DNA of 44,413 nt from positions 1 through 44,413 of the forward strand of contig CAZXEM010000003.1 in the NCBI GenBank assembly GCA_964639875.1, given 5' to 3'. This DNA is from an uncultured Methanosarcinales archaeon (GTDB lineage: Archaea > Nanobdellota > Nanobdellia > Woesearchaeales > GW2011-AR9). Made by a program: the position numbers and the translations under genes. Of this stretch, positions 1 through 44,413 are shown one piece after another. The notes below the pieces were generated by a model. The model saw nothing but the letters and a program-made list of their open reading frames with translations. It did no database searches and was not told where the DNA came from. How positions within the stretch are numbered: the stretch's first letter is position 1; every line of letters starts with the position of its first letter.

Positions 1-51
1 TTGCTTTATACTTCTTTATCAAAAACCATAAAAGAGATTGGCGAAAAATAT

Positions 52-756
52 TTAAGATATTATCTTCCCATCATTAAGGTATAAATGTGCACTACTAAAT
101 CTATTAAGTCTCCCGGAATAAGTAACCATTTGTCCTTTGTTTAACTTCAACAGATTATTTTTTTGGCTATCGTCCATGTATACAGTAACATCTTCATCTA
201 TAAAGCTAAACTGCTTCTCTTTTTGTTTAACAGCAAGAGTCAAAGCCCAAAACGTGGTGTCTATTTCAACAACTTCCCCTTTCCATTTAACATATTGACC
301 CTTGTAATCTTTGTCAAACAAACTTTCTTTTTGAAGATCTGTATATTTAGAGCCAGAACCAAAAATCAATTCCAAATCATCATAACTTTTTGATAAGTAA
401 GTAATTTGTTTTGCAGTTTCTGGTACCATCTCGCCATCGGGAGTAGCGGTCTCAGAACTAGCACCATTAGCTAGACTATCATTATCGACACTAGCTCCAA
501 TGAAAAAAACAATAAGAATAACTATTACAATAAGCCATCTTACGCCGGTTGAAAATTCAAAGTTGAGTTTGTCTGAGATTAACTTTTCAAAATAAGGTAT
601 TAACAACAGAGAACCAATTATAACAATAATTCCAGAAAAATATGCACTTTGAACTAAAAGCCCTAAACCTATTAAAAAAAACAATATTCCAAAAATCCAA
701 CAAAAAATTAGCCCAACTGTTATTTTTCTTTTCTCTTTTAAATGTCCTTTTTTCAT
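52..756 (-). CDS. hypothetical membrane protein (about 3 TM helices plus C-terminal soluble beta-rich domain)
   Basis: Complete 234-aa ORF. Basic N-terminus, then hydrophobic helices (VGLIFCWIFGILFFLIGLGLLV, IIVIIGSLLLIPYF, WLIVIVILIVFFIG). No recognisable catalytic motif. Confidence 0.55.
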   Translation of the reverse strand: MKKGHLKEKRKITVGLIFCWIFGILFFLIGLGLLVQSAYFSGIIVIIGSLLLIPYFEKLISDKLNFEFSTGVRWLIVIVILIVFFIGASVDNDSLANGASSETATPDGEMVPETAKQITYLSKSYDDLELIFGSGSKYTDLQKESLFDKDYKGQYVKWKGEVVEIDTTFWALTLAVKQKEKQFSFIDEDVTVYMDDSQKNNLLKLNKGQMVTYSGRLNRFSSAHLYLNDGKIIS

Positions 757-1015
757 AGTTATTAACCCAAATTAAATATATACTAAAAGTAGTACTTAAA
801 CATTAATAAAGCTTTTGTTTAATTTTCTTCGTTATTTTTAGATTAAATAATATGTTAACAGACATTATTGATTATTTGGCATTTGCAATTCGAACAAGAA
901 TAGGATTAGAGAATAATAAAAGGTAAACTGATATTTTGAAATTAAAAAATAAAAATAACAACATTTTTATAATCAATTATTATGTTACAGATAAAGTAAT
1001 TGGAGGCAATTCAAA

Positions 1016-1363
1016 ATGGGTAAACATACTGGCGAGTTAGTATTAGGAATTATAGGAGGAGTTCTCGGTTTAATTATGGGGACAATCGCATTATTTGTAG
1101 GAGGTATTAATAGTGCTTTTGGTGGAGGAGAAACAGTTGTAGGCTTAGGATTTGCAGCATTGTTGTTATCTGTATTGGGCATTGTGGGAGCAGCTTTTGT
1201 AAATAGTAAAACAAAAATGGCAGGTTGGTTTATGCTAATTGCAGGAATTGGTGGATTTATTAGTATCAGTCTTTTCTATTTAGTTCCAGGAATAATGTTT
1301 ATAATTGGTGGATTAATGGCTTTGTTAAGGAAAGATAAAAAGAAAGATAAAAAGAAAAAATAA
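1016..1363 (+). CDS. small Gly-rich integral membrane protein with poly-Lys tail
   Basis: 115-aa ORF with GGAGG about 10 nt upstream of the ATG. Four Gly/Ala/Ile-rich hydrophobic segments and a C-terminal KDKKKDKKKK. Confidence 0.65.
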   Translation: MGKHTGELVLGIIGGVLGLIMGTIALFVGGINSAFGGGETVVGLGFAALLLSVLGIVGAAFVNSKTKMAGWFMLIAGIGGFISISLFYLVPGIMFIIGGLMALLRKDKKKDKKKK

Positions 1364-1541
1364 TTGCCAAGAAAATTAATATTTAAATTTTATTTTTTTT
1401 ATCTTTCTTAGAGTATATGTCCTATTTACTTCTTATTTGGTACAACAATTAGTGAAAAAATATTAGATTTGATAAATAAACATTAGCTAAATTATCGAAA
1501 CATTTATAGATAATTATATCTTTAATTCTTAAATATCTAAA

Positions 1542-2537
1542 ATGAATGAAAAATTAAAACGCTATTGGCTTAATGGACTTAAAATCAATATTATATCTAT
1601 ACTTCTTTTAATAGTCTCAGTTCCTTTCATTTATTTATTTGTTTCTTTAAGTGCTCTTATAGAATTAATTCCAGGTTTATCTTTTATCATACTGGTAGTA
1701 GGAATTATTACTTTGTTTATATTATCTTTCCCAATAACCGCATTTTTATTTAATAAATGGACATTAATTAATCAAAAAATGAATACTTTCTCTGAACATT
1801 GGCGGTTTGGTTGGGAATGTAATTTTGTTCTTAATATAATGGGATTATTTGCATTTCCAATAATAGCATTTAGTGGTTTAATATATTTTTATGTTAGTTT
1901 TTTGTTTCCAGAGGTTATATCTTTACTTATTTTTCTCATATCCTTGTTAATATTAATCCCCTTAATTCAAGGATACTACTTTAACAAATGGATGATTATC
2001 GAGAAAATGCATCAAGGAAGTACTAAAAACCGAGGATTTTTTGAAACTTACGGAAAAGCAATGTTATTATTTGTGGGTGTTTACTTCTTTTTATCAATTT
2101 ATGAAATAACTAAAGAACAAACAAAAATAAGCACTCCTTATTTTTTAGGAATACTTTTAGGTTTATTTATTCTTTCTTTAATGGGTTTTTTCATCTACGA
2201 TTTAATTGAAAAAAGAATCAATAAACAAAGAAAGATTTATTCTAAAAATAAAAACTCAAAAAACTCTGGGATTAAAATAAAGATTGCCATTGTGATGATA
2301 TTAATCACTTTGGCCATACTACTTTTTAGTATTTTAATTTCTTCTTCAGAAGAGTTAAAAGATATTCCAAAAGAAATGGAATCAAAATGTATGAACGAAT
2401 GTGATAAAGTTGATGGAGCAACAGAATATCTTATCGAACCCGAATCTTCCGATGAGGAATTATATAATTGTTTTTGTCTGGATGGGGAATCAAATACACT
2501 TTTAGAAAAAAAATATCGCGTTTATACTAAAGAGTAA
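1542..2537 (+). CDS. polytopic membrane protein with Cys-containing acidic C-terminal domain
   Basis: 331-aa ORF with at least 6 long hydrophobic segments. C-terminal segment reads KCMNECDKVDG...YNCFCLDGE. Confidence 0.55.
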   Translation: MNEKLKRYWLNGLKINIISILLLIVSVPFIYLFVSLSALIELIPGLSFIILVVGIITLFILSFPITAFLFNKWTLINQKMNTFSEHWRFGWECNFVLNIMGLFAFPIIAFSGLIYFYVSFLFPEVISLLIFLISLLILIPLIQGYYFNKWMIIEKMHQGSTKNRGFFETYGKAMLLFVGVYFFLSIYEITKEQTKISTPYFLGILLGLFILSLMGFFIYDLIEKRINKQRKIYSKNKNSKNSGIKIKIAIVMILITLAILLFSILISSSEELKDIPKEMESKCMNECDKVDGATEYLIEPESSDEELYNCFCLDGESNTLLEKKYRVYTKE

Positions 2538-2664
2538 AAGAGGAAATAAGGATGAAATAACATATTATTTAAAACTAATAATTTAATTTTTTTTTATTTT
2601 TTCTTTACATTAAGAGAAAGTTTTAAATAATTAGAGTACCAATAACTTCCAGGGGGTAATAAAC

Positions 2665-3051
2665 ATGAAAAAAGTTTTAATGTTAATAATTTTATTGATT
2701 ACAGTTTTATTAGTATTTTCTTGTACTAACAAAGTTCAAGAAGTAACAGATTCAACAGTTACAGAAGAAGTTGAAAATTCTGAAACAATAACAACAACCG
2801 GAGTTACTGGTGACAAAGTTGTTATTGAAAATGATAAGTTCATGCCTACAGATTTATTAGTAGAATCTGGAACAACCGTTGAATGGGTAAACAAGGATTC
2901 TGTTGACCATACCGTAACTTTTGAAAATGGCGACTTGGATGAAAAAATGGTCGTGGGCGCAACTACAACTTATACATTTACAGAAGCGGGGACGTTTGGA
3001 TATTTCTGTCAACTTCATCCCGGAATGCAGGGTAGTGTAATTGTTAGTTAA
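2665..3051 (+). CDS. blue (type-1) copper protein, plastocyanin/halocyanin-like, probable lipoprotein
   Basis: Signal peptide ends in the lipobox-like LLVFSC. Copper-ligand pattern is His (SVDHTV) ... Cys-x2-His-x2-Met (YFCQLHPGMQG). SD-like GGGGGT lies upstream. Confidence 0.8.
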   Translation: MKKVLMLIILLITVLLVFSCTNKVQEVTDSTVTEEVENSETITTTGVTGDKVVIENDKFMPTDLLVESGTTVEWVNKDSVDHTVTFENGDLDEKMVVGATTTYTFTEAGTFGYFCQLHPGMQGSVIVS

Positions 3052-3207
3052 AAATCGTTTATTTTTTATTTATTGTTTTATTTCATTTTCTTTCATTTTG
3101 TGTCAAAACTAAAGATAAATCAGGATTTTGGTCATAAAGTTTTAATAGAAGATAATTAATCATTAATAATAGAAGTAACGGGGTTCTAATAGTTTGAGTA
3201 GTTGAAA

Positions 3208-4050
3208 ATGAAAAAGAAAGATGACCAACATAAATTAGAATGGTTAGTTGTTGAAAATAGAGGTAACGCTCAAGAACATAGTAAAGTTGCTCCTGTTACC
3301 AGTATTACTGGTAAAAAAGTTACTGAAGATGAACAGCAAAACATTCTCTTTAAAGAAGGTTATAATGCTATAATTGACCGCCACCAAAACAGTCAACAAG
3401 CACCTCGACCAATGACAATTAATGATTTATGGGATCCACCAGAAGCTTCTGACACTCGTTATTTAGCAAATTTAGAGTATATTATTCTTCGAAAAAGATT
3501 TATTTTACCTGACAAAAAGGAAAAAGGAACTACAGTTATCAGTGCTTCAAGCATAAAAGAAATTGCTAAATTCAGAAAAGATAATCGCTTATTAGATTTT
3601 AACATATTTAACCATAAAAATTATGGGATGTTATGTGCAATGATTAAGTTAAGTTATGACCATTTGGATGAAAATTATAATAATGTTGAGGAAGGAACAC
3701 AATTACTAAAAAACATTTATTTTTCATTATACGCAATAAAAGAAGCAGTACCACAATTACAAAAAGGTATTGGGGTTAATTATTTCTGTAAATTTTTAGG
3801 TATTGTTAACAGTAAATTTCGTGACCCTAATAGAAATGCCACTTTTGAAGATAATAACGCTTACAAAATTTTAGCGAACCATTTACGTAAAGAATACAAG
3901 ATGGGTGATGAAATGATTAGTAAAGCTAGTAGGTTAGCACGGCAAAGAAGATTAAAACAAGAAAAAAGTGTTGAGCAAAGATTAGAAGAAATGCAAAAAA
4001 AAGTAAAACCTGAAGATACTAGCAAAAAAGTTAAATATCCAGAAGTGTGA
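3208..4050 (+). CDS. hypothetical protein
   Basis: The ORF-track start at 3202 is TTG, so I use the first ATG at 3208. Soluble with a basic C-terminus and no recognisable motifs. Confidence 0.5.
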   Translation: MKKKDDQHKLEWLVVENRGNAQEHSKVAPVTSITGKKVTEDEQQNILFKEGYNAIIDRHQNSQQAPRPMTINDLWDPPEASDTRYLANLEYIILRKRFILPDKKEKGTTVISASSIKEIAKFRKDNRLLDFNIFNHKNYGMLCAMIKLSYDHLDENYNNVEEGTQLLKNIYFSLYAIKEAVPQLQKGIGVNYFCKFLGIVNSKFRDPNRNATFEDNNAYKILANHLRKEYKMGDEMISKASRLARQRRLKQEKSVEQRLEEMQKKVKPEDTSKKVKYPEV

Positions 4051-4051
4051 T

Positions 4052-5815
4052 TTAATTATAATACAACTTGCCTTCTGCTCTTTGTTCACGATCTTTCACC
4101 GAACCAACTTTATTGATCCGAGGCCGATGACTACTAGGATCTCTTCTTAAAGAAATGCCTAACTCTTCCAAAAATAAGTTCATTCCTTCAACCATATCAA
4201 AAGGTCCTTGCAACAAACCGTTCTTTGCAGGCTCACCAGTAAAAACAATTAACCTATCAGAAAGGTAATCCAAAAACATTAAATCATGATCAACAACAAG
4301 AACTGCAACTTCTCTCTCTGCAGTTAAGTTCTTAATAACTTTAGAAATTAATAACCTTTGTTCAACATCAAGATAAGCAGAAGGTTCATCTAAAAGGAAC
4401 AATTCGGCTTCTTGACTTAAACAATGAACAATAGAAACTTTTTGCAATTCTCCACCAGACAATTCAGACATTTTCTTCATTAACAATTTATCAATTTCTA
4501 AAGGAACAATTAGTTGATTTTGATAATTTTTTATCGCTTCATCCAAGAATTCCATTACTAGTTGGTCAGATGCAGTTTCTAAGTACTGAGGCTTATAAGC
4601 AACTTTTACTTCTTCTTGAAGTGTTCCGGAATCAGGTTTGATTAATCCGGCCAACAGTTTAGTAAAAGAAGTTTTACCAATACCATTCTCACCAAGAACA
4701 CCAACAATTTCATTTTTATGCAAAACCCCTTCACCAGTTTCAAAATTAAATTTTCCTAACTTTTTCTTAAGATTCTTCCAAGAAATTAATTCTTCAGGTT
4801 TACCAACTTGTCTTTGTTGAACTTTTTCAAATTTAATAGGATGACTTCTGAACCGAACATTTTCTTCTTTCAAATACCCTTCTAAAAAAGAGTTTATTCC
4901 TTCCCGAGAACTTTTCAATCCGGAAACTATCCCGTAAGCCGCTTCCTGACCATACATTAAATTTAATAAATCAGTCATGTAATCCAAAATAATTAAATCG
5001 TGTTCAATTACTACTACTGCAGTTTCTTTATTTACTAAAGAACGAATAAATTTAGAAGCGTTAACTCTCTGTTTAATATCTAGATAAGAGCTAGGCTCAT
5101 CAAAGAGATAAATATTAGCTTTCTTTAAAACAGCAGCAGCAATTGCTACTCTTTGTAATTCACCACCAGAAATTTTACTAATTTCTGTATCTAAAAAATT
5201 TGTTAATTGTAAAGATTTAGCAACTTCGTCCAATTTACCCAGTTCATCAATTTTAGTTAACAACTTTTTTACTGTCCCTTTAAACTGTTTAGGGATCAAA
5301 TCTACCTGTTGTGGTTTGTAAGATAAAGTAATTTCTTTCTTTTCCAATTTTTCTAAGAAATTTTGCATCTCTGTGCCTTTAAAGTATTTGATAATCTCTT
5401 TAAATTCTGGCTTTTTATTCCACTCACCCAAATTTGGTTCAAGAATGCCAGCAATAATTTTCAAAGCAGTAGATTTACCAATTCCATTTTTTCCCAAAAT
5501 TCCTGTAACTTGATTAAATAATGGTGTTGGTAAAGAAAATAATTCAAAAGAATTTTCACCATAACGATGAACAGGGTCTTTGTTTAAAGCTTCAGGAAGA
5601 TTAATTATTTGAATAGCTTCAAACGGGCAACGATGAGAACAAATCCCACAACCGGTGCAAAGCAGTTCATCTATCTTAGCCTTTTTATGCACCTCGTGCG
5701 GTAAAATACAATCTTTCCCTGTCCGGTTAACTGGACACAGTTTTTGACATAAATATTCTCCACATTCTCGATGATGACATTTTTCCTTTTCAATGATAGC
5801 GATCCGTTTCTTCAT
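4052..5815 (-). CDS. ABCE1: ABCE1 / RNase L inhibitor-type ribosome recycling ATPase
   Basis: N-terminal double 4Fe-4S Cys clusters (CHHRECGEYLCQKLCP; CTGCGICSHRCP). Two ABC cassettes with Walker A GKNGIGKST / GENGIGKTS and signatures SGGELQR / SGGELQK. Length 587 aa. Confidence 0.95.
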   Translation of the reverse strand: MKKRIAIIEKEKCHHRECGEYLCQKLCPVNRTGKDCILPHEVHKKAKIDELLCTGCGICSHRCPFEAIQIINLPEALNKDPVHRYGENSFELFSLPTPLFNQVTGILGKNGIGKSTALKIIAGILEPNLGEWNKKPEFKEIIKYFKGTEMQNFLEKLEKKEITLSYKPQQVDLIPKQFKGTVKKLLTKIDELGKLDEVAKSLQLTNFLDTEISKISGGELQRVAIAAAVLKKANIYLFDEPSSYLDIKQRVNASKFIRSLVNKETAVVVIEHDLIILDYMTDLLNLMYGQEAAYGIVSGLKSSREGINSFLEGYLKEENVRFRSHPIKFEKVQQRQVGKPEELISWKNLKKKLGKFNFETGEGVLHKNEIVGVLGENGIGKTSFTKLLAGLIKPDSGTLQEEVKVAYKPQYLETASDQLVMEFLDEAIKNYQNQLIVPLEIDKLLMKKMSELSGGELQKVSIVHCLSQEAELFLLDEPSAYLDVEQRLLISKVIKNLTAEREVAVLVVDHDLMFLDYLSDRLIVFTGEPAKNGLLQGPFDMVEGMNLFLEELGISLRRDPSSHRPRINKVGSVKDREQRAEGKLYYN

Positions 5816-5837
5816 AAATAGGTTAATTTCATAACTG

Positions 5838-5847
5838 TTTTATATTC
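5838..5847 (-). promoter_or_regulatory. TATA-like box for ABCE1 (GAATATAAAAC on minus strand)
   Basis: Centred about 28 nt upstream of the ATG at 5815 with no SD in between, consistent with a leaderless mRNA. Confidence 0.4.
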
Positions 5848-5883
5848 TTTTTGGAAAAATTAAGCTAAGAAATTACTAAAAAC

Positions 5884-5891
5884 TTATAAAA
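5884..5891 (+). promoter_or_regulatory. TATA-like box for trpS (CTTATAAAAG)
   Basis: About 26 nt upstream of the ATG at 5914 with no SD, consistent with a leaderless mRNA. Confidence 0.4.
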
Positions 5892-5913
5892 GCAAAAGTA
5901 TTCTGAACTAACT

Positions 5914-7026
5914 ATGACTACAAAAGTTAATCCCTACGAAGTTGAAGGTAAAATGAATTATGATAAACTTATTACAAAATTTGGAATAAAGAAATTAACC
6001 TCAACTGATTTGAAAAGGATTAAAAAAAATACGGGAGAAATTCACCCCTATCTAAAAAGAGAAATATTTTTTGCTAATCGGGATCTTAACTGGTGCTTAG
6101 ATGAATACGAGAAAGGTAACAAATTCTTCTTATATACTGGTTGTGGCCCTTCTGGACCATTACATTTAGGTCATTTAACAACCTGGATGTTTACTAAATG
6201 GTTACAAGAAAAATTTGATGTTGACTTATGGTTTCAATTTACTGATGATGAAAAATTCCTCTTTAAAAATAAATCCTACGAGGAAATTCAAGAATGGACT
6301 CATGACAATATGTTAGATGTTATTGCCTTAGGATTTGACCCTAAAAAAACGCATTTCCTGATTGACACTAAACATGCAGGGATTATGTATCCTGAAGCAA
6401 TTAAAGTTGCTAAGAAAATAACATTTTCAACCATTAAAGCAGCTTTTGGATTTAATGATTCTAATAATATTGGTAGTATTTTTTATACTTCAATGCAAAC
6501 AGTACCTGCATTTTTACCAAACGTTTTAAGAAATGAAAAACGACCTTGTTTAATTCCGTTAGGTATTGATCAAGATCCTCATTTCCGTGTTAGCAGAGAT
6601 GTAATTCAAAAATTAGGGCACCACAAGCCAGCAATATTGCATGCTAAATTTATGCCACCAATGACTGGTCCTGAAGGAAAAATGAGTAGTTCTAGTCCAG
6701 AAACAGCGATCTTAACTACAGATGGTCCAAAAATAGTTAAAAATAAAATTAATAAGCACGCATTTTCTGGTGGACAACCAACAATTGAAGAACATCGTAA
6801 AAAAGGTGGTAATCCGGACATTGATATATCTTTTCAATGGTTAAGATATTTTGAAGAAGATGATGATAAACTTGCACAAATTCATAAAGATTATAAATCA
6901 GGTGAATTATTATCTGGCGAGTTAAAAAAAATTTTAATCGATAAGGTTAATTCATTCTTATCAGAACATCAAGAACGTAGGAAAAATGCTCACAAATTAA
7001 TTGATAAGTATATTTACAAAATTTAA
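5914..7026 (+). CDS. trpS: tryptophanyl-tRNA synthetase, archaeal/eukaryal type
   Basis: Class I motifs GPLHLGHL (HIGH-type) and KMSSS (KMSKS-type). The FQFTDDEKF motif is typical of archaeal/eukaryal TrpRS. Length 370 aa. Confidence 0.9.
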   Translation: MTTKVNPYEVEGKMNYDKLITKFGIKKLTSTDLKRIKKNTGEIHPYLKREIFFANRDLNWCLDEYEKGNKFFLYTGCGPSGPLHLGHLTTWMFTKWLQEKFDVDLWFQFTDDEKFLFKNKSYEEIQEWTHDNMLDVIALGFDPKKTHFLIDTKHAGIMYPEAIKVAKKITFSTIKAAFGFNDSNNIGSIFYTSMQTVPAFLPNVLRNEKRPCLIPLGIDQDPHFRVSRDVIQKLGHHKPAILHAKFMPPMTGPEGKMSSSSPETAILTTDGPKIVKNKINKHAFSGGQPTIEEHRKKGGNPDIDISFQWLRYFEEDDDKLAQIHKDYKSGELLSGELKKILIDKVNSFLSEHQERRKNAHKLIDKYIYKI

Positions 7027-7039
7027 TGAGGTTATAATA

Positions 7040-7336
7040 ATGGAAATTAAAATTTATACAATCCCCACATGCCGATGGTGTGCAAAATTAAAAGAATGGC
7101 TGAAAAAAAATAAGTACAGTTATCAAGAGCATGATTTAACTGAAAGTAGTTCTGCTAGAGATGAAATAATTCAAAAATCTCACCAAATGGCTACCCCTGT
7201 AACAATCGTCAGTAGAGATAAAACAGAAGAAGAAATAGAAAAAATAAAGAATGAAGAAGAAGTAAATATTCCTGAAACTGTTGTTGTCGGCTTTGATGAA
7301 AAGAAGTTAAAAGAAGCTTTGAAAGAATATGAATAA
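7040..7336 (+). CDS. glutaredoxin/NrdH-like small redox protein
   Basis: I use the ATG at 7040, preceded by GAGGT with a 7-nt spacer. N-terminal beta-strand then CRWC (CxxC), a TPV cis-Pro region and VVVGF. An acidic insertion (KTEEEIEKIKNEEE) sits within the fold. Confidence 0.75.
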   Translation: MEIKIYTIPTCRWCAKLKEWLKKNKYSYQEHDLTESSSARDEIIQKSHQMATPVTIVSRDKTEEEIEKIKNEEEVNIPETVVVGFDEKKLKEALKEYE

Positions 7337-8281
7337 CTAAATCCCTTTCAGCACTTCTTTCGGATCTTTTCCATCAAACAAGATTTCATGTAATCCGGTT
7401 ATCAAAGGCAGCTTTAATCCTGTTTTTTCTTTCAGACCCATCGCTTCTTTTAATGTTGTAACACCTTCAGCAACCATTGCCATTTCATCAATAACTTCTT
7501 TAAGTGGACGGCCTTTACCAACTTCTACACCAACAGAACGGTTTCTTGAATGAGGACTAGTAGAAGTTACAATCATATCACCAATTCCAGCTAAACCATA
7601 GAAAGTTTCTTCTTTTCCACCTAAAGCCACGCCAACATTTTTAATCTCTTCCAGACCACGCGTCATGATATAGGCTTTAGCGTTATCTCCTAAGCCCATC
7701 CCATCTAAGACACCAACAAACACAGCAAGAATATTTTTCAAAGCAGCAGCAACTTGCACGCCAATAAGGTCATCAGTTAAATCAATTTTAAGATTATCAG
7801 AAACAAACACTTTCTTAAGATCTTCTCTTCCTGTACCACCGGCAAGAACAATCCCTGAATACATTTCTTTACAAACTTCTTCTGCATGTGTTGGCCCATA
7901 TAAACAATAAACTTCTCCAGAAACTTTTTCTTTAACCAGATCTGTTAAAAACTTTAAATCTGGACCGAACCCTTTTGAACAAATTACAATTGCTTGATCC
8001 TCAACAAACTCCTTAGCTTGTCCAATAGTCTTCTCAACATGATTAGATGGAACCACTAACAAAACCAATTCAAAATCAACTAAAACATCTTCTATTTTAT
8101 GAGAAACAAAAATATTTTCTGGCAATTTTGCTTCAGGAAGTAATTTACAAATTCTTTGTTCCTGCATTTCTTTTGCTTGTTCTTCAAAGAATTCCCAAAC
8201 TTTTACAGAATGACCATTATTGTTTAAATGTACAGCTAACGCTGTACCCCAACTTCCTCCACCTAAAATTGCGATTTTCAT
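7337..8281 (-). CDS. gpsA: NAD(P)H-dependent sn-glycerol-3-phosphate dehydrogenase (GpsA type)
   Basis: N-terminal Rossmann MKIAILGGGSWGTALA. 314 aa, colinear with GpsA (central ...SKG..., C-terminal helical domain with AEG/P...). Confidence 0.85.
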   Translation of the reverse strand: MKIAILGGGSWGTALAVHLNNNGHSVKVWEFFEEQAKEMQEQRICKLLPEAKLPENIFVSHKIEDVLVDFELVLLVVPSNHVEKTIGQAKEFVEDQAIVICSKGFGPDLKFLTDLVKEKVSGEVYCLYGPTHAEEVCKEMYSGIVLAGGTGREDLKKVFVSDNLKIDLTDDLIGVQVAAALKNILAVFVGVLDGMGLGDNAKAYIMTRGLEEIKNVGVALGGKEETFYGLAGIGDMIVTSTSPHSRNRSVGVEVGKGRPLKEVIDEMAMVAEGVTTLKEAMGLKEKTGLKLPLITGLHEILFDGKDPKEVLKGI

Positions 8282-8314
8282 AAATTAATAGAAATATCTA
8301 ATAGTTTAAAATAG

Positions 8315-8845
8315 TTATGGATTTACAACAATTTTTCCCACTCTACCAATAACCACTGAATCAACATAAGTGTATTCGCCAGCTTCAGTAAATTTCCAAG
8401 AAAAACTGTCTCCGAATTGAAGATGACCACTTTTCATTGCAGAAATTTCTCGCACTCCGTTAATTAATGCAGGTAATCGTTTTTGTCCATTCTTCCAAAT
8501 AACTTTTTGACCAACGTTTATGATAACAGTTTCAAATCTAAAAACATTTTCACTAATTATAATCTCTTTAACACTAAGTTCTATCAAATCAAGTTTAATT
8601 AAATCTGGTTTAATGGGTTTATCATCAACTTTTTCTAACTTTTCTTTAATCAAAACTAATTCTTTTACAACCACTGGTTGTTTTAATTCTAAAAAAGGAG
8701 AAGAAAAAAATAGTTTAGGTAAAGATAATTCTTGAAGAACAAATTTATCTTGGTAAACCATTTCTGGAGAAAAGAAAACATTATTAGCACTAACAAAACT
8801 AATACTAACTAAAAGTACTATAAATATCACCCCTATTTTCATCAT
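8315..8845 (-). CDS. secreted cupredoxin-like protein lacking copper ligands
   Basis: Signal peptide (IFIVLLVSISFVSA). The C-terminal roughly 80 aa align by eye with the 2665-3051 copper protein (KFTEAGEYTYV vs TFTEAGTFGYF), but the Cys/His/Met ligands are replaced. SD GAGGGGG lies upstream. Confidence 0.6.
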   Translation of the reverse strand: MMKIGVIFIVLLVSISFVSANNVFFSPEMVYQDKFVLQELSLPKLFFSSPFLELKQPVVVKELVLIKEKLEKVDDKPIKPDLIKLDLIELSVKEIIISENVFRFETVIINVGQKVIWKNGQKRLPALINGVREISAMKSGHLQFGDSFSWKFTEAGEYTYVDSVVIGRVGKIVVNP

Positions 8846-8859
8846 TTCCCCCTCAGGAA

Positions 8860-9729
8860 TTATTTAATTATTTTTAACTTTTCTTTTTTTTCTAACTCAT
8901 ACTGATAAGTAAAATCAAGTAATAAGGTAGTAGTATAAGAAACTTTTTCTTTTAATGTTTTACTGCAAATTAAAATTGCTTCCTGTTTCTCTTTTTTAAG
9001 TTCAATAGTTAAATCAGTATTGGAATTTTGGAATTTACAATTTAACGATTCACTACCAAGTTTAGCAGAATCAAAATCAATCAGTTTAATTTTACCTTTA
9101 CCTTTATTTTTTAAACGGATTCTAAACTCTATCTCCGGACTATCGCCAGGCAAAATTATTTCTTCTATTTCATCAACAGCTAACGGCGCACCCTGCCCAG
9201 AATAACTTTTCAAATCATCAAATTTACAACCAGAATCATAAATTTCGTAAATGTTAGGGTTAATACAAACAGTATCAGTAAATTCTATTTTGGAAAAGTA
9301 AGATAAAGTTAAAAAGTAGTTTGCAAGATATTCTTCTGCGTTTTGAAAAAGATCTCCAGAATTACCAGAAAAATCAAAATATTTTTTATCCCCATCAGGG
9401 GCAGTAATACTTCTACCTTTCAAAAGATCAAGTGATTGTTGAGGATTCCCTTTATCTGGTGGAGAAACATCAAAATATTTTCTGTTCAAACCGACAAAGT
9501 TAACTTCTATAGTAGTTGCATCATAACCCATCTGGTTATCAAGCTGAACAACCATTTTAAAATCTGAGTTAGGATAAATTTCTTCAGGAGGTGCCCGATC
9601 AATAAAATCTATTCGCATTTCTGCTACCCCTTGTTTAAAATTGTACTGACTTAATTTTTCTGGAGTTTTACTACACCCTACAAGAAGAACAAAAATAATG
9701 ATTAAAAAAAGCAGGTTTAAACGTTTCAT
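8860..9729 (-). CDS. predicted lipoprotein, beta-rich extracellular (CARDB-like N-x-G motif)
   Basis: Lipobox LLVGC after a hydrophobic signal. ATGA start/stop overlap with the upstream gene. Contains an IRLKNKGKGKIKL-type motif. Confidence 0.6.
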   Translation of the reverse strand: MKRLNLLFLIIIFVLLVGCSKTPEKLSQYNFKQGVAEMRIDFIDRAPPEEIYPNSDFKMVVQLDNQMGYDATTIEVNFVGLNRKYFDVSPPDKGNPQQSLDLLKGRSITAPDGDKKYFDFSGNSGDLFQNAEEYLANYFLTLSYFSKIEFTDTVCINPNIYEIYDSGCKFDDLKSYSGQGAPLAVDEIEEIILPGDSPEIEFRIRLKNKGKGKIKLIDFDSAKLGSESLNCKFQNSNTDLTIELKKEKQEAILICSKTLKEKVSYTTTLLLDFTYQYELEKKEKLKIIK

Positions 9730-11654
9730 CCTTCAACCACCACAATTTCCATATTAACTTTTTTATTAATTTGATAATCATAGGTTATTTCTGCTTCATA
9801 CTCTTTAAAAATATAATTAGGAGGATTTTTTAAATTATCAGGTACTGTTTTAATAACACAAGTTGGTAAATAAATTATTTTATTATATTTTGAACTTCCT
9901 TTTACAGGAGTAGTACTCCCAACACATTCTGGTTTTACACCTAATAAATCTGCAGGTTCGTCTCCGCTTAAATCAATATTATATTTACTAACTTCTAAAA
10001 TGGTTCCAGAACCAACATTTTCAATATTGGAAGATAATAACATCCCCGTTGAACCTTCAATAATTGGTTTTTCAATCGGGTTACCAAACGCAAAGTTCAT
10101 TCTTGCAAAATCTGCAGGGGCTTGAGATTTAGCATTTGATCCTGAAAAATGTGCTTTCATAATTTTTGGGATCCATTCTTTTTTCCAAACCTCATCTTTC
10201 TCATCACCAATAAATGCCCGTTGTAACCTTGATTTTGTAACTAAATTAATAAAAGTAGCATTATAATTAATTTCATAGCTTCCATTAAGGTATTCGTCAT
10301 TTGGCAATTCAGGTTCACAAATAAAAGATCTACTAATTTCTAGTTCTCCATTAATTGAAAGAACAGCAGGATCATCAGAATTACCCCCACTAACTTTTCC
10401 AAGATAGTTACCGTCTCGTATCCTATTATTAACAAAATTACATGTAATAATAACTTCTATACCCTCTTGTTTACGTGGATTTTTTATTTCCAATTCAATC
10501 GGAAATTTAGCAGTTGTTTTTCCCCCTACTTGAAATGTTTTTTTCGGAAAATAATCACTAACAACCAGTTTAGCTGTTGTTGGCATTTTTATTGTTGGAT
10601 CAATACTACCAGAAATTTGTGTAATTCCTTTATTTCTTTCTTCTTGTTGTTTAACCACACATTTCTTGTAAGAAGTAGTTCCTGGCTTGTACCTTTCTTC
10701 ATGTTCACAGATGTATTCTATCTCTGCAATTTCTTTCTTTTCCTCAACACATTGAGGTAAGTCAGTATATCTTCCTTCAATAAAACATTTCCAATTTAAT
10801 ACTGCAGGATTAGCACTATTTTTTCCTAACTCAGCTCTAGCATCTGCTTGTGTTTTTTCAAATTCAGTCATTGTTGGAAGAACTCCATCTTGAGCATAAG
10901 CAACGCTAGGCATTGAAGGAATAAGAATTGTAAAAATAATGTATAAAATCCCCACAATTTTAGCAGTGTTGATTAAAAAAGCACCAGGGCCTTCCTTTTT
11001 TGTTGGTAAGGTCATTAAACCAAAGAAAGCCCACCAAGGCATGAAAAGGACTAAATTTTTTAGAACCGGAGTGCTAGTTAATCCAAACTCTTTTGCTATA
11101 AAAGAAACTAGGCCTACGTCCATAAATAAAAAAAATACAGGTAAAAGTCCGTAAAGTTCAGGTTTAATCGCTTGACCTTTAGTAAAGATTAAAGGAACAA
11201 TGTAAAACAAAGCACTAAAAGTTCCATAATACATTAAAAATGTAGATTCTCCACTTGAACCAAAAACATACCACCAAACAAAAAAAATAATCATTGGAAT
11301 AAAAACTGCCCAACGATCAGTATCTAACTTGCTTGATAATGCATAACCTGCTAAAATGAATAAAAGTAAAGAAAGAATAGTAGTTACTCCAGAAATGCCC
11401 ATTACTCTTAAAGTATAATGGATAACTCCCAAAATAATCATTAAAAAACTTACCGTCCTTAAAGCACCAGTAGTTTCTTTTATAGCTGTAGCACCAGCAG
11501 CAAAACCAGCTCCACTTATTGCTGAACCGCCCGCACTAACTGCAGAACCAACACCACCAGCAGCTTTTCCTAAAGCTCCACCCGCAACACTACCAATACC
11601 TTTTGCAGCACCACTACCTTTTAAAGCGCCCATTAGTCCTGAAAGTTTACCCAT
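9726..11654 (-). CDS. polytopic membrane protein with Gly/Ala/Ser-rich N-terminus and large extracellular Cys-containing C-terminal domain
   Basis: I use the ATG at 11654, preceded by GAGGTG; the ORF track extends to 11687. About 65 aa of low-complexity G/A/S, then roughly 7 hydrophobic helices, then about 380 aa that are beta-rich with 4 to 8 Cys. Confidence 0.65.
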   Translation of the reverse strand: MGKLSGLMGALKGSGAAKGIGSVAGGALGKAAGGVGSAVSAGGSAISGAGFAAGATAIKETTGALRTVSFLMIILGVIHYTLRVMGISGVTTILSLLLFILAGYALSSKLDTDRWAVFIPMIIFFVWWYVFGSSGESTFLMYYGTFSALFYIVPLIFTKGQAIKPELYGLLPVFFLFMDVGLVSFIAKEFGLTSTPVLKNLVLFMPWWAFFGLMTLPTKKEGPGAFLINTAKIVGILYIIFTILIPSMPSVAYAQDGVLPTMTEFEKTQADARAELGKNSANPAVLNWKCFIEGRYTDLPQCVEEKKEIAEIEYICEHEERYKPGTTSYKKCVVKQQEERNKGITQISGSIDPTIKMPTTAKLVVSDYFPKKTFQVGGKTTAKFPIELEIKNPRKQEGIEVIITCNFVNNRIRDGNYLGKVSGGNSDDPAVLSINGELEISRSFICEPELPNDEYLNGSYEINYNATFINLVTKSRLQRAFIGDEKDEVWKKEWIPKIMKAHFSGSNAKSQAPADFARMNFAFGNPIEKPIIEGSTGMLLSSNIENVGSGTILEVSKYNIDLSGDEPADLLGVKPECVGSTTPVKGSSKYNKIIYLPTCVIKTVPDNLKNPPNYIFKEYEAEITYDYQINKKVNMEIVVVEG

Positions 11655-11703
11655 CTTCACCTCTTTTTTAAAAAAATTAAATAACAATAATAATTTTTAC
11701 AAT

Positions 11704-12903
11704 TTATTTTACTAAATCAACTTTAATTTCTCTTACTTCCAAAGTTTTCTTTGGTTTAACTTTTAAAGCGTTATTTCCCTGAAGTATATCATCACTCAAA
11801 TCTAAAATGTAGGAAAGTTCTTTAGTATCAAAATGTCGCACATGGCCATTAAAAACAATGTTACCATATTTACTAGTTACCACATCAACAAAATCCATCT
11901 TTAACCGAACTCTGAAATCTTCATTAGCAATTTCCTGATACTGTTCATAAGACAATTCAAAATAGTATGTTGGAAATTCAATATCTTTAAGTTTTGATTC
12001 AATCATAATGTGCGAAAGTAAGTATGTGCCTCGTCCTGTACTGAAAACAATTTGGTTTTCTCCCTGAAATAATAATTCTGGAGAAAATTCGATCGGAACA
12101 AAAACTAAATCACAGTCCGGTACGGAAGAATAAATTTCCTGGCCATTAACAGCAATAGCTAACTTTCCAACATCATTATATTTACAAGTTGGTTGAAATT
12201 TAAGAACAACCTTTTCAAGATTACTTTTCTCTGTTTCAGAAACTAAAAACATATTTTTAGAAGATTGAGATTCAACACTAGTAACTTCAGCTACAACCCT
12301 TACATTTTCTAAAGAAACTTCATTAGTTTTCCAAAATGCTATTCCCGGAGAAGATACACTGAAAGTAAGTTCATTATCATTTTGTAACTGACTTTTGGGT
12401 AAATTGATTGGCGTAACTTGACCAGTAATTTCAGAATCAAATATGGTTTCACTGTTCAAAGTAATTACTAACCTTCCTTTAGCTTCTTTAACTTTAAAAC
12501 TTAAAATTAAACCGTTAGTGTTTGCTAAATCAGAAATTGGAAATTGGAAACTTGTTGGTTTATCTGTAAACACTGCTCGCTTAGTATAAACAATATTTTT
12601 TTCTGCAATAATTTGACTTTCTGTTTTTGTAAAAATATTTACCACAGGTAATGAATGTTCAATCTCTCTCTGAGAAAGATAATCAATTCTACCAGGAGAA
12701 ACAGTTAACAAATTTTCTTCTAATTCTGCTTCTTCAAATTCGTCACCAGAATCAGTTTCAACAGTCTCTAACTCTTCACCCAACAATTCGGCCCTTTCAG
12801 CTGGAGCAATAAGAACAACAAACATCACTAATAAGCCGGCAATGATTGCCAGTAATACAGCCGTCCCTGCGGCTGCCTGTCCTCTTTTTATTTTCGCTTT
12901 CAT
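11704..12903 (-). CDS. surface protein with class III (archaeal type IV pilin-like) signal peptide
   Basis: The N-terminus MKAKIKRG/QAAAGTAVLLAIIAGLLVMFVVLI fits the basic-[KR]G-Q-hydrophobic prepilin-peptidase pattern. The remaining roughly 360 aa are beta-rich. First gene of the operon, about 25 nt downstream of a TATA box. Confidence 0.6.
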   Translation of the reverse strand: MKAKIKRGQAAAGTAVLLAIIAGLLVMFVVLIAPAERAELLGEELETVETDSGDEFEEAELEENLLTVSPGRIDYLSQREIEHSLPVVNIFTKTESQIIAEKNIVYTKRAVFTDKPTSFQFPISDLANTNGLILSFKVKEAKGRLVITLNSETIFDSEITGQVTPINLPKSQLQNDNELTFSVSSPGIAFWKTNEVSLENVRVVAEVTSVESQSSKNMFLVSETEKSNLEKVVLKFQPTCKYNDVGKLAIAVNGQEIYSSVPDCDLVFVPIEFSPELLFQGENQIVFSTGRGTYLLSHIMIESKLKDIEFPTYYFELSYEQYQEIANEDFRVRLKMDFVDVVTSKYGNIVFNGHVRHFDTKELSYILDLSDDILQGNNALKVKPKKTLEVREIKVDLVK

Positions 12904-12922
12904 AAAACCTAGATTTTTTTTG

Positions 12923-12933
12923 TTATATATAAA
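12923..12933 (-). promoter_or_regulatory. TATA-like box (TTTATATATAA on minus strand) for the 12903->8315 operon
   Basis: Roughly 20-30 nt upstream of the ATG at 12903, with no SD. Confidence 0.4.
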
Positions 12934-13020
12934 ATATTCTATTTTTAAGAGTATTTAGAATAAAATTATTGAACCTATAAAATAGGAGAAGCTTTTTAAA
13001 AAAAGCAATAAAATGAGGTA

Positions 13021-13962
13021 ATGATGAAAAGTAAACAAATATTTGTAAAAAAGAAAGAAGTTGGAATGTACGGTAAACCTGCTCAAGAAAAAACTACAGA
13101 AGAACTATTAAAGTACGGAATAGTAAACATTGATAAGCCTAAAGGCCCAACTTCACACCAAACTTCTGATCATGTTAAAAAAATATTAAAAATTGGTAAA
13201 GCTGGCCATTCTGGAACACTTGACCCCCAAGTTACGGGAGTGCAACCAATAGCTTTTGGAAAAGCTACGAGAATAACTCAATTTTTTCTTACTGCACCAA
13301 AAGAATATGTTTGTATTATGCATTTACATAAAGATATTGACGAAAAAGTTCTTAAAGAAGGAATCAGCAAATTTATTGGTAAAATCAGACAATTACCTCC
13401 AATAAAAAGTGCAATTAAAAGACAACTTCGAACCAGAGAAATTTATGGATTGGAAATAATTGAAATTGATGAACGAGATGTCTTGTTTAAAGTAAAATGT
13501 CAAGCAGGAACTTATATTAGAAAACTTTGCCATGATATTGGCCAAGAATTAGGCACTGGTGCCCATATGGCAGAATTAAGAAGAACTAAAGCTGGTCCAT
13601 TTGGCGAGGAAGATAGTCTAGTAACTTTAAATGATTTAGCTGACGCTTACCATTTCTATAAAGAAGAAAAAGATGATAAATTTTTACGTTACTGTATCCA
13701 ACCAATAGAAAATACGTTAAAACATCTTTCTAAATGTTGGATATTCGATACAACAATTAAAAGTTTAACTCATGGAAGAGACTTAGCAATCCCAGGAATT
13801 AGTAAGTTGGAAAGTTTTAGAAAAGGTGAAACAATTGCTATTTTAACATTAAAAGGGGAGTTGGTAGCTATTGGAGAATCTTTAATGTCAGCAGTAGAAA
13901 TTAATACTAACAATAAAGGGTTAGCAGTAGATATCCAGAAAGTTTTCATGGACGCTCTTTAA
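13021..13962 (+). CDS. cbf5: tRNA/rRNA pseudouridine synthase Cbf5 (H/ACA RNP catalytic subunit)
   Basis: DKPKGPTSHQ and the catalytic GHSGTLDP motif of TruB/Cbf5. C-terminal PUA-like region. Length 313 aa. Confidence 0.9.
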   Translation: MMKSKQIFVKKKEVGMYGKPAQEKTTEELLKYGIVNIDKPKGPTSHQTSDHVKKILKIGKAGHSGTLDPQVTGVQPIAFGKATRITQFFLTAPKEYVCIMHLHKDIDEKVLKEGISKFIGKIRQLPPIKSAIKRQLRTREIYGLEIIEIDERDVLFKVKCQAGTYIRKLCHDIGQELGTGAHMAELRRTKAGPFGEEDSLVTLNDLADAYHFYKEEKDDKFLRYCIQPIENTLKHLSKCWIFDTTIKSLTHGRDLAIPGISKLESFRKGETIAILTLKGELVAIGESLMSAVEINTNNKGLAVDIQKVFMDAL

Positions 13963-14901
13963 TTAATCAGCGTAGGAATCGTCATCTTTTCCTTTTTTTG
14001 CATTTATTTCTTCTTTAATTAATAATGCTTTGTATTCTTTATTTAATGTTTCTTTTTCTTTAATTAATGAATAAATTTTCTTATAAATTTCTTCTGACTC
14101 AGTCCAAGTTTTGGTTACCTCTTTACTTGAATTAGATACCGTTTCATCAATTTTAATCTCTTTCTCAAAAAAATCTAGTAATTCTTCTAAGTGTTTCTTA
14201 AAATCTTTCCAACTTTTTTTGTGTTCATGAAGACTCTTTTCTAAATCTTCAGATTCTTTAAACAACTCATCAAAAGTATTGTGGATACTTTTACTAAGGT
14301 CAAAACGTTTTTGTTCAATAACTTCGTTTTCTTCTAATAACCCTAAATGTTTAGAAATAAGTTCTTGTTTTTTTTTAATAATCTCTTCTTTTTTAGATTG
14401 ATCAATTTCATTTCCTTTTTTAGATGAACGTCTTAAATTTATATATTCTTTTTTTAACAATCTTTTTTCATTGTCAAGTTCTTTTTTAAGCTTAGGGATT
14501 CTATCTTTTATTTCTTTTTTAATAGATTCAAGTGTATCTTTATAAATTTCTTTTGACTTTTTAAGATAATATTCAACCTCAGAAAACTTACTTAAAACAT
14601 AATTAAAATTTTTCTGTGCATTTTTAACATGATCATGATTTTTATCTTTTAAATACAATTCAATAGAAGCAATAAAAGATTTTAAAAAATGAATGATTTG
14701 TCTATTAATCACCATTATTTCTAAATCATCATGCGTAGCCTTTCTGTTACGTTTAGCATCTTTTTTTTCAGAAATATATTCGTTAAAATAATCATTCCAT
14801 TCTTTTTTATTAATTTTCTCTTCCTTACGTTCTATATTAGCATCCCTTCTTAAAGGACTAAACAAATACTTAAAGATTTTTCCAATAAATCCTAAAACCA
14901 T
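13963..14901 (-). CDS. hypothetical Lys/Glu-rich coiled-coil protein
   Basis: 312-aa ORF that is highly charged and heptad-like throughout. No catalytic motif. Confidence 0.5.
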   Translation of the reverse strand: MVLGFIGKIFKYLFSPLRRDANIERKEEKINKKEWNDYFNEYISEKKDAKRNRKATHDDLEIMVINRQIIHFLKSFIASIELYLKDKNHDHVKNAQKNFNYVLSKFSEVEYYLKKSKEIYKDTLESIKKEIKDRIPKLKKELDNEKRLLKKEYINLRRSSKKGNEIDQSKKEEIIKKKQELISKHLGLLEENEVIEQKRFDLSKSIHNTFDELFKESEDLEKSLHEHKKSWKDFKKHLEELLDFFEKEIKIDETVSNSSKEVTKTWTESEEIYKKIYSLIKEKETLNKEYKALLIKEEINAKKGKDDDSYAD

Positions 14902-14932
14902 AACAAGAGAATAAATATCAAATTATATAAAC

Positions 14933-15529
14933 CTAACTCAATTCTATAACCATCCCTTCCCAGCCAGGATTGATTACGGGAGTTTTACCAATTTTACTGT
15001 TAGCGCCAGCAGTTTCATGAATGTGACCACAAATTGCTAATTTTGGTTTTATTCTTTCAATGAATTTACGAAAATCTTTATTACCAACATGATGATCTTC
15101 TAATAAATCAGCGTCAGTACTAAAAGGAGGTCCGTGAGTTACTAAAATGATTTTATCGTTTTTGTATTTGCCGTACCATTCACGAGAAAGTTTTCTAAAC
15201 TCTTGATCCTGAACAGAAAAACCGCCCTCACCATAACCTAAAAAGACATAATTCCCAATCCGGAAAGCTTTATGATTAAAGTTAATGCAATTCGGATAAT
15301 CTGCAAGAACTTCTTTAAACATACGATCACTTTCATGATTACCAGGAATAATGTAAACTTTTTTCCCGATGTTATTAAATTGTTTAAGAACGTAACGTAA
15401 ACTTCTCCCAAATTCTGTTAAATCACCAGCACAAACAACAAATTCTATGTCGTTCTGACTAGCTCTCTTAACTAGTTCTTTAAGAGCTTTTTTATCTTCA
15501 TGTAAATCTACAAAAGTTAAAAATTTCAT
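14933..15529 (-). CDS. calcineurin-like metallophosphoesterase
   Basis: Motifs VDLHE, GDLTEFG, GNHE, THGPP and GHIHE occur in canonical order. Confidence 0.8.
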   Translation of the reverse strand: MKFLTFVDLHEDKKALKELVKRASQNDIEFVVCAGDLTEFGRSLRYVLKQFNNIGKKVYIIPGNHESDRMFKEVLADYPNCINFNHKAFRIGNYVFLGYGEGGFSVQDQEFRKLSREWYGKYKNDKIILVTHGPPFSTDADLLEDHHVGNKDFRKFIERIKPKLAICGHIHETAGANSKIGKTPVINPGWEGMVIELS

Positions 15530-15557
15530 TATAAAAAAATAATTTAAAAATTAAAAG

Positions 15558-16373
15558 TTATTTTTCTTTTAATTCTTCTTTGTTGTCAGCAGTATTTTTT
15601 TCAGTTTCTGCATCTACTTTCTCAATATCCTCAGTTTCTGGAACAGTTTCAGCTTTTTCTTCAGTAGGAGCTTCTTCTTTCTTTTCCTCTGCTGGAGTTT
15701 TAGCTTCTTCTTTCTCAACTGCCGCTGCAGGAGTTGTTTCCTTTTTCTCTTCTAGAGTTTTATCGTCAACAACAACTTCTTCCTGAATGATTCCTTTTTC
15801 TTGCAATTTCATTGCTCGAACAGTAACTTCTTTAAGAGGATAGATTTTATCTAAATTCTTTTTAAGAGCGAATATTAATCTTCTATTCACTAAAAGAGAA
15901 ATTAAACTTTCAAAACTATTCTTTTTGAATTCTTCATTTAATAATTCTTGTAATCTCTTTCTTAAACCAGTGTGTTTAGATTTTTGTGTTTTACCTCGAG
16001 AAACCATTAAACTTTTAACAATGATTTTTTTCCCGCCTTTAGTAGTCAAAATACAATAATCATCAATCCGGTTAGTGTTCTTTCTTACAACTCTTTTAAT
16101 GTAAGCAGGAGTTAATTCGTAACTAATTATAGATGTATTAAGAGTGTTACCATTAACATTTGTAATTTGAAAACCAATATAAACATTCTGAGCTTTAATA
16201 TTTCCAGTTAAATCTTTAAGGTTAACTTTAAGTTTTCTTCCTACAGCTTTTTCAGGATCAAAAAGATAACTTTCACCAATTTCTTTTTGAGCGAAAATTT
16301 TAGGAGCAATAACTTTATACCATAATTTCTTTTTTACTTTAATTTTACTGACTTTTTTCTTTGCTTTAGCCAT
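15558..16373 (-). CDS. rps3ae: 30S ribosomal protein eS1 (S3Ae) with about 75-aa acidic low-complexity C-terminal extension
   Basis: The N-terminus KKKLWYKVIAPKIF... and the core are colinear with S3Ae. The tail EEKKETTPAAAVEKEEAKTPAEEKKEEAPTEEK... is additional. Confidence 0.9.
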   Translation of the reverse strand: MAKAKKKVSKIKVKKKLWYKVIAPKIFAQKEIGESYLFDPEKAVGRKLKVNLKDLTGNIKAQNVYIGFQITNVNGNTLNTSIISYELTPAYIKRVVRKNTNRIDDYCILTTKGGKKIIVKSLMVSRGKTQKSKHTGLRKRLQELLNEEFKKNSFESLISLLVNRRLIFALKKNLDKIYPLKEVTVRAMKLQEKGIIQEEVVVDDKTLEEKKETTPAAAVEKEEAKTPAEEKKEEAPTEEKAETVPETEDIEKVDAETEKNTADNKEELKEK

Positions 16374-16777
16374 TTTTATAATATTCCTCTAATTGATTAT
16401 ATAGATACCCAATATTTAAGTTAAATTAGGAGAGTTATTTAAAAATGTTTCTAGTTTAAATGACAATAATTTGGTTAGTTGAAAATCTAGATAAATAGTT
16501 TAAACTGAACTTTAATTTTTCTAGTGAAATAATTCCAAAAATCAAAGACCATTTTTTAGAGATAGTGTTACAAAAAAAGCAAATTTTAGTCTTTTTTTGA
16601 AATAAATTACAAATCTGGGCTTCTTTTACAAAAGTAAGCGTTAAAAATCTATCCACTGTAGAATATAAAAGTATTTAAATAGGTACTTTATCCCCTGGTA
16701 TGGTAAAAACTATACTAATATGGGGCAAAGTCATTAGTTTTAAGTTAAATTGTTTAAAAAAGACAAAAAAAGGTAAA

Positions 16778-17560
16778 ATGCAAACAATAGGAATAATAGG
16801 AGGATTAGGACCAGAAGCAACACAACTTCTTTTTAAAAAGATTGTAGATAAAACCCCTGCAGAATATGATCAAGAACACCTTCCACTGATGATTTTTAAT
16901 AATCCTCAAATTCCTGACAGAACTAAAGCCATTCTTTATAATGGAAAAAGTCCTGTGCCAGAATTAATTAGAAGTGCGAGAATCCTAGAGATATCAGGCG
17001 CAGATTTTATTGTTATCCCATGTAATACGGCCCATTGTTTTATTAAAGAAATTGAGAATAAAGTTTCAATACCATTTATTAATATGATTGAAGCAACGGC
17101 CCAAGATATTAAAAGAAAATATCCATTAGTAAAAAAAATCGGACTTTTAGCAACTTCAGGTACAGTGAGTAGCAAAATTTACCATCAAAAATTTTCTAAA
17201 ATAGATATGGAGATTATTACCCCTTCCGAAGATGAACAAGAAAATATTGTTATGGAAAGTGTCTATGGTAAAAAAGGAATTAAAGCAGGAGTTCATGATT
17301 ATCCTGGTAAACAGTTAGAAAGGGCAGGTCGATCATTAATCAATCGAGGAGCAGAATTAATAATTACTGGATGTACAGAAATATCCATTGTGGTAAAACA
17401 AGAAAATGTTGATTACCCAATTGTTGATCCGTTAACAATTTTAGCAGAAAAATCAGTACAAACAGCATTAATCCCAAAAACTTCTATTGACTATGCCCAC
17501 TACAGGTTAGAAAATCTCCCTGAAAAAGAAGTTTTAGAAATCCTTGAAGAGGAAGAATAA
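16778..17560 (+). CDS. aspartate racemase (Asp/Glu/hydantoin racemase family)
   Basis: I use the ATG at 16778 (MQTIGIIGGLGPEAT). Two catalytic Cys motifs are present, IPCNTAH and TGCTE. Confidence 0.85.
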   Translation: MQTIGIIGGLGPEATQLLFKKIVDKTPAEYDQEHLPLMIFNNPQIPDRTKAILYNGKSPVPELIRSARILEISGADFIVIPCNTAHCFIKEIENKVSIPFINMIEATAQDIKRKYPLVKKIGLLATSGTVSSKIYHQKFSKIDMEIITPSEDEQENIVMESVYGKKGIKAGVHDYPGKQLERAGRSLINRGAELIITGCTEISIVVKQENVDYPIVDPLTILAEKSVQTALIPKTSIDYAHYRLENLPEKEVLEILEEEE

Positions 17561-18439
17561 ATGGTAAAAGTTGCAATTTTACATCAAGATATAGAGTGGT
17601 CAGAAAAACAATTCCAAGAAAGTTTTTCTAAAAAAAATATTGAGGTTGAGATGTATGATGTTAGAACCACTTCGCTAGATGAATTATTAAAATACGATTT
17701 AGTGATCAATAGAGTTTATGCTAGTGTAGCTAACAGAAATTACCCAGATAATTTAAAAACATTAGAACTCTTAGAAGAACTTGAAAATAATAATGTTTTA
17801 TGTTTAAATTCTGCATTAACTACCAAAGTTGATTATTTTAAAGATTATGCCGCAATGATGCAAGAAGAAGCAGGGTTAATAACTCCAAAGACAAGAATAT
17901 TTAGAAATGCAGAAGAAGCAAAGGAAATTTCTGAAGAATTAGGTTTTCCATTAATTATGAAAAGGAATACAGGTGGAAGAGCAGTAGATTTAAGAAAAAT
18001 TGATAACGAATCAGAATTAGACCAGTATTTATCTACCCATAAAAATCATTATGGTGGAGATTATATTTTACAAGAATTTTTGACAAGCAGTTTACCTTAT
18101 GATTATCGAGTTACAATTATCGAAGACCAATTAGCTTTTGCTTACAAGAGAAGTTTATTATCAGTAAATGAGGATGAAGATCCTTGGCTTGCAAGTGTTT
18201 CAAAAGGTTCAAGTAGAGAATTATGTACTCTGCCCGAAGAAGTACTTGATGTTGCATTGAAAGGAGCAAAAAGTATCAAAGCATTTTATGATTCAATGGA
18301 CATTATTGTTACGAATGAAGGACCAGCAATCATTGAACATAACCCAACCCCAAATTATAGTTGCACTGCTGAAGAAATTGAAAAAAGCGAACAGTTCATT
18401 GATGAGGTAACAGAAATAATTACCCACTATATTAATTGA
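17561..18439 (+). CDS. ATP-grasp ligase, RimK/LysX family-like
   Basis: Starts immediately after the racemase stop. The N-terminal pre-ATP-grasp domain (KVAILHQDIEWSEKQF) is colinear with LysX/RimK. Central GFPLIMKRNTGGRAVDL and a C-terminal ...IIEHNPTPN. Confidence 0.75.
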   Translation: MVKVAILHQDIEWSEKQFQESFSKKNIEVEMYDVRTTSLDELLKYDLVINRVYASVANRNYPDNLKTLELLEELENNNVLCLNSALTTKVDYFKDYAAMMQEEAGLITPKTRIFRNAEEAKEISEELGFPLIMKRNTGGRAVDLRKIDNESELDQYLSTHKNHYGGDYILQEFLTSSLPYDYRVTIIEDQLAFAYKRSLLSVNEDEDPWLASVSKGSSRELCTLPEEVLDVALKGAKSIKAFYDSMDIIVTNEGPAIIEHNPTPNYSCTAEEIEKSEQFIDEVTEIITHYIN

Positions 18440-18455
18440 AAGAGAAAATAGATAA

Positions 18456-19430
18456 ATGGACAAAATGATAAAATTAGGATTTGTTGCAGAACTGGATTTA
18501 AGAGAAGAGAACCAAAATTATCCCGTAACTAAAAAACAAATCCAAGAATATTTCGGCCCATTATCAGAACAGGGCCTAGACACATATATCTTTAGTTGGA
18601 AAAGTTTAACAGATCAAGGAACAGTAAATGAAGCATATTCAATAAATGAAGGAAAAACAAAAGAGTTAGACCTTAGTAAAGAGTTAGATATAGTTTTTAC
18701 AAAACAATTAGGCAATATCGCTAATTGCCCTCAAGAATTTCTTGATTATTTAACTTACCTGGGCAATGTTAATACCATTAAAGTCAATGAACCGGACAGG
18801 ATGAGATCAAATTTAGACAAAAACTATTTGATAAATTTACAAAAAGAAGGTTTTCCAGTAGTACCAACAGTTAATGTTTATAACCGCAAATTGGAAGAAC
18901 TTTTAGAGTATGATTTTGGAATAGAACATGAAGATATAATTTTAAAACCGAGAATATTTGGAGAATCAGGAAATGGAATTGTTAAATTATCTGATTTCAA
19001 AGGCGATGAAGAAGAATTCAACAGATATATAGACCAGAATCAACCAGTAATTGCTCAACCGATGATGAAAGAAATATTTCAAGGAGAAAAATCTTTAATT
19101 TTTTTAGGTGAAGAATTTTCTCACGGAATAACTAAAAAATCCACCACAGACAATTATAAAATTAACATTTCTTTCGGTACCGAATATGCCCGTTATTTTC
19201 CGAAACAAAATGAACTGGAGATGGCCCATAATATCATTGAACATTATAATGATCAGAATCAAATGACAAGAATAGATTTTTTAGATACTAAAGAAGGACC
19301 AAGAATTATGGAAGTTGAAAGGATAAATCCATCAACGTATACAACTCAAGTTGGCTTGGCCCACCATTTTTGTGATAACTTAGCAAAATTTATTAAAAGG
19401 GTTTACACAGAACAAAAAATTAATTATTAA
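18456..19430 (+). CDS. second ATP-grasp-like ligase (divergent)
   Basis: Central EGFPVVPT...IILKPRIFGESGNGIV (Lys/Gly-loop pattern) and C-terminal RIDFLDT..GPRIMEVERINPS (Mg/ATP acidic residues). The N-terminal domain is unassigned. Confidence 0.6.
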   Translation: MDKMIKLGFVAELDLREENQNYPVTKKQIQEYFGPLSEQGLDTYIFSWKSLTDQGTVNEAYSINEGKTKELDLSKELDIVFTKQLGNIANCPQEFLDYLTYLGNVNTIKVNEPDRMRSNLDKNYLINLQKEGFPVVPTVNVYNRKLEELLEYDFGIEHEDIILKPRIFGESGNGIVKLSDFKGDEEEFNRYIDQNQPVIAQPMMKEIFQGEKSLIFLGEEFSHGITKKSTTDNYKINISFGTEYARYFPKQNELEMAHNIIEHYNDQNQMTRIDFLDTKEGPRIMEVERINPSTYTTQVGLAHHFCDNLAKFIKRVYTEQKINY

Positions 19431-20277
19431 TTTTATTATAATTCTTACTAAACAAAGAAAGTAACTGTTGATATTTTTTATATCCTTCAGCAATGTTAGA
19501 AGAAGAAAATGTAACTTCTCGTGGATTTGAATTATTATGTTTAACAGAATCAAGATGTAAATCAATATGCGAATCAACATCTTCTAATAAATAAGCATAA
19601 GGAACTAAAACTTTCCAATGAAAAATTTGTGCTTTGAAATCAGCCCGATTAATAGTATCAACATTTTTTAAAGTGGATGCTAAACTTTCTTTAATTTCGT
19701 TAAAGACAACGTCTTTATCTTTAAGTTGAGATTGATGTTGACTCAAAGAAACTTTAGTAGTTACAGTAGGAAGGTTAGGAATTAACTGTTTTATTTCTTC
19801 AACAGCATTATTAGTACCTGAAAGGAAAATCAGTTTAACACCATTATCTTTTGCCACTAAGACATTTAATCCACTTTCTCCAAATTCAACATTATTAATA
19901 AAAACCCCAGATATTAATTTTGTACTATTGGTGTGGGCACAATAAGAATAATGTTGGTTAGCTTTTCCATGATAACCTAAGAAAATACAATAATCAACTT
20001 GTTCAATCCCTTCAAGCATTGAAGTTCTTCGTTTATGTTTGTTAACAAAATTAATCTTTGAATTTAATAATTCAGGAAGAACATTCTTTCCTGACCCGTG
20101 GGCATCAACCAAATAAACTTCTTCAACGCCATTATTAAAACAACAATTAGCAACCACATTAATTTCTTCAGTCATCAGAAGACGGGCATCTTGATATTCT
20201 TGACTAGAAGTGTTTAGAAAACTGCCACCAGTAATTCCAGTAACTCCTTCAATGTCAGCAGAAATCAATATTTTCAT
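19420..20277 (-). CDS. dppA: D-aminopeptidase, peptidase family M55 (DppA-like)
   Basis: The N-terminus MKILISADIEGVTGI...ARLLMTEEINV closely parallels Bacillus DppA (MKLYMSVDMEGISG...LIMTEEAN). The ORF track begins two codons earlier, at 20283. Confidence 0.75.
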   Translation of the reverse strand: MKILISADIEGVTGITGGSFLNTSSQEYQDARLLMTEEINVVANCCFNNGVEEVYLVDAHGSGKNVLPELLNSKINFVNKHKRRTSMLEGIEQVDYCIFLGYHGKANQHYSYCAHTNSTKLISGVFINNVEFGESGLNVLVAKDNGVKLIFLSGTNNAVEEIKQLIPNLPTVTTKVSLSQHQSQLKDKDVVFNEIKESLASTLKNVDTINRADFKAQIFHWKVLVPYAYLLEDVDSHIDLHLDSVKHNNSNPREVTFSSSNIAEGYKKYQQLLSLFSKNYNKINN

Positions 20278-20335
20278 CCCCATACTAAAATCTACAAGCG
20301 AAATTAATTTATATAACTTTCCATTTACAAGATAA

Positions 20336-20941
20336 ATGGAACCTTATTTACAAACAACCGTGTTTACTACAGCTGCTTCCTCTTTATTAACTATTTTACA
20401 TTACTTTAATCCAGAAATCAAATTAAGTAAAGATAATGAGTTCAAGATCTGGCAAAGTACAGTTATTTTGCCAACAAGAGCATCTTCAATTTTTGCCCTA
20501 GCTGATTATGCATTGAAAGAAAAATTAAATCTTCAAGTGATTGTAGAAAGTAAAAATTATGAATTCCCTGATTATCGGTTTTATCGTTATAAAAAAGAGG
20601 ATGTTGAAAACGCAACATTTTCATCAAGATTATATCTGAAAAATGCTAAAAAAAACAATTTGGAAATAGTAGAAAGAAAGATTACTTTAGATGACGTTAA
20701 AGAATTATTACTGGAAAATGTTTTGTTGTTAAGAATTAATACTAAACCCATTCGTGGAGAAAAAAGGAACACCTCAAACTTTATTGTTTTACATGGTTAT
20801 GATGGAAATTATTTTCATATTATTGATCCACAATCAGGAGGATTGTCAATTTCTGAAGAAATAATGGAAGAATCATTTTCCACTTTAGAAACTAAAAAAT
20901 ATCGTGACCATCAAATGATTGTGTTTAAGAAAAATCTTTAA
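20336..20941 (+). CDS. peptidase C39-like fold protein without any cysteine
   Basis: Has the Q-x5-[T]AASSLLTILHYF N-terminal helix pattern and VLHGYDGNYFHIIDP (His/Asp pattern) of C39/BtrH-like papain-fold domains. The protein contains no Cys. TATA (TTTATATAAC) lies about 26 nt upstream. Confidence 0.45.
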   Translation: MEPYLQTTVFTTAASSLLTILHYFNPEIKLSKDNEFKIWQSTVILPTRASSIFALADYALKEKLNLQVIVESKNYEFPDYRFYRYKKEDVENATFSSRLYLKNAKKNNLEIVERKITLDDVKELLLENVLLLRINTKPIRGEKRNTSNFIVLHGYDGNYFHIIDPQSGGLSISEEIMEESFSTLETKKYRDHQMIVFKKNL

Positions 20942-21212
20942 TCTTCCCTTGATTAACTTTAATTTTTAACAATTCTTGTTCAGAAAGTTCTTTTTTCTTT
21001 AACCAATAAGTCCCTTTGTAAGAATCTTTTGCAAGATAATTAAAATTCACTAATTCTCTTCTAAAAAGAACATAATCATCAACATTAAAAGATTGAATGA
21101 TTTCATTAACTTCTTGCTCAGTATAAACTTTTTCATCTTCAAACTTTTGCATAATCTGAGTAAGAACTGTTTGCTTTTCTAAATCGTTAGAAGGCAGAAT
21201 CATTAATTTCAT
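20925..21212 (-). CDS. DUF2087-like small protein
   Basis: The stretch YTEQEVNEIIQSFNVDDYVLFRRELVNFNYLAKDSYKGTYW matches the DUF2087 pattern (E.EVN...D...LRR.LV....L.R...G..Y). ATGA overlap with the upstream GH3 gene. Confidence 0.6.
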   Translation of the reverse strand: MKLMILPSNDLEKQTVLTQIMQKFEDEKVYTEQEVNEIIQSFNVDDYVLFRRELVNFNYLAKDSYKGTYWLKKKELSEQELLKIKVNQGKIKDFS

Positions 21213-22306
21213 TTTACATTAAACCCCTTCGCTTCAAGAATCTTTTTTACCGAATTATCAATTTGTTCTTCAGGAATGTCCCCATTAAGAACAGCTTCTT
21301 TAACAGTTTCAATCATGTGAAAAATTTCGTTAGGATCTTCGTTAAAATTAATAATTAAATCGTTACCTGCACTAAACACTGCCCGGTACAAATCTTCTTT
21401 TGAATCAAAAAATTTCTGTAAACCTAACATCATTGTATCATCAGTAATTATTAAACCGTCAAATTTTTCTTTTAAAGTGTCTACTGCTTTCTTGGAAACT
21501 ACTGCGGGCTTACCTTCAGAATTAACTTCACCATAAGAAATAACATGAGTTACCATCATCGATTTAACATCACCTTTATCACCTAAATAATTGTAAGGAT
21601 AAATATCCTCTAGAACAATTTCTGCAGTTACCATATTTTTATGAGGATCTTTGATCACTAGAGCTTTGCCTGGATAATGTTTAGCAGTAGCAATTACTCC
21701 TTGACTTTGTAATCCCAAAATATAAGCTTCAGCTAATAGAGTAATCTCTTCTTCAGTACCAGGAAAAGTTCGGCAGTTCCATATTTCATCATCTAAATCT
21801 ACAACGGGCGCATAATTAATAGTAAATCCTAAATCGTGAAGGAACTTACCTTCATCACTACCTTTTTGAAAAGCTTCACCTACATTTTTAACTTCACTCA
21901 CTGAATAAAAATCTTTAAAGTTAGCAAACGGATTCCAACATCCTTCAAGATCAACAGTAACAAAGAATGGGATGACCATATCTTCCTGAAAATCGTTGAT
22001 TGTGTTTTTGAACAGTTCTTCATCTTTCATTGCAAAAAGATGGATCCCACCAATTTGCATATTTTTCCAAACATTCAAATTGTGTCTACCGCCATGGACA
22101 ATTACCATTTGAGCAATTTTCTGTTCTAAAGTTAAATCGTTAAGATTGACAGTGTTGTCTTGGATAGGGATAGGATTTTGTTCTGGAATTAACCAACCTT
22201 TAGCTTTAGCTACGTTCAACGTTCCGAGAACAAGAACTAAAACAATCAGAATTAGGAAAACTATTTCACTTCTTGTCCTTCCCTTTTTGTTATTATTTTT
22301 GACCAT
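21209..22306 (-). CDS. membrane-anchored glycoside hydrolase family 3 (NagZ-like beta-N-acetylhexosaminidase) domain protein
   Basis: N-terminal TM anchor (IVFLILIVLVLVLGTL). GH3 motifs KHYPGK...DPH, MMVTHV and ITDDTMM. Confidence 0.8.
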   Translation of the reverse strand: MVKNNNKKGRTRSEIVFLILIVLVLVLGTLNVAKAKGWLIPEQNPIPIQDNTVNLNDLTLEQKIAQMVIVHGGRHNLNVWKNMQIGGIHLFAMKDEELFKNTINDFQEDMVIPFFVTVDLEGCWNPFANFKDFYSVSEVKNVGEAFQKGSDEGKFLHDLGFTINYAPVVDLDDEIWNCRTFPGTEEEITLLAEAYILGLQSQGVIATAKHYPGKALVIKDPHKNMVTAEIVLEDIYPYNYLGDKGDVKSMMVTHVISYGEVNSEGKPAVVSKKAVDTLKEKFDGLIITDDTMMLGLQKFFDSKEDLYRAVFSAGNDLIINFNEDPNEIFHMIETVKEAVLNGDIPEEQIDNSVKKILEAKGFNVK

Positions 22307-22313
22307 AGTGTTT

Positions 22314-22658
22314 TTACCAAATTTCTAAATTACGACAATAATTGTAAGCTTTCTTGTTAAGTAAATATTTTAAATCATTTCCCGTTTGACATGACCAATC
22401 AGTTTTTTCAAGTTTATCTTTTTTACATTCTAACTGTTTTCTAGCTTCTACACAACAAGAATCAAGATTGTTCCACTCGTTAAAATTATTTTTATAATTA
22501 ACAATACAAAGTGGATTATCTTGGTCAAACAAATATTGTGCCTGCCCAATTGTTGGTAATTGAACATTAAACAAATTTAAAGTAAGTAATAAAGCAAGAA
22601 AAACTAGTGAAATGTTCGCTATCACCATCACTTTTTTGTTTTCACTATACTTAACCAT
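22314..22658 (-). CDS. small membrane-anchored Cys-rich protein
   Basis: 114 aa with an N-terminal TM helix and 6 Cys in the ectodomain. TATA-like box about 27 nt upstream. Confidence 0.5.
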   Translation of the reverse strand: MVKYSENKKVMVIANISLVFLALLLTLNLFNVQLPTIGQAQYLFDQDNPLCIVNYKNNFNEWNNLDSCCVEARKQLECKKDKLEKTDWSCQTGNDLKYLLNKKAYNYCRNLEIW

Positions 22659-22762
22659 ATGATTATGTTAATTAAAAACAATATATAAAACTTTGTTTAA
22701 AAATAGAAATTTTCAAAATAGTATCGTTAAATTTAAAAAAGACGCTAATTCATAACAAATCA

Positions 22763-24550
22763 ATGATAATCAGAAAAGTCCTTTTAACTGTAGTTGGTCA
22801 TGTTGATCATGGTAAAACCTCTTTATTAGATCAGATTAGAAGTTCGGTTGTAACTGCAGGAGAAGCAGGAGCAATAACTCAAGCAATAGGAGTTTCCACA
22901 ATCCCTATTGAAACTATTAAAAAAATATGCGGTCCGTTACTTGACGCGTTTAAAGGTAATTTAACTGTTCCCGGCTTACTTGCAATTGATACGCCGGGCC
23001 ACGCAGCATTCACTTCATTAAGAAAACGTGGCGGTTCTTTAGCGGATATTGCAATCTTAATCGTAGACATTAATGAAGGATTAAAACCGCAAACAATTGA
23101 ATCGATTGAAATTCTTAAAAATAATAAAGTTCCGTTCATTATCGCTGCAAACAAAATCGACTTAATCCATGGTTGGAATTATGATGATAAAAAGTTACTT
23201 ATGCAAAACGTAGCAGAAATGAACACAGAAATTCAAGGACAATTTGAAAAGAAAATGTATGAATTGGTAGGAAAGATGCACGAATTTGAATTTCAAGCAG
23301 AACGGTTTGATCGAGTAGAAGATTATACTAAACAAGTTGCGATAGTACCAATATCTGCAAAAACTGGTCAAGGCATTCCAGAATTATTAATGGTCCTTAC
23401 TGGACTTGCCCAAAAATTTCTTGAAAAAAAGTTAGAAATTGAAAATACTGGAAATTGTAAAGGAACAATCCTTGAAGTTAAAGAAGAGAAAGGGTTAGGG
23501 ACAACAATCGATACAATAATTTACAACGGACAATTAAAAGTTAACGACACTTTGGTTATCGGCGGAATTGATGAACCTATCGTTGTTAAAATTAGAGCAC
23601 TTCTTGAACCTGCAGACCTTTGCGATATGCGAGAAAAGAAAAGTAGATTCAAAAATGTTAAAGAAGTTTCTGCGGCAACAGGTGTAAAAATTTCTGCTCC
23701 TGGTTTAGAAAGTGCAATGGCCGGCATGCCAGTAAGAAGTTGTTCTGGAAAACCTGAAGAAGTTGAAGAGATGAAAAAAGAAGTTCGGGAAGAAGTTGGC
23801 GAAATTGTTATGGAATGTGATGAATGTATTGGAGTAATAATTAAAGCTGACACTATCGGCGGCTTGGAAGCGTTAAGAAACTTATTAGAAGAAAAACAAA
23901 TTCCCATTTCTTCAGCATCATTAGGAGATTTATCTAAAAAAGATTTTTCTAAACTGGAATCATTAAGAGAGAAAGAAGAATTCAGTGCAGTAATTCTTGG
24001 ATTTAATGTTAAAATTTCTGATGAGTTAGAAGAGTATGCAAAAAGTAAGAAATTTAAATTAATTACTAACGATGTGATTTACAAGATTATTGAAGATTAT
24101 GAAGAATATCAAAAAAAACTTAGACATGAGATAGAAGTTAAAGAACTTTCAAGACTGGTTAGACCTTGTAAATTTGCAATTCTTAAAGGTTATACTTTCC
24201 GTCAAAGTAATCCCGCAATTGTTGGAGTGGAAATAGAAATTGGCAGAATAAAAACTGGCGACCCAGTAATGAATATGCAAGGTAAACAAATCAGTTCTGT
24301 CAAAAGTATGCAAGAAGGAAAAGATTCGGTAAGTTTAGCTGAGCAAGGTAAACAAATTGCGATGAGTTTGGATGGAGTTACTGTTGGTAGACAAATTGAA
24401 GAAGGAGATTTTTTGTATACAGGTGTTCCTGAAGAAGATTTCAAAAAATTGAAAGAATTAAAAAGTAACCTTACAAAAATGGAAATTGAAGTTCTTAAAG
24501 AAGTAGCAGAAATTAAACGTAAAGATAACCCAGTCTGGGGAGTTGGCTAA
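22763..24550 (+). CDS. infB: translation initiation factor aIF5B (IF2 homologue)
   Basis: GTPase motifs GHVDHGKTS, DTPGH and NKID. 595 aa with the archaeal aIF5B architecture. TATA-like AAATTTAAAAAAG about 27 nt upstream. Confidence 0.95.
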   Translation: MIIRKVLLTVVGHVDHGKTSLLDQIRSSVVTAGEAGAITQAIGVSTIPIETIKKICGPLLDAFKGNLTVPGLLAIDTPGHAAFTSLRKRGGSLADIAILIVDINEGLKPQTIESIEILKNNKVPFIIAANKIDLIHGWNYDDKKLLMQNVAEMNTEIQGQFEKKMYELVGKMHEFEFQAERFDRVEDYTKQVAIVPISAKTGQGIPELLMVLTGLAQKFLEKKLEIENTGNCKGTILEVKEEKGLGTTIDTIIYNGQLKVNDTLVIGGIDEPIVVKIRALLEPADLCDMREKKSRFKNVKEVSAATGVKISAPGLESAMAGMPVRSCSGKPEEVEEMKKEVREEVGEIVMECDECIGVIIKADTIGGLEALRNLLEEKQIPISSASLGDLSKKDFSKLESLREKEEFSAVILGFNVKISDELEEYAKSKKFKLITNDVIYKIIEDYEEYQKKLRHEIEVKELSRLVRPCKFAILKGYTFRQSNPAIVGVEIEIGRIKTGDPVMNMQGKQISSVKSMQEGKDSVSLAEQGKQIAMSLDGVTVGRQIEEGDFLYTGVPEEDFKKLKELKSNLTKMEIEVLKEVAEIKRKDNPVWGVG

Positions 24551-24552
24551 AT

Positions 24553-24777
24553 TTAAATTTGTTTTCTTGTTTTCTCATCTAATCCTACTGAATTTGGAGA
24601 ATAGTCTAAAGCATCCAAATGATCTAACCGTCTTAAATCATATTCATTAACAACTCTTAAAGAAGCCACAGTAGGATCAATGTTTACTGGTTCAGTCAGT
24701 TCCGCTTGATTATTGTCAAAAGACAAGTAAAGCTCTTCATATTCATTAGGTCCACAAAATGTTTTATCATCAATCAT
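24553..24777 (-). CDS. hypothetical small acidic protein
   Basis: The ORF-track start at 24795 is TTG. The first ATG at 24777 lies about 30 nt downstream of ATATATATAAC. No motifs. Confidence 0.4.
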   Translation of the reverse strand: MIDDKTFCGPNEYEELYLSFDNNQAELTEPVNIDPTVASLRVVNEYDLRRLDHLDALDYSPNSVGLDEKTRKQI

Positions 24778-24879
24778 CGTTATACAAGTAAACAATATAT
24801 GTTATATATATTTTACGTTACTCCAGATTATATGTTTAAAGCAATAAAGTTTAAATAAAACCTTCTTTTCAAGCTAATC

Positions 24880-25044
24880 ATGGCTAAATGTAACATTTGT
24901 GGAAATAAAATTGCAGAATTATTTCTAGGAAAATTGAAAGGTACAATTATCAAAAAGGAAGGCAAGAATAAACAATACACTATTTGTTTTGAATGTCAAA
25001 AGAAATTTCCGAGTAAAGAAGAATTGTTAAAACAGATTAAATAA
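24880..25044 (+). CDS. 54-aa zinc-ribbon protein (not in ORF track)
   Basis: Translation: MAKCNICGNKIAELFLGKLKGTIIKKEGKNKQYTICFECQKKFPSKEELLKQIK. Two CxxC pairs. TATA-like AGTTTAAATAAAAC about 25 nt upstream of the ATG. Confidence 0.55.
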   Translation: MAKCNICGNKIAELFLGKLKGTIIKKEGKNKQYTICFECQKKFPSKEELLKQIK

Positions 25045-25137
25045 GTTAATATTCGTGCCCCAGCAAATGGCGTCCCATTTGATAAGACAGGCGACATGCG
25101 CTTCGCTTAGTCCCATTAAAAAAATAAAAAAAATTAT

Positions 25138-25223
25138 GCCCCTGTGGCTTAGTAGCTATAGCGACTGCCTCGTATTTAAGAAAAGAAAGCAGTAGATCGG
25201 GAGTGCAACTCTCCCCAGGGGCT
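25138..25223 (+). tRNA. tRNA-Thr(CGU)-like gene with 13-nt insertion 3' of position 37 and non-canonical D/T loops
   Basis: Acceptor GCCCCUG/CAGGGGC, D arm GCU(U)-AGUAGCUA-(U)AGC, anticodon arm ACUGC-CUCGUA[UUUAAGAAAAGAA]A-GCAGU, T arm GGGAG-UGCAACU-CUCCC. G at position 55 and no GG in the D-loop are atypical. No CCA is encoded. Confidence 0.55.
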
Positions 25224-25224
25224 T
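25215..25224 (+). repeat. direct repeat copy 1 (CCAGGGGCTT), 3' acceptor end of the tRNA-Thr-like gene
   Basis: An identical 10-mer recurs at 25282-25291. Confidence 0.8.
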
Positions 25225-25281
25225 GAGCAAAGCGAAAGAAACTGGGGAGCCCAAAGGGAAAACTATCCCTTTGTATGCTCA

Positions 25282-25291
25282 CCAGGGGCTT
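25282..25291 (+). repeat. direct repeat copy 2 (CCAGGGGCTT), followed by TTTTT
   Basis: Identical to 25215-25224. The T5 run (25290-25294) is a plausible archaeal termination signal. Confidence 0.8.
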
Positions 25292-25302
25292 TTTATATCA
25301 AA

Positions 25303-25788
25303 ATGCCAAAATTAATCTTAATTAAAGGACCAGCAGGAGTGGGGAAAACTACTATCTGTAAACATCTTTCTAAAAAATTAAAAAATTTTAATTATGTTAA
25401 TTTAGAAGAATTTAAAGAAAAATTTAATCATTTGGAACGTACAGAAAGAAAAATTAAAGCCCATCAATTATATTATCCTAAAATCAAAAAACTAATTGAG
25501 AGAAAAAACAACATCCTTCTTCAAGAATCTTTCTTAAAAGATCTTAATAAAAAACTAGGAAAAGAACTGAAAAATAATAAATACAATATTATTTCTATTT
25601 TCTTAAAAGCTTCTTTAAAAGAAACTAAAAAAAGAAATGAAGAAAGAAAACAAAAAACTGCTTCTGAAGAATATATGAAAAAAAGTTATTCTTATCTTGC
25701 AGTTCCAGAAGCAAAAGATATTATTATTGATGTAGAAAATATTTCTATAAAAGAAACAGTTGATTTAATTATGAATTTATTAAAGTGA
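25303..25788 (+). CDS. P-loop NTPase / small-molecule or nucleotide kinase-like protein
   Basis: Walker A GPAGVGKTT at residues 9-17. 161 aa with an adenylate-kinase-like size and layout. Confidence 0.65.
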   Translation: MPKLILIKGPAGVGKTTICKHLSKKLKNFNYVNLEEFKEKFNHLERTERKIKAHQLYYPKIKKLIERKNNILLQESFLKDLNKKLGKELKNNKYNIISIFLKASLKETKKRNEERKQKTASEEYMKKSYSYLAVPEAKDIIIDVENISIKETVDLIMNLLK

Positions 25789-25800
25789 ATGAATTATTGA

Positions 25801-26616
25801 TTAACCTATACTTTCTAAATCTTGAATTCTTTTATCAGCGGATATTGCTGTTGAAAAGAAGTGCCAAAATATTTTTTGTAACCAATGTACCCAATCTTCA
25901 TCAGAAATTGAATAAAACAAATAAGTGTTTTTGGCAGTTTTCTTCAAGAAATATTTTTCCTTAATTCTAACAAGATTATCATCAACAATAAAAGCTCTTA
26001 ACGGTTGCTGACAATGACGAATTTCAATCAAATCTTTACCAAATTCATGATTCAATTCTTTTATTCCCTTAACATTTTTTACGGAATTTAAGTCAATATT
26101 AGCTAAGATTTTAATGGGGACATTTTTATTAAGTAAATTTTCAAAAGATTTCAATAACTTTTCTTTACCTTGTTTAGCTTTTGCCCAAGACAAATCTCCT
26201 GAGAATATTAATACCTGTTTCTCACTATCAGAAATAGTTTTAATCAGATCTTGTTTAATGTTTAAATTATCTTCTTGTTCCTCAATAAAACTTTCTCGAC
26301 CCGCATCAGAAACATATTGATAAATGTCAAATGGACTAAAATCAGATTTGTGTTTACAATTAATTATCCGTTGAAAGAGCATCTCCTGAAATGTTGACTG
26401 ATTTTTATTAATTAAATTCCAATAAACAATCTTTAATGCTCCTCTTGTTCCACCACGGAAAGTTCTTACGGCAATTGTTCCTTGTTCTTCACTAATCTTT
26501 TGCACGTAAGAATCTGCGGTACGCCAGTTTTTACCAATAAACTGAGCAATTTCTTGAACAGTTCTTGGTTTCTGCGCAACCAAATTGTTAATTTTAGAAA
26601 CAGTTTCTTTTTTCAT
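25801..26616 (-). CDS. TrmB-like winged-helix transcriptional regulator
   Basis: N-terminal wHTH (KPRTVQEIAQFIGKNWRTADSYVQKI). The C-terminal domain pattern ...LIEIRHCQQPLRAFIVDDNLVRIKE resembles the TrmB C-terminal (PLD-like fold) domain. Confidence 0.6.
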   Translation of the reverse strand: MKKETVSKINNLVAQKPRTVQEIAQFIGKNWRTADSYVQKISEEQGTIAVRTFRGGTRGALKIVYWNLINKNQSTFQEMLFQRIINCKHKSDFSPFDIYQYVSDAGRESFIEEQEDNLNIKQDLIKTISDSEKQVLIFSGDLSWAKAKQGKEKLLKSFENLLNKNVPIKILANIDLNSVKNVKGIKELNHEFGKDLIEIRHCQQPLRAFIVDDNLVRIKEKYFLKKTAKNTYLFYSISDEDWVHWLQKIFWHFFSTAISADKRIQDLESIG

Positions 26617-26694
26617 AATGAGTTAAAAGCACAACACCAATATAAATTTTTTGTAAGAAACAAACATATTTTCTACAACACCATTGTAAAGAGT

Positions 26695-27138
26695 ATGGAA
26701 AATGAAAATATTGAAAAGATTGTTGAAAAATTGGCTATTGATTATGTGTACTCTTTAACCGAGTTTGAAGATAAAAAAATTGAAATTATAAAAAAAGATC
26801 TTGATGAAGAAAATGCTTATACTTTAATTTTGTCCAATATAAAAAAACAAGATAATGTTTATTATTTAAACTCAAATGAAAATATTATCTACAAACCCGT
26901 TTTAGGTAAAAAAAGTGTTCAAAAACTGATTAAAGCCGTTAAGAATAAATACGACTTTCCAACAAAACAGTTTACTATTTTTGAAATTGATGCAAAAATA
27001 AAAAATAAATTTCCAAAGAGATTAAGTGAATTTATTTTGGGTAAAGAAAATACAGTATATGAACTAAGTAAAGGATTTTTTGTTAGAGAGTTGTATTTGT
27101 GCGATGTAATTAAAAATTGGGATTATGAGGATTTCTAA
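26695..27138 (+). CDS. hypothetical protein (orphan operon gene 1)
   Basis: The first ATG not overlapping the divergent regulator is at 26695; the ORF-track N-terminal extension from 26482 is antisense to 25801-26616. 147 aa. Confidence 0.5.
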   Translation: MENENIEKIVEKLAIDYVYSLTEFEDKKIEIIKKDLDEENAYTLILSNIKKQDNVYYLNSNENIIYKPVLGKKSVQKLIKAVKNKYDFPTKQFTIFEIDAKIKNKFPKRLSEFILGKENTVYELSKGFFVRELYLCDVIKNWDYEDF

Positions 27139-27139
27139 A

Positions 27140-27664
27140 ATGTTAGAAGAAAAAGTTAATCAAATTTGGAGTGAAGAACAATCAATTCTAGCAGAGATTG
27201 ATTCTTATGATATTAAGAAAAATAAATTGTGTGATAAATTTGAACAAGATATTAAAATTCTAAAAACAGAAAAAAACAGAAAAAGATATCAATTACAACA
27301 CTTTTACCAAATGAGTATCTCAACATTATTTAATCAAGCATTAGAAACAATCAAAAAAAATGATAAAGCCCCAACTTCTATCGAAATATTAAGCAAATTT
27401 GATAAAGAAGAACTGGGAACAAGAGAGTATCATTCTTATTTTCTTTTAAAGAAAAGTAATAGAGAAATATTCATGTTTCCAGAGTCATATAATGGTTATG
27501 GTGGGTGGATGCGCGATTCAAACAAAGAACAAACAATCACTTTTGAAGAATTAATTTATGATAACAAAACTAACAGTAGCGATATCAAAGAGTTGTATAA
27601 AAATTTGAAGAAAGTAATTCAAGAATATGGGGGAAATGATGGAAAAGAAACAGGCAACGATTGA
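27140..27664 (+). CDS. hypothetical protein (orphan operon gene 2)
   Basis: The ATG sits 1 nt after the upstream stop; an alternative ATG at 27125 overlaps the upstream gene. Coiled-coil N-terminal half, no motifs. Confidence 0.5.
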   Translation: MLEEKVNQIWSEEQSILAEIDSYDIKKNKLCDKFEQDIKILKTEKNRKRYQLQHFYQMSISTLFNQALETIKKNDKAPTSIEILSKFDKEELGTREYHSYFLLKKSNREIFMFPESYNGYGGWMRDSNKEQTITFEELIYDNKTNSSDIKELYKNLKKVIQEYGGNDGKETGND

Positions 27665-27911
27665 ATCCCTTGCAGATGATATGGGCGGTGGAAAAAGCTG
27701 GTGTTCTAACTGTGATTATGGTTTAGACAGATATCTCAACAATTATTTTTCAACATCCCCAGATAAAAGATCTGAAACGGGATTACTTCCAAAAAAAGAT
27801 TTAAGCACTTTTATTCAAAAGAACAAAATGGAATGTCCAGAATGTGAAAGTGAATTAGAATATAGTAGTAGAGAACTAAAACCATATGAATTTGGCGGAA
27901 GCGATTTTTAA
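27636..27911 (+). CDS. zinc-ribbon protein (orphan operon gene 3)
   Basis: G-rich SD-like ATGGGGGA just upstream of ATGATGG. CSNC ... CPEC four-Cys pattern. Overlaps gene 2 by about 29 nt. Confidence 0.5.
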   Translation: MMEKKQATIESLADDMGGGKSWCSNCDYGLDRYLNNYFSTSPDKRSETGLLPKKDLSTFIQKNKMECPECESELEYSSRELKPYEFGGSDF

Positions 27912-27951
27912 CTAAAAAACCTTATAAATACCGTTCTAAAATAACATTCTA

Positions 27952-28986
27952 ATGAATCAAGAAACAGAACAATTAATTGAACAAGCAGAACAAGTGTATA
28001 AAGAGAACTTCTCTAACGAATGTTGGTACGGACGTTGTATCTTTCTAAGTTGGTATTGTGATGTAGGAACTTGTAAATTCTGTTTCAGAAGCACAATTAA
28101 ACATAAAATTAAACATGCAAAAACCGCTAAACGATCTTTAAGTTCAGATTTGGTAGAAGCATTATTTTGTAAAATATTGGGTTGGAGAATAGAATTTTTA
28201 ACGGGAGGTTATAGAATCTTTCCTAAAGAGGAAATGTTAGAACGGATAAAATTAATCAGTAAAGTTTATGGAGAAAAAATCTGGTTAAACATTGGTGTTA
28301 TTGACCCAGAAGACCTAAACTCATTCAAACCTTACGTTAAAGGAATTGTGTCAAGTATTGAAACTATCGAACCAAAATTACATAACGAAATATGTCCCGA
28401 TAAACCAATTCAACCGTATGAAGAAATGTTCAATAAAACATCTGAGTTCCAAAAAAGTATGACGATGGTTATCGGATTAGGAGAAAAAAGAGAAGATTTC
28501 ACACTTCTTAAAAAATTCATAGAAAAACACCATCTGGAAAGGATCACTTTCTATGCATTGAAACCAGTCAAAGGAACTATTTTCGAAAACACTAACGGGC
28601 CAAAAACTGAAGATTATTTATGGTGGATTGCCCAAACAAGAATCGCATTTCCAAAATTAGAAATTATTGCCGGAACTACTGCTAGAAGATATGAAGAAGT
28701 TGGTTTACTATTAAAAGCAGGAGCTAACGCTTTTACTAAATTTCCAGCCACAAAAATGTTTGGAACTAAAGAAGCTCAACAGATTGAAAATGACATTAAA
28801 GAAATTAACCGAAAAATGAAGGGAACAATTACTAAACTGCCGGAAATTGATTGGAATAAAGAAATCGAGAATATTGGGTTAAACAAAGAATTAGAGCAAG
28901 AAGTTAAAGATAAGCTCATAATATACTTAAAGAGAATGGAAAATAACTCTAACAGTAGCAAAAATAATATAAATGATAACGATTAA
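27952..28986 (+). CDS. radical SAM protein, BioB/HydE-like, with CX4CX2C cluster motif
   Basis: Cluster region is YCDVGTCKFC. Downstream TGG..., GLGE and ...ALKPVKGT motifs are colinear with BioB-family enzymes. TATA-like CCTTATAAATACC about 25 nt upstream. Confidence 0.75.
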   Translation: MNQETEQLIEQAEQVYKENFSNECWYGRCIFLSWYCDVGTCKFCFRSTIKHKIKHAKTAKRSLSSDLVEALFCKILGWRIEFLTGGYRIFPKEEMLERIKLISKVYGEKIWLNIGVIDPEDLNSFKPYVKGIVSSIETIEPKLHNEICPDKPIQPYEEMFNKTSEFQKSMTMVIGLGEKREDFTLLKKFIEKHHLERITFYALKPVKGTIFENTNGPKTEDYLWWIAQTRIAFPKLEIIAGTTARRYEEVGLLLKAGANAFTKFPATKMFGTKEAQQIENDIKEINRKMKGTITKLPEIDWNKEIENIGLNKELEQEVKDKLIIYLKRMENNSNSSKNNINDND

Positions 28987-28997
28987 ATAAGATAAAA

Positions 28998-29714
28998 ATG
29001 GATGAAATTAGAATTGTTAAAGTTTTGGATGATATGCCTGAAAATGAAGGTCAACCAGATGTTCAGAAAGGAATTAATGAAGAACCAAGCGAAAGTGGTG
29101 ATACAAAAAAATTATTATTTATGATTGTGATTATTATTGGTGTATTTGCTTTCTCTCTTGGTGGGTTTAAAGTTTTTGACAAAATTACTGGTGCAAGTGT
29201 TTCTGTAGCTGGAGAGCAAGTACCTATTGAAGATACTTATACCTACAATGACTTCGAATTTATTAAAGCAGATGGATTATGGTGGACTTATATTCAAGGT
29301 CAAGGAAGAACAATTAAAGTACCACTTCATTTCGGACCAAGAGAAGTAGAACACATTCCTCTTACCGGTAATCTCTTAAATGAATTTTACAAAGGCAAAG
29401 AAATTTATATTGCTATTGATCCTAACATAACAAATAAGTATTACACATTAGCAATATCTGAACTTAGTATGAACATCGCTAAAGGTATTGGTAGAACGCC
29501 TGAAGGTTCATGTACTGAAAATGACGAAATCTGTGATGAAAGAACAATTGTTAACTGTGAAAATACACAAGGCAAACCTGTAATTGAACTTCGAGTTGAA
29601 GAAGTAGCTGCTGTAACACTAAAAGGTACTTGTATCCTTGTTACTGGCCAAGAATATGAATTGGTAAAAGCAACTGACAGATTATTATTAGATTGGTACG
29701 GGGTAATAGAGTAA
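28998..29714 (+). CDS. single-pass membrane protein with extracellular Cys-containing domain
   Basis: Acidic N-terminus, TM helix LLFMIVIIIGVFAFSLGGF, then a roughly 170-aa ectodomain with 5 Cys. Confidence 0.55.
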   Translation: MDEIRIVKVLDDMPENEGQPDVQKGINEEPSESGDTKKLLFMIVIIIGVFAFSLGGFKVFDKITGASVSVAGEQVPIEDTYTYNDFEFIKADGLWWTYIQGQGRTIKVPLHFGPREVEHIPLTGNLLNEFYKGKEIYIAIDPNITNKYYTLAISELSMNIAKGIGRTPEGSCTENDEICDERTIVNCENTQGKPVIELRVEEVAAVTLKGTCILVTGQEYELVKATDRLLLDWYGVIE

Positions 29715-29801
29715 ATTTTCTAATTCTTTTTTTCTATTATTTTTATGAGTTACACATTTATTTTGGATAAATATATTAATCAGTAAAGATTTGTTTCAAT
29801 T

Positions 29802-30548
29802 ATGTTAATCAGTTTTTTTGAAGAGTTTCCTACAGAAAAGAACTTGAATAAATTGAAATTAATCAATTCTCCTACAAAACTGTATCTTGCTGCTAAATCT
29901 CTTAAAGAGTTCAATAAAATAAAATCAAAAATAAACAACCAAAATGTTAAAGAAACAATTTATTGGCCAATTCTAGAAAAATCAGAAGGTTATTGGATAT
30001 CTCCGTTCAGTAAAAGAAAAGCTTTAACGAGAATATTTAACGAGTTAAAGAACCAGCCAGTTCCAGTGATGTTAGATTTAGAATGGCCCCTAACTAAAAG
30101 CCCTTTACTACTCTTCACACAGTTACCTAACTTTTTCCGCAACAGGAAATTAATCAAAGATTTCATCAACAATTATAATGGAAAAATTTATCTCTGTGAA
30201 TATTATCCGGAAGGAAAGAAAAAAGATTGGTTCTTAGAAAAAATGGGCTTACATTATAATGACAAAAAAGCAAAAATTATCAAAATGTTTTACCACTCTT
30301 TGCATCCATTATTTAATGAAAAGTTTTTCAAAAAAGAACTGAACAGAGGTAAAGAACTCCACGGAGATAATTTCATTGTTTCTTTTGGAACAATCGCTAC
30401 AGGAATTAATGGCAATGAACCCATTCTGAATGTTAAACAATTAAAGCAAGATTTAGCTTTAGCTAAAGAAGAAAATGTTCAAGAGGTAATTATCTTCAGG
30501 TTAGGTGGAGTCAATAAAAAATATCAACAGATATTAAAAAAATATTAA
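29802..30548 (+). CDS. hypothetical protein
   Basis: 248-aa soluble ORF with no recognisable motif. Confidence 0.5.
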   Translation: MLISFFEEFPTEKNLNKLKLINSPTKLYLAAKSLKEFNKIKSKINNQNVKETIYWPILEKSEGYWISPFSKRKALTRIFNELKNQPVPVMLDLEWPLTKSPLLLFTQLPNFFRNRKLIKDFINNYNGKIYLCEYYPEGKKKDWFLEKMGLHYNDKKAKIIKMFYHSLHPLFNEKFFKKELNRGKELHGDNFIVSFGTIATGINGNEPILNVKQLKQDLALAKEENVQEVIIFRLGGVNKKYQQILKKY

Positions 30549-30554
30549 AACAAA

Positions 30555-31307
30555 TTATAATAATAAATTCTGAATCCCATCATTTATTTCCTGATCGTTC
30601 TTAGGAATCCTTGTTGCAAACCATAAATTAAAACCTAGTTTAACTTTTTTAAGAAATTGTTTAACCTGATCTCTTACCAAAAGATGGTCATAATTCTTTG
30701 CTACCAATTCTGCAACAAATAAAGTGGTATCTTTATTTCTGGTAACAGTATAAGTAGAATAAACAAATTTTAATAAGTCAGCGGCTTTAGCTCTGTCCAA
30801 ATTAGATTCATCAAAACAACCTTCAAAATCTAACCAATAAACCTTATTATCATTTGAATAAAACAAATTTTTAACATCCGCATCGCCGACAATTATCTTT
30901 TGGCTATGAAAATGTTCAATTGCTTCTAATGCCCCTTCTAAAGTTTTCTCTTTTAAACGGTCGGTATTTAATGACCTAAAACCACTACCTTCCAAATATT
31001 GCCGCAACAAATTACCATGATAATAATCAACGTATCTGGGCGCATATCTCCCTTTCAAAGCGTTAAGTTTTTTTGCTTCATCCTGAATTCTATCTAAAGA
31101 AGAAGCTTTCTTTCTTGTTCCTAAAAAAACTTTATCTTGTTGTAATAAATATTTATGAATTAAAAAGTCAGACAGCCCGGAACGAGGTTTTTTAATAATG
31201 TATTTTGTAGTTCCAATTTTGATTGGAAAAACAATATTAGTAGCATTAAAATCTGCGCCCACTCGATATTGTTCTGGATCTGCTAAAATATCGCCATAAA
31301 TATTCAT
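30555..31307 (-). CDS. protein-kinase-like fold protein (RIO/Kdo/Bud32-like)
   Basis: Lys motif KYIIKKP, catalytic-loop-like IVGDADVKN and a DFG-like WLDFEG. The ATG at 31307 avoids a 47-nt overlap with the upstream gene. Confidence 0.6.
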   Translation of the reverse strand: MNIYGDILADPEQYRVGADFNATNIVFPIKIGTTKYIIKKPRSGLSDFLIHKYLLQQDKVFLGTRKKASSLDRIQDEAKKLNALKGRYAPRYVDYYHGNLLRQYLEGSGFRSLNTDRLKEKTLEGALEAIEHFHSQKIIVGDADVKNLFYSNDNKVYWLDFEGCFDESNLDRAKAADLLKFVYSTYTVTRNKDTTLFVAELVAKNYDHLLVRDQVKQFLKKVKLGFNLWFATRIPKNDQEINDGIQNLLL

Positions 31308-31311
31308 CTTA

Positions 31312-32394
31312 TTAGAAAAGATACTTAACAAAATATAATAGTTTCGGTTCTTTAACAATTGTTTTCAAAATGAGTGGTAAAGGGTTCTCCCGAGTATGTT
31401 TTTCAAAAACATTTTGAATTTTTTTCTTTCTTAACAATTGAATAGCTTTATCCCAATCCTGATCAGAGAACTTATTCATAACCTTTCTTAAACGTAAATG
31501 TAAATTCATTTTTTTGCGTAAACTTTTAACTTCTTGATCATACTCTTTACCATTGTTAAGACAATCAACTAAGATGTGAACTTGTTTCATCCCGGGAATA
31601 ACCCCACCCAAAGTAGTTGCTTTAACGTAACCAGAAGCATCACCTAACAAGTAACAATTGCCCCTCCTGAGTTTTTGTTGAGGATGATAAAGAGGGATAG
31701 TCCCTGCCTGAATTTCTTCAGCAATAAAGCCCTGTTCTTTCATAAACTTATCAAAGTGAGGTCGTGTGTTTTTAGTTGTAGCTAAGCCAACTCTAGCCCT
31801 GTCTGAGGATTCAGGAACGATCCAAGCAAACAGTTCTGGACAAACTTCTTTACCAAAAAAAGTTTTATACCTATATGGATGAAAATTTCCTTTCACAACT
31901 GCCTGAATCCCATAATAATTTTTTCTTTCGGAATGATAAAAACCATAAGCTTTAGCCACATGAGATAAAGGGCCATCAGCAGCAATAACAATGTCTGGAG
32001 AGATTATTATTTTTTGACCATTACTTCCTTTAATAATAATTTTATCTTTCTCTTTACCCAAAAAGTTGCTGCTAAAAAATATTTTAGCACCAGCATTCAA
32101 AGCCAATTTGGCTAAATAATTATCAAACTTTTTTCTACAAACCAAATATTCTTTGTTATTGATTACCATTTGATTATTGCTAGAATTAACTTCGATTTCA
32201 GTAAAACTATTTACTAAAAAAGAACTTTTATCTAATCCAAATTGATCAAAATCTGCAGTTAATAAACCGGTACATTGAACTGGAGAACCAACTTCTTTCT
32301 TCCGCTCATAAATGTTCACGTCATGTCCAGATTTAGCTAATAAATAACCTGCATAACAACCGATTGGACCCGCACCAATAATTACAATTTTCAT
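31312..32394 (-). CDS. geranylgeranyl reductase family flavoprotein (isoprenoid lipid saturation)
   Basis: N-terminal FAD fold MKIVIIGAGPIGCYAGYLLAKSGHDVNIYE, then ...PVQCTGLL, ...LLGDASGYV. Confidence 0.85.
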   Translation of the reverse strand: MKIVIIGAGPIGCYAGYLLAKSGHDVNIYERKKEVGSPVQCTGLLTADFDQFGLDKSSFLVNSFTEIEVNSSNNQMVINNKEYLVCRKKFDNYLAKLALNAGAKIFFSSNFLGKEKDKIIIKGSNGQKIIISPDIVIAADGPLSHVAKAYGFYHSERKNYYGIQAVVKGNFHPYRYKTFFGKEVCPELFAWIVPESSDRARVGLATTKNTRPHFDKFMKEQGFIAEEIQAGTIPLYHPQQKLRRGNCYLLGDASGYVKATTLGGVIPGMKQVHILVDCLNNGKEYDQEVKSLRKKMNLHLRLRKVMNKFSDQDWDKAIQLLRKKKIQNVFEKHTRENPLPLILKTIVKEPKLLYFVKYLF

Positions 32395-32469
32395 TATAAA
32401 GAGCTCCAATAATTAATCATATAAAAAAGTTATAGAACAAAAAAAGTTAAAGAAACTCCTCCTCATAAA

Positions 32470-32540
32470 AGATAAAAAAAGAAAAAAAGAAAAAATTGGA
32501 GGAAGATAGTTAAGATAACTTACTTAATTAATAGTAAGTT
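32470..32540 (-). terminator. hairpin plus oligo-T terminator of the S-layer-like gene
   Basis: An 8-bp stem AACTTACT/AGTAAGTT (32517-32524 / 32533-32540) encloses the stop codon. On the transcript it is followed by T-runs (TTTTTTCTTTTTTTCTTTTTTTATC). Confidence 0.5.
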
Positions 32541-33856
32541 TTCTCTTCGTCTTCTTCGTCGTCTCTCTTAAGTCTACTGAAACCAATAATCAAACCAATG
32601 ATAACTAATAATACCACTAAGATGATTAATGCGATTTCTAAACCGTTTCTTAAGCTAAAACCACTTTCAACAGTAGCGCCAGTAACAGTTGCTTTTAGGC
32701 TGATTGTTTCTAATACTTCAGCACCGGACTGAACAGCTAGACTAGTAACATGTTCTCCAACAGCAGCAGATGCGCTAGGAGTTACGTCTACATAGACTAC
32801 TTTATTCTTTCCAGGTTCTAAAACAACTAAATTGTCACTTACAGTTGCAGTTGCCCAATCGCCAGTAACTGTTTCTAACAAATATGCTTTGGAACTAGTT
32901 CCTGCATTTGTTAAAGCAATAGCGTATTTAGCAGTAGTTCCTGCAGCTACAGTTTGACTTTCTGGACCAACAGCTAAAACTAACTTGTTTTCACTTGTTT
33001 GAAACATTTCGTTACTTAAAACGTTAATTTTGTAGCTCTTAGTAACTGTTTCTCTTAAGTCATCGTATTTAACAGTAACTTTAACTTCATACTCACCTTC
33101 AACAGCAGTTGCTGGAAGAGGTAAGAACATTTCTGGAACATCTTCATAATCTACATTATTATCTTCTGTTTCCACAACATCAACAAACTCAGTTGCACTC
33201 ACGCCTAAAGCGGGTACTGCAACAGTAACTTTAACGTCTTTCTCAGTCTTGTCACCGAAGTTTTCAAGTAAAACAGTAGTTAATAATGAACGTCCTGCTT
33301 TAACTGAAGTTCCAGGTGAAAATACAACGTCAGCGATATCTACGCCGTGTCGAGTTGGTTCAACGTTAAGCTTTACAATCTGCGTTACAGGTGCAGAATT
33401 ACTATTGTAAATATTTAGATGTAACCAATAAACTTGCTTTTCTAATTTCTTTGGTAAGTCAACGCTTAACTTCACAGTTTTCTTAGTATTTCCTGCCATG
33501 TCAAAAACATGTGTTGAATCACTTAATGATTCGTAGTCAGAATACTCGTATCCTTTGATCTTTGCATCAACTTCAATATCTTCTACAGCTTCACCAGTCT
33601 GTAGTCGAACTTTAATATCTAATGTTTGACCTTCGTCAACACTAATAGAAGGCACAGCAACATCACCGATGCCAATGTCTTCACCAATTATGTTTCCTTC
33701 TTCATCAACTATATTAATTACGTTAGTTCCTAAGTCAACAGAATCTCCGTTAACTTCTACTTCCCATTCAAAATTGTCTACACTAAGCGCACTAACCATT
33801 GAAACGGTCAATAAGGCCAATACAAACAAAACCATTAAACTCAAAATTTTTCTCAT
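32528..33856 (-). CDS. S-layer-like surface protein with C-terminal TM anchor and acidic tail
   Basis: I use the ATG at 33856 with GGAGG about 8 nt upstream; the track start at 33871 is TTG. Signal peptide, repeated beta-domains with N-x-G motifs (LLENFGDKT, ALTNAGTSS), and a C-terminal IALIILVVLLVIIGLIIGF + RLKRDDEEDEE. Confidence 0.7.
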   Translation of the reverse strand: MRKILSLMVLFVLALLTVSMVSALSVDNFEWEVEVNGDSVDLGTNVINIVDEEGNIIGEDIGIGDVAVPSISVDEGQTLDIKVRLQTGEAVEDIEVDAKIKGYEYSDYESLSDSTHVFDMAGNTKKTVKLSVDLPKKLEKQVYWLHLNIYNSNSAPVTQIVKLNVEPTRHGVDIADVVFSPGTSVKAGRSLLTTVLLENFGDKTEKDVKVTVAVPALGVSATEFVDVVETEDNNVDYEDVPEMFLPLPATAVEGEYEVKVTVKYDDLRETVTKSYKINVLSNEMFQTSENKLVLAVGPESQTVAAGTTAKYAIALTNAGTSSKAYLLETVTGDWATATVSDNLVVLEPGKNKVVYVDVTPSASAAVGEHVTSLAVQSGAEVLETISLKATVTGATVESGFSLRNGLEIALIILVVLLVIIGLIIGFSRLKRDDEEDEEKTYY

Positions 33857-34004
33857 TTTAACTTCCTCCAATTTCCACGTTTTTTTCGAAGATTGTGTTT
33901 TTTTTTAATTTAATCTTCTAAATTTGTGGTCCTATATAAACTTTTCTATTCTTTTAGTATTCAAGAGTAGCTACATTATGTAGCCATTCTCAAATGGTTG
34001 TCAT

Positions 34005-37000
34005 TCAATAGATAGTTAAGAGCCTATATGTTGACTCATGATACTCACTATTGGTAACAGTTACTTTGACAAGATAATCTCCTGGTTGAGCATTGTAAGG
34101 CATCTGTAAAACCAAGTTCTTGCTTTTTTGTTGTCCTGCCTTTAAGTCAAACTCTCCACCGGATTTTTTCAATCCTAAATCATAAACTAAAGCGGTAACT
34201 TTAAGGTCCTTCAACTTCTTATCACCATTATTTTTCATGTTAACTTGTAACGAAACATGCTCACCAGCGTTAGCAACTTCGGTACTCAACTTTACTGTTG
34301 CCAATTTAATGTTCTTGTAAGCTTCGCTAACACCAATAGTAAACTGCTGTTGAGCATACAACTGGCCGTCTGAGACGGTAATTAACACTTTTGCTTTCCC
34401 ATTATCAGTTGGTTCCCATTCAACCAATCCACTCTCACCAATAGTCATCCCTTCTGGTGCTTTAGAAAGGTAATAAATTAGTTTTTCTCCTTCTGGATCT
34501 GCTGCAACTAACTGATAACTGTAATCTTCATCTTCAGTAACGGTTGTTACTGGTTGTGAATAAATTACGGGTGCTTGATTAACAATAACAATTGTACACA
34601 AATCACCAATTCCATCACTGTTAGAATCTAACTGATCAGGATTAGCAGTTAAAGGACAATTGTCAACTTCATCACAAACACCATCATTATCAGCGTCTGA
34701 TAAACAAGGAATAACTTCACAAGCATCGCCAACACCATTATCATCACTGTCTAATTGATCAAGATTAGCAGTTAAAGGACAATTGTCATCTTCATCACAA
34801 ACACCATCGTTATCTGTGTCTACTAAACAAACAATTTCTTCACAAGCGTCACCAATTCCATCCATGTTAGAATCTAACTGGTCAGGGTTAGCAGTTAAAG
34901 GACAGTTATCATCTTCATCACAAACACCATCTTCATCGGTGTCTAATAAACAAGGTGTATCCAAAACCAAAATAGTGATTTTAACTTTTTTCGAAGAATT
35001 TGCTCCATGTTCGTCTTTTGCAACAAAAGTAACAAAGTAATCCCCCGCTTCACCAACATAAGTTTTCCACTGGAAAACATAAACATTTTCTTTTGTTGGG
35101 TGAGGACCTAAAACAATGTTTTTATTTAAAGCAATCCTTGAAGCTAATTCTAAAGTAATTTCATCACCATCTGAATCAGTTACTCCAATTTCAAACTCAA
35201 GACTATTACCTTCAGTAACTTCTTGATTTGGAAGGGGAGCAATCCGAGGTGCGTGATTAACAACAACAATTGTACAAGCGTCACCAATCCCATCCATGTT
35301 AGAATCTAACTGGTCAGGGTTAGCAGTTAAAGGACAGTTATCAAATTCATCACAAATACCATCGCCATCAGTATCACCATAAATATCTAAACAAGATAAT
35401 TCACAAGATTCAGTAACTGAAAATTGATAAGTTTCACTTACACTAGTTAATCCATCACTGATTACAACATCAAATTCGTACTTTCCACTATCATCACAAT
35501 CTGAAGTACCAGTAATTAGTAATTCATTTCCTGATTGTTGAGAGGAAACCCATTCTTCTGGTAAACCATTTACAACAAAGCTAAGTTCATCTTCAGCATC
35601 TCCATCAGTAGCAGTAACAGTTAATACAAGTGATTCACCTTCATCAACTATATCATTACCATTAATACTTAATGCAGGCATTTGGTTAACGTCATCAACT
35701 TTAACAAGAATAGTTTTAGTTGCATACAAGTTACCATCTGAAGCAGTAAAGACAAGTGTAACACTTTGACTTAACTTAGGATGAGTTACGTAAGTATAAT
35801 CTGGTTGCCAGGAAAATAAATAATTATTTTTGGCTGTTGCCGCTAAACTATATGGTTCTGAAAATTCAGTAGTAAAACAGTAAATACCGAAAAGAAGACA
35901 TTTCTTAACACCAACAGTTAAAGTATTGAATTCATCATCTTCAATTTCGAACTGTAAAGCCATACTTCCGCCTTCAACTAAATTGTAATTACCACCAATG
36001 TCATCTATGAACTCAGGAGCTTGGTTTACAGGCGCTTCAGGACATCCATTATTTGTTGCAGGCCCAGGTTCATTTGGACATAAATCCTGGTCATTAGGAG
36101 TACCATCTCCATCTGAATCAGAATCACAAACATCACCAATACCATCATTATCAGTATCTGCTTGGTTTGTATTTGCAATTAAAGGACAATTATCTTTCCA
36201 ATTGTAGATTCCGTCGTTATCTGCATCAGAGTCACAAGCGTCTCCCCAGCCATCTCCATCAACATTAGATTGATCAGGATTAAAAGTCATTGCGCAATTA
36301 TCATCTTCATCCATAATAACGTCATTGTCATCATCAGGATCACAAACATCGCCAACGCCATCATTTTCATTATCTGCCTGATTTGTGTTAGGAATGAACT
36401 GACAATTATCATTTACATCTAAGATGCCATCATTATCATCATCTAAATCACAAGCATTTCCTTCACCATCATTATCAGTGTCAGTTTGAAGAATGTTTTC
36501 ATCATTAATACAATTATCACAAACATCGCCATAACCATCATTGTCAGCATCTTCTTGATTAGGATTTTCGTTAGCGTAACAATTATCTTCATAATCAAGA
36601 ACGCCATCACAATCATAATCAGAACTACCTTCTCCACAAAGATCACCAACAACATCTAAGTTTAGTGAATGTGTTTGTGCACTAGTAGCGCTGTACTTAT
36701 CATCTAAAGTTATGGTAATAGTATATTCTCCCATTTTGTGATTATAATTAGCTGGACTAATAACTAAATTATAAGGAGAAGTAATTTGTTGATCATTTAA
36801 CAAAACCTTAATGTTAGCACCGTCAATTAATTTTACGGTTGCATAAATTGGATCTGCGGAAGCAAATAATCCAGTAGTGAATGAAACAGAGTCACCATTA
36901 CTGATCGTAGTACTTGTTCCTCCATTATCCCATTGCAGTTCCCCAGAAGGCCAAATTAAAGCCAGGGCAGCAGGAGATAATAAAAACATAAGCACTACAA

Positions 37001-37046
37001 TTAAAACAATTGTTTTATACGTAGTTTTCATTTTATGTAACCTCAT
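34005..37046 (-). CDS. large secreted adhesin with thrombospondin type-3 (Ca-binding) repeats, Ig/cadherin-like domains and a C-terminal CARDB-like domain
   Basis: More than 15 D-x-D-x-DG-x-x-D-x-x-D-N-C-P...N-x-x-Q repeats (e.g. DTDNDGIGDVCDSDSDGDG). NQAP...-initiated Ig-like modules and a signal peptide. ATGA overlap with the upstream gene. An alternative ATG at 37031 has GAGGT 8 nt upstream. Confidence 0.8.
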   Translation of the reverse strand: MRLHKMKTTYKTIVLIVVLMFLLSPAALALIWPSGELQWDNGGTSTTISNGDSVSFTTGLFASADPIYATVKLIDGANIKVLLNDQQITSPYNLVISPANYNHKMGEYTITITLDDKYSATSAQTHSLNLDVVGDLCGEGSSDYDCDGVLDYEDNCYANENPNQEDADNDGYGDVCDNCINDENILQTDTDNDGEGNACDLDDDNDGILDVNDNCQFIPNTNQADNENDGVGDVCDPDDDNDVIMDEDDNCAMTFNPDQSNVDGDGWGDACDSDADNDGIYNWKDNCPLIANTNQADTDNDGIGDVCDSDSDGDGTPNDQDLCPNEPGPATNNGCPEAPVNQAPEFIDDIGGNYNLVEGGSMALQFEIEDDEFNTLTVGVKKCLLFGIYCFTTEFSEPYSLAATAKNNYLFSWQPDYTYVTHPKLSQSVTLVFTASDGNLYATKTILVKVDDVNQMPALSINGNDIVDEGESLVLTVTATDGDAEDELSFVVNGLPEEWVSSQQSGNELLITGTSDCDDSGKYEFDVVISDGLTSVSETYQFSVTESCELSCLDIYGDTDGDGICDEFDNCPLTANPDQLDSNMDGIGDACTIVVVNHAPRIAPLPNQEVTEGNSLEFEIGVTDSDGDEITLELASRIALNKNIVLGPHPTKENVYVFQWKTYVGEAGDYFVTFVAKDEHGANSSKKVKITILVLDTPCLLDTDEDGVCDEDDNCPLTANPDQLDSNMDGIGDACEEIVCLVDTDNDGVCDEDDNCPLTANLDQLDSDDNGVGDACEVIPCLSDADNDGVCDEVDNCPLTANPDQLDSNSDGIGDLCTIVIVNQAPVIYSQPVTTVTEDEDYSYQLVAADPEGEKLIYYLSKAPEGMTIGESGLVEWEPTDNGKAKVLITVSDGQLYAQQQFTIGVSEAYKNIKLATVKLSTEVANAGEHVSLQVNMKNNGDKKLKDLKVTALVYDLGLKKSGGEFDLKAGQQKSKNLVLQMPYNAQPGDYLVKVTVTNSEYHESTYRLLTIY
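34596..34964 (-). repeat. three tandem 123-nt (41-aa) repeat units inside the adhesin gene
   Basis: Units start at 34596, 34719 and 34842. Each encodes C-L-x-D-x-D-x-DGVCDE-x-DNCPLTAN-x-DQLDS...G-x-GD-x-C. Confidence 0.85.
35274..35343 (-). repeat. dispersed 70-nt copy, 69/70 identical to 34842-34911
   Basis: Hand alignment shows a single T/C difference (caatTcc vs caatCcc). Confidence 0.85.
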
Positions 37047-38203
37047 TCTTCTTTTTCTACAGGACAGTAACCCAATTTAATCCAGAACTGAGGATCAATC
37101 TTGTTAAAGTCAGTTGCAGCACCAATGTAAGGTGCTAAACATAATTTTTCAGATAACTTGATTGGAACATCAATACCAAACAAAAGTGCATGAGTGGTAT
37201 CCATTTTTTCCGGTGACTGGTTATCGTTATGTTGATAAGTTTCTAAAACAGTACCGTTAGAATCCCTAATTTCTTCATGTCGACTTTTGCCTTCTTTACC
37301 AAAACCAACTTGATAACCGGCGCTTCCTAAAATTCCAAATTTCTTAAACATTTTACCCATGTTTACTTTTGCTGCAAAATATTTTTGTTGAATTTCTTTC
37401 TCACCATCAGTGTGTAATGTTCCTAAAGCAGTTTCAACAGGATCTTTAGAATCATCTAAAGTATAATTTTTCCCAAGGAAACCTAATTCTAATCCCCAAA
37501 CAAAAGTGGAATTAGTTACTCGATTGTAACCAACAACTCCGCCAGGAACAAATACATTATTATCAGTATCATACTGTCCTACAAATCCAACATAAACAAG
37601 ATCAGTTGTTCTTGCTACGGTTGAAGGAGCAATTACTTCTTCTAAAGTTTTATTTCCTGGAACTTGAAAACTTTGCCTTTCTATTTTTTCAACTTTAACT
37701 CCAGTATTACCAGGAGTAGCAGCAACTTTTTCAGCAACAATAGTTCCTAAATTAGTAAAAACAGTTTCACCTTCTGGACTGTTAACTCTTGATTCAGTAG
37801 TTTCACATCGACCATTTTCATTAGCATCATGGCATAACTCAAGACCTTTCTCAACTGGTAAAACCACCCATTGATAATCGTCAAAATGACCTAAAAAGTT
37901 ATCCATGTTTTGTGTTCTTGGACTATGGTCAGCAACTAAATCTTTAATCTCGCATTTGATACCACCATAAACATCTGCTGCGTTTTCAGCAGTAATTTCT
38001 ACTCTATCTCCTTCAACAGGAACATAAAATAAGTTTGTAGTTTCGGAAGTTGCTTTCTTTGCACCAGTAATAGAAACATTAGTTTCAGTTTCAACAGTAC
38101 TTTCAACTGGTTTTTCTGCTTCTTGTGCAGAAGCAACACCTGCTCCATAACTAAGTCCTGCAGCAATTACTGCAGCTCCAAATAATTTTTTTAGACCATT
38201 CAT
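37043..38203 (-). CDS. secreted protein; C-terminal roughly 190 aa resemble an 8-stranded OMP-type beta-barrel
   Basis: Sec signal with AQ cleavage (GAGVASA/QE) and GGAGG SD. The C-terminal half has about 8 alternating-hydrophobic strands (WGLELGFLG, YFAAKVNMG, SAGYQVGFG, LLFGIDVPIKL, LAPYIGAATDF, FWIKLGY). Confidence 0.6.
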   Translation of the reverse strand: MNGLKKLFGAAVIAAGLSYGAGVASAQEAEKPVESTVETETNVSITGAKKATSETTNLFYVPVEGDRVEITAENAADVYGGIKCEIKDLVADHSPRTQNMDNFLGHFDDYQWVVLPVEKGLELCHDANENGRCETTESRVNSPEGETVFTNLGTIVAEKVAATPGNTGVKVEKIERQSFQVPGNKTLEEVIAPSTVARTTDLVYVGFVGQYDTDNNVFVPGGVVGYNRVTNSTFVWGLELGFLGKNYTLDDSKDPVETALGTLHTDGEKEIQQKYFAAKVNMGKMFKKFGILGSAGYQVGFGKEGKSRHEEIRDSNGTVLETYQHNDNQSPEKMDTTHALLFGIDVPIKLSEKLCLAPYIGAATDFNKIDPQFWIKLGYCPVEKEE

Positions 38204-38204
38204 T

Positions 38205-39011
38205 TTATTCCTCCTTACCTAAAGGTTTGTACAGTAATGATTTTCGAAATGTTTCCATTTCATCAAAACTTTGTAGAGTTTTCAAATGAGCAAAATCAAA
38301 CAGTTGCCCACCGGTAGTATAATTTTTGATCCTTTCCGAAGGATCACACTTTCCATTTTCTAACATTGCATCAATGTAAGGTTTACGATCGCCGTCAAAC
38401 AAAACTTGACCGATACCGTCTGTACAGAAATACACGCCTTCTTTAGTAACATCAATAATTACTGGAACGCCATGCTGGTCAACAAGTTCTTTCTGCATTT
38501 CCCATTTAACAACCCGAGGATCATAAGTGTCCTCAACAGGGTCAAGTTTTGCAGTAGGTCCTTCTTCAGCCACTAGTTCAGTTACAGGTTCGGCTGCAGG
38601 TTCGGCTGCAGGTTCAACTACTTCTTCAGCTGCAGGCTCATCCATAATTTCATCTAAGTTTGCATCTGCAGGAACCATTTCTAGGGTCATTTCCCCTTCA
38701 GCTTCAGTTACTTCAACTGGTTGTTCAGCAACTGCAGTATCAACAGGTGCAAAATAAGTATCGTTAGCTGCAACTGCTTGCGCGTAAAGTGATTCTTGTA
38801 ATGGTTTATTTTCAGCAAACTGTTTTTCAGTAAGATAAACTGGTTTTGCATCAACAGTAGAATTGTAAACTACCACATTCATTTTAGGGTTACTAACATC
38901 TGATTTGATGTTGTACATCCATGGTGTACAAGATGCAAATAACATTGCTGCTCCTGCCAAAACCAGGGATCCTTTTCCAACAAGATGATCAAGATTTTTT
39001 CTTATTTTCAT
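38205..39011 (-). CDS. predicted lipoprotein with Ala/Glu/Pro-rich linker
   Basis: Signal ending in MLFASC (lipobox-like) and GGAGG SD. AEPAAEPAAEP linker encoded by a 12-nt tandem repeat at 38585-38615. Confidence 0.6.
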   Translation of the reverse strand: MKIRKNLDHLVGKGSLVLAGAAMLFASCTPWMYNIKSDVSNPKMNVVVYNSTVDAKPVYLTEKQFAENKPLQESLYAQAVAANDTYFAPVDTAVAEQPVEVTEAEGEMTLEMVPADANLDEIMDEPAAEEVVEPAAEPAAEPVTELVAEEGPTAKLDPVEDTYDPRVVKWEMQKELVDQHGVPVIIDVTKEGVYFCTDGIGQVLFDGDRKPYIDAMLENGKCDPSERIKNYTTGGQLFDFAHLKTLQSFDEMETFRKSLLYKPLGKEE

Positions 39012-39034
39012 TTTTTATTCCTCCAAATAATTAT

Positions 39035-40324
39035 TTAATCACGTAAAAATGCACAATTATACTTAACGCAATCTTTAGGTTGACATTCTTTTTCTTTGTA
39101 AACTTCTTTTTCTATAATCTCAGGTGCAGGACAAGTTTTAGTTGGACAAGTTGTCTCCCGAGCAATTTTTAGTTTACTTTCACAACTAGCTAAGTCATCG
39201 CTTGCAGTTTCAAATTGTTTTTTGTAACTAGCATTGTCGTCATTATTATTTTTAGCATCAATTAAATTTTGATTACACGTTCGATAAGATTGAAGACACT
39301 CATCAAGCGTACCTTTCTTGAAAGCAGCTAAAGCGTCACAGTCAGCAAGACCATCTGCACAGGATCCTAATTCTCCCCATAAATAATCAACTTCGCCAAG
39401 ACAAGTAAGAGTTGAACCAATGTTAGCAGAATTATCATCTTCACAAGTAGCATAATCTGTTTTACAATCATTATTTTTAATTTGACAGGCAATCAAAGAA
39501 AGAGACTTTTTATCTAACGCTTCTCCTCCTGTAGCAATTGTCTCTTTTGCTTTACCTAATTGTAACCCTAAACCCTCATTTGATGTAGATAACTGGTTAT
39601 TTCTCCGAGTTAAACTTTCATTCTCTTTAACAACTTGAACATAAGCAGGATTGCCTTCAACAGGGACAAACGATTTTTCACCATGATATTCAATGTAAGC
39701 GTTAGTTCCAAACAAACTAATTGTAGCTCCTAATAAGAAACCAACAAGACCATATTTCATTTTTCCATTTGATTTATCTTCTTTCATTTTTTCATACCCT
39801 CCTGGGCCGTTAACATCTTCAGGTATCCCTGTTAATTCTTCACTTTTTTGTTCCACTGGTTCACTTTTTTGTTCCGGAAGATTAGGTGGAACATTTGGTA
39901 GAACAGTTGTTTCTTGTTTTTCATTATCTACAACAACTGCTGCTTCGTAAACGGTATCATCATTTTTTTTCTCAGAATCAGCACTTTCATTAAAATTAGC
40001 TTGTTCTCCTGGTTGTCCTGAAGTTTGTTCTTCTGGTATAAACCAGGCTGTATTATCAAAATCGTTATTAGGATTACTTTCCTCTGATGTGGGTTCATCG
40101 GTTGGTTCATTTTTTAGAACTGGCTTATCACTAAAGTAAATTTCTAAATATTCAACAAATTCTTTAGTGTTGCCCGGAACTTCTTTACCTTCAACAGTTG
40201 TCGAATAAATAATGCCGTCGTCTTTAATTAATGAATCTGATTCATTAAGAGCAATGACAATTTCTTCCTCACTCCTACCTATTTTTTCCACCAATAAATC
40301 TATTGTATCGTTTCTATTACCCAT
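39035..40324 (-). CDS. single-pass membrane protein: acidic cytoplasmic N-domain, extracellular coiled/Cys-rich domain
   Basis: I use the ATG at 40324 preceded by GGGGTGGA; the track start at 40351 is TTG. TM helix YGLVGFLLGATISLFG. The C-terminal roughly 200 aa contain about 16 Cys. Confidence 0.6.
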   Translation of the reverse strand: MGNRNDTIDLLVEKIGRSEEEIVIALNESDSLIKDDGIIYSTTVEGKEVPGNTKEFVEYLEIYFSDKPVLKNEPTDEPTSEESNPNNDFDNTAWFIPEEQTSGQPGEQANFNESADSEKKNDDTVYEAAVVVDNEKQETTVLPNVPPNLPEQKSEPVEQKSEELTGIPEDVNGPGGYEKMKEDKSNGKMKYGLVGFLLGATISLFGTNAYIEYHGEKSFVPVEGNPAYVQVVKENESLTRRNNQLSTSNEGLGLQLGKAKETIATGGEALDKKSLSLIACQIKNNDCKTDYATCEDDNSANIGSTLTCLGEVDYLWGELGSCADGLADCDALAAFKKGTLDECLQSYRTCNQNLIDAKNNNDDNASYKKQFETASDDLASCESKLKIARETTCPTKTCPAPEIIEKEVYKEKECQPKDCVKYNCAFLRD

Positions 40325-40501
40325 ATTTAATCCACCCCACACTATAACCAAATTATAAATACTACTCTGAAGTAGACACCCCTATATAAATGTTTTGCAA
40401 TAATTGTTAAAACGGAGTAGTAACTGCAAGTGAGAGGTGAAAATCGACTAAAAACGAGATTAGAACAGTAAAAAATTAAAATTAAAAACGGTTAAACACA
40501 T

Positions 40502-41659
40502 TCAAAAAAGTGAGTATAAAATTCCTAAAGCAAACATAACCATCAAGAGAACACCTAACACTTTTGGAAGATGAATGGCATATTCTGGTTTTCGGTCACC
40601 CTGTTTTTTAGCTTTCCAAAACATTAAGATGATAATGATCCCTTCAATACCTCCAGCAATACCTCCCGTAATTGCTAAAGCTTGAATGAACGAGGTCATT
40701 CCCGAAATTCCAATTAAGAATGGAATAGAAACAGTAAGAAGAAATGCAACATTTCTGGTTGTGTGTAAATCAATATCATAAACCCATAATAATGCTAACC
40801 CTAAAGCTAGAAAAGAAGTACTCATCGAAAATATTGCGAACAAGTTCCCTAACAGTTCCATTATTTTTCCACCAACAACATCACCTAAAGTAGTAGTAGC
40901 AATCTGACCAGTACTTGCCCCGGTTACTCCTACAACTACAAAAGCAAACAAAGCGTAAGTAATTAAAGGAACACTACTACCAATGATAATCGCTTTCTTG
41001 ATCAACTTTTTATTATCAGTACAAATAGATTTCATTTCTGGGATAGCGGCAGCACCAACAAAAGCAAATAAGATTACCCCGTAAGGAAAAAACAATTGAG
41101 TTTTATCATAACCAGTAAGGTTTCCAGAATCAATATGAAAAGTTCCCCAGATAATGATGGTGATGATAATTATTAACATTATCGCTCCGAATATTATTTC
41201 TGTTTTCCCAACTGATTGTAATCCTAAATAAATCAAAGTTGAAAGGAAAACAAAAAAGCAAATACTGAAAATTAAAGCAACGTTAATTTCAAATCCAATA
41301 AAAGATAATGACTTTTGTCCTAAACCAAAAATGTCAGCTAAGACTTTCCCTCCACCAATAAAATATGCAGTTAACGCACCATAAATTCCAAAAACAATAG
41401 AAAAAGTCATAATCCTTTTTCCCCATTTTCCTAAATATTTTTCTGCATATCCCGGAAGTTGATGTCTGCCTTTTGTTCTTAAAGCTATTTCACCAATACA
41501 AAGATTAATTATTAAAACAGCAACACCAAGAATAGCTAAAATAATCATTCCGGGAATAAAACCGGATTTAGAAATGGCGTAAGGGATACCTAAAACTCCT
41601 GCACCAATAATTGTTCCAACTAACGTTGCCGTAGCGGTAATTAATTTTTTATCTACCAT
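40502..41659 (-). CDS. amino acid permease (Trp/Tyr-permease or Aa_trans-like, about 11 TM)
   Basis: The N-terminus ATLVGTIIGAGVLGIPYAISKSGF is typical of this transporter family. 385 aa, hydrophobic throughout. Confidence 0.75.
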   Translation of the reverse strand: MVDKKLITATATLVGTIIGAGVLGIPYAISKSGFIPGMIILAILGVAVLIINLCIGEIALRTKGRHQLPGYAEKYLGKWGKRIMTFSIVFGIYGALTAYFIGGGKVLADIFGLGQKSLSFIGFEINVALIFSICFFVFLSTLIYLGLQSVGKTEIIFGAIMLIIIITIIIWGTFHIDSGNLTGYDKTQLFFPYGVILFAFVGAAAIPEMKSICTDNKKLIKKAIIIGSSVPLITYALFAFVVVGVTGASTGQIATTTLGDVVGGKIMELLGNLFAIFSMSTSFLALGLALLWVYDIDLHTTRNVAFLLTVSIPFLIGISGMTSFIQALAITGGIAGGIEGIIIILMFWKAKKQGDRKPEYAIHLPKVLGVLLMVMFALGILYSLF

Positions 41660-41873
41660 CTTTTTTTATGATATAGTAAAGTATAAGTGTTTATATATGT
41701 TTTGTAGAAAGTAAAAGCCACTACCCACTGGTCAAGTGCGGGCAAACTATATAAATAAGTTCTACCACTAGAAATAACGAAAAAGAGTTGAAACAAAACT
41801 ACCAAATTAAGATTTTCTTTCAAAAGATAAAATCTATTATGTAGTTACGTTGGGCTTGCTCTTTTTCTAAACC

Positions 41874-41898
41874 CCAATCTAAATTAGGCGAAGATTGG
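41874..41898 (+). promoter_or_regulatory. hairpin overlapping the SD of the homing endonuclease gene
   Basis: 7-bp stem CCAATCT/AGATTGG with an 11-nt loop. The 3' arm shares GG with the GGAGG at 41897-41901, 9 nt before the ATG. Confidence 0.3.
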
Positions 41899-41910
41899 AG
41901 GTAAATATAA

Positions 41911-42546
41911 ATGAAATATACTGAAGAATTAGCTGAAATTATCGGCATCATGTTAGGAGATGGATGTTTGTGTAAAGCCAAAAAAGGAAATAACACCTAC
42001 AGCACAATAATTACTTCTGGGAAAAATGAAAAGCATTGGATTAATTACGTTAAGAATCTATTTGCAGACTACTTTAATCAAACTTTTAAAATAGTAGAAA
42101 TAAAATATGGATTACAAGCAAGAAATTATAGGGGTAATGTTGCTGAACACCTAATAAAAGCTGGCTTACACCATGGAAACAAAATAAACAACAAAGTAGA
42201 AATTCCGCCATGGATATTTCAAAAGAGAAAATTCTTATTAAAAGCAGTGCAAGGTTTATTTGATACAGATGGGTGTGTTTACAACAAATACGGAAACTAT
42301 GCACAAATAGAATTTAAGTTTGGTTGTATTGAAACAACAAGTTCTGTTCACAAAGCCGTTAGTAGTTTAGGATTCAACCCCACAAAAATACAAAGACAAA
42401 TCCATAGTATTACTGGAAGATTTCTGTGGAGATTTTATCTTTCAAGACAAGGAGAAATAGACTTATTTTTTCAGAAAGTGAAACCCAAGAATCAAAAGCA
42501 TCAATTAAGATACAAAAAAATAAAAAGTGGGGACACTGGGATTTGA
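41911..42546 (+). CDS. double-motif LAGLIDADG homing endonuclease
   Basis: Motif 1 LAEIIGIMLGDGCL and motif 2 LLKAVQGLFDTDGCVY are about 100 aa apart. 211 aa, the size class of single-chain I-DmoI-type enzymes. GGAGGT SD. Confidence 0.85.
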   Translation: MKYTEELAEIIGIMLGDGCLCKAKKGNNTYSTIITSGKNEKHWINYVKNLFADYFNQTFKIVEIKYGLQARNYRGNVAEHLIKAGLHHGNKINNKVEIPPWIFQKRKFLLKAVQGLFDTDGCVYNKYGNYAQIEFKFGCIETTSSVHKAVSSLGFNPTKIQRQIHSITGRFLWRFYLSRQGEIDLFFQKVKPKNQKHQLRYKKIKSGDTGI

Positions 42547-42698
42547 ATTTCTGAACAATAAGCATTCACTTACCATTTCCCAGATCTAAGGCTGACTTCA
42601 GGGAAAGATTATTCATCGCTTTTCAGCTCATCTCTCCATTACTGGAGGCCCCGATTCTACCAGACTGTACGGACTTAAATCCTTTATACTATGTCCCC
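42528..42698 (-). tRNA. tRNA-Trp(CCA) gene with three insertions (putative introns)
   Basis: Minus strand: acceptor GGGGACA/UGUCCCC + A73; D-loop AGUCUGGUA; anticodon arm GGGGC-CUCCAG[48 nt]A-GCCUU; T arm CUGGG[31 nt]UUCAAAU-CCCAG. An extra roughly 19 nt lies between positions 9 and 14. TATA-like TTAATAAA sits 25 nt upstream, and T5 follows the 3' end. Confidence 0.6.
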
Positions 42699-42722
42699 AC
42701 AATTATCAAAGAATCTAGCCTG

Positions 42723-42730
42723 TTTATTAA
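42723..42730 (-). promoter_or_regulatory. TATA-like box (TTAATAAA on minus strand) for tRNA-Trp
   Basis: 25 nt upstream of the predicted tRNA 5' end at 42698. Confidence 0.4.
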
Positions 42731-42804
42731 GTTTTTTGTTTTTTTATATCCATCTTCTGAATAATACAAATCTTTATATTTTAAACCTCTTTATTTAGGA
42801 AATC

Positions 42805-43413
42805 ATGAAAACAACTTACTTAATCTTAACGGCAATTCTTAGTGCAACTTTAAGTTTTGGTTGTAATAAAACAGAACCAGTTCAGAAAGAAGCAAGCAAA
42901 TTAGAAGAAACCATTAGTAAAACAGAAAAATCAAGTGAACTTGAAAAAGCTCTTGCTAATGAAGAAGAAGCTGTTACTAAATGTGAAAAAAGAAGGGGTA
43001 AGGTATTTATTAGCTACGGCAGTAAAGATTGTGCCCAAGGATACGGAGCCAGAGAAATTGTAACTTGTCTGACTGGATCAAATCTTAGTGTTAATAGTTT
43101 TGGTTTTCCATGTGATAACATTCCAGAGAATAGCGAGGAGAGATGGATAGCAAATTGCCAAGAAGTTTCTGGTGAAGTAGTACAAAAGTATGAAGCAGAA
43201 AAACATCTTTACAAAGATTCTTCTAAGGACAACCAAAGTTGCTTTTGGGTTAGAGAATGCGTTCCAGAAGACCCAAAACTAAGTTGGGGACCATTAGCTG
43301 ACCTCTTTAAACAAATTCCTTGTGACTTTAGTTCTACTGCTAGTTTAAAAGTCAAAGAAATAAAACATTTCTCAAATCCTTGTTATTGCTCCATTGGTGG
43401 CGGCCCTATTTAA
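42805..43413 (+). CDS. predicted lipoprotein, Cys-rich
   Basis: Signal ending in LSFGC (lipobox), then a Glu/Lys-rich linker and a domain with about 12 Cys. Confidence 0.6.
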   Translation: MKTTYLILTAILSATLSFGCNKTEPVQKEASKLEETISKTEKSSELEKALANEEEAVTKCEKRRGKVFISYGSKDCAQGYGAREIVTCLTGSNLSVNSFGFPCDNIPENSEERWIANCQEVSGEVVQKYEAEKHLYKDSSKDNQSCFWVRECVPEDPKLSWGPLADLFKQIPCDFSSTASLKVKEIKHFSNPCYCSIGGGPI

Positions 43414-43459
43414 TTTGAAAACTAAAATATTAAATAACAATAATGAATTCTAACTTATT

Positions 43460-44413
43460 ATGATCCAATTAGATGGTAAATATGGAACTGGAGGCGGAGC
43501 TTTAGTCAGAACAGCTCTTGCCCTTTCTACACTAACCGGCAAACCATTCTCTGTTGACAATATCCGGGCAGGTAAAGGAGATGGTGGAGGATTAAAACCG
43601 CAGCATTTGCATGCGATTAAAGCCCTCAAAGAGATATGCGGTGCAGAAACTAATCAAGTAGAACTGGGAACAAAAGAATTAACTTTCCAGCCAGGAAAAA
43701 TCAAACGAGGAGTTTATGAAATTGACATTGGTACAGCGGGAAGTATTACTTTATTCTTGCAAGCAATAATTCTTCCTTGTATGTTTGCTCCGGGAAAAGT
43801 CACTTTGAAAGTCAAAGGTGGTACTTGTGGTAAATGGCAAGCTTCAGTTTATTATTTGCAAAATGTTTTACTACCGCATTTACAAAGGTTTGTAGAAAAA
43901 ATTGAATTAAAAGTTATTAAGAAAGGTTACTATCCTAAAGGTGGTGGAGAAGTTCAATTGGAAATAACTCCTAAATTTAAATTAAATGAACATGATTCAT
44001 TTGCTGCTTTTTATGAAGACTTAAATTTTAAAACTGCAAAAATAAAATTAACTTCCCAGGGAGAGTTAGAACAAGTTCGTGGCATTGTAAATTTATCTTC
44101 AGAACTAGAAGATAAAGAGATAGGAGAAAGAATTAAAAGATCTGCTGAAGGAAGTTTAAAAGAATTAGGAGCCCCAATCAATATTAGAATTGAATATGCA
44201 AATACGTTAAATGTTGGTGGTGAGATAGTTCTTTGGGCAATTTTTAGTCAAAATGGAAAAGTTGATTTTGATAACCCTCTGATTCTTGGTGGAGATGCTT
44301 TAATTGAAAAAGGAAAACGTTCAGAAGAAATTGGTCAAGAAGCTGCAGAGATGTTAAAGAAAGAAATATCTTCTAATGCCGCTGTCGATCGAAATTTAGC
44401 TGACCAATTAATT
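43460..44413 (+). CDS. rtcA: RNA 3'-terminal phosphate cyclase RtcA (3' end runs off the window)
   Basis: My own translation from the ATG at 43460: MIQLDGKYGTGGGALVRTALALSTLTGKPFSVDNIRAGKGDGGGLKPQHLHAIKAL...IDIGTAGSITLFLQAI. This is colinear with RtcA, including the catalytic His region. In frame to the window end. Confidence 0.85.
   Translation, partial: MIQLDGKYGTGGGALVRTALALSTLTGKPFSVDNIRAGKGDGGGLKPQHLHAIKALKEICGAETNQVELGTKELTFQPGKIKRGVYEIDIGTAGSITLFLQAIILPCMFAPGKVTLKVKGGTCGKWQASVYYLQNVLLPHLQRFVEKIELKVIKKGYYPKGGGEVQLEITPKFKLNEHDSFAAFYEDLNFKTAKIKLTSQGELEQVRGIVNLSSELEDKEIGERIKRSAEGSLKELGAPINIRIEYANTLNVGGEIVLWAIFSQNGKVDFDNPLILGGDALIEKGKRSEEIGQEAAEMLKKEISSNAAVDRNLADQLI

Follow-up and report, generated by a model that had tools for sequence, protein, structure and literature searches.

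Here we describe an operon, found mainly in DPANN archaea, which fairly probably serves to make, independently of the ribosome, a short peptide that contains D-Asp or a tail of this kind on an acceptor. The conserved unit consists of an aspartate racemase, a RimK/LysX-related ATP-grasp ligase (AG1), a second ATP-grasp ligase and an exopeptidase, with or without an inactive C39-like protein. The version studied here occupies positions 16778-20941 of the window, that is, the whole stretch of 44,413 nucleotides analysed, and belongs to a tiny-genome archaeon of the DPANN type that carries a lineage-specific form of the cassette. The operon is widely conserved yet undescribed, as a literature search found no paper describing it. 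If our reading is correct, D-Asp peptides would be synthesised outside the ribosome in organisms without a bacterial cell wall.

Organisation of the locus

A preliminary description of this DNA interpreted eight genes as a murein-peptide-like set, an interpretation that our analysis partly supports. All eight open reading frames are present, with the coordinates, orientations and family assignments that it gave:

16778..17560, + strand: aspartate racemase (PLP-independent, two-Cys type; PF01177, TIGR00035), opening the operon
17561..18439, + strand: AG1, predicted distinct RimK/LysX-related ATP-grasp amidoligase (RimK domain)
18456..19430, + strand: AG2, divergent second ATP-grasp ligase of 'family B' (GSH-S_ATP, AF2 model)
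19420..20283, - strand: M55 (DppA-type) D-aminopeptidase (PF04951), convergent with the ligase operon
20336..20941, + strand: DUF3335/C39-like papain-fold pseudo-peptidase (PF11814, lost dyad)
20925..21212, - strand: DUF2087 protein (PF09860), a neighbour outside the conserved module
21209..22306, - strand: GH3, single-domain, membrane-anchored/exported NagZ/YbbD-like beta-N-acetylhexosaminidase (PF00933), outside the module
22314..22658, - strand: small Cys-rich, N-terminally anchored protein, starting the GH3 operon, outside the module

The strand order (+, -, +, -) gives four transcription units and not the three that had been proposed. The idea of a single co-localised set holds for the racemase, the ligases, the exopeptidase and sometimes the C39-like protein, which recur together, but not for the GH3 operon and the M55 gene, found there only in relatives at least 86% identical.

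The racemase and AG1

With its start at 16778 the racemase has 260 residues, in agreement with its homologues. In profile searches it scores 150 bits against PF01177 and 236 bits against TIGR00035 (cut-off 93), and it matches the characterised aspartate racemase of P. horikoshii (1jfl) over its full length (E=8e-70), the alignment showing that both catalytic Cys motifs, PCNTAH and GCTE, are kept. It also passes the cut-off of the cysteate racemase (CuyB) equivalog (240 bits vs 190), so that its substrate could be a different acidic amino acid.

By its profile scores, AG1 forms a distinct family of amidoligases related to RimK and LysX. Its RimK domain scores 56 bits, and the protein falls under the cut-off of all RimK, LysX, MptN and CofF models: 93 bits for the RimK family model TIGR00768 (cut-off 143.4), 81 bits for MptN (350) and 77 bits for LysX (275.6), ATP-grasp scores for CofF and GshB being 47 (300) and 37 (272). 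Profile classification, which the preliminary description had proposed, thus does not place AG1 in LysX/ArgX. The top PDB matches are LysX 3vpd, the best, and RimK 5zct. Homologues of AG1 are proteins of about 300 residues forming 84 clusters, and the residues invariant in their alignment include K134, the GGR loop, D247, E259 and N261, which we take to be the ATP/Mg residues.

Neighbourhood conservation was surveyed in 55 non-redundant AG1 loci, mostly from DPANN archaea with at least one CPR bacterium. The loci are phylogenetically related, the counts overstating the number of independent events, and several of the MAG labels are unreliable. The core linkage proved to be conserved in relatives. 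Indeed, a racemase homologue lies directly upstream of AG1 in 35 of the 44 assessable non-redundant loci, and in most loci the distance between the two genes is -4, -1, 0 or +1 nt, with stop and start codons usually overlapping. At the present locus the AG1 start codon immediately follows the racemase stop codon, the back-to-back arrangement noted earlier. This linkage is far beyond chance, and AG1 invariably accompanies the racemase; conversely, the racemase is missing for about 20% of AG1 homologues, among them every proteobacterial one.

AG2 and further ligases

AG2 matches GSH-S_ATP with 30.7 bits and DcsG with 52.6 bits, the latter under the DcsG cut-off. Its AF2 model (pLDDT 85, pTM 0.83) has DcsG 6jil, RimK 5zct, LysX/ArgX 5k2m and GshB 1gsa as top Foldseek matches, which identifies AG2 as a true ATP-grasp enzyme belonging with RimK, GshB and DcsG. 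A further ligase directly follows AG1 in 35 of 46 non-redundant loci, belonging to family B (19), family C (12), a GSP-synthetase-like type (3) or a YheCD-like type (1); families B and C each consist of divergent ATP-grasp ligases. AG1 is followed by one to three extra ATP-grasp-type ligases, which in other lineages are of family B and/or C, or are GSP-synthetase-like, YheCD-like or cyanophycin-synthetase-like.

Exopeptidases

The M55 protein scores 191 bits against PF04951 and matches B. subtilis DppA (1hi9) with E=2e-25. The alignment shows conservation of the SxDxEG, DxH, GYH and GE(S/L)GLN motifs, among which the metal ligands of DppA presumably lie. In one of 36 non-redundant loci, that of the present lineage, M55 is linked to the AG1 operon, and its nearest homologues elsewhere (31-36% identity) lie in unrelated gene contexts. 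The same slot, within four genes of AG1, is filled by an S66 LD-carboxypeptidase in 14 of the 36, always together with a family C ligase. The S66 proteins score 110 bits against the LdcA model and conserve G.SD, E and GH motifs consistent with the catalytic triad. A D-stereospecific exopeptidase thus usually accompanies the racemase and the ligases, S66 in most lineages and M55 here, and it is from its position and the analogy to S66 that we link M55 functionally to the operon. The M55 and C39-like genes lie on separate strands.

The C39-like protein

The stand-alone protein of 201 residues matches PF11814 with 46 bits, so that its description as C39-like was correct at the family level (DUF3335), but the catalytic Cys and His are both gone: compared with the LahT150 protease domain (6mpz), the Cys is replaced by Thr12 and the His by Asn148. 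The loss is seen in all nine cluster-linked homologues and in most of the approximately 30 closest representatives, three of which retain both residues, whereas most distant DUF3335 members keep them. The protein is thus a pseudo-peptidase, incapable of acting as a Cys peptidase. Its AF2 model (pLDDT 96) has a papain-like fold, the nearest folds being PeiR, the phytochelatin-synthase-like Alr0975 and PCAT C39 domains (TM about 0.5). It is linked to the AG1 operon in 4 of 36 non-redundant loci, and is probably a peptide-binding module. The DUF3335 family at large shows fusions to GNAT and AstE/AspA deacylase domains (PMC10318531), which places it among amidoligase-type systems.

Genomic surroundings

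Accessory genes in other AG1 loci encode a C45 Ntn hydrolase/acyltransferase, a cyanophycin-synthetase-like ligase, an alanine racemase and C39_2, all of them enzymes that make or break peptide bonds, and the CPR variant has accessory radical SAM enzymes. Amino-acid-type Lrp/AsnC regulators lie divergently upstream in six loci. Genes of ribosomal proteins often surround the operon: its divergent neighbour here is S3Ae, whose tail is long and acidic, and L35Ae and L10e adjoin it in another synteny group. Furthermore, ftsZ lies within seven genes of AG1 in 8 of 30 assessable loci, in three arrangements and with several operon types. Within the window we found no Mur, Mpl, MraY or MurG genes, no gamma-D-Glu/murein endopeptidase, no epimerase, no LysW-like carrier, no LysY/Z/J/K genes and no peptide-uptake genes, and beside the operon no peptide transporter.

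Only relatives of at least 86% identity have the GH3, DUF2087 and Cys-rich genes next to the operon, and these genes are best seen as a unit of their own, of a surface or glycan-degrading kind. GH3 scores 132 bits against PF00933 and 85 bits against the NagZ equivalog (below the cut-off of 207). Nearly all of its best PDB matches are beta-N-acetylglucosaminidases (YbbD/NagZ, LpqI), so that by sequence comparison it is NagZ-like, as first described, and not a plain beta-glucosidase. In the alignment KHYPGKALVIKDPH pairs with KHFPGHGDTDVDSH, and the Asp-His motif and the nucleophile region ITDD have their counterparts; a hydrophobic anchor is seen at the N-terminus. The DUF2087 protein scores 66 bits against PF09860. 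The Cys-rich protein, without a family match in profile searches, begins with a hydrophobic N-terminal segment and contains several Cys.

Proposed function and alternatives

By its close homology to a characterised enzyme, the racemase would convert L-Asp to D-Asp. AG1 would then link D-Asp, by way of an acyl-phosphate and at the expense of ATP, to a partner, as ATP-grasp chemistry and the invariant gene coupling suggest, and AG2 would add one more residue. Product length and composition probably vary between lineages, as the ligase sets do. The D-stereospecific exopeptidase may trim, recycle or limit the product, the M55 D-aminopeptidase found here fitting an N-terminal D-residue, while the most likely role of the C39-like protein is to bind the peptide or its acceptor without any cleavage. 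Racemase homology, gene coupling, extra ligases and exopeptidase together favour one of the two readings of the preliminary description, synthesis of a D-Asp peptide or tag by amidoligases with a trimming peptidase.

In a related scheme, which we regard as unlikely, AG1 with or without the other ligases would add D-Asp or other residues to a protein C-terminus or acidic side chain, the carboxy- or aminopeptidase would undo the mark and the dead C39-like domain would recognise the target, FtsZ or a ribosomal protein being the candidates by gene neighbourhood. RimK and LysX/ArgX, the closest characterised relatives of AG1, do work on protein C-termini, RimK tailing ribosomal protein S6; tubulin-modifying ligases, also ATP-grasp enzymes, tail tubulin, and inactive C39-like domains such as the CLD of HlyB are substrate binders. 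Both the linkage to ftsZ and the frequent ribosomal neighbours, here S3Ae with its acidic tail, are in keeping with such targets, but ftsZ is not adjacent in the present window and ribosomal neighbours are commonplace in very small genomes. Moreover, RimK- and LysX-type enzymes use acidic tails on S6 and LysW, whereas the cluster-linked FtsZ proteins end in ...GIDFV or ...GLDDLS and the window holds no LysW-like carrier. The GshB-like, GSP-synthetase-like and cyanophycin-synthetase-like ligases better fit small-molecule or polymer chemistry.

The other reading of the preliminary description, salvage or editing of murein fragments, is poorly supported and we think it distinctly improbable. Here GH3 would strip GlcNAc from muropeptides of a bacterial host, M55 or S66 would trim D-Ala-type termini, the racemase would interconvert the released D-amino acids and the ligases would rebuild or edit the peptides. 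GH3 indeed resembles the secreted muropeptide GlcNAc-ases YbbD and LpqI, and M55 (DppA) and S66 (LdcA/YkfA) are the exopeptidases with which bacteria recycle murein peptides. For Woese- and Pacearchaeota, extracellular proteins resembling murein lytic transglycosylases, and possible bacterial hosts, have been reported (PMC8204110), and at least one operon variant occurs in a true CPR bacterium. However, GH3 and M55, the most murein-like members, are lineage-specific and not conserved operon partners; ATP-consuming ligases are biosynthetic, and catabolic salvage needs no two to four of them tightly coupled to a racemase. The racemase is of the Asp type, neither Ala nor Glu, the C39-like protein is inactive as a Cys peptidase, the murein genes, gamma-D-Glu endopeptidase and epimerase are absent from the window, and no peptide transporter lies beside the operon.

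It is very unlikely that the product is a toxic di- or tripeptide with D-amino acids, akin to the L-amino-acid ligase products bacilysin, rhizocticin and tabtoxin, with S66 or M55 providing self-immunity. The S66 family includes MccF-type immunity enzymes, and the modular, variable ligase content and the radical SAM enzymes of the CPR variant would suit an antimetabolite; no exporter is consistently linked to the operon, though, which sits amid core housekeeping genes of strongly reduced genomes and is vertically conserved in the DPANN orders, as secondary metabolism seldom is. Finally, we give almost no credence to a known pathway, in which the ATP-grasp enzymes would be LysX/ArgX, MptN/CofF-type glutamyl ligases or GshB and the rest housekeeping, since the weak full-length similarity to the MptN, LysX, CofF and GshB models stays far under the equivalog cut-offs (81/350, 77/275.6, 47/300 and 37/272), LysW and LysY/Z/J/K are absent from the window, and the invariant racemase coupling has no role there.

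Comparison with known systems

Our preferred reading, D-Asp peptide synthesis, has a precedent in RacD/Asl(fm), an Asp racemase and an ATP-grasp D-Asp ligase that occur together in lactic acid bacteria and enterococci, namely Enterococcus faecium and Lactococcus lactis, and in bifidobacteria (PMC13631041). Our locus likewise combines the genes of a racemase and an ATP-grasp ligase, and the predicted logic is that D-Asp is made and then ligated with ATP. The acceptor of Asl(fm), however, is UDP-MurNAc-pentapeptide, whereas the window has no Mur pathway genes; AG1 is RimK/LysX-like, with about 290 residues, and the archaeal operon includes one to three more ligases along with a D-specific exopeptidase.

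RimK, which adds poly-alpha-L-glutamate tails to ribosomal protein S6 and is encoded in the Pseudomonas rimABK operon, is among the nearest sequence and structure neighbours of AG1 and AG2, and is likewise an ATP-grasp ligase extending a C-terminus and encoded alongside a peptidase, but AG1 stays below its cut-off (93 bits vs 143.4) and RimK systems have no racemase. LysX/ArgX-LysW systems share fold and size with AG1, 3vpd being its best PDB sequence match, but differ in the AG1 score (77 bits vs 275.6) and in the LysW and LysZ/Y/J/K genes, absent from the window. In the operon family, the ligases in second and third place are similar to GshB, GspS and the CphA G domain, and so is the logic by which a small peptide or polymer is lengthened step by step with ATP; these matches are nevertheless far under family cut-offs, there is no GshA or CphA M domain, and a racemase is present.

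The Bacillus subtilis dpp-ykf set (DppA M55, YkfA S66, YkfB epimerase, YkfC endopeptidase) shares M55 and S66 enzymes acting on D-amino-acid-containing peptides, but is catabolic and without ligases, which are the conserved core here, while the archaeal locus has no transporter, epimerase or endopeptidase. The C39-like domain (CLD) of HlyB-type ABC transporters, an inactive domain that serves as a substrate binder, resembles our C39-like protein in its papain/C39 fold, its replaced Cys and His and its probable binding role; ours is a stand-alone protein of the DUF3335 clade, unfused to an ABC transporter.

Racemase and ATP-grasp ligases

All eight open reading frames of the block are present as the preliminary description gave them, and their family assignments were upheld by profile searches. 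By orientation they form four transcription units, not the three proposed:

16778-17560, +, unit 1: racemase of the aspartate racemase family
17561-18439, +, unit 1: RimK-like ATP-grasp ligase (AG1)
18456-19430, +, unit 1: second ATP-grasp ligase (AG2)
19420-20283, −, unit 2: DppA-type D-aminopeptidase (M55)
20336-20941, +, unit 3: C39-like (DUF3335) protein
21209-22306, −, unit 4: GH3 protein, in the gene order Cys-rich protein, GH3, DUF2087 protein

The racemase matches PF01177 (150 bits, cut-off 31) and TIGR00035 (236.5 bits, cut-off 93.1), and aligns over its full length with the characterised aspartate racemase of Pyrococcus horikoshii, PhAspR (1jfl; E=8e-70). In this alignment both catalytic cysteine motifs (Cys82 and Cys194 of PhAspR) are kept, as PCNTAH and GCTE. 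The protein also passes the equivalog model of the cysteate racemase CuyB (240 bits, cut-off 190); given this match besides that to PhAspR, the substrate is certainly an acidic amino acid and, judging from sequence, most likely Asp.

AG1 begins at the base right after the racemase stop codon and contains a RimK-type ATP-grasp domain (56 bits). Its scores lie beneath each curated cut-off: 93 bits against 143.4 for the RimK family (TIGR00768), 24 against 331 for the S6-Glu ligase equivalog, 81 against 350 for MptN and 47 against 300 for CofF. Residues K134, D247, E259 and N261 as well as the GGR loop are invariant across 31 homologues, and presumably bind ATP and Mg. The sequence of AG2 is more divergent, and a search of the PDB with it returned no match. 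Its AF2 model (pLDDT 85) has DcsG, RimK, LysX/ArgX and GshB as nearest folds, and as modelled AG2 is clearly an ATP-grasp enzyme. A word-indexed search with AG2 retrieved only five homologous proteins. HMMs built here and run on the fetched loci established the membership of two families of divergent ATP-grasp ligases, B (which includes AG2) and C, both weakly related to one another and to AG1. By sequence and fold the ligases group with RimK, LysX, GshB and DcsG, inside none of the curated families.

Membership of the LysX/ArgX clades, named in the preliminary description as a refuting outcome, was not borne out: AG1 scores 77 bits against the LysX model TIGR02144 (cut-off 275.6), and the window holds no suitable LysW-type carrier, as searched with a regular expression for a zinc ribbon and an acidic C-terminus. 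Of its small ORFs none has an acidic C-terminus, and the only one with a zinc ribbon (24859-25041) ends in KQIK.

Conservation and layouts of the operon

Neighbourhoods were gathered by scanning GTDB species genomes and JGI metagenomes and by looking up six AG1 homologues individually; HMMs derived from the window and the first loci served to label the ORFs of the fetched loci (L numbers).

Table. Gene neighbourhoods of AG1, counted over 55 AG1 sequences non-redundant at 90% identity; denominators are assessable loci.
Racemase directly upstream of AG1, same strand: 35/44
Another ligase directly downstream of AG1: 35/46 (family B 19, family C 12, GSP-synthetase-like 3, YheCD-like 1)
S66 LD-carboxypeptidase within four genes: 14/36, each time after a family C ligase
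DUF3335 protein: 4/36
M55: 1/36, this lineage only
ftsZ within seven genes: 8/30

The conservation of the racemase-AG1 pair is thus confirmed, and in most loci the racemase stop and the AG1 start abut or overlap (-4, -1, 0 or +1 nt). What stays constant is the translational coupling of an aspartate racemase to a RimK-like amidoligase dedicated to it. The wider proposal of one co-localised set stands for this racemase/ligase core and fails for GH3, DUF2087, the Cys-rich protein and M55, which are lineage-only; indeed, the first three occur only in fully syntenic relatives with AG1 identity of at least 86%. Five operon layouts recur.

Table. Recurring operon layouts.
Type I: racemase-AG1-B; next comes M55 in the window, a C45 Ntn hydrolase/acyltransferase in L017, or a third ligase, cyanophycin-synthetase-like (184 bits), in L033
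Type II: racemase-AG1-C-S66, with or without the C39-like protein
Type III: racemase-AG1-B-C-S66
Type IV: racemase-AG1-GSP-synthetase-like ligase-C, with or without S66 (no racemase detected in L030)
Type V: racemase-AG1-YheCD-like ligase-alanine racemase-C39_2-C39-like protein

The G.SD, E and GH motifs are conserved in the S66 proteins, consistent with a predicted intact catalytic triad. One variant is carried by a true bacterium of the CPR, as shown by its DnaG-type primase (L035, 9220-14409; same as L085), where the genes for racemase, AG1 and a GSP-synthetase-like ligase precede those for two radical SAM enzymes, of which one has a SPASM domain and the other resembles lysine-2,3-aminomutase. 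L026, labelled Patescibacteria, is archaeal and has the archaea-specific ThrRS editing domain. Proteobacterial AG1 homologues have no racemase and lie in other gene contexts.

In six loci (L013, L015, L016, L019, L022 and L028) the racemase is accompanied by a divergently transcribed tandem Lrp/AsnC-type regulator, about 320 aa long (for example L019:8164-9159, −), which suggests amino-acid-responsive control of the operon; the window has no such regulator.

In eight non-redundant loci (L004, L006, L008, L009, L012, L017, L025 and L030) ftsZ lies one to three genes from the end of the operon, as at L006:11528-12601. This proximity spans operon types and comes in three arrangements: on the same strand, on the same strand after a tiny ORF, or on the opposite strand after a nitroreductase gene. 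The window itself has no adjacent ftsZ. In one sub-clade the tiny ORF, which is conserved and acidic (MRKK..KLLQN..EEVD..AM, about 30 aa), sits between the C39-like gene and ftsZ (L006:11358-11456, L008:12347-12439 and L012:13255-13416). Considered as a general precursor or carrier, it was rejected, being absent from the window and all other loci; FtsZ C-termini were likewise rejected as RimK-like substrates, since their tails are not acidic.

D-aminopeptidase, GH3 and C39-like protein

M55 matches PF04951 (191.6 bits, cut-off 25) and, compared with Bacillus subtilis DppA (1hi9), conserves the motifs SxDxEG, DxH, GYH and GE(S/L)GLN, which we take to be the seat of the metal ligands. It scores below the cut-off of the Bacillus DppA equivalog (NF058634; 132.6 bits, cut-off 430). 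Its nearest homologues outside the lineage, at 31-36% identity, occur in unrelated, bacterial-looking contexts, which lend no independent support to a link between M55 and the ligases.

GH3 is a single-domain, N-terminally anchored protein (PF00933, 132 bits) whose best solved relatives are almost throughout beta-N-acetylglucosaminidases (YbbD/NagZ, LpqI). The Asp-His motif, tested as KH(F/I)PG(H/L)Gx4D(S/T)H, reads KHYPGKALVIKDPH in GH3 and aligns to KHFPGHGDTDVDSH in YbbD, with three positions substituted and the Asp and His kept. The score against the NagZ equivalog (NF003740) is 85.3 bits, below the cut-off of 207. No PADLOC defence model matched any of the eight proteins.

The C39-like protein belongs to the papain/C39 family, as proposed, and is not a peptidase. 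It matches PF11814 (46 bits, cut-off 25) and PF03412 (26 bits, cut-off 22), and its AF2 model (pLDDT 96) has a papain-like fold. The nearest folds reach a modest TM of about 0.5; they are PeiR (a pseudomurein endoisopeptidase), Alr0975 (phytochelatin-synthase-like and glutathione-cleaving) and PCAT C39 domains, with PCAT/LahT among the top. On alignment to the double-glycine protease domain LahT150, the catalytic Cys is replaced by Thr12 and the catalytic His by Asn148. The same loss is seen in all nine cluster-linked homologues. Among 1.84 billion representatives, searched exhaustively, only 78 related clusters turned up; most of the roughly 30 representatives closest to the protein are without both residues and three retain both, while distant members mostly retain Q..C and H. 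We read the protein as a putative pseudoenzyme, predicted to bind a peptide or acceptor. Elsewhere in DUF3335, fusions to GNAT, AstE/AspA deacylase, methyltransferase or nucleotidyltransferase domains occur, in agreement with the published link between this family and GNAT domains that may be peptide ligases (PMC10318531).

Proposed function and alternatives

Two readings of the block had been offered. Synthesis of a D-Asp-containing peptide or tag is favoured; salvage or editing of murein fragments is poorly supported. The racemase-AG1 pair is extended by one to three stand-alone ligases, usually alongside an exopeptidase, and characterised relatives of these exopeptidases cleave terminal D-residues. 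In the simplest reading, the operon would encode a modular set of enzymes that assembles a short D-Asp-containing peptide or peptide tail without the ribosome, in which lineage-specific ligase content could give a lineage-specific product, and the hydrolase could serve in trimming, turnover or dosage control. The window contains the aminopeptidase M55 and neither a family C ligase nor S66, and its product may carry an N-terminal D-residue. S66 would act on the residue added by the family C ligase, because it strictly accompanies that ligase.

Protein tailing in the manner of RimK is suggested by the nearest relatives of AG1, by the recurrent ftsZ proximity in its three arrangements and by nearby genes for ribosomal proteins. 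It is disfavoured by the lack of an adjacent ftsZ in the window, by the non-acidic C-termini of FtsZ and by the failure to find a carrier protein in the window. A self-protected antimetabolite is improbable, and fits the housekeeping context poorly. Murein salvage could draw on the NagZ-like GH3, on M55 and S66, and on indications in the literature that bacterial walls are attacked by some Woese- and Pacearchaeota (PMC8204110). However, its murein-like members are precisely the non-conserved ones and catabolism needs no ligases. The suggested search for Mur genes came back empty: the 44-kb window and the Pfam-annotated neighbours at five related loci contain no Mur ligase, MraY or MurG. Furthermore, no L-Ala-D/L-Glu epimerase, gamma-D-Glu endopeptidase, Mpl ligase or peptide transporter is present in the window, where the only such component is an exopeptidase. 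The known LysX, MptN, CofF and GshB pathways are excluded by scores and context.

Peptides that contain D-amino acids are characteristic of bacterial walls and of secondary metabolism; archaeal aspartate racemases are known, to our knowledge without an established downstream use. The closest precedent in logic is the pairing of RacD with an ATP-grasp D-Asp ligase in lactic acid bacteria and enterococci (PMC13631041). There too the racemase and ligase genes lie together, as they do here in abutting form, but the window has no acceptor pathway for peptidoglycan precursors and no Aslfm-type model stands among the HMM matches listed. The dpp/ykf and LdcA/Mpl murein-peptide recycling clusters share the exopeptidase, whereas their other components are absent from the window. 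In the literature searched we found no account of this operon, whether from DPANN or from any other group; a bacterial analogue in the 2009 amidoligase survey (Iyer et al.) is possible.

We class the operon as an ATP-grasp amidoligase cassette that is conserved, taxonomically unusual and experimentally tractable. Through it the racemase gains a conserved set of dedicated ligases and D-specific peptidases, both in at least one CPR bacterium and in the archaeal radiation that is least understood, and the question of what archaea use D-Asp for can be put directly to the test with three or four enzymes, all small and soluble. Read most conservatively, the analysis still defines ATP-grasp ligase subfamilies that are new (AG1, B and C), as well as a clade of pseudo-peptidases within DUF3335. 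A bolder conjecture, which we hold to be improbable, is that murein-less DPANN archaea make a D-Asp peptide at the envelope or division site, through a minimal 'division and cell wall'-like cluster kept beside ftsZ in several lineages while its ligases diversify, or else mark a division or ribosomal protein reversibly with a D-aminoacyl tag, with the dead C39-like protein as reader and M55 or S66 as eraser. Should the product indeed prove to be a protein tag or a component of the envelope or of division, this would add something new to archaeal cell biology, with a bearing on the lifestyle of ultra-small symbionts.

Setting of the window

The window is AT-rich (GC about 30%), and scans for tRNAs and Rfam families found none in it. 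Genes relevant to its setting are:

7337-8281, −: NAD-dependent glycerol-3-phosphate dehydrogenase with GpsA domains, bacterial-type
13963-14901, −: Lys/Glu-rich ORF of 312 aa, without family match
14933-15529, −: calcineurin-like metallophosphoesterase
15558-16373: ribosomal protein S3Ae
22763-24550: aIF5B
32528-33871, −: protein with NPCBM-associated domain
34005-37046, −: large predicted surface protein with thrombospondin type 3 repeats and Ig/PKD/He_PIG domains
40502-41659, −: amino-acid permease, Trp/Tyr permease family

S3Ae and aIF5B, together with Cbf5/TruB with a PUA domain and an ABCE1/RLI homologue, are archaeal information-processing genes, and AG1 homologues come predominantly from MAGs labelled Woesearchaeota, Pacearchaeota or Aenigmatarchaeota; the window thus derives from a DPANN-type archaeon. 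Marker checks make the taxon labels of the public MAGs L011, L015, L022, L028 and L026 look wrong. Contigs labelled 'uncultured Methanosarcinales' bear the DPANN-type operon, and AG1 of L011 is 86% identical to that of the window.

The glycerol-3-phosphate dehydrogenase is a bacterial-type enzyme in an archaeal genome, and would yield a lipid backbone of bacterial-type stereochemistry. The Lys/Glu-rich ORF, between Cbf5 and the metallophosphoesterase, is absent from the 86%-identical, otherwise syntenic relatives L001 and L011, and is therefore a recent insertion or a fast-evolving gene. The metallophosphoesterase gene lies two genes upstream of the operon, and in L019 (12776-13360) directly after S66, which may be coincidence. 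The permease, about 20 kb from the operon, is the only candidate amino-acid or peptide transporter of the window. The surface protein and the NPCBM-associated protein that follows it may form an adhesion locus.

Follow-up and report, generated by a model that had tools for sequence, protein, structure and literature searches.

A conserved four-gene archaeal operon predicted to encode a surface adhesion complex with an OmpX-like barrel protein

Gene content and organization of the locus

The window analyzed here, a stretch of 44,413 nucleotides from an uncultured archaeon, carries on its minus strand four same-direction ORFs, g1 to g4, running from 40,324 to 34,005. The 23-nt spacer between g1 and g2 contains the Shine–Dalgarno (SD) sequence of g2, the stop codon of g2 is separated from the ATG of g3 by a 1-nt gap, GGAGG lies 5′ of the start codons of both g2 and g3, and an ATGA at 37,046–37,043 joins the end of g3 with an overlapping ATG of g4. 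The archaeal TATA-like box TTTATATA at 40,383–40,390 (minus strand), a putative operon promoter, precedes the g1 ATG by 66 nt, and elsewhere in the window the same octamer recurs 26–31 nt before the starts of several genes. Judging from these signals, g1–g4 belong to a single transcription unit, tightly coupled and preceded by an archaeal TATA box. An earlier, sequence-only reading of this DNA had likewise described four coupled minus-strand genes, and the ORFs, the short gap and the ATGA are all present. It had placed the SDs within the ends of the upstream genes; GGAGG does precede g2 and g3, but for g2 the SD is part of the spacer, not of g1. The ATGA overlap that it had assigned to g4 also exists, but the orthologues begin MKTF… and a GAGGT is found 8 nt upstream of the ATG at 37,031, making the latter the probable start.

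The first gene, g1 (39,035–40,324, minus strand), encodes a 429-aa type-II single-pass membrane protein, for which the ORF and its sequence features predict an acidic cytoplasmic N-domain, a transmembrane (TM) segment at about residues 192–212, a coiled-coil-like region outside the cell and a C-terminus rich in Cys, where all 14 of its cysteines lie. It has no signal peptide, and neither Pfam nor NCBIfam yielded a match. The TM segment, comprising about 20 hydrophobic residues, was called by eye and is not flagged in a Kyte–Doolittle scan (19 residues, threshold 1.6). The protein evolves fast (dN/dS 0.66), and its positional orthologues at loci L012 and L013 display the same architecture at just 18–24% identity. 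The second gene, g2 (38,205–39,011, minus strand), codes for a 268-aa lipoprotein with a lipobox (LFAS/C28), whose Cys28 is invariant across four lineages, and a conserved C-terminal domain with the motif L-x-NG-x-C-D-x-x-ERI-x-NY (dN/dS 0.16 for the gene and 0.045 for this domain alone). Its acidic Pro/Ala linker is confined to this clade; a 12-nt tandem repeat (5.4 copies, 38,576–38,640, minus strand) encodes the (EPAA)n-like sequence.

The product of g3 (37,043–38,203, minus strand) is a 386-aa Sec-secreted two-domain protein with an AXA-type signal peptide (residues 1–26), an α/β N-domain (about residues 44–165) featuring the loop C-x-D-x-N-x-N-G-x-C-[DE]-x-x-E, a disordered linker (residues 166–199) and a predicted C-terminal β-barrel. 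Its N-domain has a motif in common with the C-domain of g2 (BLASTP E 0.004; hhalign E 5.8e-4, probability 29%). Finally, g4 (34,005–37,046, minus strand) encodes a secreted protein of 1013 aa, or 1008 aa from the start at 37,031. A signal peptide and a conserved N-domain are followed by Ca-binding TSP3 blocks that alternate with Ig/cadherin-like domains, and the C-terminus, also conserved, is of the He_PIG and NEW3/CARDB-like type. The protein matches the TSP_3 profile with an E-value of 4.7e-72 across 9 stretches and also recovers He_PIG, Big_9 and NEW3. No membrane anchor is present in g4, and its domain architecture marks it as a Ca-binding TSP3/Ig-like adhesin lacking an anchor of its own. 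Within it, a 123-nt tandem repeat (2.7 copies, 82% identity; 34,625–34,953, minus strand) encodes 41-aa TSP3 units at about residues 700–818, which are evidently recent duplicates. The number of TSP3 motifs is lineage-variable among the g4 orthologues (15, 5 and 1, the last in L012); hence, TSP3 is not the conserved core of the protein. All four products are, by these features, exported or membrane-bound, and their earlier description as a Cys-rich anchored protein, a lipoprotein, a secreted protein and a TSP3 adhesin holds.

The neighboring g5 (32,528–33,856, minus strand) has its own TATA box at 33,940. Its 442-aa product, a surface protein and putative S-layer protein, carries a signal peptide, NEW3/CARDB-like domains and a TM anchor at the C-terminus; at 57–66% identity across deep lineages, g5 is the best-conserved gene of the block. 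Archaeal markers in the window include ABCE1/RLI, Cbf5 with DKCLD and PUA domains, and aIF5B, while the flanks of orthologous loci carry aS21 and EF1B. The window also has a bacterial-type GpsA and a D-aminopeptidase/GH3/racemase cluster.

The predicted barrel of g3

AlphaFold2 (AF2) modeling combined with Foldseek predicts that residues 200–380 of g3 (37,064–37,606, minus strand) form an 8-stranded antiparallel OmpX/OmpA-like β-barrel with long protruding hairpins and strands of 11–25 residues, the last of which bears a conserved [LI]-x-[LV]-G-Y followed by a 5–8 residue tail. These residues have a pLDDT of 74–84 in the one model of the protein, which was built from a 6-sequence MSA (mean pLDDT 63.6, pTM 0.38). 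In Foldseek searches against the PDB, the barrel best matches OmpX (E 1.5e-6, TM(target) 0.76); next come Ail, the OmpA transmembrane domain, the OprF barrel and NspA. The claim of an OMP-like barrel in the C-terminal half of this protein is thus borne out at the level of modeling, and we predict this half to be an OmpX-like 8-stranded barrel. Such a bacterial-outer-membrane-like fold in a secreted protein is unexpected for archaea. At the sequence level, we detected no tie of g3 to any OMP family: Pfam searches returned neither an OMP profile nor an OmpA_C domain, and hhalign against OmpX/Ail gave a probability of 0.2%. The barrel and its protruding loops are strongly conserved, with a dN/dS of 0.15 and 48% identity to the distant P0039.

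The domain might instead be a soluble or oligomeric barrel that is not embedded in a membrane, one that binds lipids or isoprenoids or belongs to a module associated with the S-layer, or else a modeling artefact, with the operon specifying S-layer-associated surface proteins. This would accord with the shallow MSA, the moderate model confidence and the drop of pLDDT to 28 with four sequences, as well as with the missing OMP sequence signal and the S-layer-type envelope that the organism appears to have. Alternating (dyad) hydrophobicity is conserved in several strands, but it is clear in only about half of the strands and occurs in soluble β proteins too. However, the best 50 PDB fold matches comprise transmembrane β-barrels exclusively, and no soluble 8-stranded barrel is among them; the strand lengths and the Gly/aromatic-rich composition (Gly 10–15%, aromatics 8–12%) are OMP-like, and a conserved G-Y closes the last strand. 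On balance, we consider a non-membrane barrel or an artefact improbable.

Composition, distribution and origin

The sequence-only reading had interpreted the operon as an OmpA-type module of bacterial origin, for the outer membrane or adhesion, that was horizontally gained and split into separate genes. In its favor, the barrel fold is elsewhere confined almost entirely to the outer membranes of bacteria (and organelles), the barrel gene adjoins a TSP3 gene, echoing barrel–TSP3–OmpA proteins, and the TSP3 region of g4 scores 313 bits against the myxobacterial MtsC. While the adjacency of g3 and g4 stands, the barrel is C-terminal to another domain, contrary to the OmpA order, and the defining OmpA_C domain is absent. 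The hand counts of G+C offered in support (33/60 and 11/60) are exact on recounting, but the “much more GC-rich” DNA amounts to 35.6% in the operon versus 30.8% in the rest of the window, and the 33/60 sample (38,581–38,640) falls within the repeat coding for the g2 linker. Per gene, the GC content of g1–g4 is merely 1.1–2.6 standard deviations above that of other genes, and their GC3 values (0.195, 0.147, 0.227 and 0.173) are at or below the background of 0.206 ± 0.033; the excess resides in codon positions 1 and 2 and thus reflects amino-acid content. In synonymous codon usage, the operon and the remainder of the window are closely correlated (r = 0.965); single-gene values are within the range of other genes, and the pooled operon lies slightly farther off than random gene sets (p about 0.01). 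Both measures are native rather than foreign.

The operon and its flanks were found again on more than 30 independent assemblies and in two close clades, with the lineage being sampled from marine oxygen-minimum zones and groundwater; a chimeric assembly, a caveat raised beforehand, is ruled out by these contigs. The order permease, g1–g4, g5 and geranylgeranyl reductase (GGR) is kept where the housekeeping neighbors are just 47–61% identical: at L013 the identities are 47% for the permease, 48% for GGR and 27% for g3, and at L012 they are 61% for GGR and 29% for g3, while the L016 fragment has g3 followed by a g4-like gene. An exhaustive HMMER scan of 1.84 billion representatives with g3 recovered only three other clusters, each directly upstream of a g4-like adhesin, and every detectable relative lies within the same archaeal synteny block; the same set of representatives yielded no bacterial homologs of g1, g2 or g3. 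The dN/dS values of g2, g3 and g4 (0.16, 0.20 and 0.26, versus 0.07–0.16 for the flanks) indicate purifying selection, and the dS of the operon (0.45–0.49) is near the values of its neighbors.

A recent transfer from bacteria is refuted by the native GC3 and codon usage, the archaeal TATA box, the missing bacterial homologs and the deep archaeal synteny. Further, the lineage-variable TSP3 copy number grows in situ via the 123-nt repeat. An ancient transfer, its sequence signal since erased, would be compatible with these data; nevertheless, we hold a horizontally acquired OmpA-type module to be very improbable.

A candidate surface adhesion complex

With about an even chance of being correct, the explanation we favor is that g1–g4 constitute a cell-envelope operon that is native to an uncultured archaeal lineage, has been inherited vertically and encodes a four-part surface adhesion complex, best read as lineage-specific and with the OMP-like barrel at its base. 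A membrane-proximal base would be formed by g1 (TM helix and coiled-coil/Cys-rich stalk), g2 (lipid anchor) and g3, and would hold the anchorless g4 on the surface of the cell, next to the g5 S-layer or reaching through it. The g3 barrel might serve as a hydrophobic anchor or docking platform, with its long, highly conserved hairpins binding a conserved partner, g4 or g2, in the manner of the protruding sheet used by OmpX and Ail. The variable parts, namely g1 and the TSP3/Ig array of g4, could set specificity for particles or other cells. Against this explanation, monoderm archaea with an S-layer offer no known place for a lipid-exposed β-barrel, and a TM helix, a lipid and a barrel as anchors in one membrane look redundant.

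The three anchor types fit two membranes better, and one may accordingly envisage a tether, with g1 and g2 in the cytoplasmic membrane and the g3 barrel in a second bilayer, either the archaeon's own outer membrane or a membrane belonging to a partner or host cell, and g4 conferring Ca-dependent adhesion, as an analog of Myxococcus TraA/TraB or a bacterial trans-envelope complex. The OMP-like fold of g3, with its strands of alternating hydrophobic faces, is consistent with this, and small barrels of eight strands, among them OmpX and OmpA, can enter bilayers in vitro without BAM. Several double-membrane archaea are known, all in close interaction with other organisms (PMC4243693). The GpsA and D-aminopeptidase/GH3/racemase cluster would, as a weak pointer, fit unusual lipids or bacterial wall use. 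However, g5 resembles the membrane-anchored S-layer proteins typical of monoderm archaea, and neither the window nor the flanks examined showed Omp85/BamA or any further gene for OM biogenesis. The strong conservation of the barrel and its loops also argues for a constant partner and not for an arms race with a host, which counts against a tether. Hence, we view a two-membrane or cell-to-cell tether as rather unlikely.

Comparison with known systems

The predicted g3 fold resembles OmpX/Ail/Lom and the N-terminal barrels of OmpA and OprF, its long protruding hairpins recall the OmpX “fishing rod”, and the Ail barrel has an adhesin role. In contrast to the OmpX/Ail family of Enterobacteria, g3 shows no sequence similarity to these proteins, its barrel follows another domain and is trailed by a short tail, and it comes from an archaeon in which neither an outer membrane nor BAM machinery is known. 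The Sulfolobales S-layer, encoded by the adjacent genes SlaA and SlaB, has a membrane-anchored coiled-coil stalk that, like g1 in our proposal, holds a large outer protein; however, the topology, domains and sequences are unrelated, and a separate TM-anchored S-layer-like protein, g5, is already present here.

TSP3 adhesins are known in marine archaea, namely Ca. Poseidoniales MGII and Nitrosopumilus, where these secreted proteins are implicated in adhesion or the extracellular matrix (PMC6461757, PMC6593220); g4 is alike by description, but these papers report no operon that pairs such proteins with barrel, lipoprotein and Cys-rich TM partners. Myxococcus MtsC (NF047638), a cell–cell cohesion TSP3 protein, also aligns with the g4 TSP3 block, with a score of 313 bits that is under the curated cutoff of 350. 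The archaeal protein differs in being without MYXO-CTERM, and the rest of g4 (N-domain, Ig/cadherin-like, He_PIG and NEW3) is unrelated.

Barrel–TSP3–OmpA_C proteins occur in Bacteroidota and Proteobacteria (Dai et al. 2017, as cited in PMC6593220), and Myxococcus TraB is a barrel–TSP3–OmpA protein whose partner, TraA, is a Cys-rich lipid-anchored receptor (PMC12045341). We detected no homology between the g1–g4 products and these proteins. The archaeal system differs from them in lacking the peptidoglycan-binding OmpA_C domain, the PA14-like variable domain and MYXO-CTERM, in having the barrel and TSP3 on separate polypeptides, and in the dispensability of TSP3 in the L012 ortholog. Nevertheless, both it and TraA/TraB (PMC12045341) would combine a barrel, Ca-binding TSP3, a Cys-rich stalk and a lipid-anchored protein in one adhesion operon.

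Operon Architecture and Expression Signals

The window is AT-rich (31.5% GC), and its gene content, including ABCE1/RLI, Cbf5 (DKCLD+TruB+PUA), aIF5B and a geranylgeranyl reductase (GGR, 31312–32394), is archaeal, as is its host. The four minus-strand ORFs described in the sequence-only reading are all present, namely g1 (40324 to 39035), g2 (39011 to 38205), g3 (38203 to 37043) and g4 (37046 or 37031 to 34005). The 23 nt spacer between g1 and g2 contains a GGAGG, the g2–g3 gap is a single nucleotide with a GGAGG inside the end of g2, and g3 and g4 overlap by an ATGA. Since the g4 orthologs begin with MKTF... and a GAGGT precedes the ATG at 37031, this downstream codon is more likely to be the g4 start than the overlapping ATG. 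A TTTATATA box, the archaeal TATA-like element, lies 66 nt upstream of g1 and a separate one precedes g5, the S-layer-like neighbor (32528–33856, minus strand); because each has its own box, we treat g1–g4 as one unit and g5 as another. Across the window, TTTATATA boxes are positioned 26–31 nt upstream of many ATGs (e.g., 12933, 14931, 20308 and 22689), a spacing implying that archaeal transcripts here would be mostly leaderless; the operon-internal genes and a few others instead show GGAGG-type SD sites.

Between the g4 stop and the g5 TATA box, about 20 nt beyond the former, is a perfect palindrome, GCTACAT-A-ATGTAGC (33968–33984), a possible terminator or binding site for a protein. The g2 and g3 proteins both terminate in ...KEE (38205–38213 and 37043–37054), in the case of g2 because the SD of the next gene (AAGGAGGAA) translates as Lys-Glu-Glu; the orthologous C-termini are acidic or basic tails (EEE, NEK, DKK). 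We took a plus-strand ORF antisense to g4 (34783–35040) to be spurious.

Composition, Conserved Synteny and Selection

The operon had earlier been thought much richer in GC than its surroundings and hence a horizontally acquired module. The two hand counts behind this view (33/60 and 11/60) are exact; however, both are extremes and not typical, with the former sampling a 12-nt tandem repeat that codes for the acidic Pro/Ala linker of g2, and the actual values are 35.6% for the operon versus 30.8% for the rest of the window. The excess is confined to codon positions 1 and 2 (GC1 0.49–0.60 versus 0.42; GC2 0.35–0.38 versus 0.30), with GC3 at 0.15–0.23 against a background of 0.206 ± 0.033, and the same GC1/GC2 shift is seen in several other genes, such as g5 and gpsA. 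Synonymous codon usage in the operon and in the remainder of the window is strongly correlated (r = 0.965); the per-gene values (0.89–0.96) fall inside the range of other genes (0.84–0.96), and the pooled operon is slightly farther off than random gene sets (p about 0.01). With the GC excess at the first two codon positions and native GC3 and codon usage, the composition is therefore that of the amino-acid make-up of extracellular proteins, not of foreign DNA. Neither deviant GC3 or codon usage, nor a patchy distribution, nor border mobility genes mark the operon as a recently transferred island; its native composition and the synteny kept in all relatives refute recent horizontal acquisition.

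Within the public assembly collection, 33 blocks contain the g2 protein, and all fetched loci, from Saanich Inlet and other marine samples, display the arrangement RTC, amino-acid permease, g1–g4, g5 and GGR. Because many independent contigs carry these same flanks, chimeric assembly can be ruled out as an explanation. Between two close clades, amino-acid identity is 89% for the permease, 52% for g1, 83% for g2, 87% for g3, 79% for g4, 95% for g5 and 82% for GGR. The corresponding dN/dS values are 0.66 (g1), 0.16 (g2), 0.20 (g3) and 0.26 (g4), with 0.07–0.16 in the flanks, and the operon dS of 0.45–0.49 is similar to that of its neighbors. The dS of g5 between the close clades is 0.17, as compared to 0.45–0.85 in its neighbors, which could stem from strong codon constraint due to high expression or from recent inter-clade recombination.

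Word-indexed searches of 5.8 billion proteins recovered no homologs of g1, g2 or g3 beyond close orthologs. When g3 was compared exhaustively with 1.84 billion cluster representatives by HMMER, only three further clusters emerged, P0038, P0040 and P0039, the last of which is a fragment. A metagenome scan with P0040 gave no match, and the sole locus from the P0038 metagenome scan (L011), holding a HipA-like toxin and a low-complexity ORF, was dismissed as spurious. Loci L013–L015 show the order RTC, permease, g1-like protein (353 aa), lipoprotein (194 aa), g3-like protein (428 aa), TSP3/cadherin adhesin (966 aa), g5-like protein and GGR. In L012 (GCA_016213985.1), probably part of a groundwater CPR/DPANN data set, a g1-like protein, a lipoprotein, a g3-like protein (397 aa), a 720-aa PKD/Big_9 adhesin that has one TSP3 motif, a g5-like protein and GGR follow one another, and in L016 a g3-like gene is followed by a g4-like gene. 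As the same block recurs in these much more distant relatives, the operon is old and vertically inherited. Identity between the distant lineages is 47% for the permease, 47–61% for GGR, 56–66% for g5, 36–42% for g4, 27–36% for g3, 32–45% for g2 and 18–24% for g1; the conserved core of the operon consists of g2, g3, both terminal domains (N and C) of g4, and g5.

Between the permease and RTC, the window has a LAGLIDADG endonuclease gene that stands free, together with an ORF of 202 aa (41911–43413, plus strand). Both occur only in the window's clade (L006–L008), being absent in clade B and L013, and mark an insertion specific to that clade that sits immediately beside the envelope block, beyond the permease. 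The distant relative L013 has two further genes of note, at 523–1659 and 12868–14514: one for a reverse transcriptase (RVT_1) in the vicinity of the block, and a single 548-aa ORF that matches PyrI as well as PyrB (OTCace) and would thus encode an aspartate carbamoyltransferase in fused form.

The g1, g2, g4 and g5 Proteins

Pfam searches with whole proteins and split domains (E ≤ 10) and NCBIfam searches returned nothing relevant for g1–g3. The g1 protein lacks a signal peptide and combines an acidic N-region, a coiled-coil-like region and 14 cysteines, all C-terminal. A hydrophobic TM-like segment at about residues 192–212 was read by eye and not flagged by the hydrophobicity scan; the predicted topology has the N-region in the cytoplasm and the coiled-coil-like and Cys-rich part outside the membrane. 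Its relatives keep this architecture but not the sequence. A match of the g1 N-terminus to designer PPR proteins (E 5e-5) was judged to be helical/compositional.

The signal peptide of g2 ends in a lipobox of the form [LVI][ASTVI][GAS]C, predicting lipidation, with versions such as LFASC (window), LLASC (clade B), YAASC (L013) and NIGC (L012, extended ORF), the Cys being invariant across the four lineages. Its conserved C-terminal domain bears the motif NG-x-C-D-x-x-ERI-x-NY and weakly matches the N-domain of g3 (BLASTP E 0.004; hhalign E 5.8e-4, probability 29%), which suggests that the two proteins may share a domain. Searches of PDB sequences (phmmer, profile) gave no match for g2 or g3.

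In g4, a signal peptide and a conserved N-domain are followed by TSP3 blocks alternating with Ig/cadherin-like domains and a conserved He_PIG+NEW3 C-terminus, without an anchor. The repeats show the Ca-binding D-x-D-x-D-G-x-x-D-x-x-D-N-C ... motifs with intra-repeat Cys that characterize TSP3 (PF02412), and match the TSP_3 profile in nine stretches (E 4.7e-72; 237.8 bits, cutoff 25). The window's g4 has 15 DxDxDG-type motifs, the number across lineages being 15, 5 and 1, and the array grows in situ via a 123-nt tandem repeat. The neighboring g5, a putative S-layer protein, is of the NEW3/CARDB type with a C-terminal TM anchor.

A Predicted OmpX-like Barrel in g3

The g3 protein begins with an AXA signal peptide, and its N-domain carries a D-x-N-x-N-G loop bounded by Cys, a candidate Ca site resembling a single TSP3 or EF-hand-like one; this loop is the only TSP3-like content of g3. 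AF2 with four near-identical sequences (alignment A1) gave a pLDDT of 27.8, and a usable model was obtained only after adding distant homologs (n = 6 sequences): residues 200–380 then reached pLDDT 74–84, with long antiparallel strands grouping into eight. The best 50 Foldseek matches of this model in the PDB are exclusively transmembrane β-barrels, led by OmpX (E 1.5e-6; target-normalized TM 0.76) and followed by Ail, the OmpA TM domain, the OprF barrel, NspA and then larger barrels. Hence, the barrel-like character proposed for this half of g3 from the sequence stands at the level of the fold. Several barrel strands show alternating hydrophobicity conserved across lineages; the domain contains 10–15% Gly and 8–12% aromatic residues, and its last strand ends in [LI]-x-[LV]-G-Y in four of the five aligned sequences, followed by a 5–8 residue tail. 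The barrel has a dN/dS of 0.15, and the loop SRHEEIRD-NG-VLETYQH is near-identical in P0039, which is 48% identical.

Set against these features are sequence comparisons in which the barrel domain has no Pfam match at E ≤ 10, the g3 family profile has 0 matches among PDB sequences, and hhalign of the barrel alignment (A5) against OmpX+Ail (A6) gives a probability of 0.2%. We regard it as likely that residues 200–380 form a closed OMP-like barrel, and view its being lipid-embedded in vivo as roughly a toss-up. That the barrel is soluble, or an artefact of modeling, is distinctly unlikely in our estimation; were it so, the locus would be an ordinary lineage-specific adhesin operon. Less likely still is an ancient bacterial origin of the barrel. 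Our searches found no bacterial homologs of g1–g3.

Other Genes in the Window

This archaeal contig encodes GpsA (7337–8281, minus strand; 302.9 bits against NF000942, cutoff 257), an NAD(P)H sn-glycerol-3-phosphate dehydrogenase of bacterial type, which touches on the "lipid divide" because lipids built on G3P are not the norm in archaea. A cluster at 16700–22306 codes for an amino-acid racemase of the Asp/Glu type (CuyB/TIGR00035-like), two RimK/GshB-like ATP-grasp ligases, a DppA-like D-aminopeptidase (M55) and a GH3 β-N-acetylhexosaminidase-like enzyme; these domains suggest D-amino-acid peptide and amino-sugar metabolism, perhaps in bacterial-wall salvage or D-amino-acid polymer synthesis. 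A second unannotated envelope cluster (8315–12903, minus strand) comprises a protein of 399 aa anchored at its N-terminus, a polytopic membrane protein of 653 aa whose large ectodomain contains Cys, a lipoprotein of 289 aa (lipobox LLVGC) and a secreted protein of 176 aa; the three searched against Pfam and NCBIfam, of 289, 399 and 653 aa, had no matches.

A Proposed Surface Adhesion Complex

Alongside the operon structure, export signals, conservation, selection and predicted fold documented here, we infer a physical complex of g1–g4 and a role for the barrel within it. We posit, with belief and doubt in equal measure, that g1–g4 form a surface adhesion complex, in which g1, g2 and g3 would constitute a membrane-proximal base displaying the anchorless, Ca-binding g4 beside the g5 layer. 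The conserved barrel and its protruding hairpins might dock a fixed partner, with specificity coming from the fast-evolving g1 and the modular g4.

The barrel might alternatively reside in a second membrane, the archaeon's own or that of a partner, as part of a trans-envelope or cell–cell tether akin to TraAB (PMC12045341). While the three anchor types within one operon and the OMP-like character of the barrel favor such a placement, the S-layer-like g5 and the strong conservation of the barrel argue against it, and we consider it rather unlikely. Comparably tentative is the proposal that g3 is a true lipid-embedded OMP-type barrel, encoded since before the family-/order-level radiation, and that it anchors the distal end of a machine for adhesion across the envelope or between cells. 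If this were true, either these archaea would possess an unrecognized second membrane with β-barrel proteins, or a self-inserting barrel would be planted into the membrane of a partner cell as an archaeal analog of TraAB-type membrane coupling.

The proposed complex is testable, and the locus defines three orphan protein families (g1, g2 and g3). Transmembrane β-barrels of the OmpX/OmpA type are seen as characteristic of the outer membranes of bacteria, mitochondria and plastids. A conserved archaeal OMP-fold family fixed in an envelope operon beside S-layer-like and lipid-saturation genes would bear on envelope building and cell attachment in uncultured archaea, and on whether membrane β-barrels are truly confined to bacteria-derived membranes.

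Comparison with Known Families and Systems

The operon was previously likened to a bacterial OmpA-type module split into separate genes, a likeness that we reject. OmpA_C (PF00691) has no match in any of the four proteins or their split domains, even at E ≤ 10, and the g3 barrel matches no OMP profile (OmpA_membrane, OMP_b-brl) in Pfam or NCBIfam. Moreover, the barrel is N-terminal in the OmpA family (PF00691 + PF01389) but C-terminal in g3; and in the TSP3-containing OmpA subfamily the repeats lie between barrel and OmpA_C in one polypeptide, whereas here they are in the next gene, g4. For the OmpX/Ail/Lom family, with a closed 8-stranded antiparallel TM barrel of about 150 aa, the likeness comes from the 6-sequence AF2 model and is one of predicted fold only: by sequence profile g3 falls outside that family. 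The β-signal of OmpX/Ail/Lom has an aromatic residue at the extreme C-terminus; in g3, the G-Y closes the last strand and the short tail follows. These proteins belong to the bacterial outer membrane and are assembled by BAM; the host of g3 is archaeal, and no outer-membrane biogenesis genes were seen within the window.

The TSP3 part of g4 scores 313.4 bits against the myxobacterial MtsC (NF047638), below the equivalog cutoff of 350; MtsC bears a MYXO-CTERM tag, while the g4 C-terminus is NEW3-like, without a sorting tag. Barrel-TSP3-OmpA proteins and TraAB are bacterial (PMC12045341). TSP3 adhesins are already known in archaea (PMC6461757, PMC6593220), as are two-membrane archaea, the latter few in number and without recognized β-barrel OMPs (PMC4243693); a tentative "possible distal relative" of a porin-like family in Altiarchaeales is the sole such case in the literature searched (PMC12228718). 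Against this background, we view the locus as a novel version of a system of cell-surface adhesins, in which the three orphan families are combined with a TSP3 adhesin.

Follow-up and report, generated by a model that had tools for sequence, protein, structure and literature searches.

A secreted protein of a probable Woesearchaeota-type archaeon carries a candidate eight-stranded beta-barrel domain with outer membrane protein-like sequence architecture

Introduction

The locus described here raises the question of whether an archaeon encodes a beta-barrel of the kind found in bacterial outer membrane proteins (OMPs). Transmembrane beta-barrels are taken to be characteristic of bacterial outer membranes and of the organelles that derive from them. 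Ihomp1 of the archaeon Ignicoccus hospitalis is a very small oligomeric protein and is not known to be a beta-barrel. Ihomp1 (Imp1227) is the dominant protein of the outer cellular membrane of that organism, where it has been described as 'a novel pore-forming complex' (PMC4243693); it belongs to an outer lipid layer of an archaeon, as the present protein may, but the organism is from a different phylum and the protein has no sequence relation to the one considered here. In the literature that we searched, no established archaeal transmembrane beta-barrel was found, save for the passing mention of a possible distal relative of the PopA superfamily (porin-like, lipid-trapping) in the DPANN-labelled Candidatus Altiarchaeales (PMC12228718). 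By its description the latter stands apart from our protein, since it would belong to another superfamily, oligomeric and porin-like, and to another, double-membraned lineage. The protein of interest is encoded by an open reading frame (ORF) of 386 codons in a stretch of 44,413 nt, hereafter the window, and the original prediction held that roughly its last 190 residues form an eight-stranded barrel of the OmpA/OmpX type.

Results

The archaeal origin of the window was confirmed by the genes for RLI, aIF5B, Cbf5 and S3Ae on its contig, and the host is probably a small, uncultured, DPANN/Woesearchaeota-type archaeon, an assignment based on homologue P0006 from a 'Candidatus Woesearchaeota archaeon' and on synteny. 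Genes of bacterial type, namely GpsA, MurI and GH3, are also found in the window. That the target gene is native to the archaeon is supported by its codon usage, with a GC3 of 0.147 at the low extreme among the window's housekeeping genes, and by its synteny with archaeal flanks. An identical protein occurs in at least six independent assemblies with the gene order unchanged, and also in loci L001 and L002; in at least eight assemblies synteny is unchanged with archaeal genes on both flanks.

The target lies within a cluster of five genes for surface proteins (Table 1), which is kept in a 'Candidatus Woesearchaeota' contig where the orthologue is 24% identical. No family matches were obtained for the 438-aa product of the first gene; its positional equivalent in locus L003 has 477 aa, with a coiled coil, a transmembrane (TM) span and a Cys-containing tail. 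The second gene, whose stop codon lies 1 nt ahead of the target start, is kept upstream of the target in L001, L002, L003 and L005-L009 and encodes a predicted lipoprotein; by inspection, its putative lipobox reads ..AMLFAS-C-TP in the window and ..GINIG-C-TP in L003, to be compared with the pattern [LVI]-x-[GAS]-C. Downstream, the start of the gene for the 1013-aa repeat protein overlaps the target stop by 4 nt, and Ig-repeat equivalents of 1008-1012 aa or 720 aa follow the target in L001, L003 and L005. The 447-aa protein, conserved in L001 and L003, resembles a cell-surface or S-layer protein. A TM-anchored surface protein of this kind in the operon suggests an envelope of the monoderm, S-layer type, in which a second membrane is not apparent. 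We know of no outer membrane in this archaeal lineage. A search for an insertase had been suggested alongside the original prediction; within the 44-kb window we saw no BamA/Omp85-like gene, nor genes for Omp85/POTRA proteins, TamB or chaperones, and a scan of 42 window ORFs with a length of 100 aa or more detected neither POTRA nor Bac_surface_Ag.

Table 1. Features of the target gene and its cluster, with positions in the window
Feature	Position	Strand	Details and basis
438-aa protein, first gene of the cluster	39035..40351	-	acidic N-terminal part, membrane span at about 198-218, Cys-rich C-terminal ectodomain
268-aa lipobox protein (..MLFASC/TP..)	38205..39011	-	adjacent to and upstream of target; tail at 38208..38249
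386-aa target ORF	37043..38203	-	ORF listing and translation
Signal peptide, residues 1-27 (MNGLKKLFGAAVIAAGLSYGAGVASA/QE)	38123..38203	-	translation inspected
N-terminal soluble domain, residues 28-195	37619..38122	-	no known family; conserved in P0006 and P0004
Cys-bracketed EF-hand-like loop, C124-x-D126-x-N128-x-N130-G-x-C133-x3-E137	37793..37834	-	alignment
Candidate eight-stranded amphipathic beta-barrel core, residues 202-379	37067..37600	-	AlphaFold2 DSSP, Foldseek, face-composition score
Loop 3 protruding beta-hairpin, S307-RHEEIRD-SNG-TVLETYQH-N326	37226..37285	-	alignments
C-terminal tail, Y379-CPVEKEE	37046..37069	-	motif Y-x(1,2)-P-x(2,8)-end, common with adjacent lipoprotein
1013-aa secreted repeat protein	34005..37046	-	9 TSP_3 calcium-binding repeats, He_PIG/Big_9 Ig domains, C-terminal NPCBM_assoc/CARDB-like domain
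447-aa signal-peptide protein	32528..33871	-	NPCBM_assoc/CARDB-like domains, C-terminal TM anchor (403-421)

The proposal that the 386-aa protein is secreted was upheld on inspection. It begins with a Sec-type signal, MNGLKK-LFGAAVIAAGLSYGAGV-ASA/QE, with a hydrophobic core and VASA/QE at the cleavage site, and homologues P0001-P0003 and P0006 retain its n-, h- and c-regions together with the A-S-A.

The region predicted to form the barrel, 37043-37620, corresponds to residues 195-386 and the stop codon. All eight of the amphipathic segments that had been listed were found there, each 7-13 residues long, with strands at about residues 202-211, 217-229, 234-244, 274-286, 289/290-302, 339-350, 354-366 and 373-379. 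Their alternation, described as strict, is real but was slightly overstated, as the phase of segment 2 (VFVPGGVVGYNRV) is ambiguous and the hydrophobic face includes K284, P358 and T364. An x-P-Y-I-G-A-x motif is present as A-P-Y-I-G-A-A at residues 357-363. As had also been noted, the chain has no terminal aromatic residue; the last strand ends in ..KLGY379, seven further residues (CPVEKEE) follow, and the C-terminus does not conform to a beta-signal. Connections 2-3, 4-5 and 6-7 comprise 5, 2 and 3 residues, respectively, and connections 1-2 and 7-8 are short by inspection, while the only long loops, 3-4 (~28 aa) and 5-6 (~36 aa), are both on one side. The arrangement is that of an OMP in that the turns next to the termini are short and the long loops lie opposite, and in its even number of hairpin-connected amphipathic strands (judged at a length of at least about 9 residues) with one apolar and one Gly/polar face.

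The amphipathic pattern is retained in homologues with just 17-28% identity across the C-terminal domain. In the alignment E239, which would lie on the inner face of the candidate barrel, is invariant. No other stretch is as well conserved between the window clade and P0005 as the loop 3 hairpin, whose L320-E321 is invariant in all lineages. Self-comparison by hhalign revealed no internal hairpin repeats.

AlphaFold2 modelled the C-domain as an all-beta meander of 10 long strands, that is eight plus two loop hairpins, with DSSP strand lengths of 8-22 residues and with strands 5 and 6 extending into the loop 3 hairpin. The confidence of this model was low (pLDDT 43.5, pTM 0.39), as was that of the full-length model (pLDDT 27.8); no confident model was obtained because the alignment of homologues is too shallow. 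In the PDB, the best Foldseek matches to the low-confidence C-domain model were OprF-N (E = 2.2e-3, prob 1.0), OmpA, Ail, tOmpA and OmpX, and in BFVD they were an 'Outer membrane protein' (1.8e-4), an Opacity-type protein (8e-4), and OMP beta-barrel and OmpA-domain proteins, with TM-scores of only 0.3-0.46 and rmsd of 8-12 Å between model and OMPs. On structure, therefore, the original prediction stood as regards an all-beta fold whose top Foldseek matches are eight-stranded OMPs, with no soluble sandwich predicted, but at this confidence closure of the barrel and a hydrophobic belt were not demonstrated.

The similarity to the OMP profiles PF13505 and PF01389 that had been put forward as a check did not materialise. 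PF13505, PF01389 and PF06316 gave no match to any family member (7/7), even at E <= 10; among positive controls, OmpX, OmpA, OprF and NspA were all detected by PF13505, with E-values of 4e-8 to 1.5e-24. When the family was compared by hhalign with alignments of OmpX, OmpA, OprF and NspA, probabilities of 0.2-1.9% were equal to those of reversed-sequence controls, in a comparison whose power is limited by shallow alignments, with true cross-family OMP pairs giving 1.3-60% and some of these just 1-4%. Two outcomes had been named as speaking against an OMP-type barrel; of these, the absence of profile similarity was observed and the prediction of a soluble sandwich was not. Searches of Pfam, NCBIfam and PDB sequences with single sequences and profiles of both domains returned only noise (DUF5520, E = 0.009; alpha-synuclein, 0.12; Wzi, 0.46; dynein LC8, 0.47). 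Word-index and exhaustive HMMER protein searches recovered homologues P0001-P0006 only, the latter finding just 4 related clusters and no bacterial OMP among 1.84 billion representatives. Metagenome and viral scans found no homologues and a genome scan found one locus. The original interpretation as an OMP-type barrel is partly supported. The protein represents a new and very rare family with OMP-like sequence architecture, one that is predicted to work like an OMP barrel without demonstrable membership of the bacterial OMP families.

The composition of the strand faces was compared with that of known barrels. Simple counting of strands set the protein only marginally apart from shuffled sequences (P about 0.05) and was dropped, as it could not tell OMPs from helical membrane proteins or Ig proteins; choosing strands by maximum face contrast was also dropped, as charged loops were picked instead. 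Selection by the hydrophobic face was adopted in their place, with a composite score that takes the 8 best 9-mers, scored on their hydrophobic face, adds the Gly content of the opposite face and deducts the bulky residues there. By this score the protein family ranks 1st-3rd among 70 ORFs of archaeal loci, and in every family member ranked the segment selected starts at residue 191-201. In 151 kb of E. coli, OMP barrels were the top 6 of 124 ORFs. Three family members scored 0.75, 0.87 and 0.96 compared with 0.73 for the best E. coli non-OMP, on a score that is ad hoc, was devised after the target was seen and has a small validation sample. The Gly fraction of the non-hydrophobic strand face was 0.25-0.31 in three lineages of the family and 0.28-0.31 in OmpX, OmpA, OprF and NspA. 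Streptavidin, beta-lactoglobulin, FABP4 and GFP gave 0-0.12, as did the neighbouring Ig/CARDB domains and the N-domain of the protein itself.

The N-domain (residues 28-195) gave no sequence match in Pfam, NCBIfam or PDB. In the EF-hand pattern, the 12 residues of the loop carry D/N at positions 1, 3 and 5, Gly at position 6, a hydrophobic side chain at position 8 and Glu at position 12. A loop of the N-domain with D126, N128, N130, (G131) and E137, bracketed by C124 and C133, resembles it at the level of pattern, without an HMM match, and three divergent lineages all keep its C, D, N, N, C and E unchanged; from this pattern, the loop is a putative calcium-binding site. The adjacent 268-aa lipobox protein has a related Cys-loop module (hhalign P = 1.1e-3) and the C-terminal tail in common with the target. 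As a regular expression, the tail motif matches only the gene families of the target and the lipoprotein in the four loci scanned, and the C-termini of homologues read ..GYCQPAQK, ..GYTPSSTEE and ..LELRIKR. Within the C-domain, Cys355 and Cys380 are both present or both absent across lineages and occupy the same side of neighbouring strands, where they probably pair as a disulfide within hairpin 7-8; P0005 instead has a C-x6-C spanning the 7-8 turn.

Discussion

We favour, with about even confidence, the reading that the target is an envelope protein with two domains, exported through Sec by an archaeon of the DPANN type, in which the C-domain is an OmpX/OmpA-like barrel that would serve to anchor or dock a surface adhesion complex. 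In this model, the N-terminal half (residues 28-195) would be soluble and carry an EF-hand-like loop bracketed by a disulfide, and the C-terminal residues, about 185 in number, would most likely fold as an OmpX/OmpA-like antiparallel barrel of eight strands. If the barrel is closed and inserted in a membrane, be it the outer layer of the archaeon or the membrane of a host, its aliphatic/aromatic face would point outward into lipid or another apolar layer, around a tightly packed, Gly-rich interior. The two termini would be cell-proximal, together with the three tight turns, and loops 3-4 and 5-6 would form distal, sheet-extending hairpins. The operon, which is conserved and tightly coupled, runs from the membrane protein through the lipoprotein and the candidate barrel protein to the giant TSP3/Ig adhesin and the TM-anchored CARDB protein. 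In the adhesion complex at the cell surface, the lipoprotein would be the partner of the barrel through the common Cys-loop module and C-terminal Y-x-P tail.

The claim of an OMP-type barrel holds in its eight-strand architecture and the statistics of the Gly-rich face, but not in OMP-family membership or in HMM and profile similarity. The C-domain is like OmpX/Ail/Lom and the N-domains of OmpA, OprF and NspA (PF13505, clan MBB) in its size of about 150-190 aa and in the presence of a Sec signal. It shares with bacterial eight-stranded OMPs eight long amphipathic strands with aliphatic/aromatic and Gly-rich/polar faces, the sidedness of turns and loops and, as in OmpX/Ail, two sheet-extending loops. 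The P-Y-x-G-A motif of its penultimate strand can be compared with KPYLGARL of NspA. In contrast, the archaeal family has no HMM or profile-profile similarity to these proteins, and its host has no known outer membrane or BAM. While the barrel of OmpA and OprF is N-terminal, that of the archaeal protein would be C-terminal to a 170-aa soluble domain. Bacterial OMPs end in a terminal Phe, Tyr or Trp, whereas the archaeal chain runs on past the last strand and has, in addition, a probable disulfide within hairpin 7-8.

It is possible, if somewhat doubtful, that the C-domain is instead a soluble up-and-down beta-barrel or sandwich, pseudo-periplasmic or S-layer-associated, and inside-out relative to an OMP in the manner of avidin or the lipocalins. 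The hydrophobic face would then be a core or ligand pocket, the Gly/polar face would be exposed, and the domain would be a non-membrane part of the surface complex. Alternation alone cannot tell which face is the outer one, and streptavidin/avidin and the lipocalins, as eight-stranded soluble barrels, have the same geometry, with a like strand number, meander topology and hydrophobic/polar alternation. The lack of OMP homology, the low AlphaFold2 confidence, the TM-anchored S-layer-like protein of the operon and an outer membrane or insertase neither known nor seen in the window are also in keeping with a soluble domain. However, the polarity of such barrels is inverted, their exposed face being low in Gly (0-12%) and richer in Ser, Thr, Asn, Gln or charged residues. 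A soluble C-domain would expose a face with 25-31% Gly and only ~19-31% charged residues, whereas the Gly content was 0-12% in 10/10 soluble beta controls, and the ~34 bulky aliphatic/aromatic residues counted from the translation on its hydrophobic face would need to be packed inside an eight-stranded barrel. By inspection, aromatics cluster at the strand ends and aliphatics at the strand centres, which also speaks against a soluble fold. Furthermore, Foldseek ranked OMPs first in two libraries, with streptavidin/avidin and lipocalins absent from the matches, and only OMP barrels scored above 0.74 in the E. coli calibration.

We consider it improbable that the C-domain is an oligomerising beta module, whether of a multi-subunit pore or ring, like a pore-forming toxin, or of a surface amyloid or fibre with cross-beta assembly. 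Some pore formers and functional amyloids likewise typically have amphipathic Gly-rich beta segments with highly charged loops, the best PDB sequence match of the profile was the non-significant one to alpha-synuclein, and the very large adhesin of the operon needs a scaffold. Yet eight consecutive hairpin-connected strands with turns of 2-5 residues on one side suit a monomeric barrel better, as do the conserved Cys pair, which would staple hairpin 7-8 within a single chain, the lack of internal repeats and the Foldseek matches to monomeric eight-stranded OMPs.

That this is a bacterial OMP gene, functionless in the archaeon and present through mis-assembly, mis-binning or very recent horizontal transfer, is most improbable, and we reject it: the bacterial-type genes of the window and the resemblance of the neighbour's TSP_3 repeats to the post-barrel linker of OprF-type proteins would agree with such an origin, but the gene order and archaeal flanks are repeated in many independent assemblies, the GC3 is native, the exhaustive search yielded no bacterial OMP relative, and the orthologues have diverged to 24% identity inside a conserved archaeal operon.

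Should the C-domain prove to be soluble, the conserved five-gene cluster would still be of use for recognising a cell-surface module of the Woesearchaeota type. Returning to the OmpX/OmpA-like barrel, we tentatively suggest, as something that is rather unlikely, that a DPANN (Woesearchaeota-type) lineage has genuine lipid-embedded beta-barrels of its own, which have no sequence relation to bacterial OMPs and whose assembly does not involve BAM. Such archaea may have an outer lipid layer that needs beta-barrel anchors. Alternatively, the barrel may be a secreted 'harpoon' that enters the membrane of a host cell, with the N-domain pairing with the paralogous lipoprotein module and so tethering the symbiont to its host beside the giant calcium-dependent adhesin. 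If barrels of this kind exist, the Y-x-P tail common to the two C-termini would act as a novel signal for sorting or assembly. A real membrane barrel would bear on whether some uncultured DPANN archaea are diderm, on how barrels are assembled without BAM and on how episymbionts attach to their hosts, and for these questions the C-domain would offer a concrete, small (about 190 aa) and expressible protein.

A candidate eight-stranded barrel in a secreted archaeal protein

The target, a 386-residue protein, begins with a typical Sec signal (MNGLKK, a hydrophobic core and VASA/QE) and has no hydrophobic helix outside this signal peptide. The original prediction had placed an eight-stranded OMP-type beta-barrel in its C-terminal half, and all eight amphipathic segments were found, at residues 202-211, 217-229, 234-244, 274-286, 290-302, 339-350, 354-366 and 373-379. 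The connections between them are asymmetric in length: 2-3, 4-5 and 6-7 comprise 5, 2 and 3 residues, while 3-4 and 5-6 are long (~28 and ~36 residues) and very polar, so that both long connections lie on the same side of the meander sheet. Bacterial OMPs are arranged alike, their long loops lying opposite the termini and the tight turns. By inspection, the hydrophobic face of most strands has aromatics at its ends and aliphatics at its centre (F234-W-L-L-F242, F276-A-V-M-K-F286, F218...Y226, F373-I-L-Y379), and the spacing of 8-10 residues is compatible with a belt of ~20-25 Å. E239, on the non-hydrophobic face, is invariant across all lineages. Cys355 and Cys380 share a face on strands 7 and 8 and are exactly opposed if the turn is N367-K368; both are present in the window clade and in the divergent relative P0006, neither occurs in the relatives P0004 and P0005, and P0005 instead has a C-x6-C spanning the 7-8 turn. 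This cysteine pattern supports a predicted 7-8 hairpin.

To compare composition, the eight best non-overlapping 9-mers by one-face hydrophobicity were taken from each protein and the Gly fraction of the opposite face was calculated. The C-domains of the target, P0006 and P0004 gave 0.25-0.31 and OmpX, OmpA, OprF and NspA 0.28-0.31, against 0-0.12 for ten soluble beta controls (streptavidin, beta-lactoglobulin, FABP4, GFP, four Ig/CARDB segments of neighbouring proteins, the target N-domain and the adjacent lipoprotein). By a composite score (hydrophobic-face score plus opposite-face Gly minus opposite-face bulky residues), the three family members ranked first to third among 70 ORFs of the archaeal loci, and their best-scoring 190-residue window always started at residue 191-201. 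The score was then applied to a previously unexamined stretch of E. coli K-12 (151.5 kb, 124 ORFs), where ompA, ompX, ompT, the ElfC usher, an nmpC porin fragment and ompF took the first six places; the highest value among non-OMPs was 0.73, against 0.75, 0.87 and 0.96 for the family members, a result that is supportive rather than decisive since the score was devised after the target had been seen and misses some OMPs (ompW, fepA, nfrA).

AlphaFold2 reached a pLDDT of 27.8 with four near-identical sequences. When P0006 was added, the C-domain was modelled as all-beta with ten long strands, at a pLDDT of 43.5 (pTM 0.39). Eight of these correspond to the proposed strands; the remaining two extend loops 3-4 and 5-6 as hairpins and include the highly conserved SRHEEIRD-SNG-TVLETYQH. 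In the PDB, the leading Foldseek match was the OprF barrel (E 2.2e-3, prob 1.0, TM 0.46 on target), followed by OmpA, Ail, a minimal OmpA platform and OmpX (prob 0.72-0.96), with GFP-like barrels at prob <= 0.25; against BFVD, nearly all named top matches were phage-encoded OMP barrels, two at E <= 1e-3. The model is unreliable and its TM-scores are low, yet OMPs lead in two unrelated libraries.

A family apart in sequence from bacterial OMPs

Profile similarity to the OmpA/OmpX-type families, whose signature had been read into the sequence, was not detected. None of the seven family members matched Pfam, NCBIfam or the PDB even at E <= 10; with PF13505, E values of 4e-8 to 1.5e-24 were obtained for OmpX, OmpA, OprF and NspA. 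In hhalign, the target family matched alignments of these four OMPs, made from 120 retrieved homologues, with probabilities of 0.2-1.9%, the same level as reversed-sequence controls; true cross-family OMP pairs gave 1.3-60%, which makes this a test of only moderate power. The best local match pairs NspA VKPYLGARLSLN with LAPYIGAATDFN of the target, the x-P-Y-I-G-A-x motif noted earlier. The C-terminus indeed lacks the terminal aromatic, as had been remarked. Judged by sequence, the C-domain does not belong to the bacterial OMP families.

The family is rare. When 1.84 billion representative proteins were searched exhaustively with HMMER, the query's own cluster was joined by three others that are related to it, P0004 at 428 aa, P0006 at 397 aa and P0005, a fragment of 111 aa, and by no bacterial OMP; one further match, a repeat protein, was spurious. 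Word-index searches, two metagenome scans and one viral scan added no relatives, giving about four sequence clusters worldwide, for which Pfam has no model.

A conserved surface gene cluster

Gene order around the target is common to the window, the close loci L001 and L002 and the distant locus L003. The first four genes are packed, with gaps of 23 nt and 1 nt and then a 4-nt ATGA overlap of target stop and adhesin start; in L003 the lipoprotein and target genes overlap by 4 nt.

Coordinates of features in the window, with the L003 adhesin equivalent (JACRPJ010000076.1)
Feature	Position (strand)	Content
Cluster gene 1		one membrane span, Cys-rich ectodomain; 438-477 aa
Cluster gene 2, lipoprotein	38205..39011 (-)	small lipobox protein; 268 aa (~192 aa in L003)
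Cluster gene 3, target	37043..38203 (-)	386 aa
Candidate barrel	37043-37620 (-)	target residues 195-386 and stop codon
Cys-bracketed loop	37793..37834 (-)	C-x-D-x-N-x-N-G-x-C-x3-E, target N-domain
Target tail	37046..37069 (-)	FWIKLGYCPVEKEE
Lipoprotein tail	38208..38249 (-)	FRKSLLYKPLGKEE
Cluster gene 4, adhesin	34005..37046 (-)	giant secreted repeat protein; 1013 aa; 9 TSP_3 calcium-binding repeats, He_PIG/Big_9 Ig domains, CARDB-like end
L003 adhesin equivalent	3234..5396	720 aa; PKD/He_PIG domains
Cluster gene 5		signal peptide, CARDB-like domains, classical C-terminal TM anchor
Cluster gene 6		geranylgeranyl-reductase-like flavoprotein
Copper protein	2665..3051 (+)	small, cupredoxin/plastocyanin-like
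GpsA	7337..8281 (-)	bacterial-type NAD-dependent glycerol-3-phosphate dehydrogenase (PF01210 + PF07479 + PF20618 'Bacterial GPD')
Four consecutive genes	8315..12903 (-)	176, 289, 653, 399 aa; N-terminal hydrophobic segments, or 6 predicted spans (653 aa)
Wall-polymer or D-amino-acid cluster	16700..22306	glutamate racemase, two RimK/GSH-S-type ATP-grasp ligases, D-aminopeptidase (M55), C39-like peptidase, GH3 (NagZ-like) hydrolase
LAGLIDADG homing-endonuclease-like ORF	41911..42546 (+)	PF03161 + PF14528; free-standing
Putative surface lipoprotein	42805..43413 (+)	202 aa, Cys-rich; lipobox-like signal (..TLSFGC/NK..)

The target and the lipoprotein share two features. The first is a Cys-loop module (target GLELC-HDANENGRC-ETTE...VF, lipoprotein GVYFC...ENGKC-DPSE...LF; hhalign P = 1.1e-3 over 41 columns), in which C124, D126, N128, N130, C133 and E137 of the target family are invariant across three lineages and whose positions in the N-domain resemble a Cys-bracketed 12-residue loop of EF-hand type (1, 3, 5, 8, 12). 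The second is a common C-terminal tail, found also in the L003 pair (GIGLGYCQPAQK and NALLYQPLKRDKK); among ORFs of >=80 aa in the four loci scanned, its pattern, Y-x(1,2)-P-x(2,8)-end, is confined to these proteins, and the tail may serve as a signal for sorting or docking. Separately, the L003 adhesin equivalent carries CSDSDNDGVCDKDDNCP, the same motif form as the post-barrel linker of the OprF-family protein P0081, CNDEDSDGVCDNLDKCP. This TSP_3 likeness may echo the bacterial barrel-plus-TSP3 architecture or be motif convergence.

Elsewhere in the window, the wall-polymer or D-amino-acid cluster is unusual for an archaeon. Glycerol-3-phosphate is the backbone of bacterial-type lipids, and GpsA may therefore bear on the lipids that the organism makes or scavenges. 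The four consecutive genes, none with a Pfam match and the two largest also without an NCBIfam match, may be another uncharacterised envelope cluster. The putative 202-aa lipoprotein has no family match, the homing-endonuclease-like ORF has no obvious intron or intein host gene around it, and the copper protein lies in a window otherwise poor in metabolism.

An archaeal host

Several archaeal markers lie in the window: RLI/ABCE1 (825 bits to the equivalog), aIF5B, an archaeal-type TrpRS, S3Ae and Cbf5 with DKCLD and PUA domains. Its GC content is ~31%; the GC3 of the target, 0.147, sits at the low end of that of the housekeeping genes (0.158-0.255), and its slightly higher total GC stems from codon positions 1 and 2. 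The identical protein in the same gene order occurs in at least six independent assemblies (JGI, Logan, ENA), and versions 85-98% identical occur in others, one from a GTDB species representative recorded as 'uncultured Methanosarcinales archaeon'. Contamination, chimerism and recent transfer are in practice ruled out, and we regard contamination or recent transfer as a very improbable source of the gene. Labels disagree: L002 (CAZQLW010000006.1), an 87%-identical locus, is named 'uncultured Methanosarcinales archaeon' and the syntenic L003 'Candidatus Woesearchaeota archaeon'. Low GC and gene content favour the DPANN label. Since the only named relative, P0006, which is 24% identical along the full length, is recorded as a hypothetical protein from 'Candidatus Woesearchaeota archaeon', we read the host as a DPANN archaeon of Woesearchaeota type, which is probable, not proven.

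Interpretation

The reading that assumes least, which we hold about as likely as not, is that the C-terminus is an OmpX/OmpA-like eight-stranded barrel that provides a conserved cell-surface adhesion module, probably dependent on calcium, with its apolar anchor or docking element. Binding would then take place at a surface made up of the distal loop hairpins, with the lipoprotein as partner of the barrel protein. The main rival, a soluble, inside-out barrel or sandwich, strikes us as possible but rather unlikely: it accords with the lack of OMP homology, the low model confidence, the lack of any known second membrane and the S-layer-like, TM-anchored protein of the same operon, but its 'exposed' face would be Gly-rich, many bulky residues would need burial and the Foldseek ranking speaks against it. 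An oligomeric pore or fibre is improbable.

Double-membraned archaea named in reviews are Ignicoccus, ARMAN, Altiarchaeum and Methanomassiliicoccus (PMC4243693, PMC8871954, PMC4429474). A narrow literature search on Woesearchaeota turned up no account of their envelope ultrastructure. Small barrels, OmpA and OmpX among them, can fold into lipid in vitro without BAM, and insertion of the proposed barrel is therefore conceivable in the archaeon's own outer layer or in a host membrane. The literature searched describes no archaeal transmembrane beta-barrel as established, in line with what had been supposed, and holds only a passing remark on a possible PopA-like relative in Altiarchaeales (PMC12228718). 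OMP-like in architecture, the family is new in itself, in its domain order and in the domain of life that carries it, which does not imply membership of the bacterial OMP superfamily.

Follow-up and report, generated by a model that had tools for sequence, protein, structure and literature searches.

Does the minus strand at positions 42698 to 42528 of the analysed stretch of DNA (44,413 nucleotides, referred to here as the window) hold a working tRNA-Trp gene, and if so, how would its product be assembled? In unspliced form this DNA gave no tRNA match by ARAGORN, even with intron options and a lowered threshold, so that the check proposed in the initial annotation, an ARAGORN intron search on the native region, yielded no tRNA. 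Rfam scans of the unspliced locus, by gathering threshold and by E-value, returned sub-threshold noise and one weak C/D match. The initial annotation had read the locus as a tRNA-Trp(CCA) that requires the removal of three insertions (one in each of the D- and T-arms, one at 37/38), and this reading was borne out by the ARAGORN call on the spliced form, by bulge-helix-bulge (BHB) motifs and by comparison with relatives. As argued below, the locus is very probably a working gene for tRNA-Trp(CCA), from a low-GC Woesearchaeota/Nanoarchaeota-type DPANN archaeon, and carries three introns that would be spliced from its transcript.

Gene anatomy and the spliced product

The minus strand from 42698 to 42528 reads as a 73-nt tRNA-Trp(CCA) split into four exons by three introns, located at 15/16, 37/38 and 53/54. 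From 5' to 3', the parts of the locus are:

42723-42730, minus strand: TATA-like box UUAAUAAA, at -32 to -25, read by eye from the sequence
42684-42698, minus strand: exon 1, tRNA positions 1-15, GGGGACA UA GUAU AA; the same 5' end is present in the tRNA-Trp of L010, L011, L012 and others
42665-42683, minus strand: intron 1, 19 nt, at 15/16 in the D-loop, A-GGAU-UUAA-GUCC-GUAC-AG; relaxed BHB of the HBh' type, outer helix absent
42642-42664, minus strand: exon 2, positions 16-37, with the remainder of the D-loop (G18 and G19 present), D-stem 3' strand GAAU, C26, anticodon stem GGGGC and loop CUCCAG (anticodon CCA)
42594-42641, minus strand: intron 2, 48 nt, at the canonical 37/38 site; homologue of the tRNA-Trp intron in other archaea
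42579-42593, minus strand: exon 3, positions 38-53, with A38, GCCUU, variable loop AGAU and T-stem 5' strand CUGGG
42548-42578, minus strand: intron 3, 31 nt, at 53/54 in the T-arm; hBHBh' of the textbook type
42528-42547, minus strand: exon 4, positions 54-73, with T-loop UUCAAAU, CCCAG, UGUCCCC and the discriminator A; CCA is not encoded
42513-42527, minus strand: T-rich stretch CUUUUUAUUUUUUUG, a likely transcription stop that abuts the discriminator; relatives have the same feature

In the acceptor stem, GGGGACA (42698-42692) is fully complementary to UGUCCCC (42535-42529); position 42528 is the discriminator A, and the T-run CTTTTTATTTTTTTG lies directly beyond it on the minus strand. An A/T box of the AUAAAU or UUUAAAU type, read from the sequences with no promoter model, is found about 30 nt upstream in all relatives. 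A scan of the window for T-loops with matching acceptor stems found no other hidden tRNA.

Exact removal of 42641-42594 and 42578-42548, the 48-nt and 31-nt inserts as the initial annotation had delimited them, led ARAGORN to call a tRNA-Trp(CCA), and the fully spliced 73-mer was also called, as tRNA-Trp(cca). The spliced form has a complete acceptor stem (7/7), T-stem (5/5) and anticodon stem (5/5, two of the pairs being G·U), together with a weak D-stem made up of G·U, U-A, A·A and U·G, the one mismatch being A12·A23. U8, A14, G18 and G19 (in UCUGGUA) and the T-loop UUCAAAU supply the tertiary nucleotides, and the mature D-arm, GUAU-AAUCUGGUA-GAAU, makes an A15-U48 Levitt pair available. The cloverleaf is not the minimum free energy (MFE) structure of the mature 73-mer (-18.2 as compared to -25.1 kcal/mol); relatives that ARAGORN accepts likewise do not have the cloverleaf as their MFE structure. 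The window also encodes a TrpRS (NF008927, 523 bits; cut-off 478), which speaks for a need for this tRNA, and several archaeal markers, namely aIF5B, a Cbf5-type pseudouridine synthase, ribosomal protein S3Ae and an RLI-type ABC ATPase.

BHB motifs and intron borders

A BHB was taken to consist of a 4-bp central helix (H) between two 3-nt bulges, with a cut after the second bulge nucleotide on each strand. Such motifs, which the initial annotation had not managed to draw cleanly, were found in all three introns, in exact register with the junctions defined by homology. Intron 1 has a complete central helix (GUAU:GUAC, 4/4 pairs) with bulges AA|A and AG|U and an h' of 4 bp; the motif is recovered by the MFE fold. 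Because the outer helix h is absent from it (h = 0), this intron would need an endonuclease tolerant of relaxed motifs. In intron 2 the anticodon stem serves as h (5 bp), and H, CUCC:GAAG, has 3/4 pairs and a C34·A mismatch which recurs in the Woese-type, Thermoplasmata and Bathyarchaeia tRNA-Trp loci; its h' is 1 bp, followed by an internal loop and then by 8 bp. Intron 3 has H = UCUG:CAGA (4/4 pairs), bulges GG|A and AA|U, an h of 2 bp and an h' of 10 bp by script, or 9 bp around a 6-nt loop by hand. A conformer in which all three motifs are formed lies about 15 kcal/mol above the MFE. Among random site pairs in the window, a 4/4 central helix with an h' of at least 4 bp occurs at a frequency of 8e-4, and a 4/4 helix with an h' of at least 3 bp and an h of at least 2 bp at 3.5e-4, the overall background for such motifs being 3.5e-4 to 9e-4 per site pair.

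The D-arm insert had been described as 19 nt long, with the hairpin GGAU-UUAA-GUCC and borders at about 42685-42667. Length and hairpin hold; the borders had to be moved to 42683-42665. The junction had been considered ambiguous, as GUA(U/C) occurs at both ends, and this ambiguity is removed by the observation that the register 42683-42665 alone yields both a BHB and the D-arm start GUAU-AA of relatives without this intron. Borders of the kind initially given (about 42685-42667) have 0-1/4 central-helix pairs; with no BHB and a wrong D-arm, they were ruled out.

Relatives, covariation and selection

The same exons are present in Woesearchaeota/Nanoarchaeota MAGs and metagenomes, with zero to three of these introns; relatives overall carry 0, 1, 2 or 3 introns over four sites, and at this syntenic site the whole clade shows interrupted forms only. 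The spliced product is 82-100% identical to the tRNA-Trp of nine relatives, with 73/73 identical positions in L050, 70/74 in L039, 69/74 in L044 and L043, 67/74 in L012, and 61-62/74 in L010 and L011, both of which are recognised by ARAGORN unedited. The exact 20-mer of exon 4 was found in 32 archaeal assembly loci, 28 of which gave an ARAGORN tRNA and 25 a tRNA-Trp.

The 15/16 site with the same H is also occupied in L012, L045, L049, L051, L052, L053 and L059. Eight distinct versions of this intron, 17 to 30 nt long, all have GUAU:GUAC and the same two 3-nt bulges, and h' covaries (GGA:UCC, CCU:AGG, CCA:UGG, UUC:GAA). The combination of a fixed H and fixed bulges with a covarying h' and a variable length is the pattern of a splicing signal and not of a structural arm. 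Intron 3 shows two differences from L050 and two from L044, three of these four changes converting G·U to A-U and the fourth falling in the loop. At 53/54, L054 carries an unrelated sequence which also has 4/4 H pairs, and unrelated sequence occupies the same site in the tRNA-Phe of L008 and L019. For the D-arm insert of L056, splice sites were looked for and none could be assigned.

When L050 was compared with the present locus, all 73 exon positions were identical as against 496/659 (75%) in flanking coding DNA (Fisher 7e-9), which indicates that the exons are under purifying selection. L043, with a 22/23 intron and no endonuclease gene, and L044, with 15/16 and 53/54 introns and an endonuclease gene, have identical mature tRNAs and different intron sets, and the clade offers a natural series for the gain and loss of non-canonical tRNA introns. 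Since standard finders miss the gene, tRNA-Trp will seem to be missing from genomes of this marine DPANN clade, and completeness and auxotrophy inferences for such MAGs should allow for hidden multi-intron tRNAs.

Alternative explanations

A decaying tRNA-Trp pseudogene with junk insertions, its function being supplied by another gene, would account for the A12·A23 mismatch and the two G·U pairs in the anticodon stem, for the failure of all tools to recognise the unspliced gene, for a cloverleaf that differs from the MFE structure and for the mobile-element-type gene next door. We nevertheless consider decay, against which the initial annotation had cautioned, to be improbable. It is contradicted by the complete exon identity to L050 next to flanking genes of 75% identity; all three insertions, moreover, have in-register BHB motifs with compensatory change, the TATA-like box and the T-run are retained, and no uninterrupted form occurs at this syntenic site anywhere in the clade. 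The A-A mismatch anticipated for the spliced D-stem is indeed there, but its reading as a sign of decay was not sustained: the GAAU strand (A23) is also found in L050, L045, L049, L039, L051, L053 and L054, that is, in several lineages, and because the mismatch recurs in this way A12·A23 is regarded as a lineage trait. The metagenomic source of the DNA might raise the suspicion of an assembly or chimera artefact, the likelihood of which is negligible in our view, as the same 241 nt recur unchanged in six contigs that come from different samples, metagenome assemblies and assemblers, and L044 and L050 are diverged but collinear versions of the locus.

Two other explanations concern intron 1 only, and both are highly unlikely. 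According to one, introns 2 and 3 alone are removed, and the 19-nt D-loop insert is kept as an extra hairpin in the mature tRNA. ARAGORN still calls a tRNA-Trp for many choices of the intron 1 border, and the outer helix h is absent, both of which would be compatible with retention; the invariant GUAU:GUAC and bulges of the eight versions, with their covarying h' and their length of 17-30 nt, argue against it, as do L010 and L011, in which the D-loop is normal at this site. According to the other, the GUA(U/C) repeat (9/10 to 12/13) supplies the splice borders of intron 1, and the D-arm becomes GUAC-AGUCUGGUA-GAAU. A C13-G22 pair would be gained and the cloverleaf would come to -19.9 instead of -18.2 kcal/mol, but only 0-1/4 central-helix pairs would form, positions 13 and 15 would differ from those of every intron-free relative (all GUAU-AA), and the A15-U48 Levitt pair would become G15·U48. 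The preferred reading remains that of a functional gene from which all three introns, the first at 42683-42665, would be removed.

A putative methylation guide in intron 2

The 37/38 position had been pointed out at the outset as the site of the haloarchaeal tRNA-Trp intron, and intron 2 is a homologue of the tRNA-Trp intron of other archaea. Inside intron 2 the following elements were recognised:

42613-42638, minus strand: K-turn and guide, comprising guide UGGAG, D-type box, stem-loop and C-type box
42634-42638, minus strand: guide UGGAG, followed by the spacer AG and the D-type box AUGA (42628-42631)
42618-42627, minus strand: stem-loop GCU-GAAA-AGC, followed by the C-type box GAUGA (42613-42617)

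The layout UGGAG-NN-N[U/A]GA-stem-loop-RAU-GA is constant in 12 related introns, and the stem of the stem-loop covaries among them (GCU:AGC, GUC:GAC, GCA:UGC, GCC:GGC, GGCA:UGCC); core pairs were tabulated by script, as MAFFT misaligned cores of differing loop length. A 3-bp covarying stem, the 3-nt bulge RAU and the following GA give the geometry of a K-turn with one box pair. In 12/12 introns the fifth nucleotide upstream of the D-type box pairs with C34, within a duplex of 5-6 bp (UGGAG:CUCCA). The weak Rfam C/D match at this locus, to sR58, is below threshold (15.2 bits against 55, E about 1). Intron 2 was not accepted as a standard box C/D RNA with two guides: a search for a second box pair and a guide for position 39 found neither a 5' C box nor any sequence complementary to positions 38-45, the nucleotides preceding the 3' CUGA are instead paired with the 5' portion of the intron, and the first CUGA (in GCUGAAAAGC) is an unconserved part of the covarying hairpin. 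The single guide appears to be positioned to direct 2'-O-methylation of C34, a modification that we infer from this layout. One K-turn and one guide would suggest how small a C34 methylation guide can get.

Proposed processing pathway

We propose that a pre-tRNA of about 171 nt would be transcribed from the TATA-like box at about -30 and would end at the T-run. An archaeal splicing endonuclease would then cleave the three BHB motifs at 15/16, 37/38 and 53/54, an RtcB-type ligase would join the four exons into the 73-nt tRNA, and CCA would be added post-transcriptionally; a scan of 42 out of the 43 listed window ORFs that reach 100 aa turned up neither endA nor rtcB. At 15/16 and 53/54 the motif can form because an intron segment (GUAC and CAGA, respectively) base-pairs with what will become the 5' strand of the D- or T-stem, and as these strands are thereby occupied the cloverleaf would fold only after the two introns have left. 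Intron 2 is the ancient tRNA-Trp intron and has kept one C/D-type box pair (K-turn) and a short guide that would direct C34 methylation.

The neighbouring LAGLIDADG gene

A protein-coding gene converges with the tRNA gene:

41911-42546, plus strand: free-standing double-motif LAGLIDADG ORF (Pfam LAGLIDADG_2 and LAGLIDADG_3)

Over its final 19 nt it overlaps exon 4, which lies on the other strand. The matches to Pfam PF03161 and PF14528 exceed the respective cut-offs, and among 10 aligned homologues GDGC does not vary and D118 and D120 of GLFDTDGC hardly do; phmmer against the sequences of solved structures (PDB) gave no match at E up to 1. The family lies beside or inside tRNA-Trp in 13/13 places, one of them (P0019) deduced from the protein tail only, and the D-arm is interrupted in 12/12 of the places with DNA examined, in a sample that is phylogenetically non-independent. 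The L057 member of the family lies within a BHB intron; the remaining ones stand free next to a gene that bears introns, and most are antisense, overlapping the tRNA 3' end. As judged by pattern, the tails of 63/81 close homologues match the antisense-translated tRNA 3' end. A functional overlapping frame between the LAGLIDADG C-terminus and the tRNA was rejected, since the tails fall into three pattern classes assigned to three reading frames (two of the three checked at the DNA level). A strict tie between the gene and the 53/54 intron was discarded as well: no T-arm intron accompanies the gene in L051, L052, L053, L056, L058 and L059, and in L019 a T-arm intron is present but the gene is not.

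It is possible, if rather doubtful, that this gene is part of a lineage of homing endonucleases dedicated to the tRNA-Trp gene and driving intron turnover. Such an enzyme would cut alleles in which the D-arm to anticodon-stem region is uninterrupted, around 25/26 (the site at which one family member remains encoded within an intron), and double-strand-break repair would then co-convert the flanking DNA. The short BHB introns at 15/16, 22/23 and perhaps 53/54 would comprise cleavage-site interruptions that protect the allele on the one hand, and passengers or relics of endonuclease-bearing introns on the other. In favour of the idea are the 13/13 tRNA-Trp locations with the interrupted D-arm in 12/12, the L043 and L044 pair and the tails of 63/81 homologues. 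Five relatives that have D-arm introns without an endonuclease gene, and the non-independence of the sample, speak against it. To our knowledge, a mechanism of spread has been missing ever since intron 'transposition' was proposed for Thermoproteales. The conserved LAGLIDADG neighbour offers a concrete and testable way for introns to spread; if the homing scenario is correct, it would provide a DNA-level route by which non-canonical tRNA introns of archaea are gained and turned over, and an archaeal BHB counterpart of 'collaborative homing'.

Comparison with known systems

Multi-intron tRNAs and disrupted DPANN tRNA genes have already been described, and the present gene joins them. The multi-intron tRNAs of Thermoproteales (Sugahara et al. 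2007/2008, as summarised in PMC4033280) similarly have up to three BHB or relaxed-BHB introns, located at canonical and non-canonical sites with the D- and T-arms included, the review giving three as the maximum per tRNA, and intron removal must precede cloverleaf formation there as well. The differences are that the present lineage is a low-GC marine DPANN archaeon and theirs are hyperthermophilic Crenarchaeota; that the endonuclease here is presumably, from the literature, an alpha4 form with an L3 loop whereas theirs is (alpha-beta)2 with a CSL loop; and that close populations here differ in the intron sites occupied. In DPANN lineages, L3-loop variants of EndA go along with a greater number of disrupted tRNA genes (PMC5829648), and ARMAN has an epsilon2 EndA (PMC3239211); the disrupted tRNA genes of these ultrasmall archaea likewise carry non-canonical and multiple introns (PMC3239211, PMC5829648). 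A DPANN survey has also noted missing tRNAs, pointing to unidentified disrupted genes (PMC5829648). In the literature examined, no description was found of a tRNA-Trp with the architecture 15/16 + 37/38 + 53/54 or its variants.

Intron 2 resembles the guide in the Euryarchaeota tRNA-Trp intron (Haloferax, Pyrococcus; d'Orval 2001, Singh 2004, both as cited in PMC11408192), which shares the gene, the 37/38 intron, a K-turn C/D-type box pair and the placement of C34 opposite the fifth nucleotide that precedes the D-type box. By comparison, the present intron has one box pair and one guide, its duplex measures 5-6 bp where about 10 bp are usual there, and position 39 (G39 here) is left without a guide. 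The order of elements also differs, the guide and D-type box coming first and the box pair being closed by a hairpin, as against C, guide(39), D', C', guide(34), D in Thermoplasmata loci (read by hand).

The LAGLIDADG gene is comparable to the archaeal rRNA-intron endonucleases of the I-DmoI type in that a double-motif protein is tied to one conserved RNA gene; here, in contrast, the host gene is a tRNA and not an rRNA, and most members lie antisense over the tRNA 3' end. A further parallel may be drawn to the endonucleases of 'collaborative homing' (PMC2790892, PMC6083498), which are free-standing and act together with an intron, just as the present gene, judged from gene arrangement, stands free beside an intron-bearing gene.

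Structure and predicted splicing of the tRNA-Trp gene

The minus strand of the window at 42698..42528 reads GGGGACAUAGUAUAA / AGGAUUUAAGUCCGUACAG / UCUGGUAGAAUCGGGGCCUCCAG / UAAUGGAGAGAUGAGCUGAAAAGCGAUGAAUAAUCUUUCCCUGAAGUC / AGCCUUAGAUCUGGG / AAAUGGUAAGUGAAUGCUUAUUGUUCAGAAA / UUCAAAUCCCAGUGUCCCCA, with a U run next. Neither the 44-kb window nor the unspliced tRNA-Trp region gave a tRNA call with any ARAGORN option, and Rfam gave no match at gathering thresholds. When the two introns located by the initial annotation at 42641-42594 and 42578-42548 were excised, ARAGORN called a tRNA-Trp(CCA); with a third intron set at 42683-42665, the spliced product was a 73-nt tRNA-Trp.

In archaeal bulge-helix-bulge (BHB) splicing motifs, a 4-bp central helix (H) lies between two 3-nt bulges, and the cut follows the second nucleotide of each bulge. 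This rule was applied to the window introns by script.

Table. BHB motifs of the three introns (h, outer helix; h', intron-side helix; slash, cut)
Intron 1, 42683-42665, minus strand (19 nt, site 15/16): H GUAU:GUAC, 4/4; bulges AA/A and AG/U; h' GGAU:GUCC, 4 bp; h none
Intron 2, 42641-42594, minus strand (48 nt, site 37/38): H CUCC:GAAG, 3/4 (C34·A); bulges AG/U and UC/A; h' 1 bp, internal loop, 8 bp; h anticodon stem, 5 bp
Intron 3, 42578-42548, minus strand (31 nt, site 53/54): H UCUG:CAGA, 4/4; bulges GG/A and AA/U; h' 10 bp by script (by hand 9 bp, 6-nt loop); h 2 bp

Motifs of such quality occurred at a frequency of 3.5e-4 to 9e-4 among 1.29 million random site pairs from the window. The earlier observation of an interrupted tRNA-Trp was confirmed and its interpretation is supported overall; the borders of intron 1, which had been put at about 42667-42685, needed correction, as the alternatives yield only 0-1 of the 4 H pairs.

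The minimum free energy (MFE) of the 171-nt precursor was -53.2 kcal/mol (z = -3.4), and this fold holds the acceptor stem, the whole intron 1 motif and the intron 3 hairpin. The nearest-neighbour model puts a conformer with all three BHB motifs at a cost of ~15 kcal/mol relative to this fold; because the model penalises bulges heavily, the gap is a caveat and no refutation. The D-stem is weak across the whole tRNA-Trp family (GUAU:GUAU), and in none of the relatives, ARAGORN-accepted ones included, is the cloverleaf the MFE structure. The A12·A23 mismatch (D-stem 3' strand GAAU) is also found in the related loci L050, L045, L049, L039, L051, L053 and L054, and is therefore a tolerated lineage feature. 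All relatives have a TATA-like A/T-rich box ~30 nt upstream and a T-run downstream. Taken together, the sequence evidence makes it very probable that the locus is a functional, spliced tRNA-Trp gene.

Intron sites in related loci

Six contigs, each from a different metagenome assembly, contain the 241-nt region unchanged. When one genome per species was scanned with the 20-nt 3' exon, 32 loci matched, all in archaeal assemblies; ARAGORN found a tRNA in 28 of these, 25 being tRNA-Trp with the canonical intron. The Woesearchaeota MAG loci L010 and L011 carry GGGGACAUAGUAUAA-CCUGGCUAGUAUAG, in which the D-arm and T-arm introns are absent, and the Nanoarchaeota MAG locus L012 has a 29-nt intron exactly at 15/16, which ends in GUAC-AG as in the window and has a different h'. 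Further forms came from a metagenome scan and from the contexts of LAGLIDADG homologues.

Table. Intron sites of the added forms
L044/L046, L050: the three introns of the window
L045, L049, L051, L052, L059: 15/16 and 37/38
L039/L041, L043/L047, L058: 22/23 and 37/38
L053: 15/16, 22/23 and 37/38
L054: 22/23, 37/38 and 53/54

In-register BHB motifs were present in every one of these forms (read off by eye in L058 and L059). The h' of the 15/16 intron varies (GGA:UCC, CCU:AGG, CCA:UGG, UUC:GAA) while H and the bulges are unchanged; for the T-arm intron of L050 and L044, three of four differences convert G·U to A-U and the remaining one is in the loop. Between the window and L050 the spliced tRNA is identical (73/73), compared to 496/659 positions of flanking coding DNA (Fisher 7e-9). 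Mature tRNAs are also identical between L043, which has an intron at 22/23 and no LAGLIDADG gene, and L044, which has the gene and introns at 15/16 and 53/54. Predicted intron sites are polymorphic among near-identical tRNAs.

Interrupted tRNA-Phe(GAA) genes were seen in two MAGs labelled Methanosarcinales (L008, ~7520-7681; L019, ~4585-4720). They contain the 3' exon 20-mer of tRNA-Trp, a perfect BHB intron at 53/54 (bulges GG/A and AA/U, as in intron 3) and a short anticodon-loop insert; in L008 a LAGLIDADG_3 ORF runs antisense into the tRNA-Phe 3' end.

Genomic context and the adjoining LAGLIDADG gene

The window (31.5% G+C, dense coding) is archaeal, encoding aIF5B, an RLI-type ABC ATPase, a Cbf5-type pseudouridine synthase and ribosomal protein S3Ae. 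Downstream of aIF5B, a stretch of 750 nt (24551-25302) lacks ORFs of 100 aa or more and any Rfam match at the gathering threshold.

5914-7026 (+): tryptophan-tRNA ligase gene, ~35 kb from tRNA-Trp (NF008927, 523 bits, cut-off 478)
40502-41659: Trp/Tyr-family permease, on the opposite side of tRNA-Trp from RtcA
41911-42546 (+): double-motif LAGLIDADG ORF, convergent with tRNA-Trp, 19-nt overlap on exon 4
42805-43413: ORF of 202 aa, within 42743-43413, no family match
43460-44413 (+): RtcA (RNA 3'-terminal phosphate cyclase) gene, extending past the window end

RtcA is a conserved neighbour of tRNA-Trp (window, L001-L006, L044, L043, L039, L050, L051, L053), and in L035 a permease-like ORF lies immediately 3' of the tRNA. 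The segment between RtcA and tRNA-Trp (42743-43413) is missing at the syntenic L044; L050 has a 446-aa ORF instead (multi-pass membrane protein by eye), and both L051 and the place of P0017, a LAGLIDADG homologue, have methyltransferase genes there. Since it is missing or replaced in relatives, the tRNA-Trp 5' flank is a variable insertion spot.

A database search returned 106 LAGLIDADG homologues. The L044 homologue (10187-10870) occupies the same position with 27% identity, next to a permease gene that is 83% identical in DNA. A tRNA-Trp gene was present at 13 of 13 LAGLIDADG places examined, one of these (P0019) by the protein tail alone; there the tRNA is pointed to only by this antisense-tRNA-like tail and a nearby permease gene. 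At the P0017 place the order permease-LAGLIDADG-RtcA is retained. Ten of the 12 loci with DNA have a free-standing double-motif gene convergent at the tRNA-Trp 3' end, and two have the gene on the same strand.

Table. Orientation of LAGLIDADG genes
Convergent, abutting or overlapping the tRNA-Trp 3' end: window, L044, L050 (partial), L051-L054, L056, L058, L059
On the tRNA-Trp strand: L055, L057

The C-terminal tails of 63 of 81 close homologues match the patterns that antisense translation of a tRNA 3' end would give; such tails were assigned to three reading frames, two of them confirmed at the DNA level. In L057 the ORF lies within a ~617-nt BHB intron at 25/26 (H UAUG:CAUA, 4/4; h' 9 bp). 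In L055, a Bathyarchaeia MAG, a duplicated tRNA 5' part precedes the ORF: 1876-1935 is a diverged copy of 2723-2782, approximately the first 55 nt of the downstream tRNA-Trp, D-loop intron included. This duplicate looks like a relic of a switch from an intron-encoded to a free-standing LAGLIDADG gene. Both tRNA-Trp genes have an extra ~30-nt insert between anticodon stem and T-stem (L057 ~2690-2725, L055 ~2852-2880), which may be a variable-region intron.

The D-arm was interrupted in 12 of 12 LAGLIDADG-bearing loci versus 5 of 9 loci of the Woesearchaeota/Nanoarchaeota type (Woese-type) without the gene (Fisher 0.021; loci not independent). A strict link between the T-arm intron and the gene was tested against the loci and ruled out. 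That these proteins form a family specifically tied to tRNA-Trp, as a putative homing-endonuclease lineage, is a tentative and rather doubtful reading of the locus comparison. Upstream of tRNA-Trp, L045 (4282-4611) and L049 (3433-3762), otherwise without an endonuclease gene, contain a sequence that matches the first 110 aa, a non-LAGLIDADG part, of the long LAGLIDADG homologue P0069 at 54-57% identity.

Intron 2 as a possible methylation guide

Intron 2 is homologous throughout Woese-type tRNA-Trp genes. Twelve introns share the layout UGGAG, 2 nt, N[U/A]GA, stem-loop, RAU-GA, with a covarying stem of 2-6 bp. The predicted geometry is that of a K-turn, in which the D-type box adjoins the stem, with GA following a 3-nt bulge on the C-type strand. 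UGGAG is complementary to C32-A36, and C34 pairs with the fifth nucleotide 5' of the box. The Rfam match is weak (sR58, 15.2 bits). We propose that intron 2 may be a reduced C34 methylation guide.

Comparison with known systems

Free-standing endonucleases cooperating with an intron are a known concept in phages (PMC2790892, PMC6083498); our literature search found no paper tying LAGLIDADG genes to archaeal tRNA-Trp, and no specific description of a three-intron tRNA-Trp in this lineage.

According to PMC11408192 (after d'Orval 2001 and Singh 2004), the euryarchaeal tRNA-Trp intron is a box C/D RNA guiding Cm34 and Um39. Thermoplasmata loci from the 3' exon scan, read by hand, show the standard arrangement: C, guide(39), D', C', guide(34), D. 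In contrast, the Woese-type intron 2 has a single box pair and a single guide of 5-6 bp, with no guide for position 39, which rules it out as a full member of the two-guide family.

DPANN archaea have been reported to carry an L3-loop EndA and a larger number of disrupted tRNA genes, in a survey that took in one Woesearchaeota and one Pacearchaeota MAG and in which missing tRNAs hinted at undetected disrupted genes (PMC5829648); the window tRNA-Trp is one such hidden gene. A review gives three as the highest number of introns in one tRNA, for Thermoproteales (PMC4033280), and the window tRNA-Trp equals this maximum in a different lineage.
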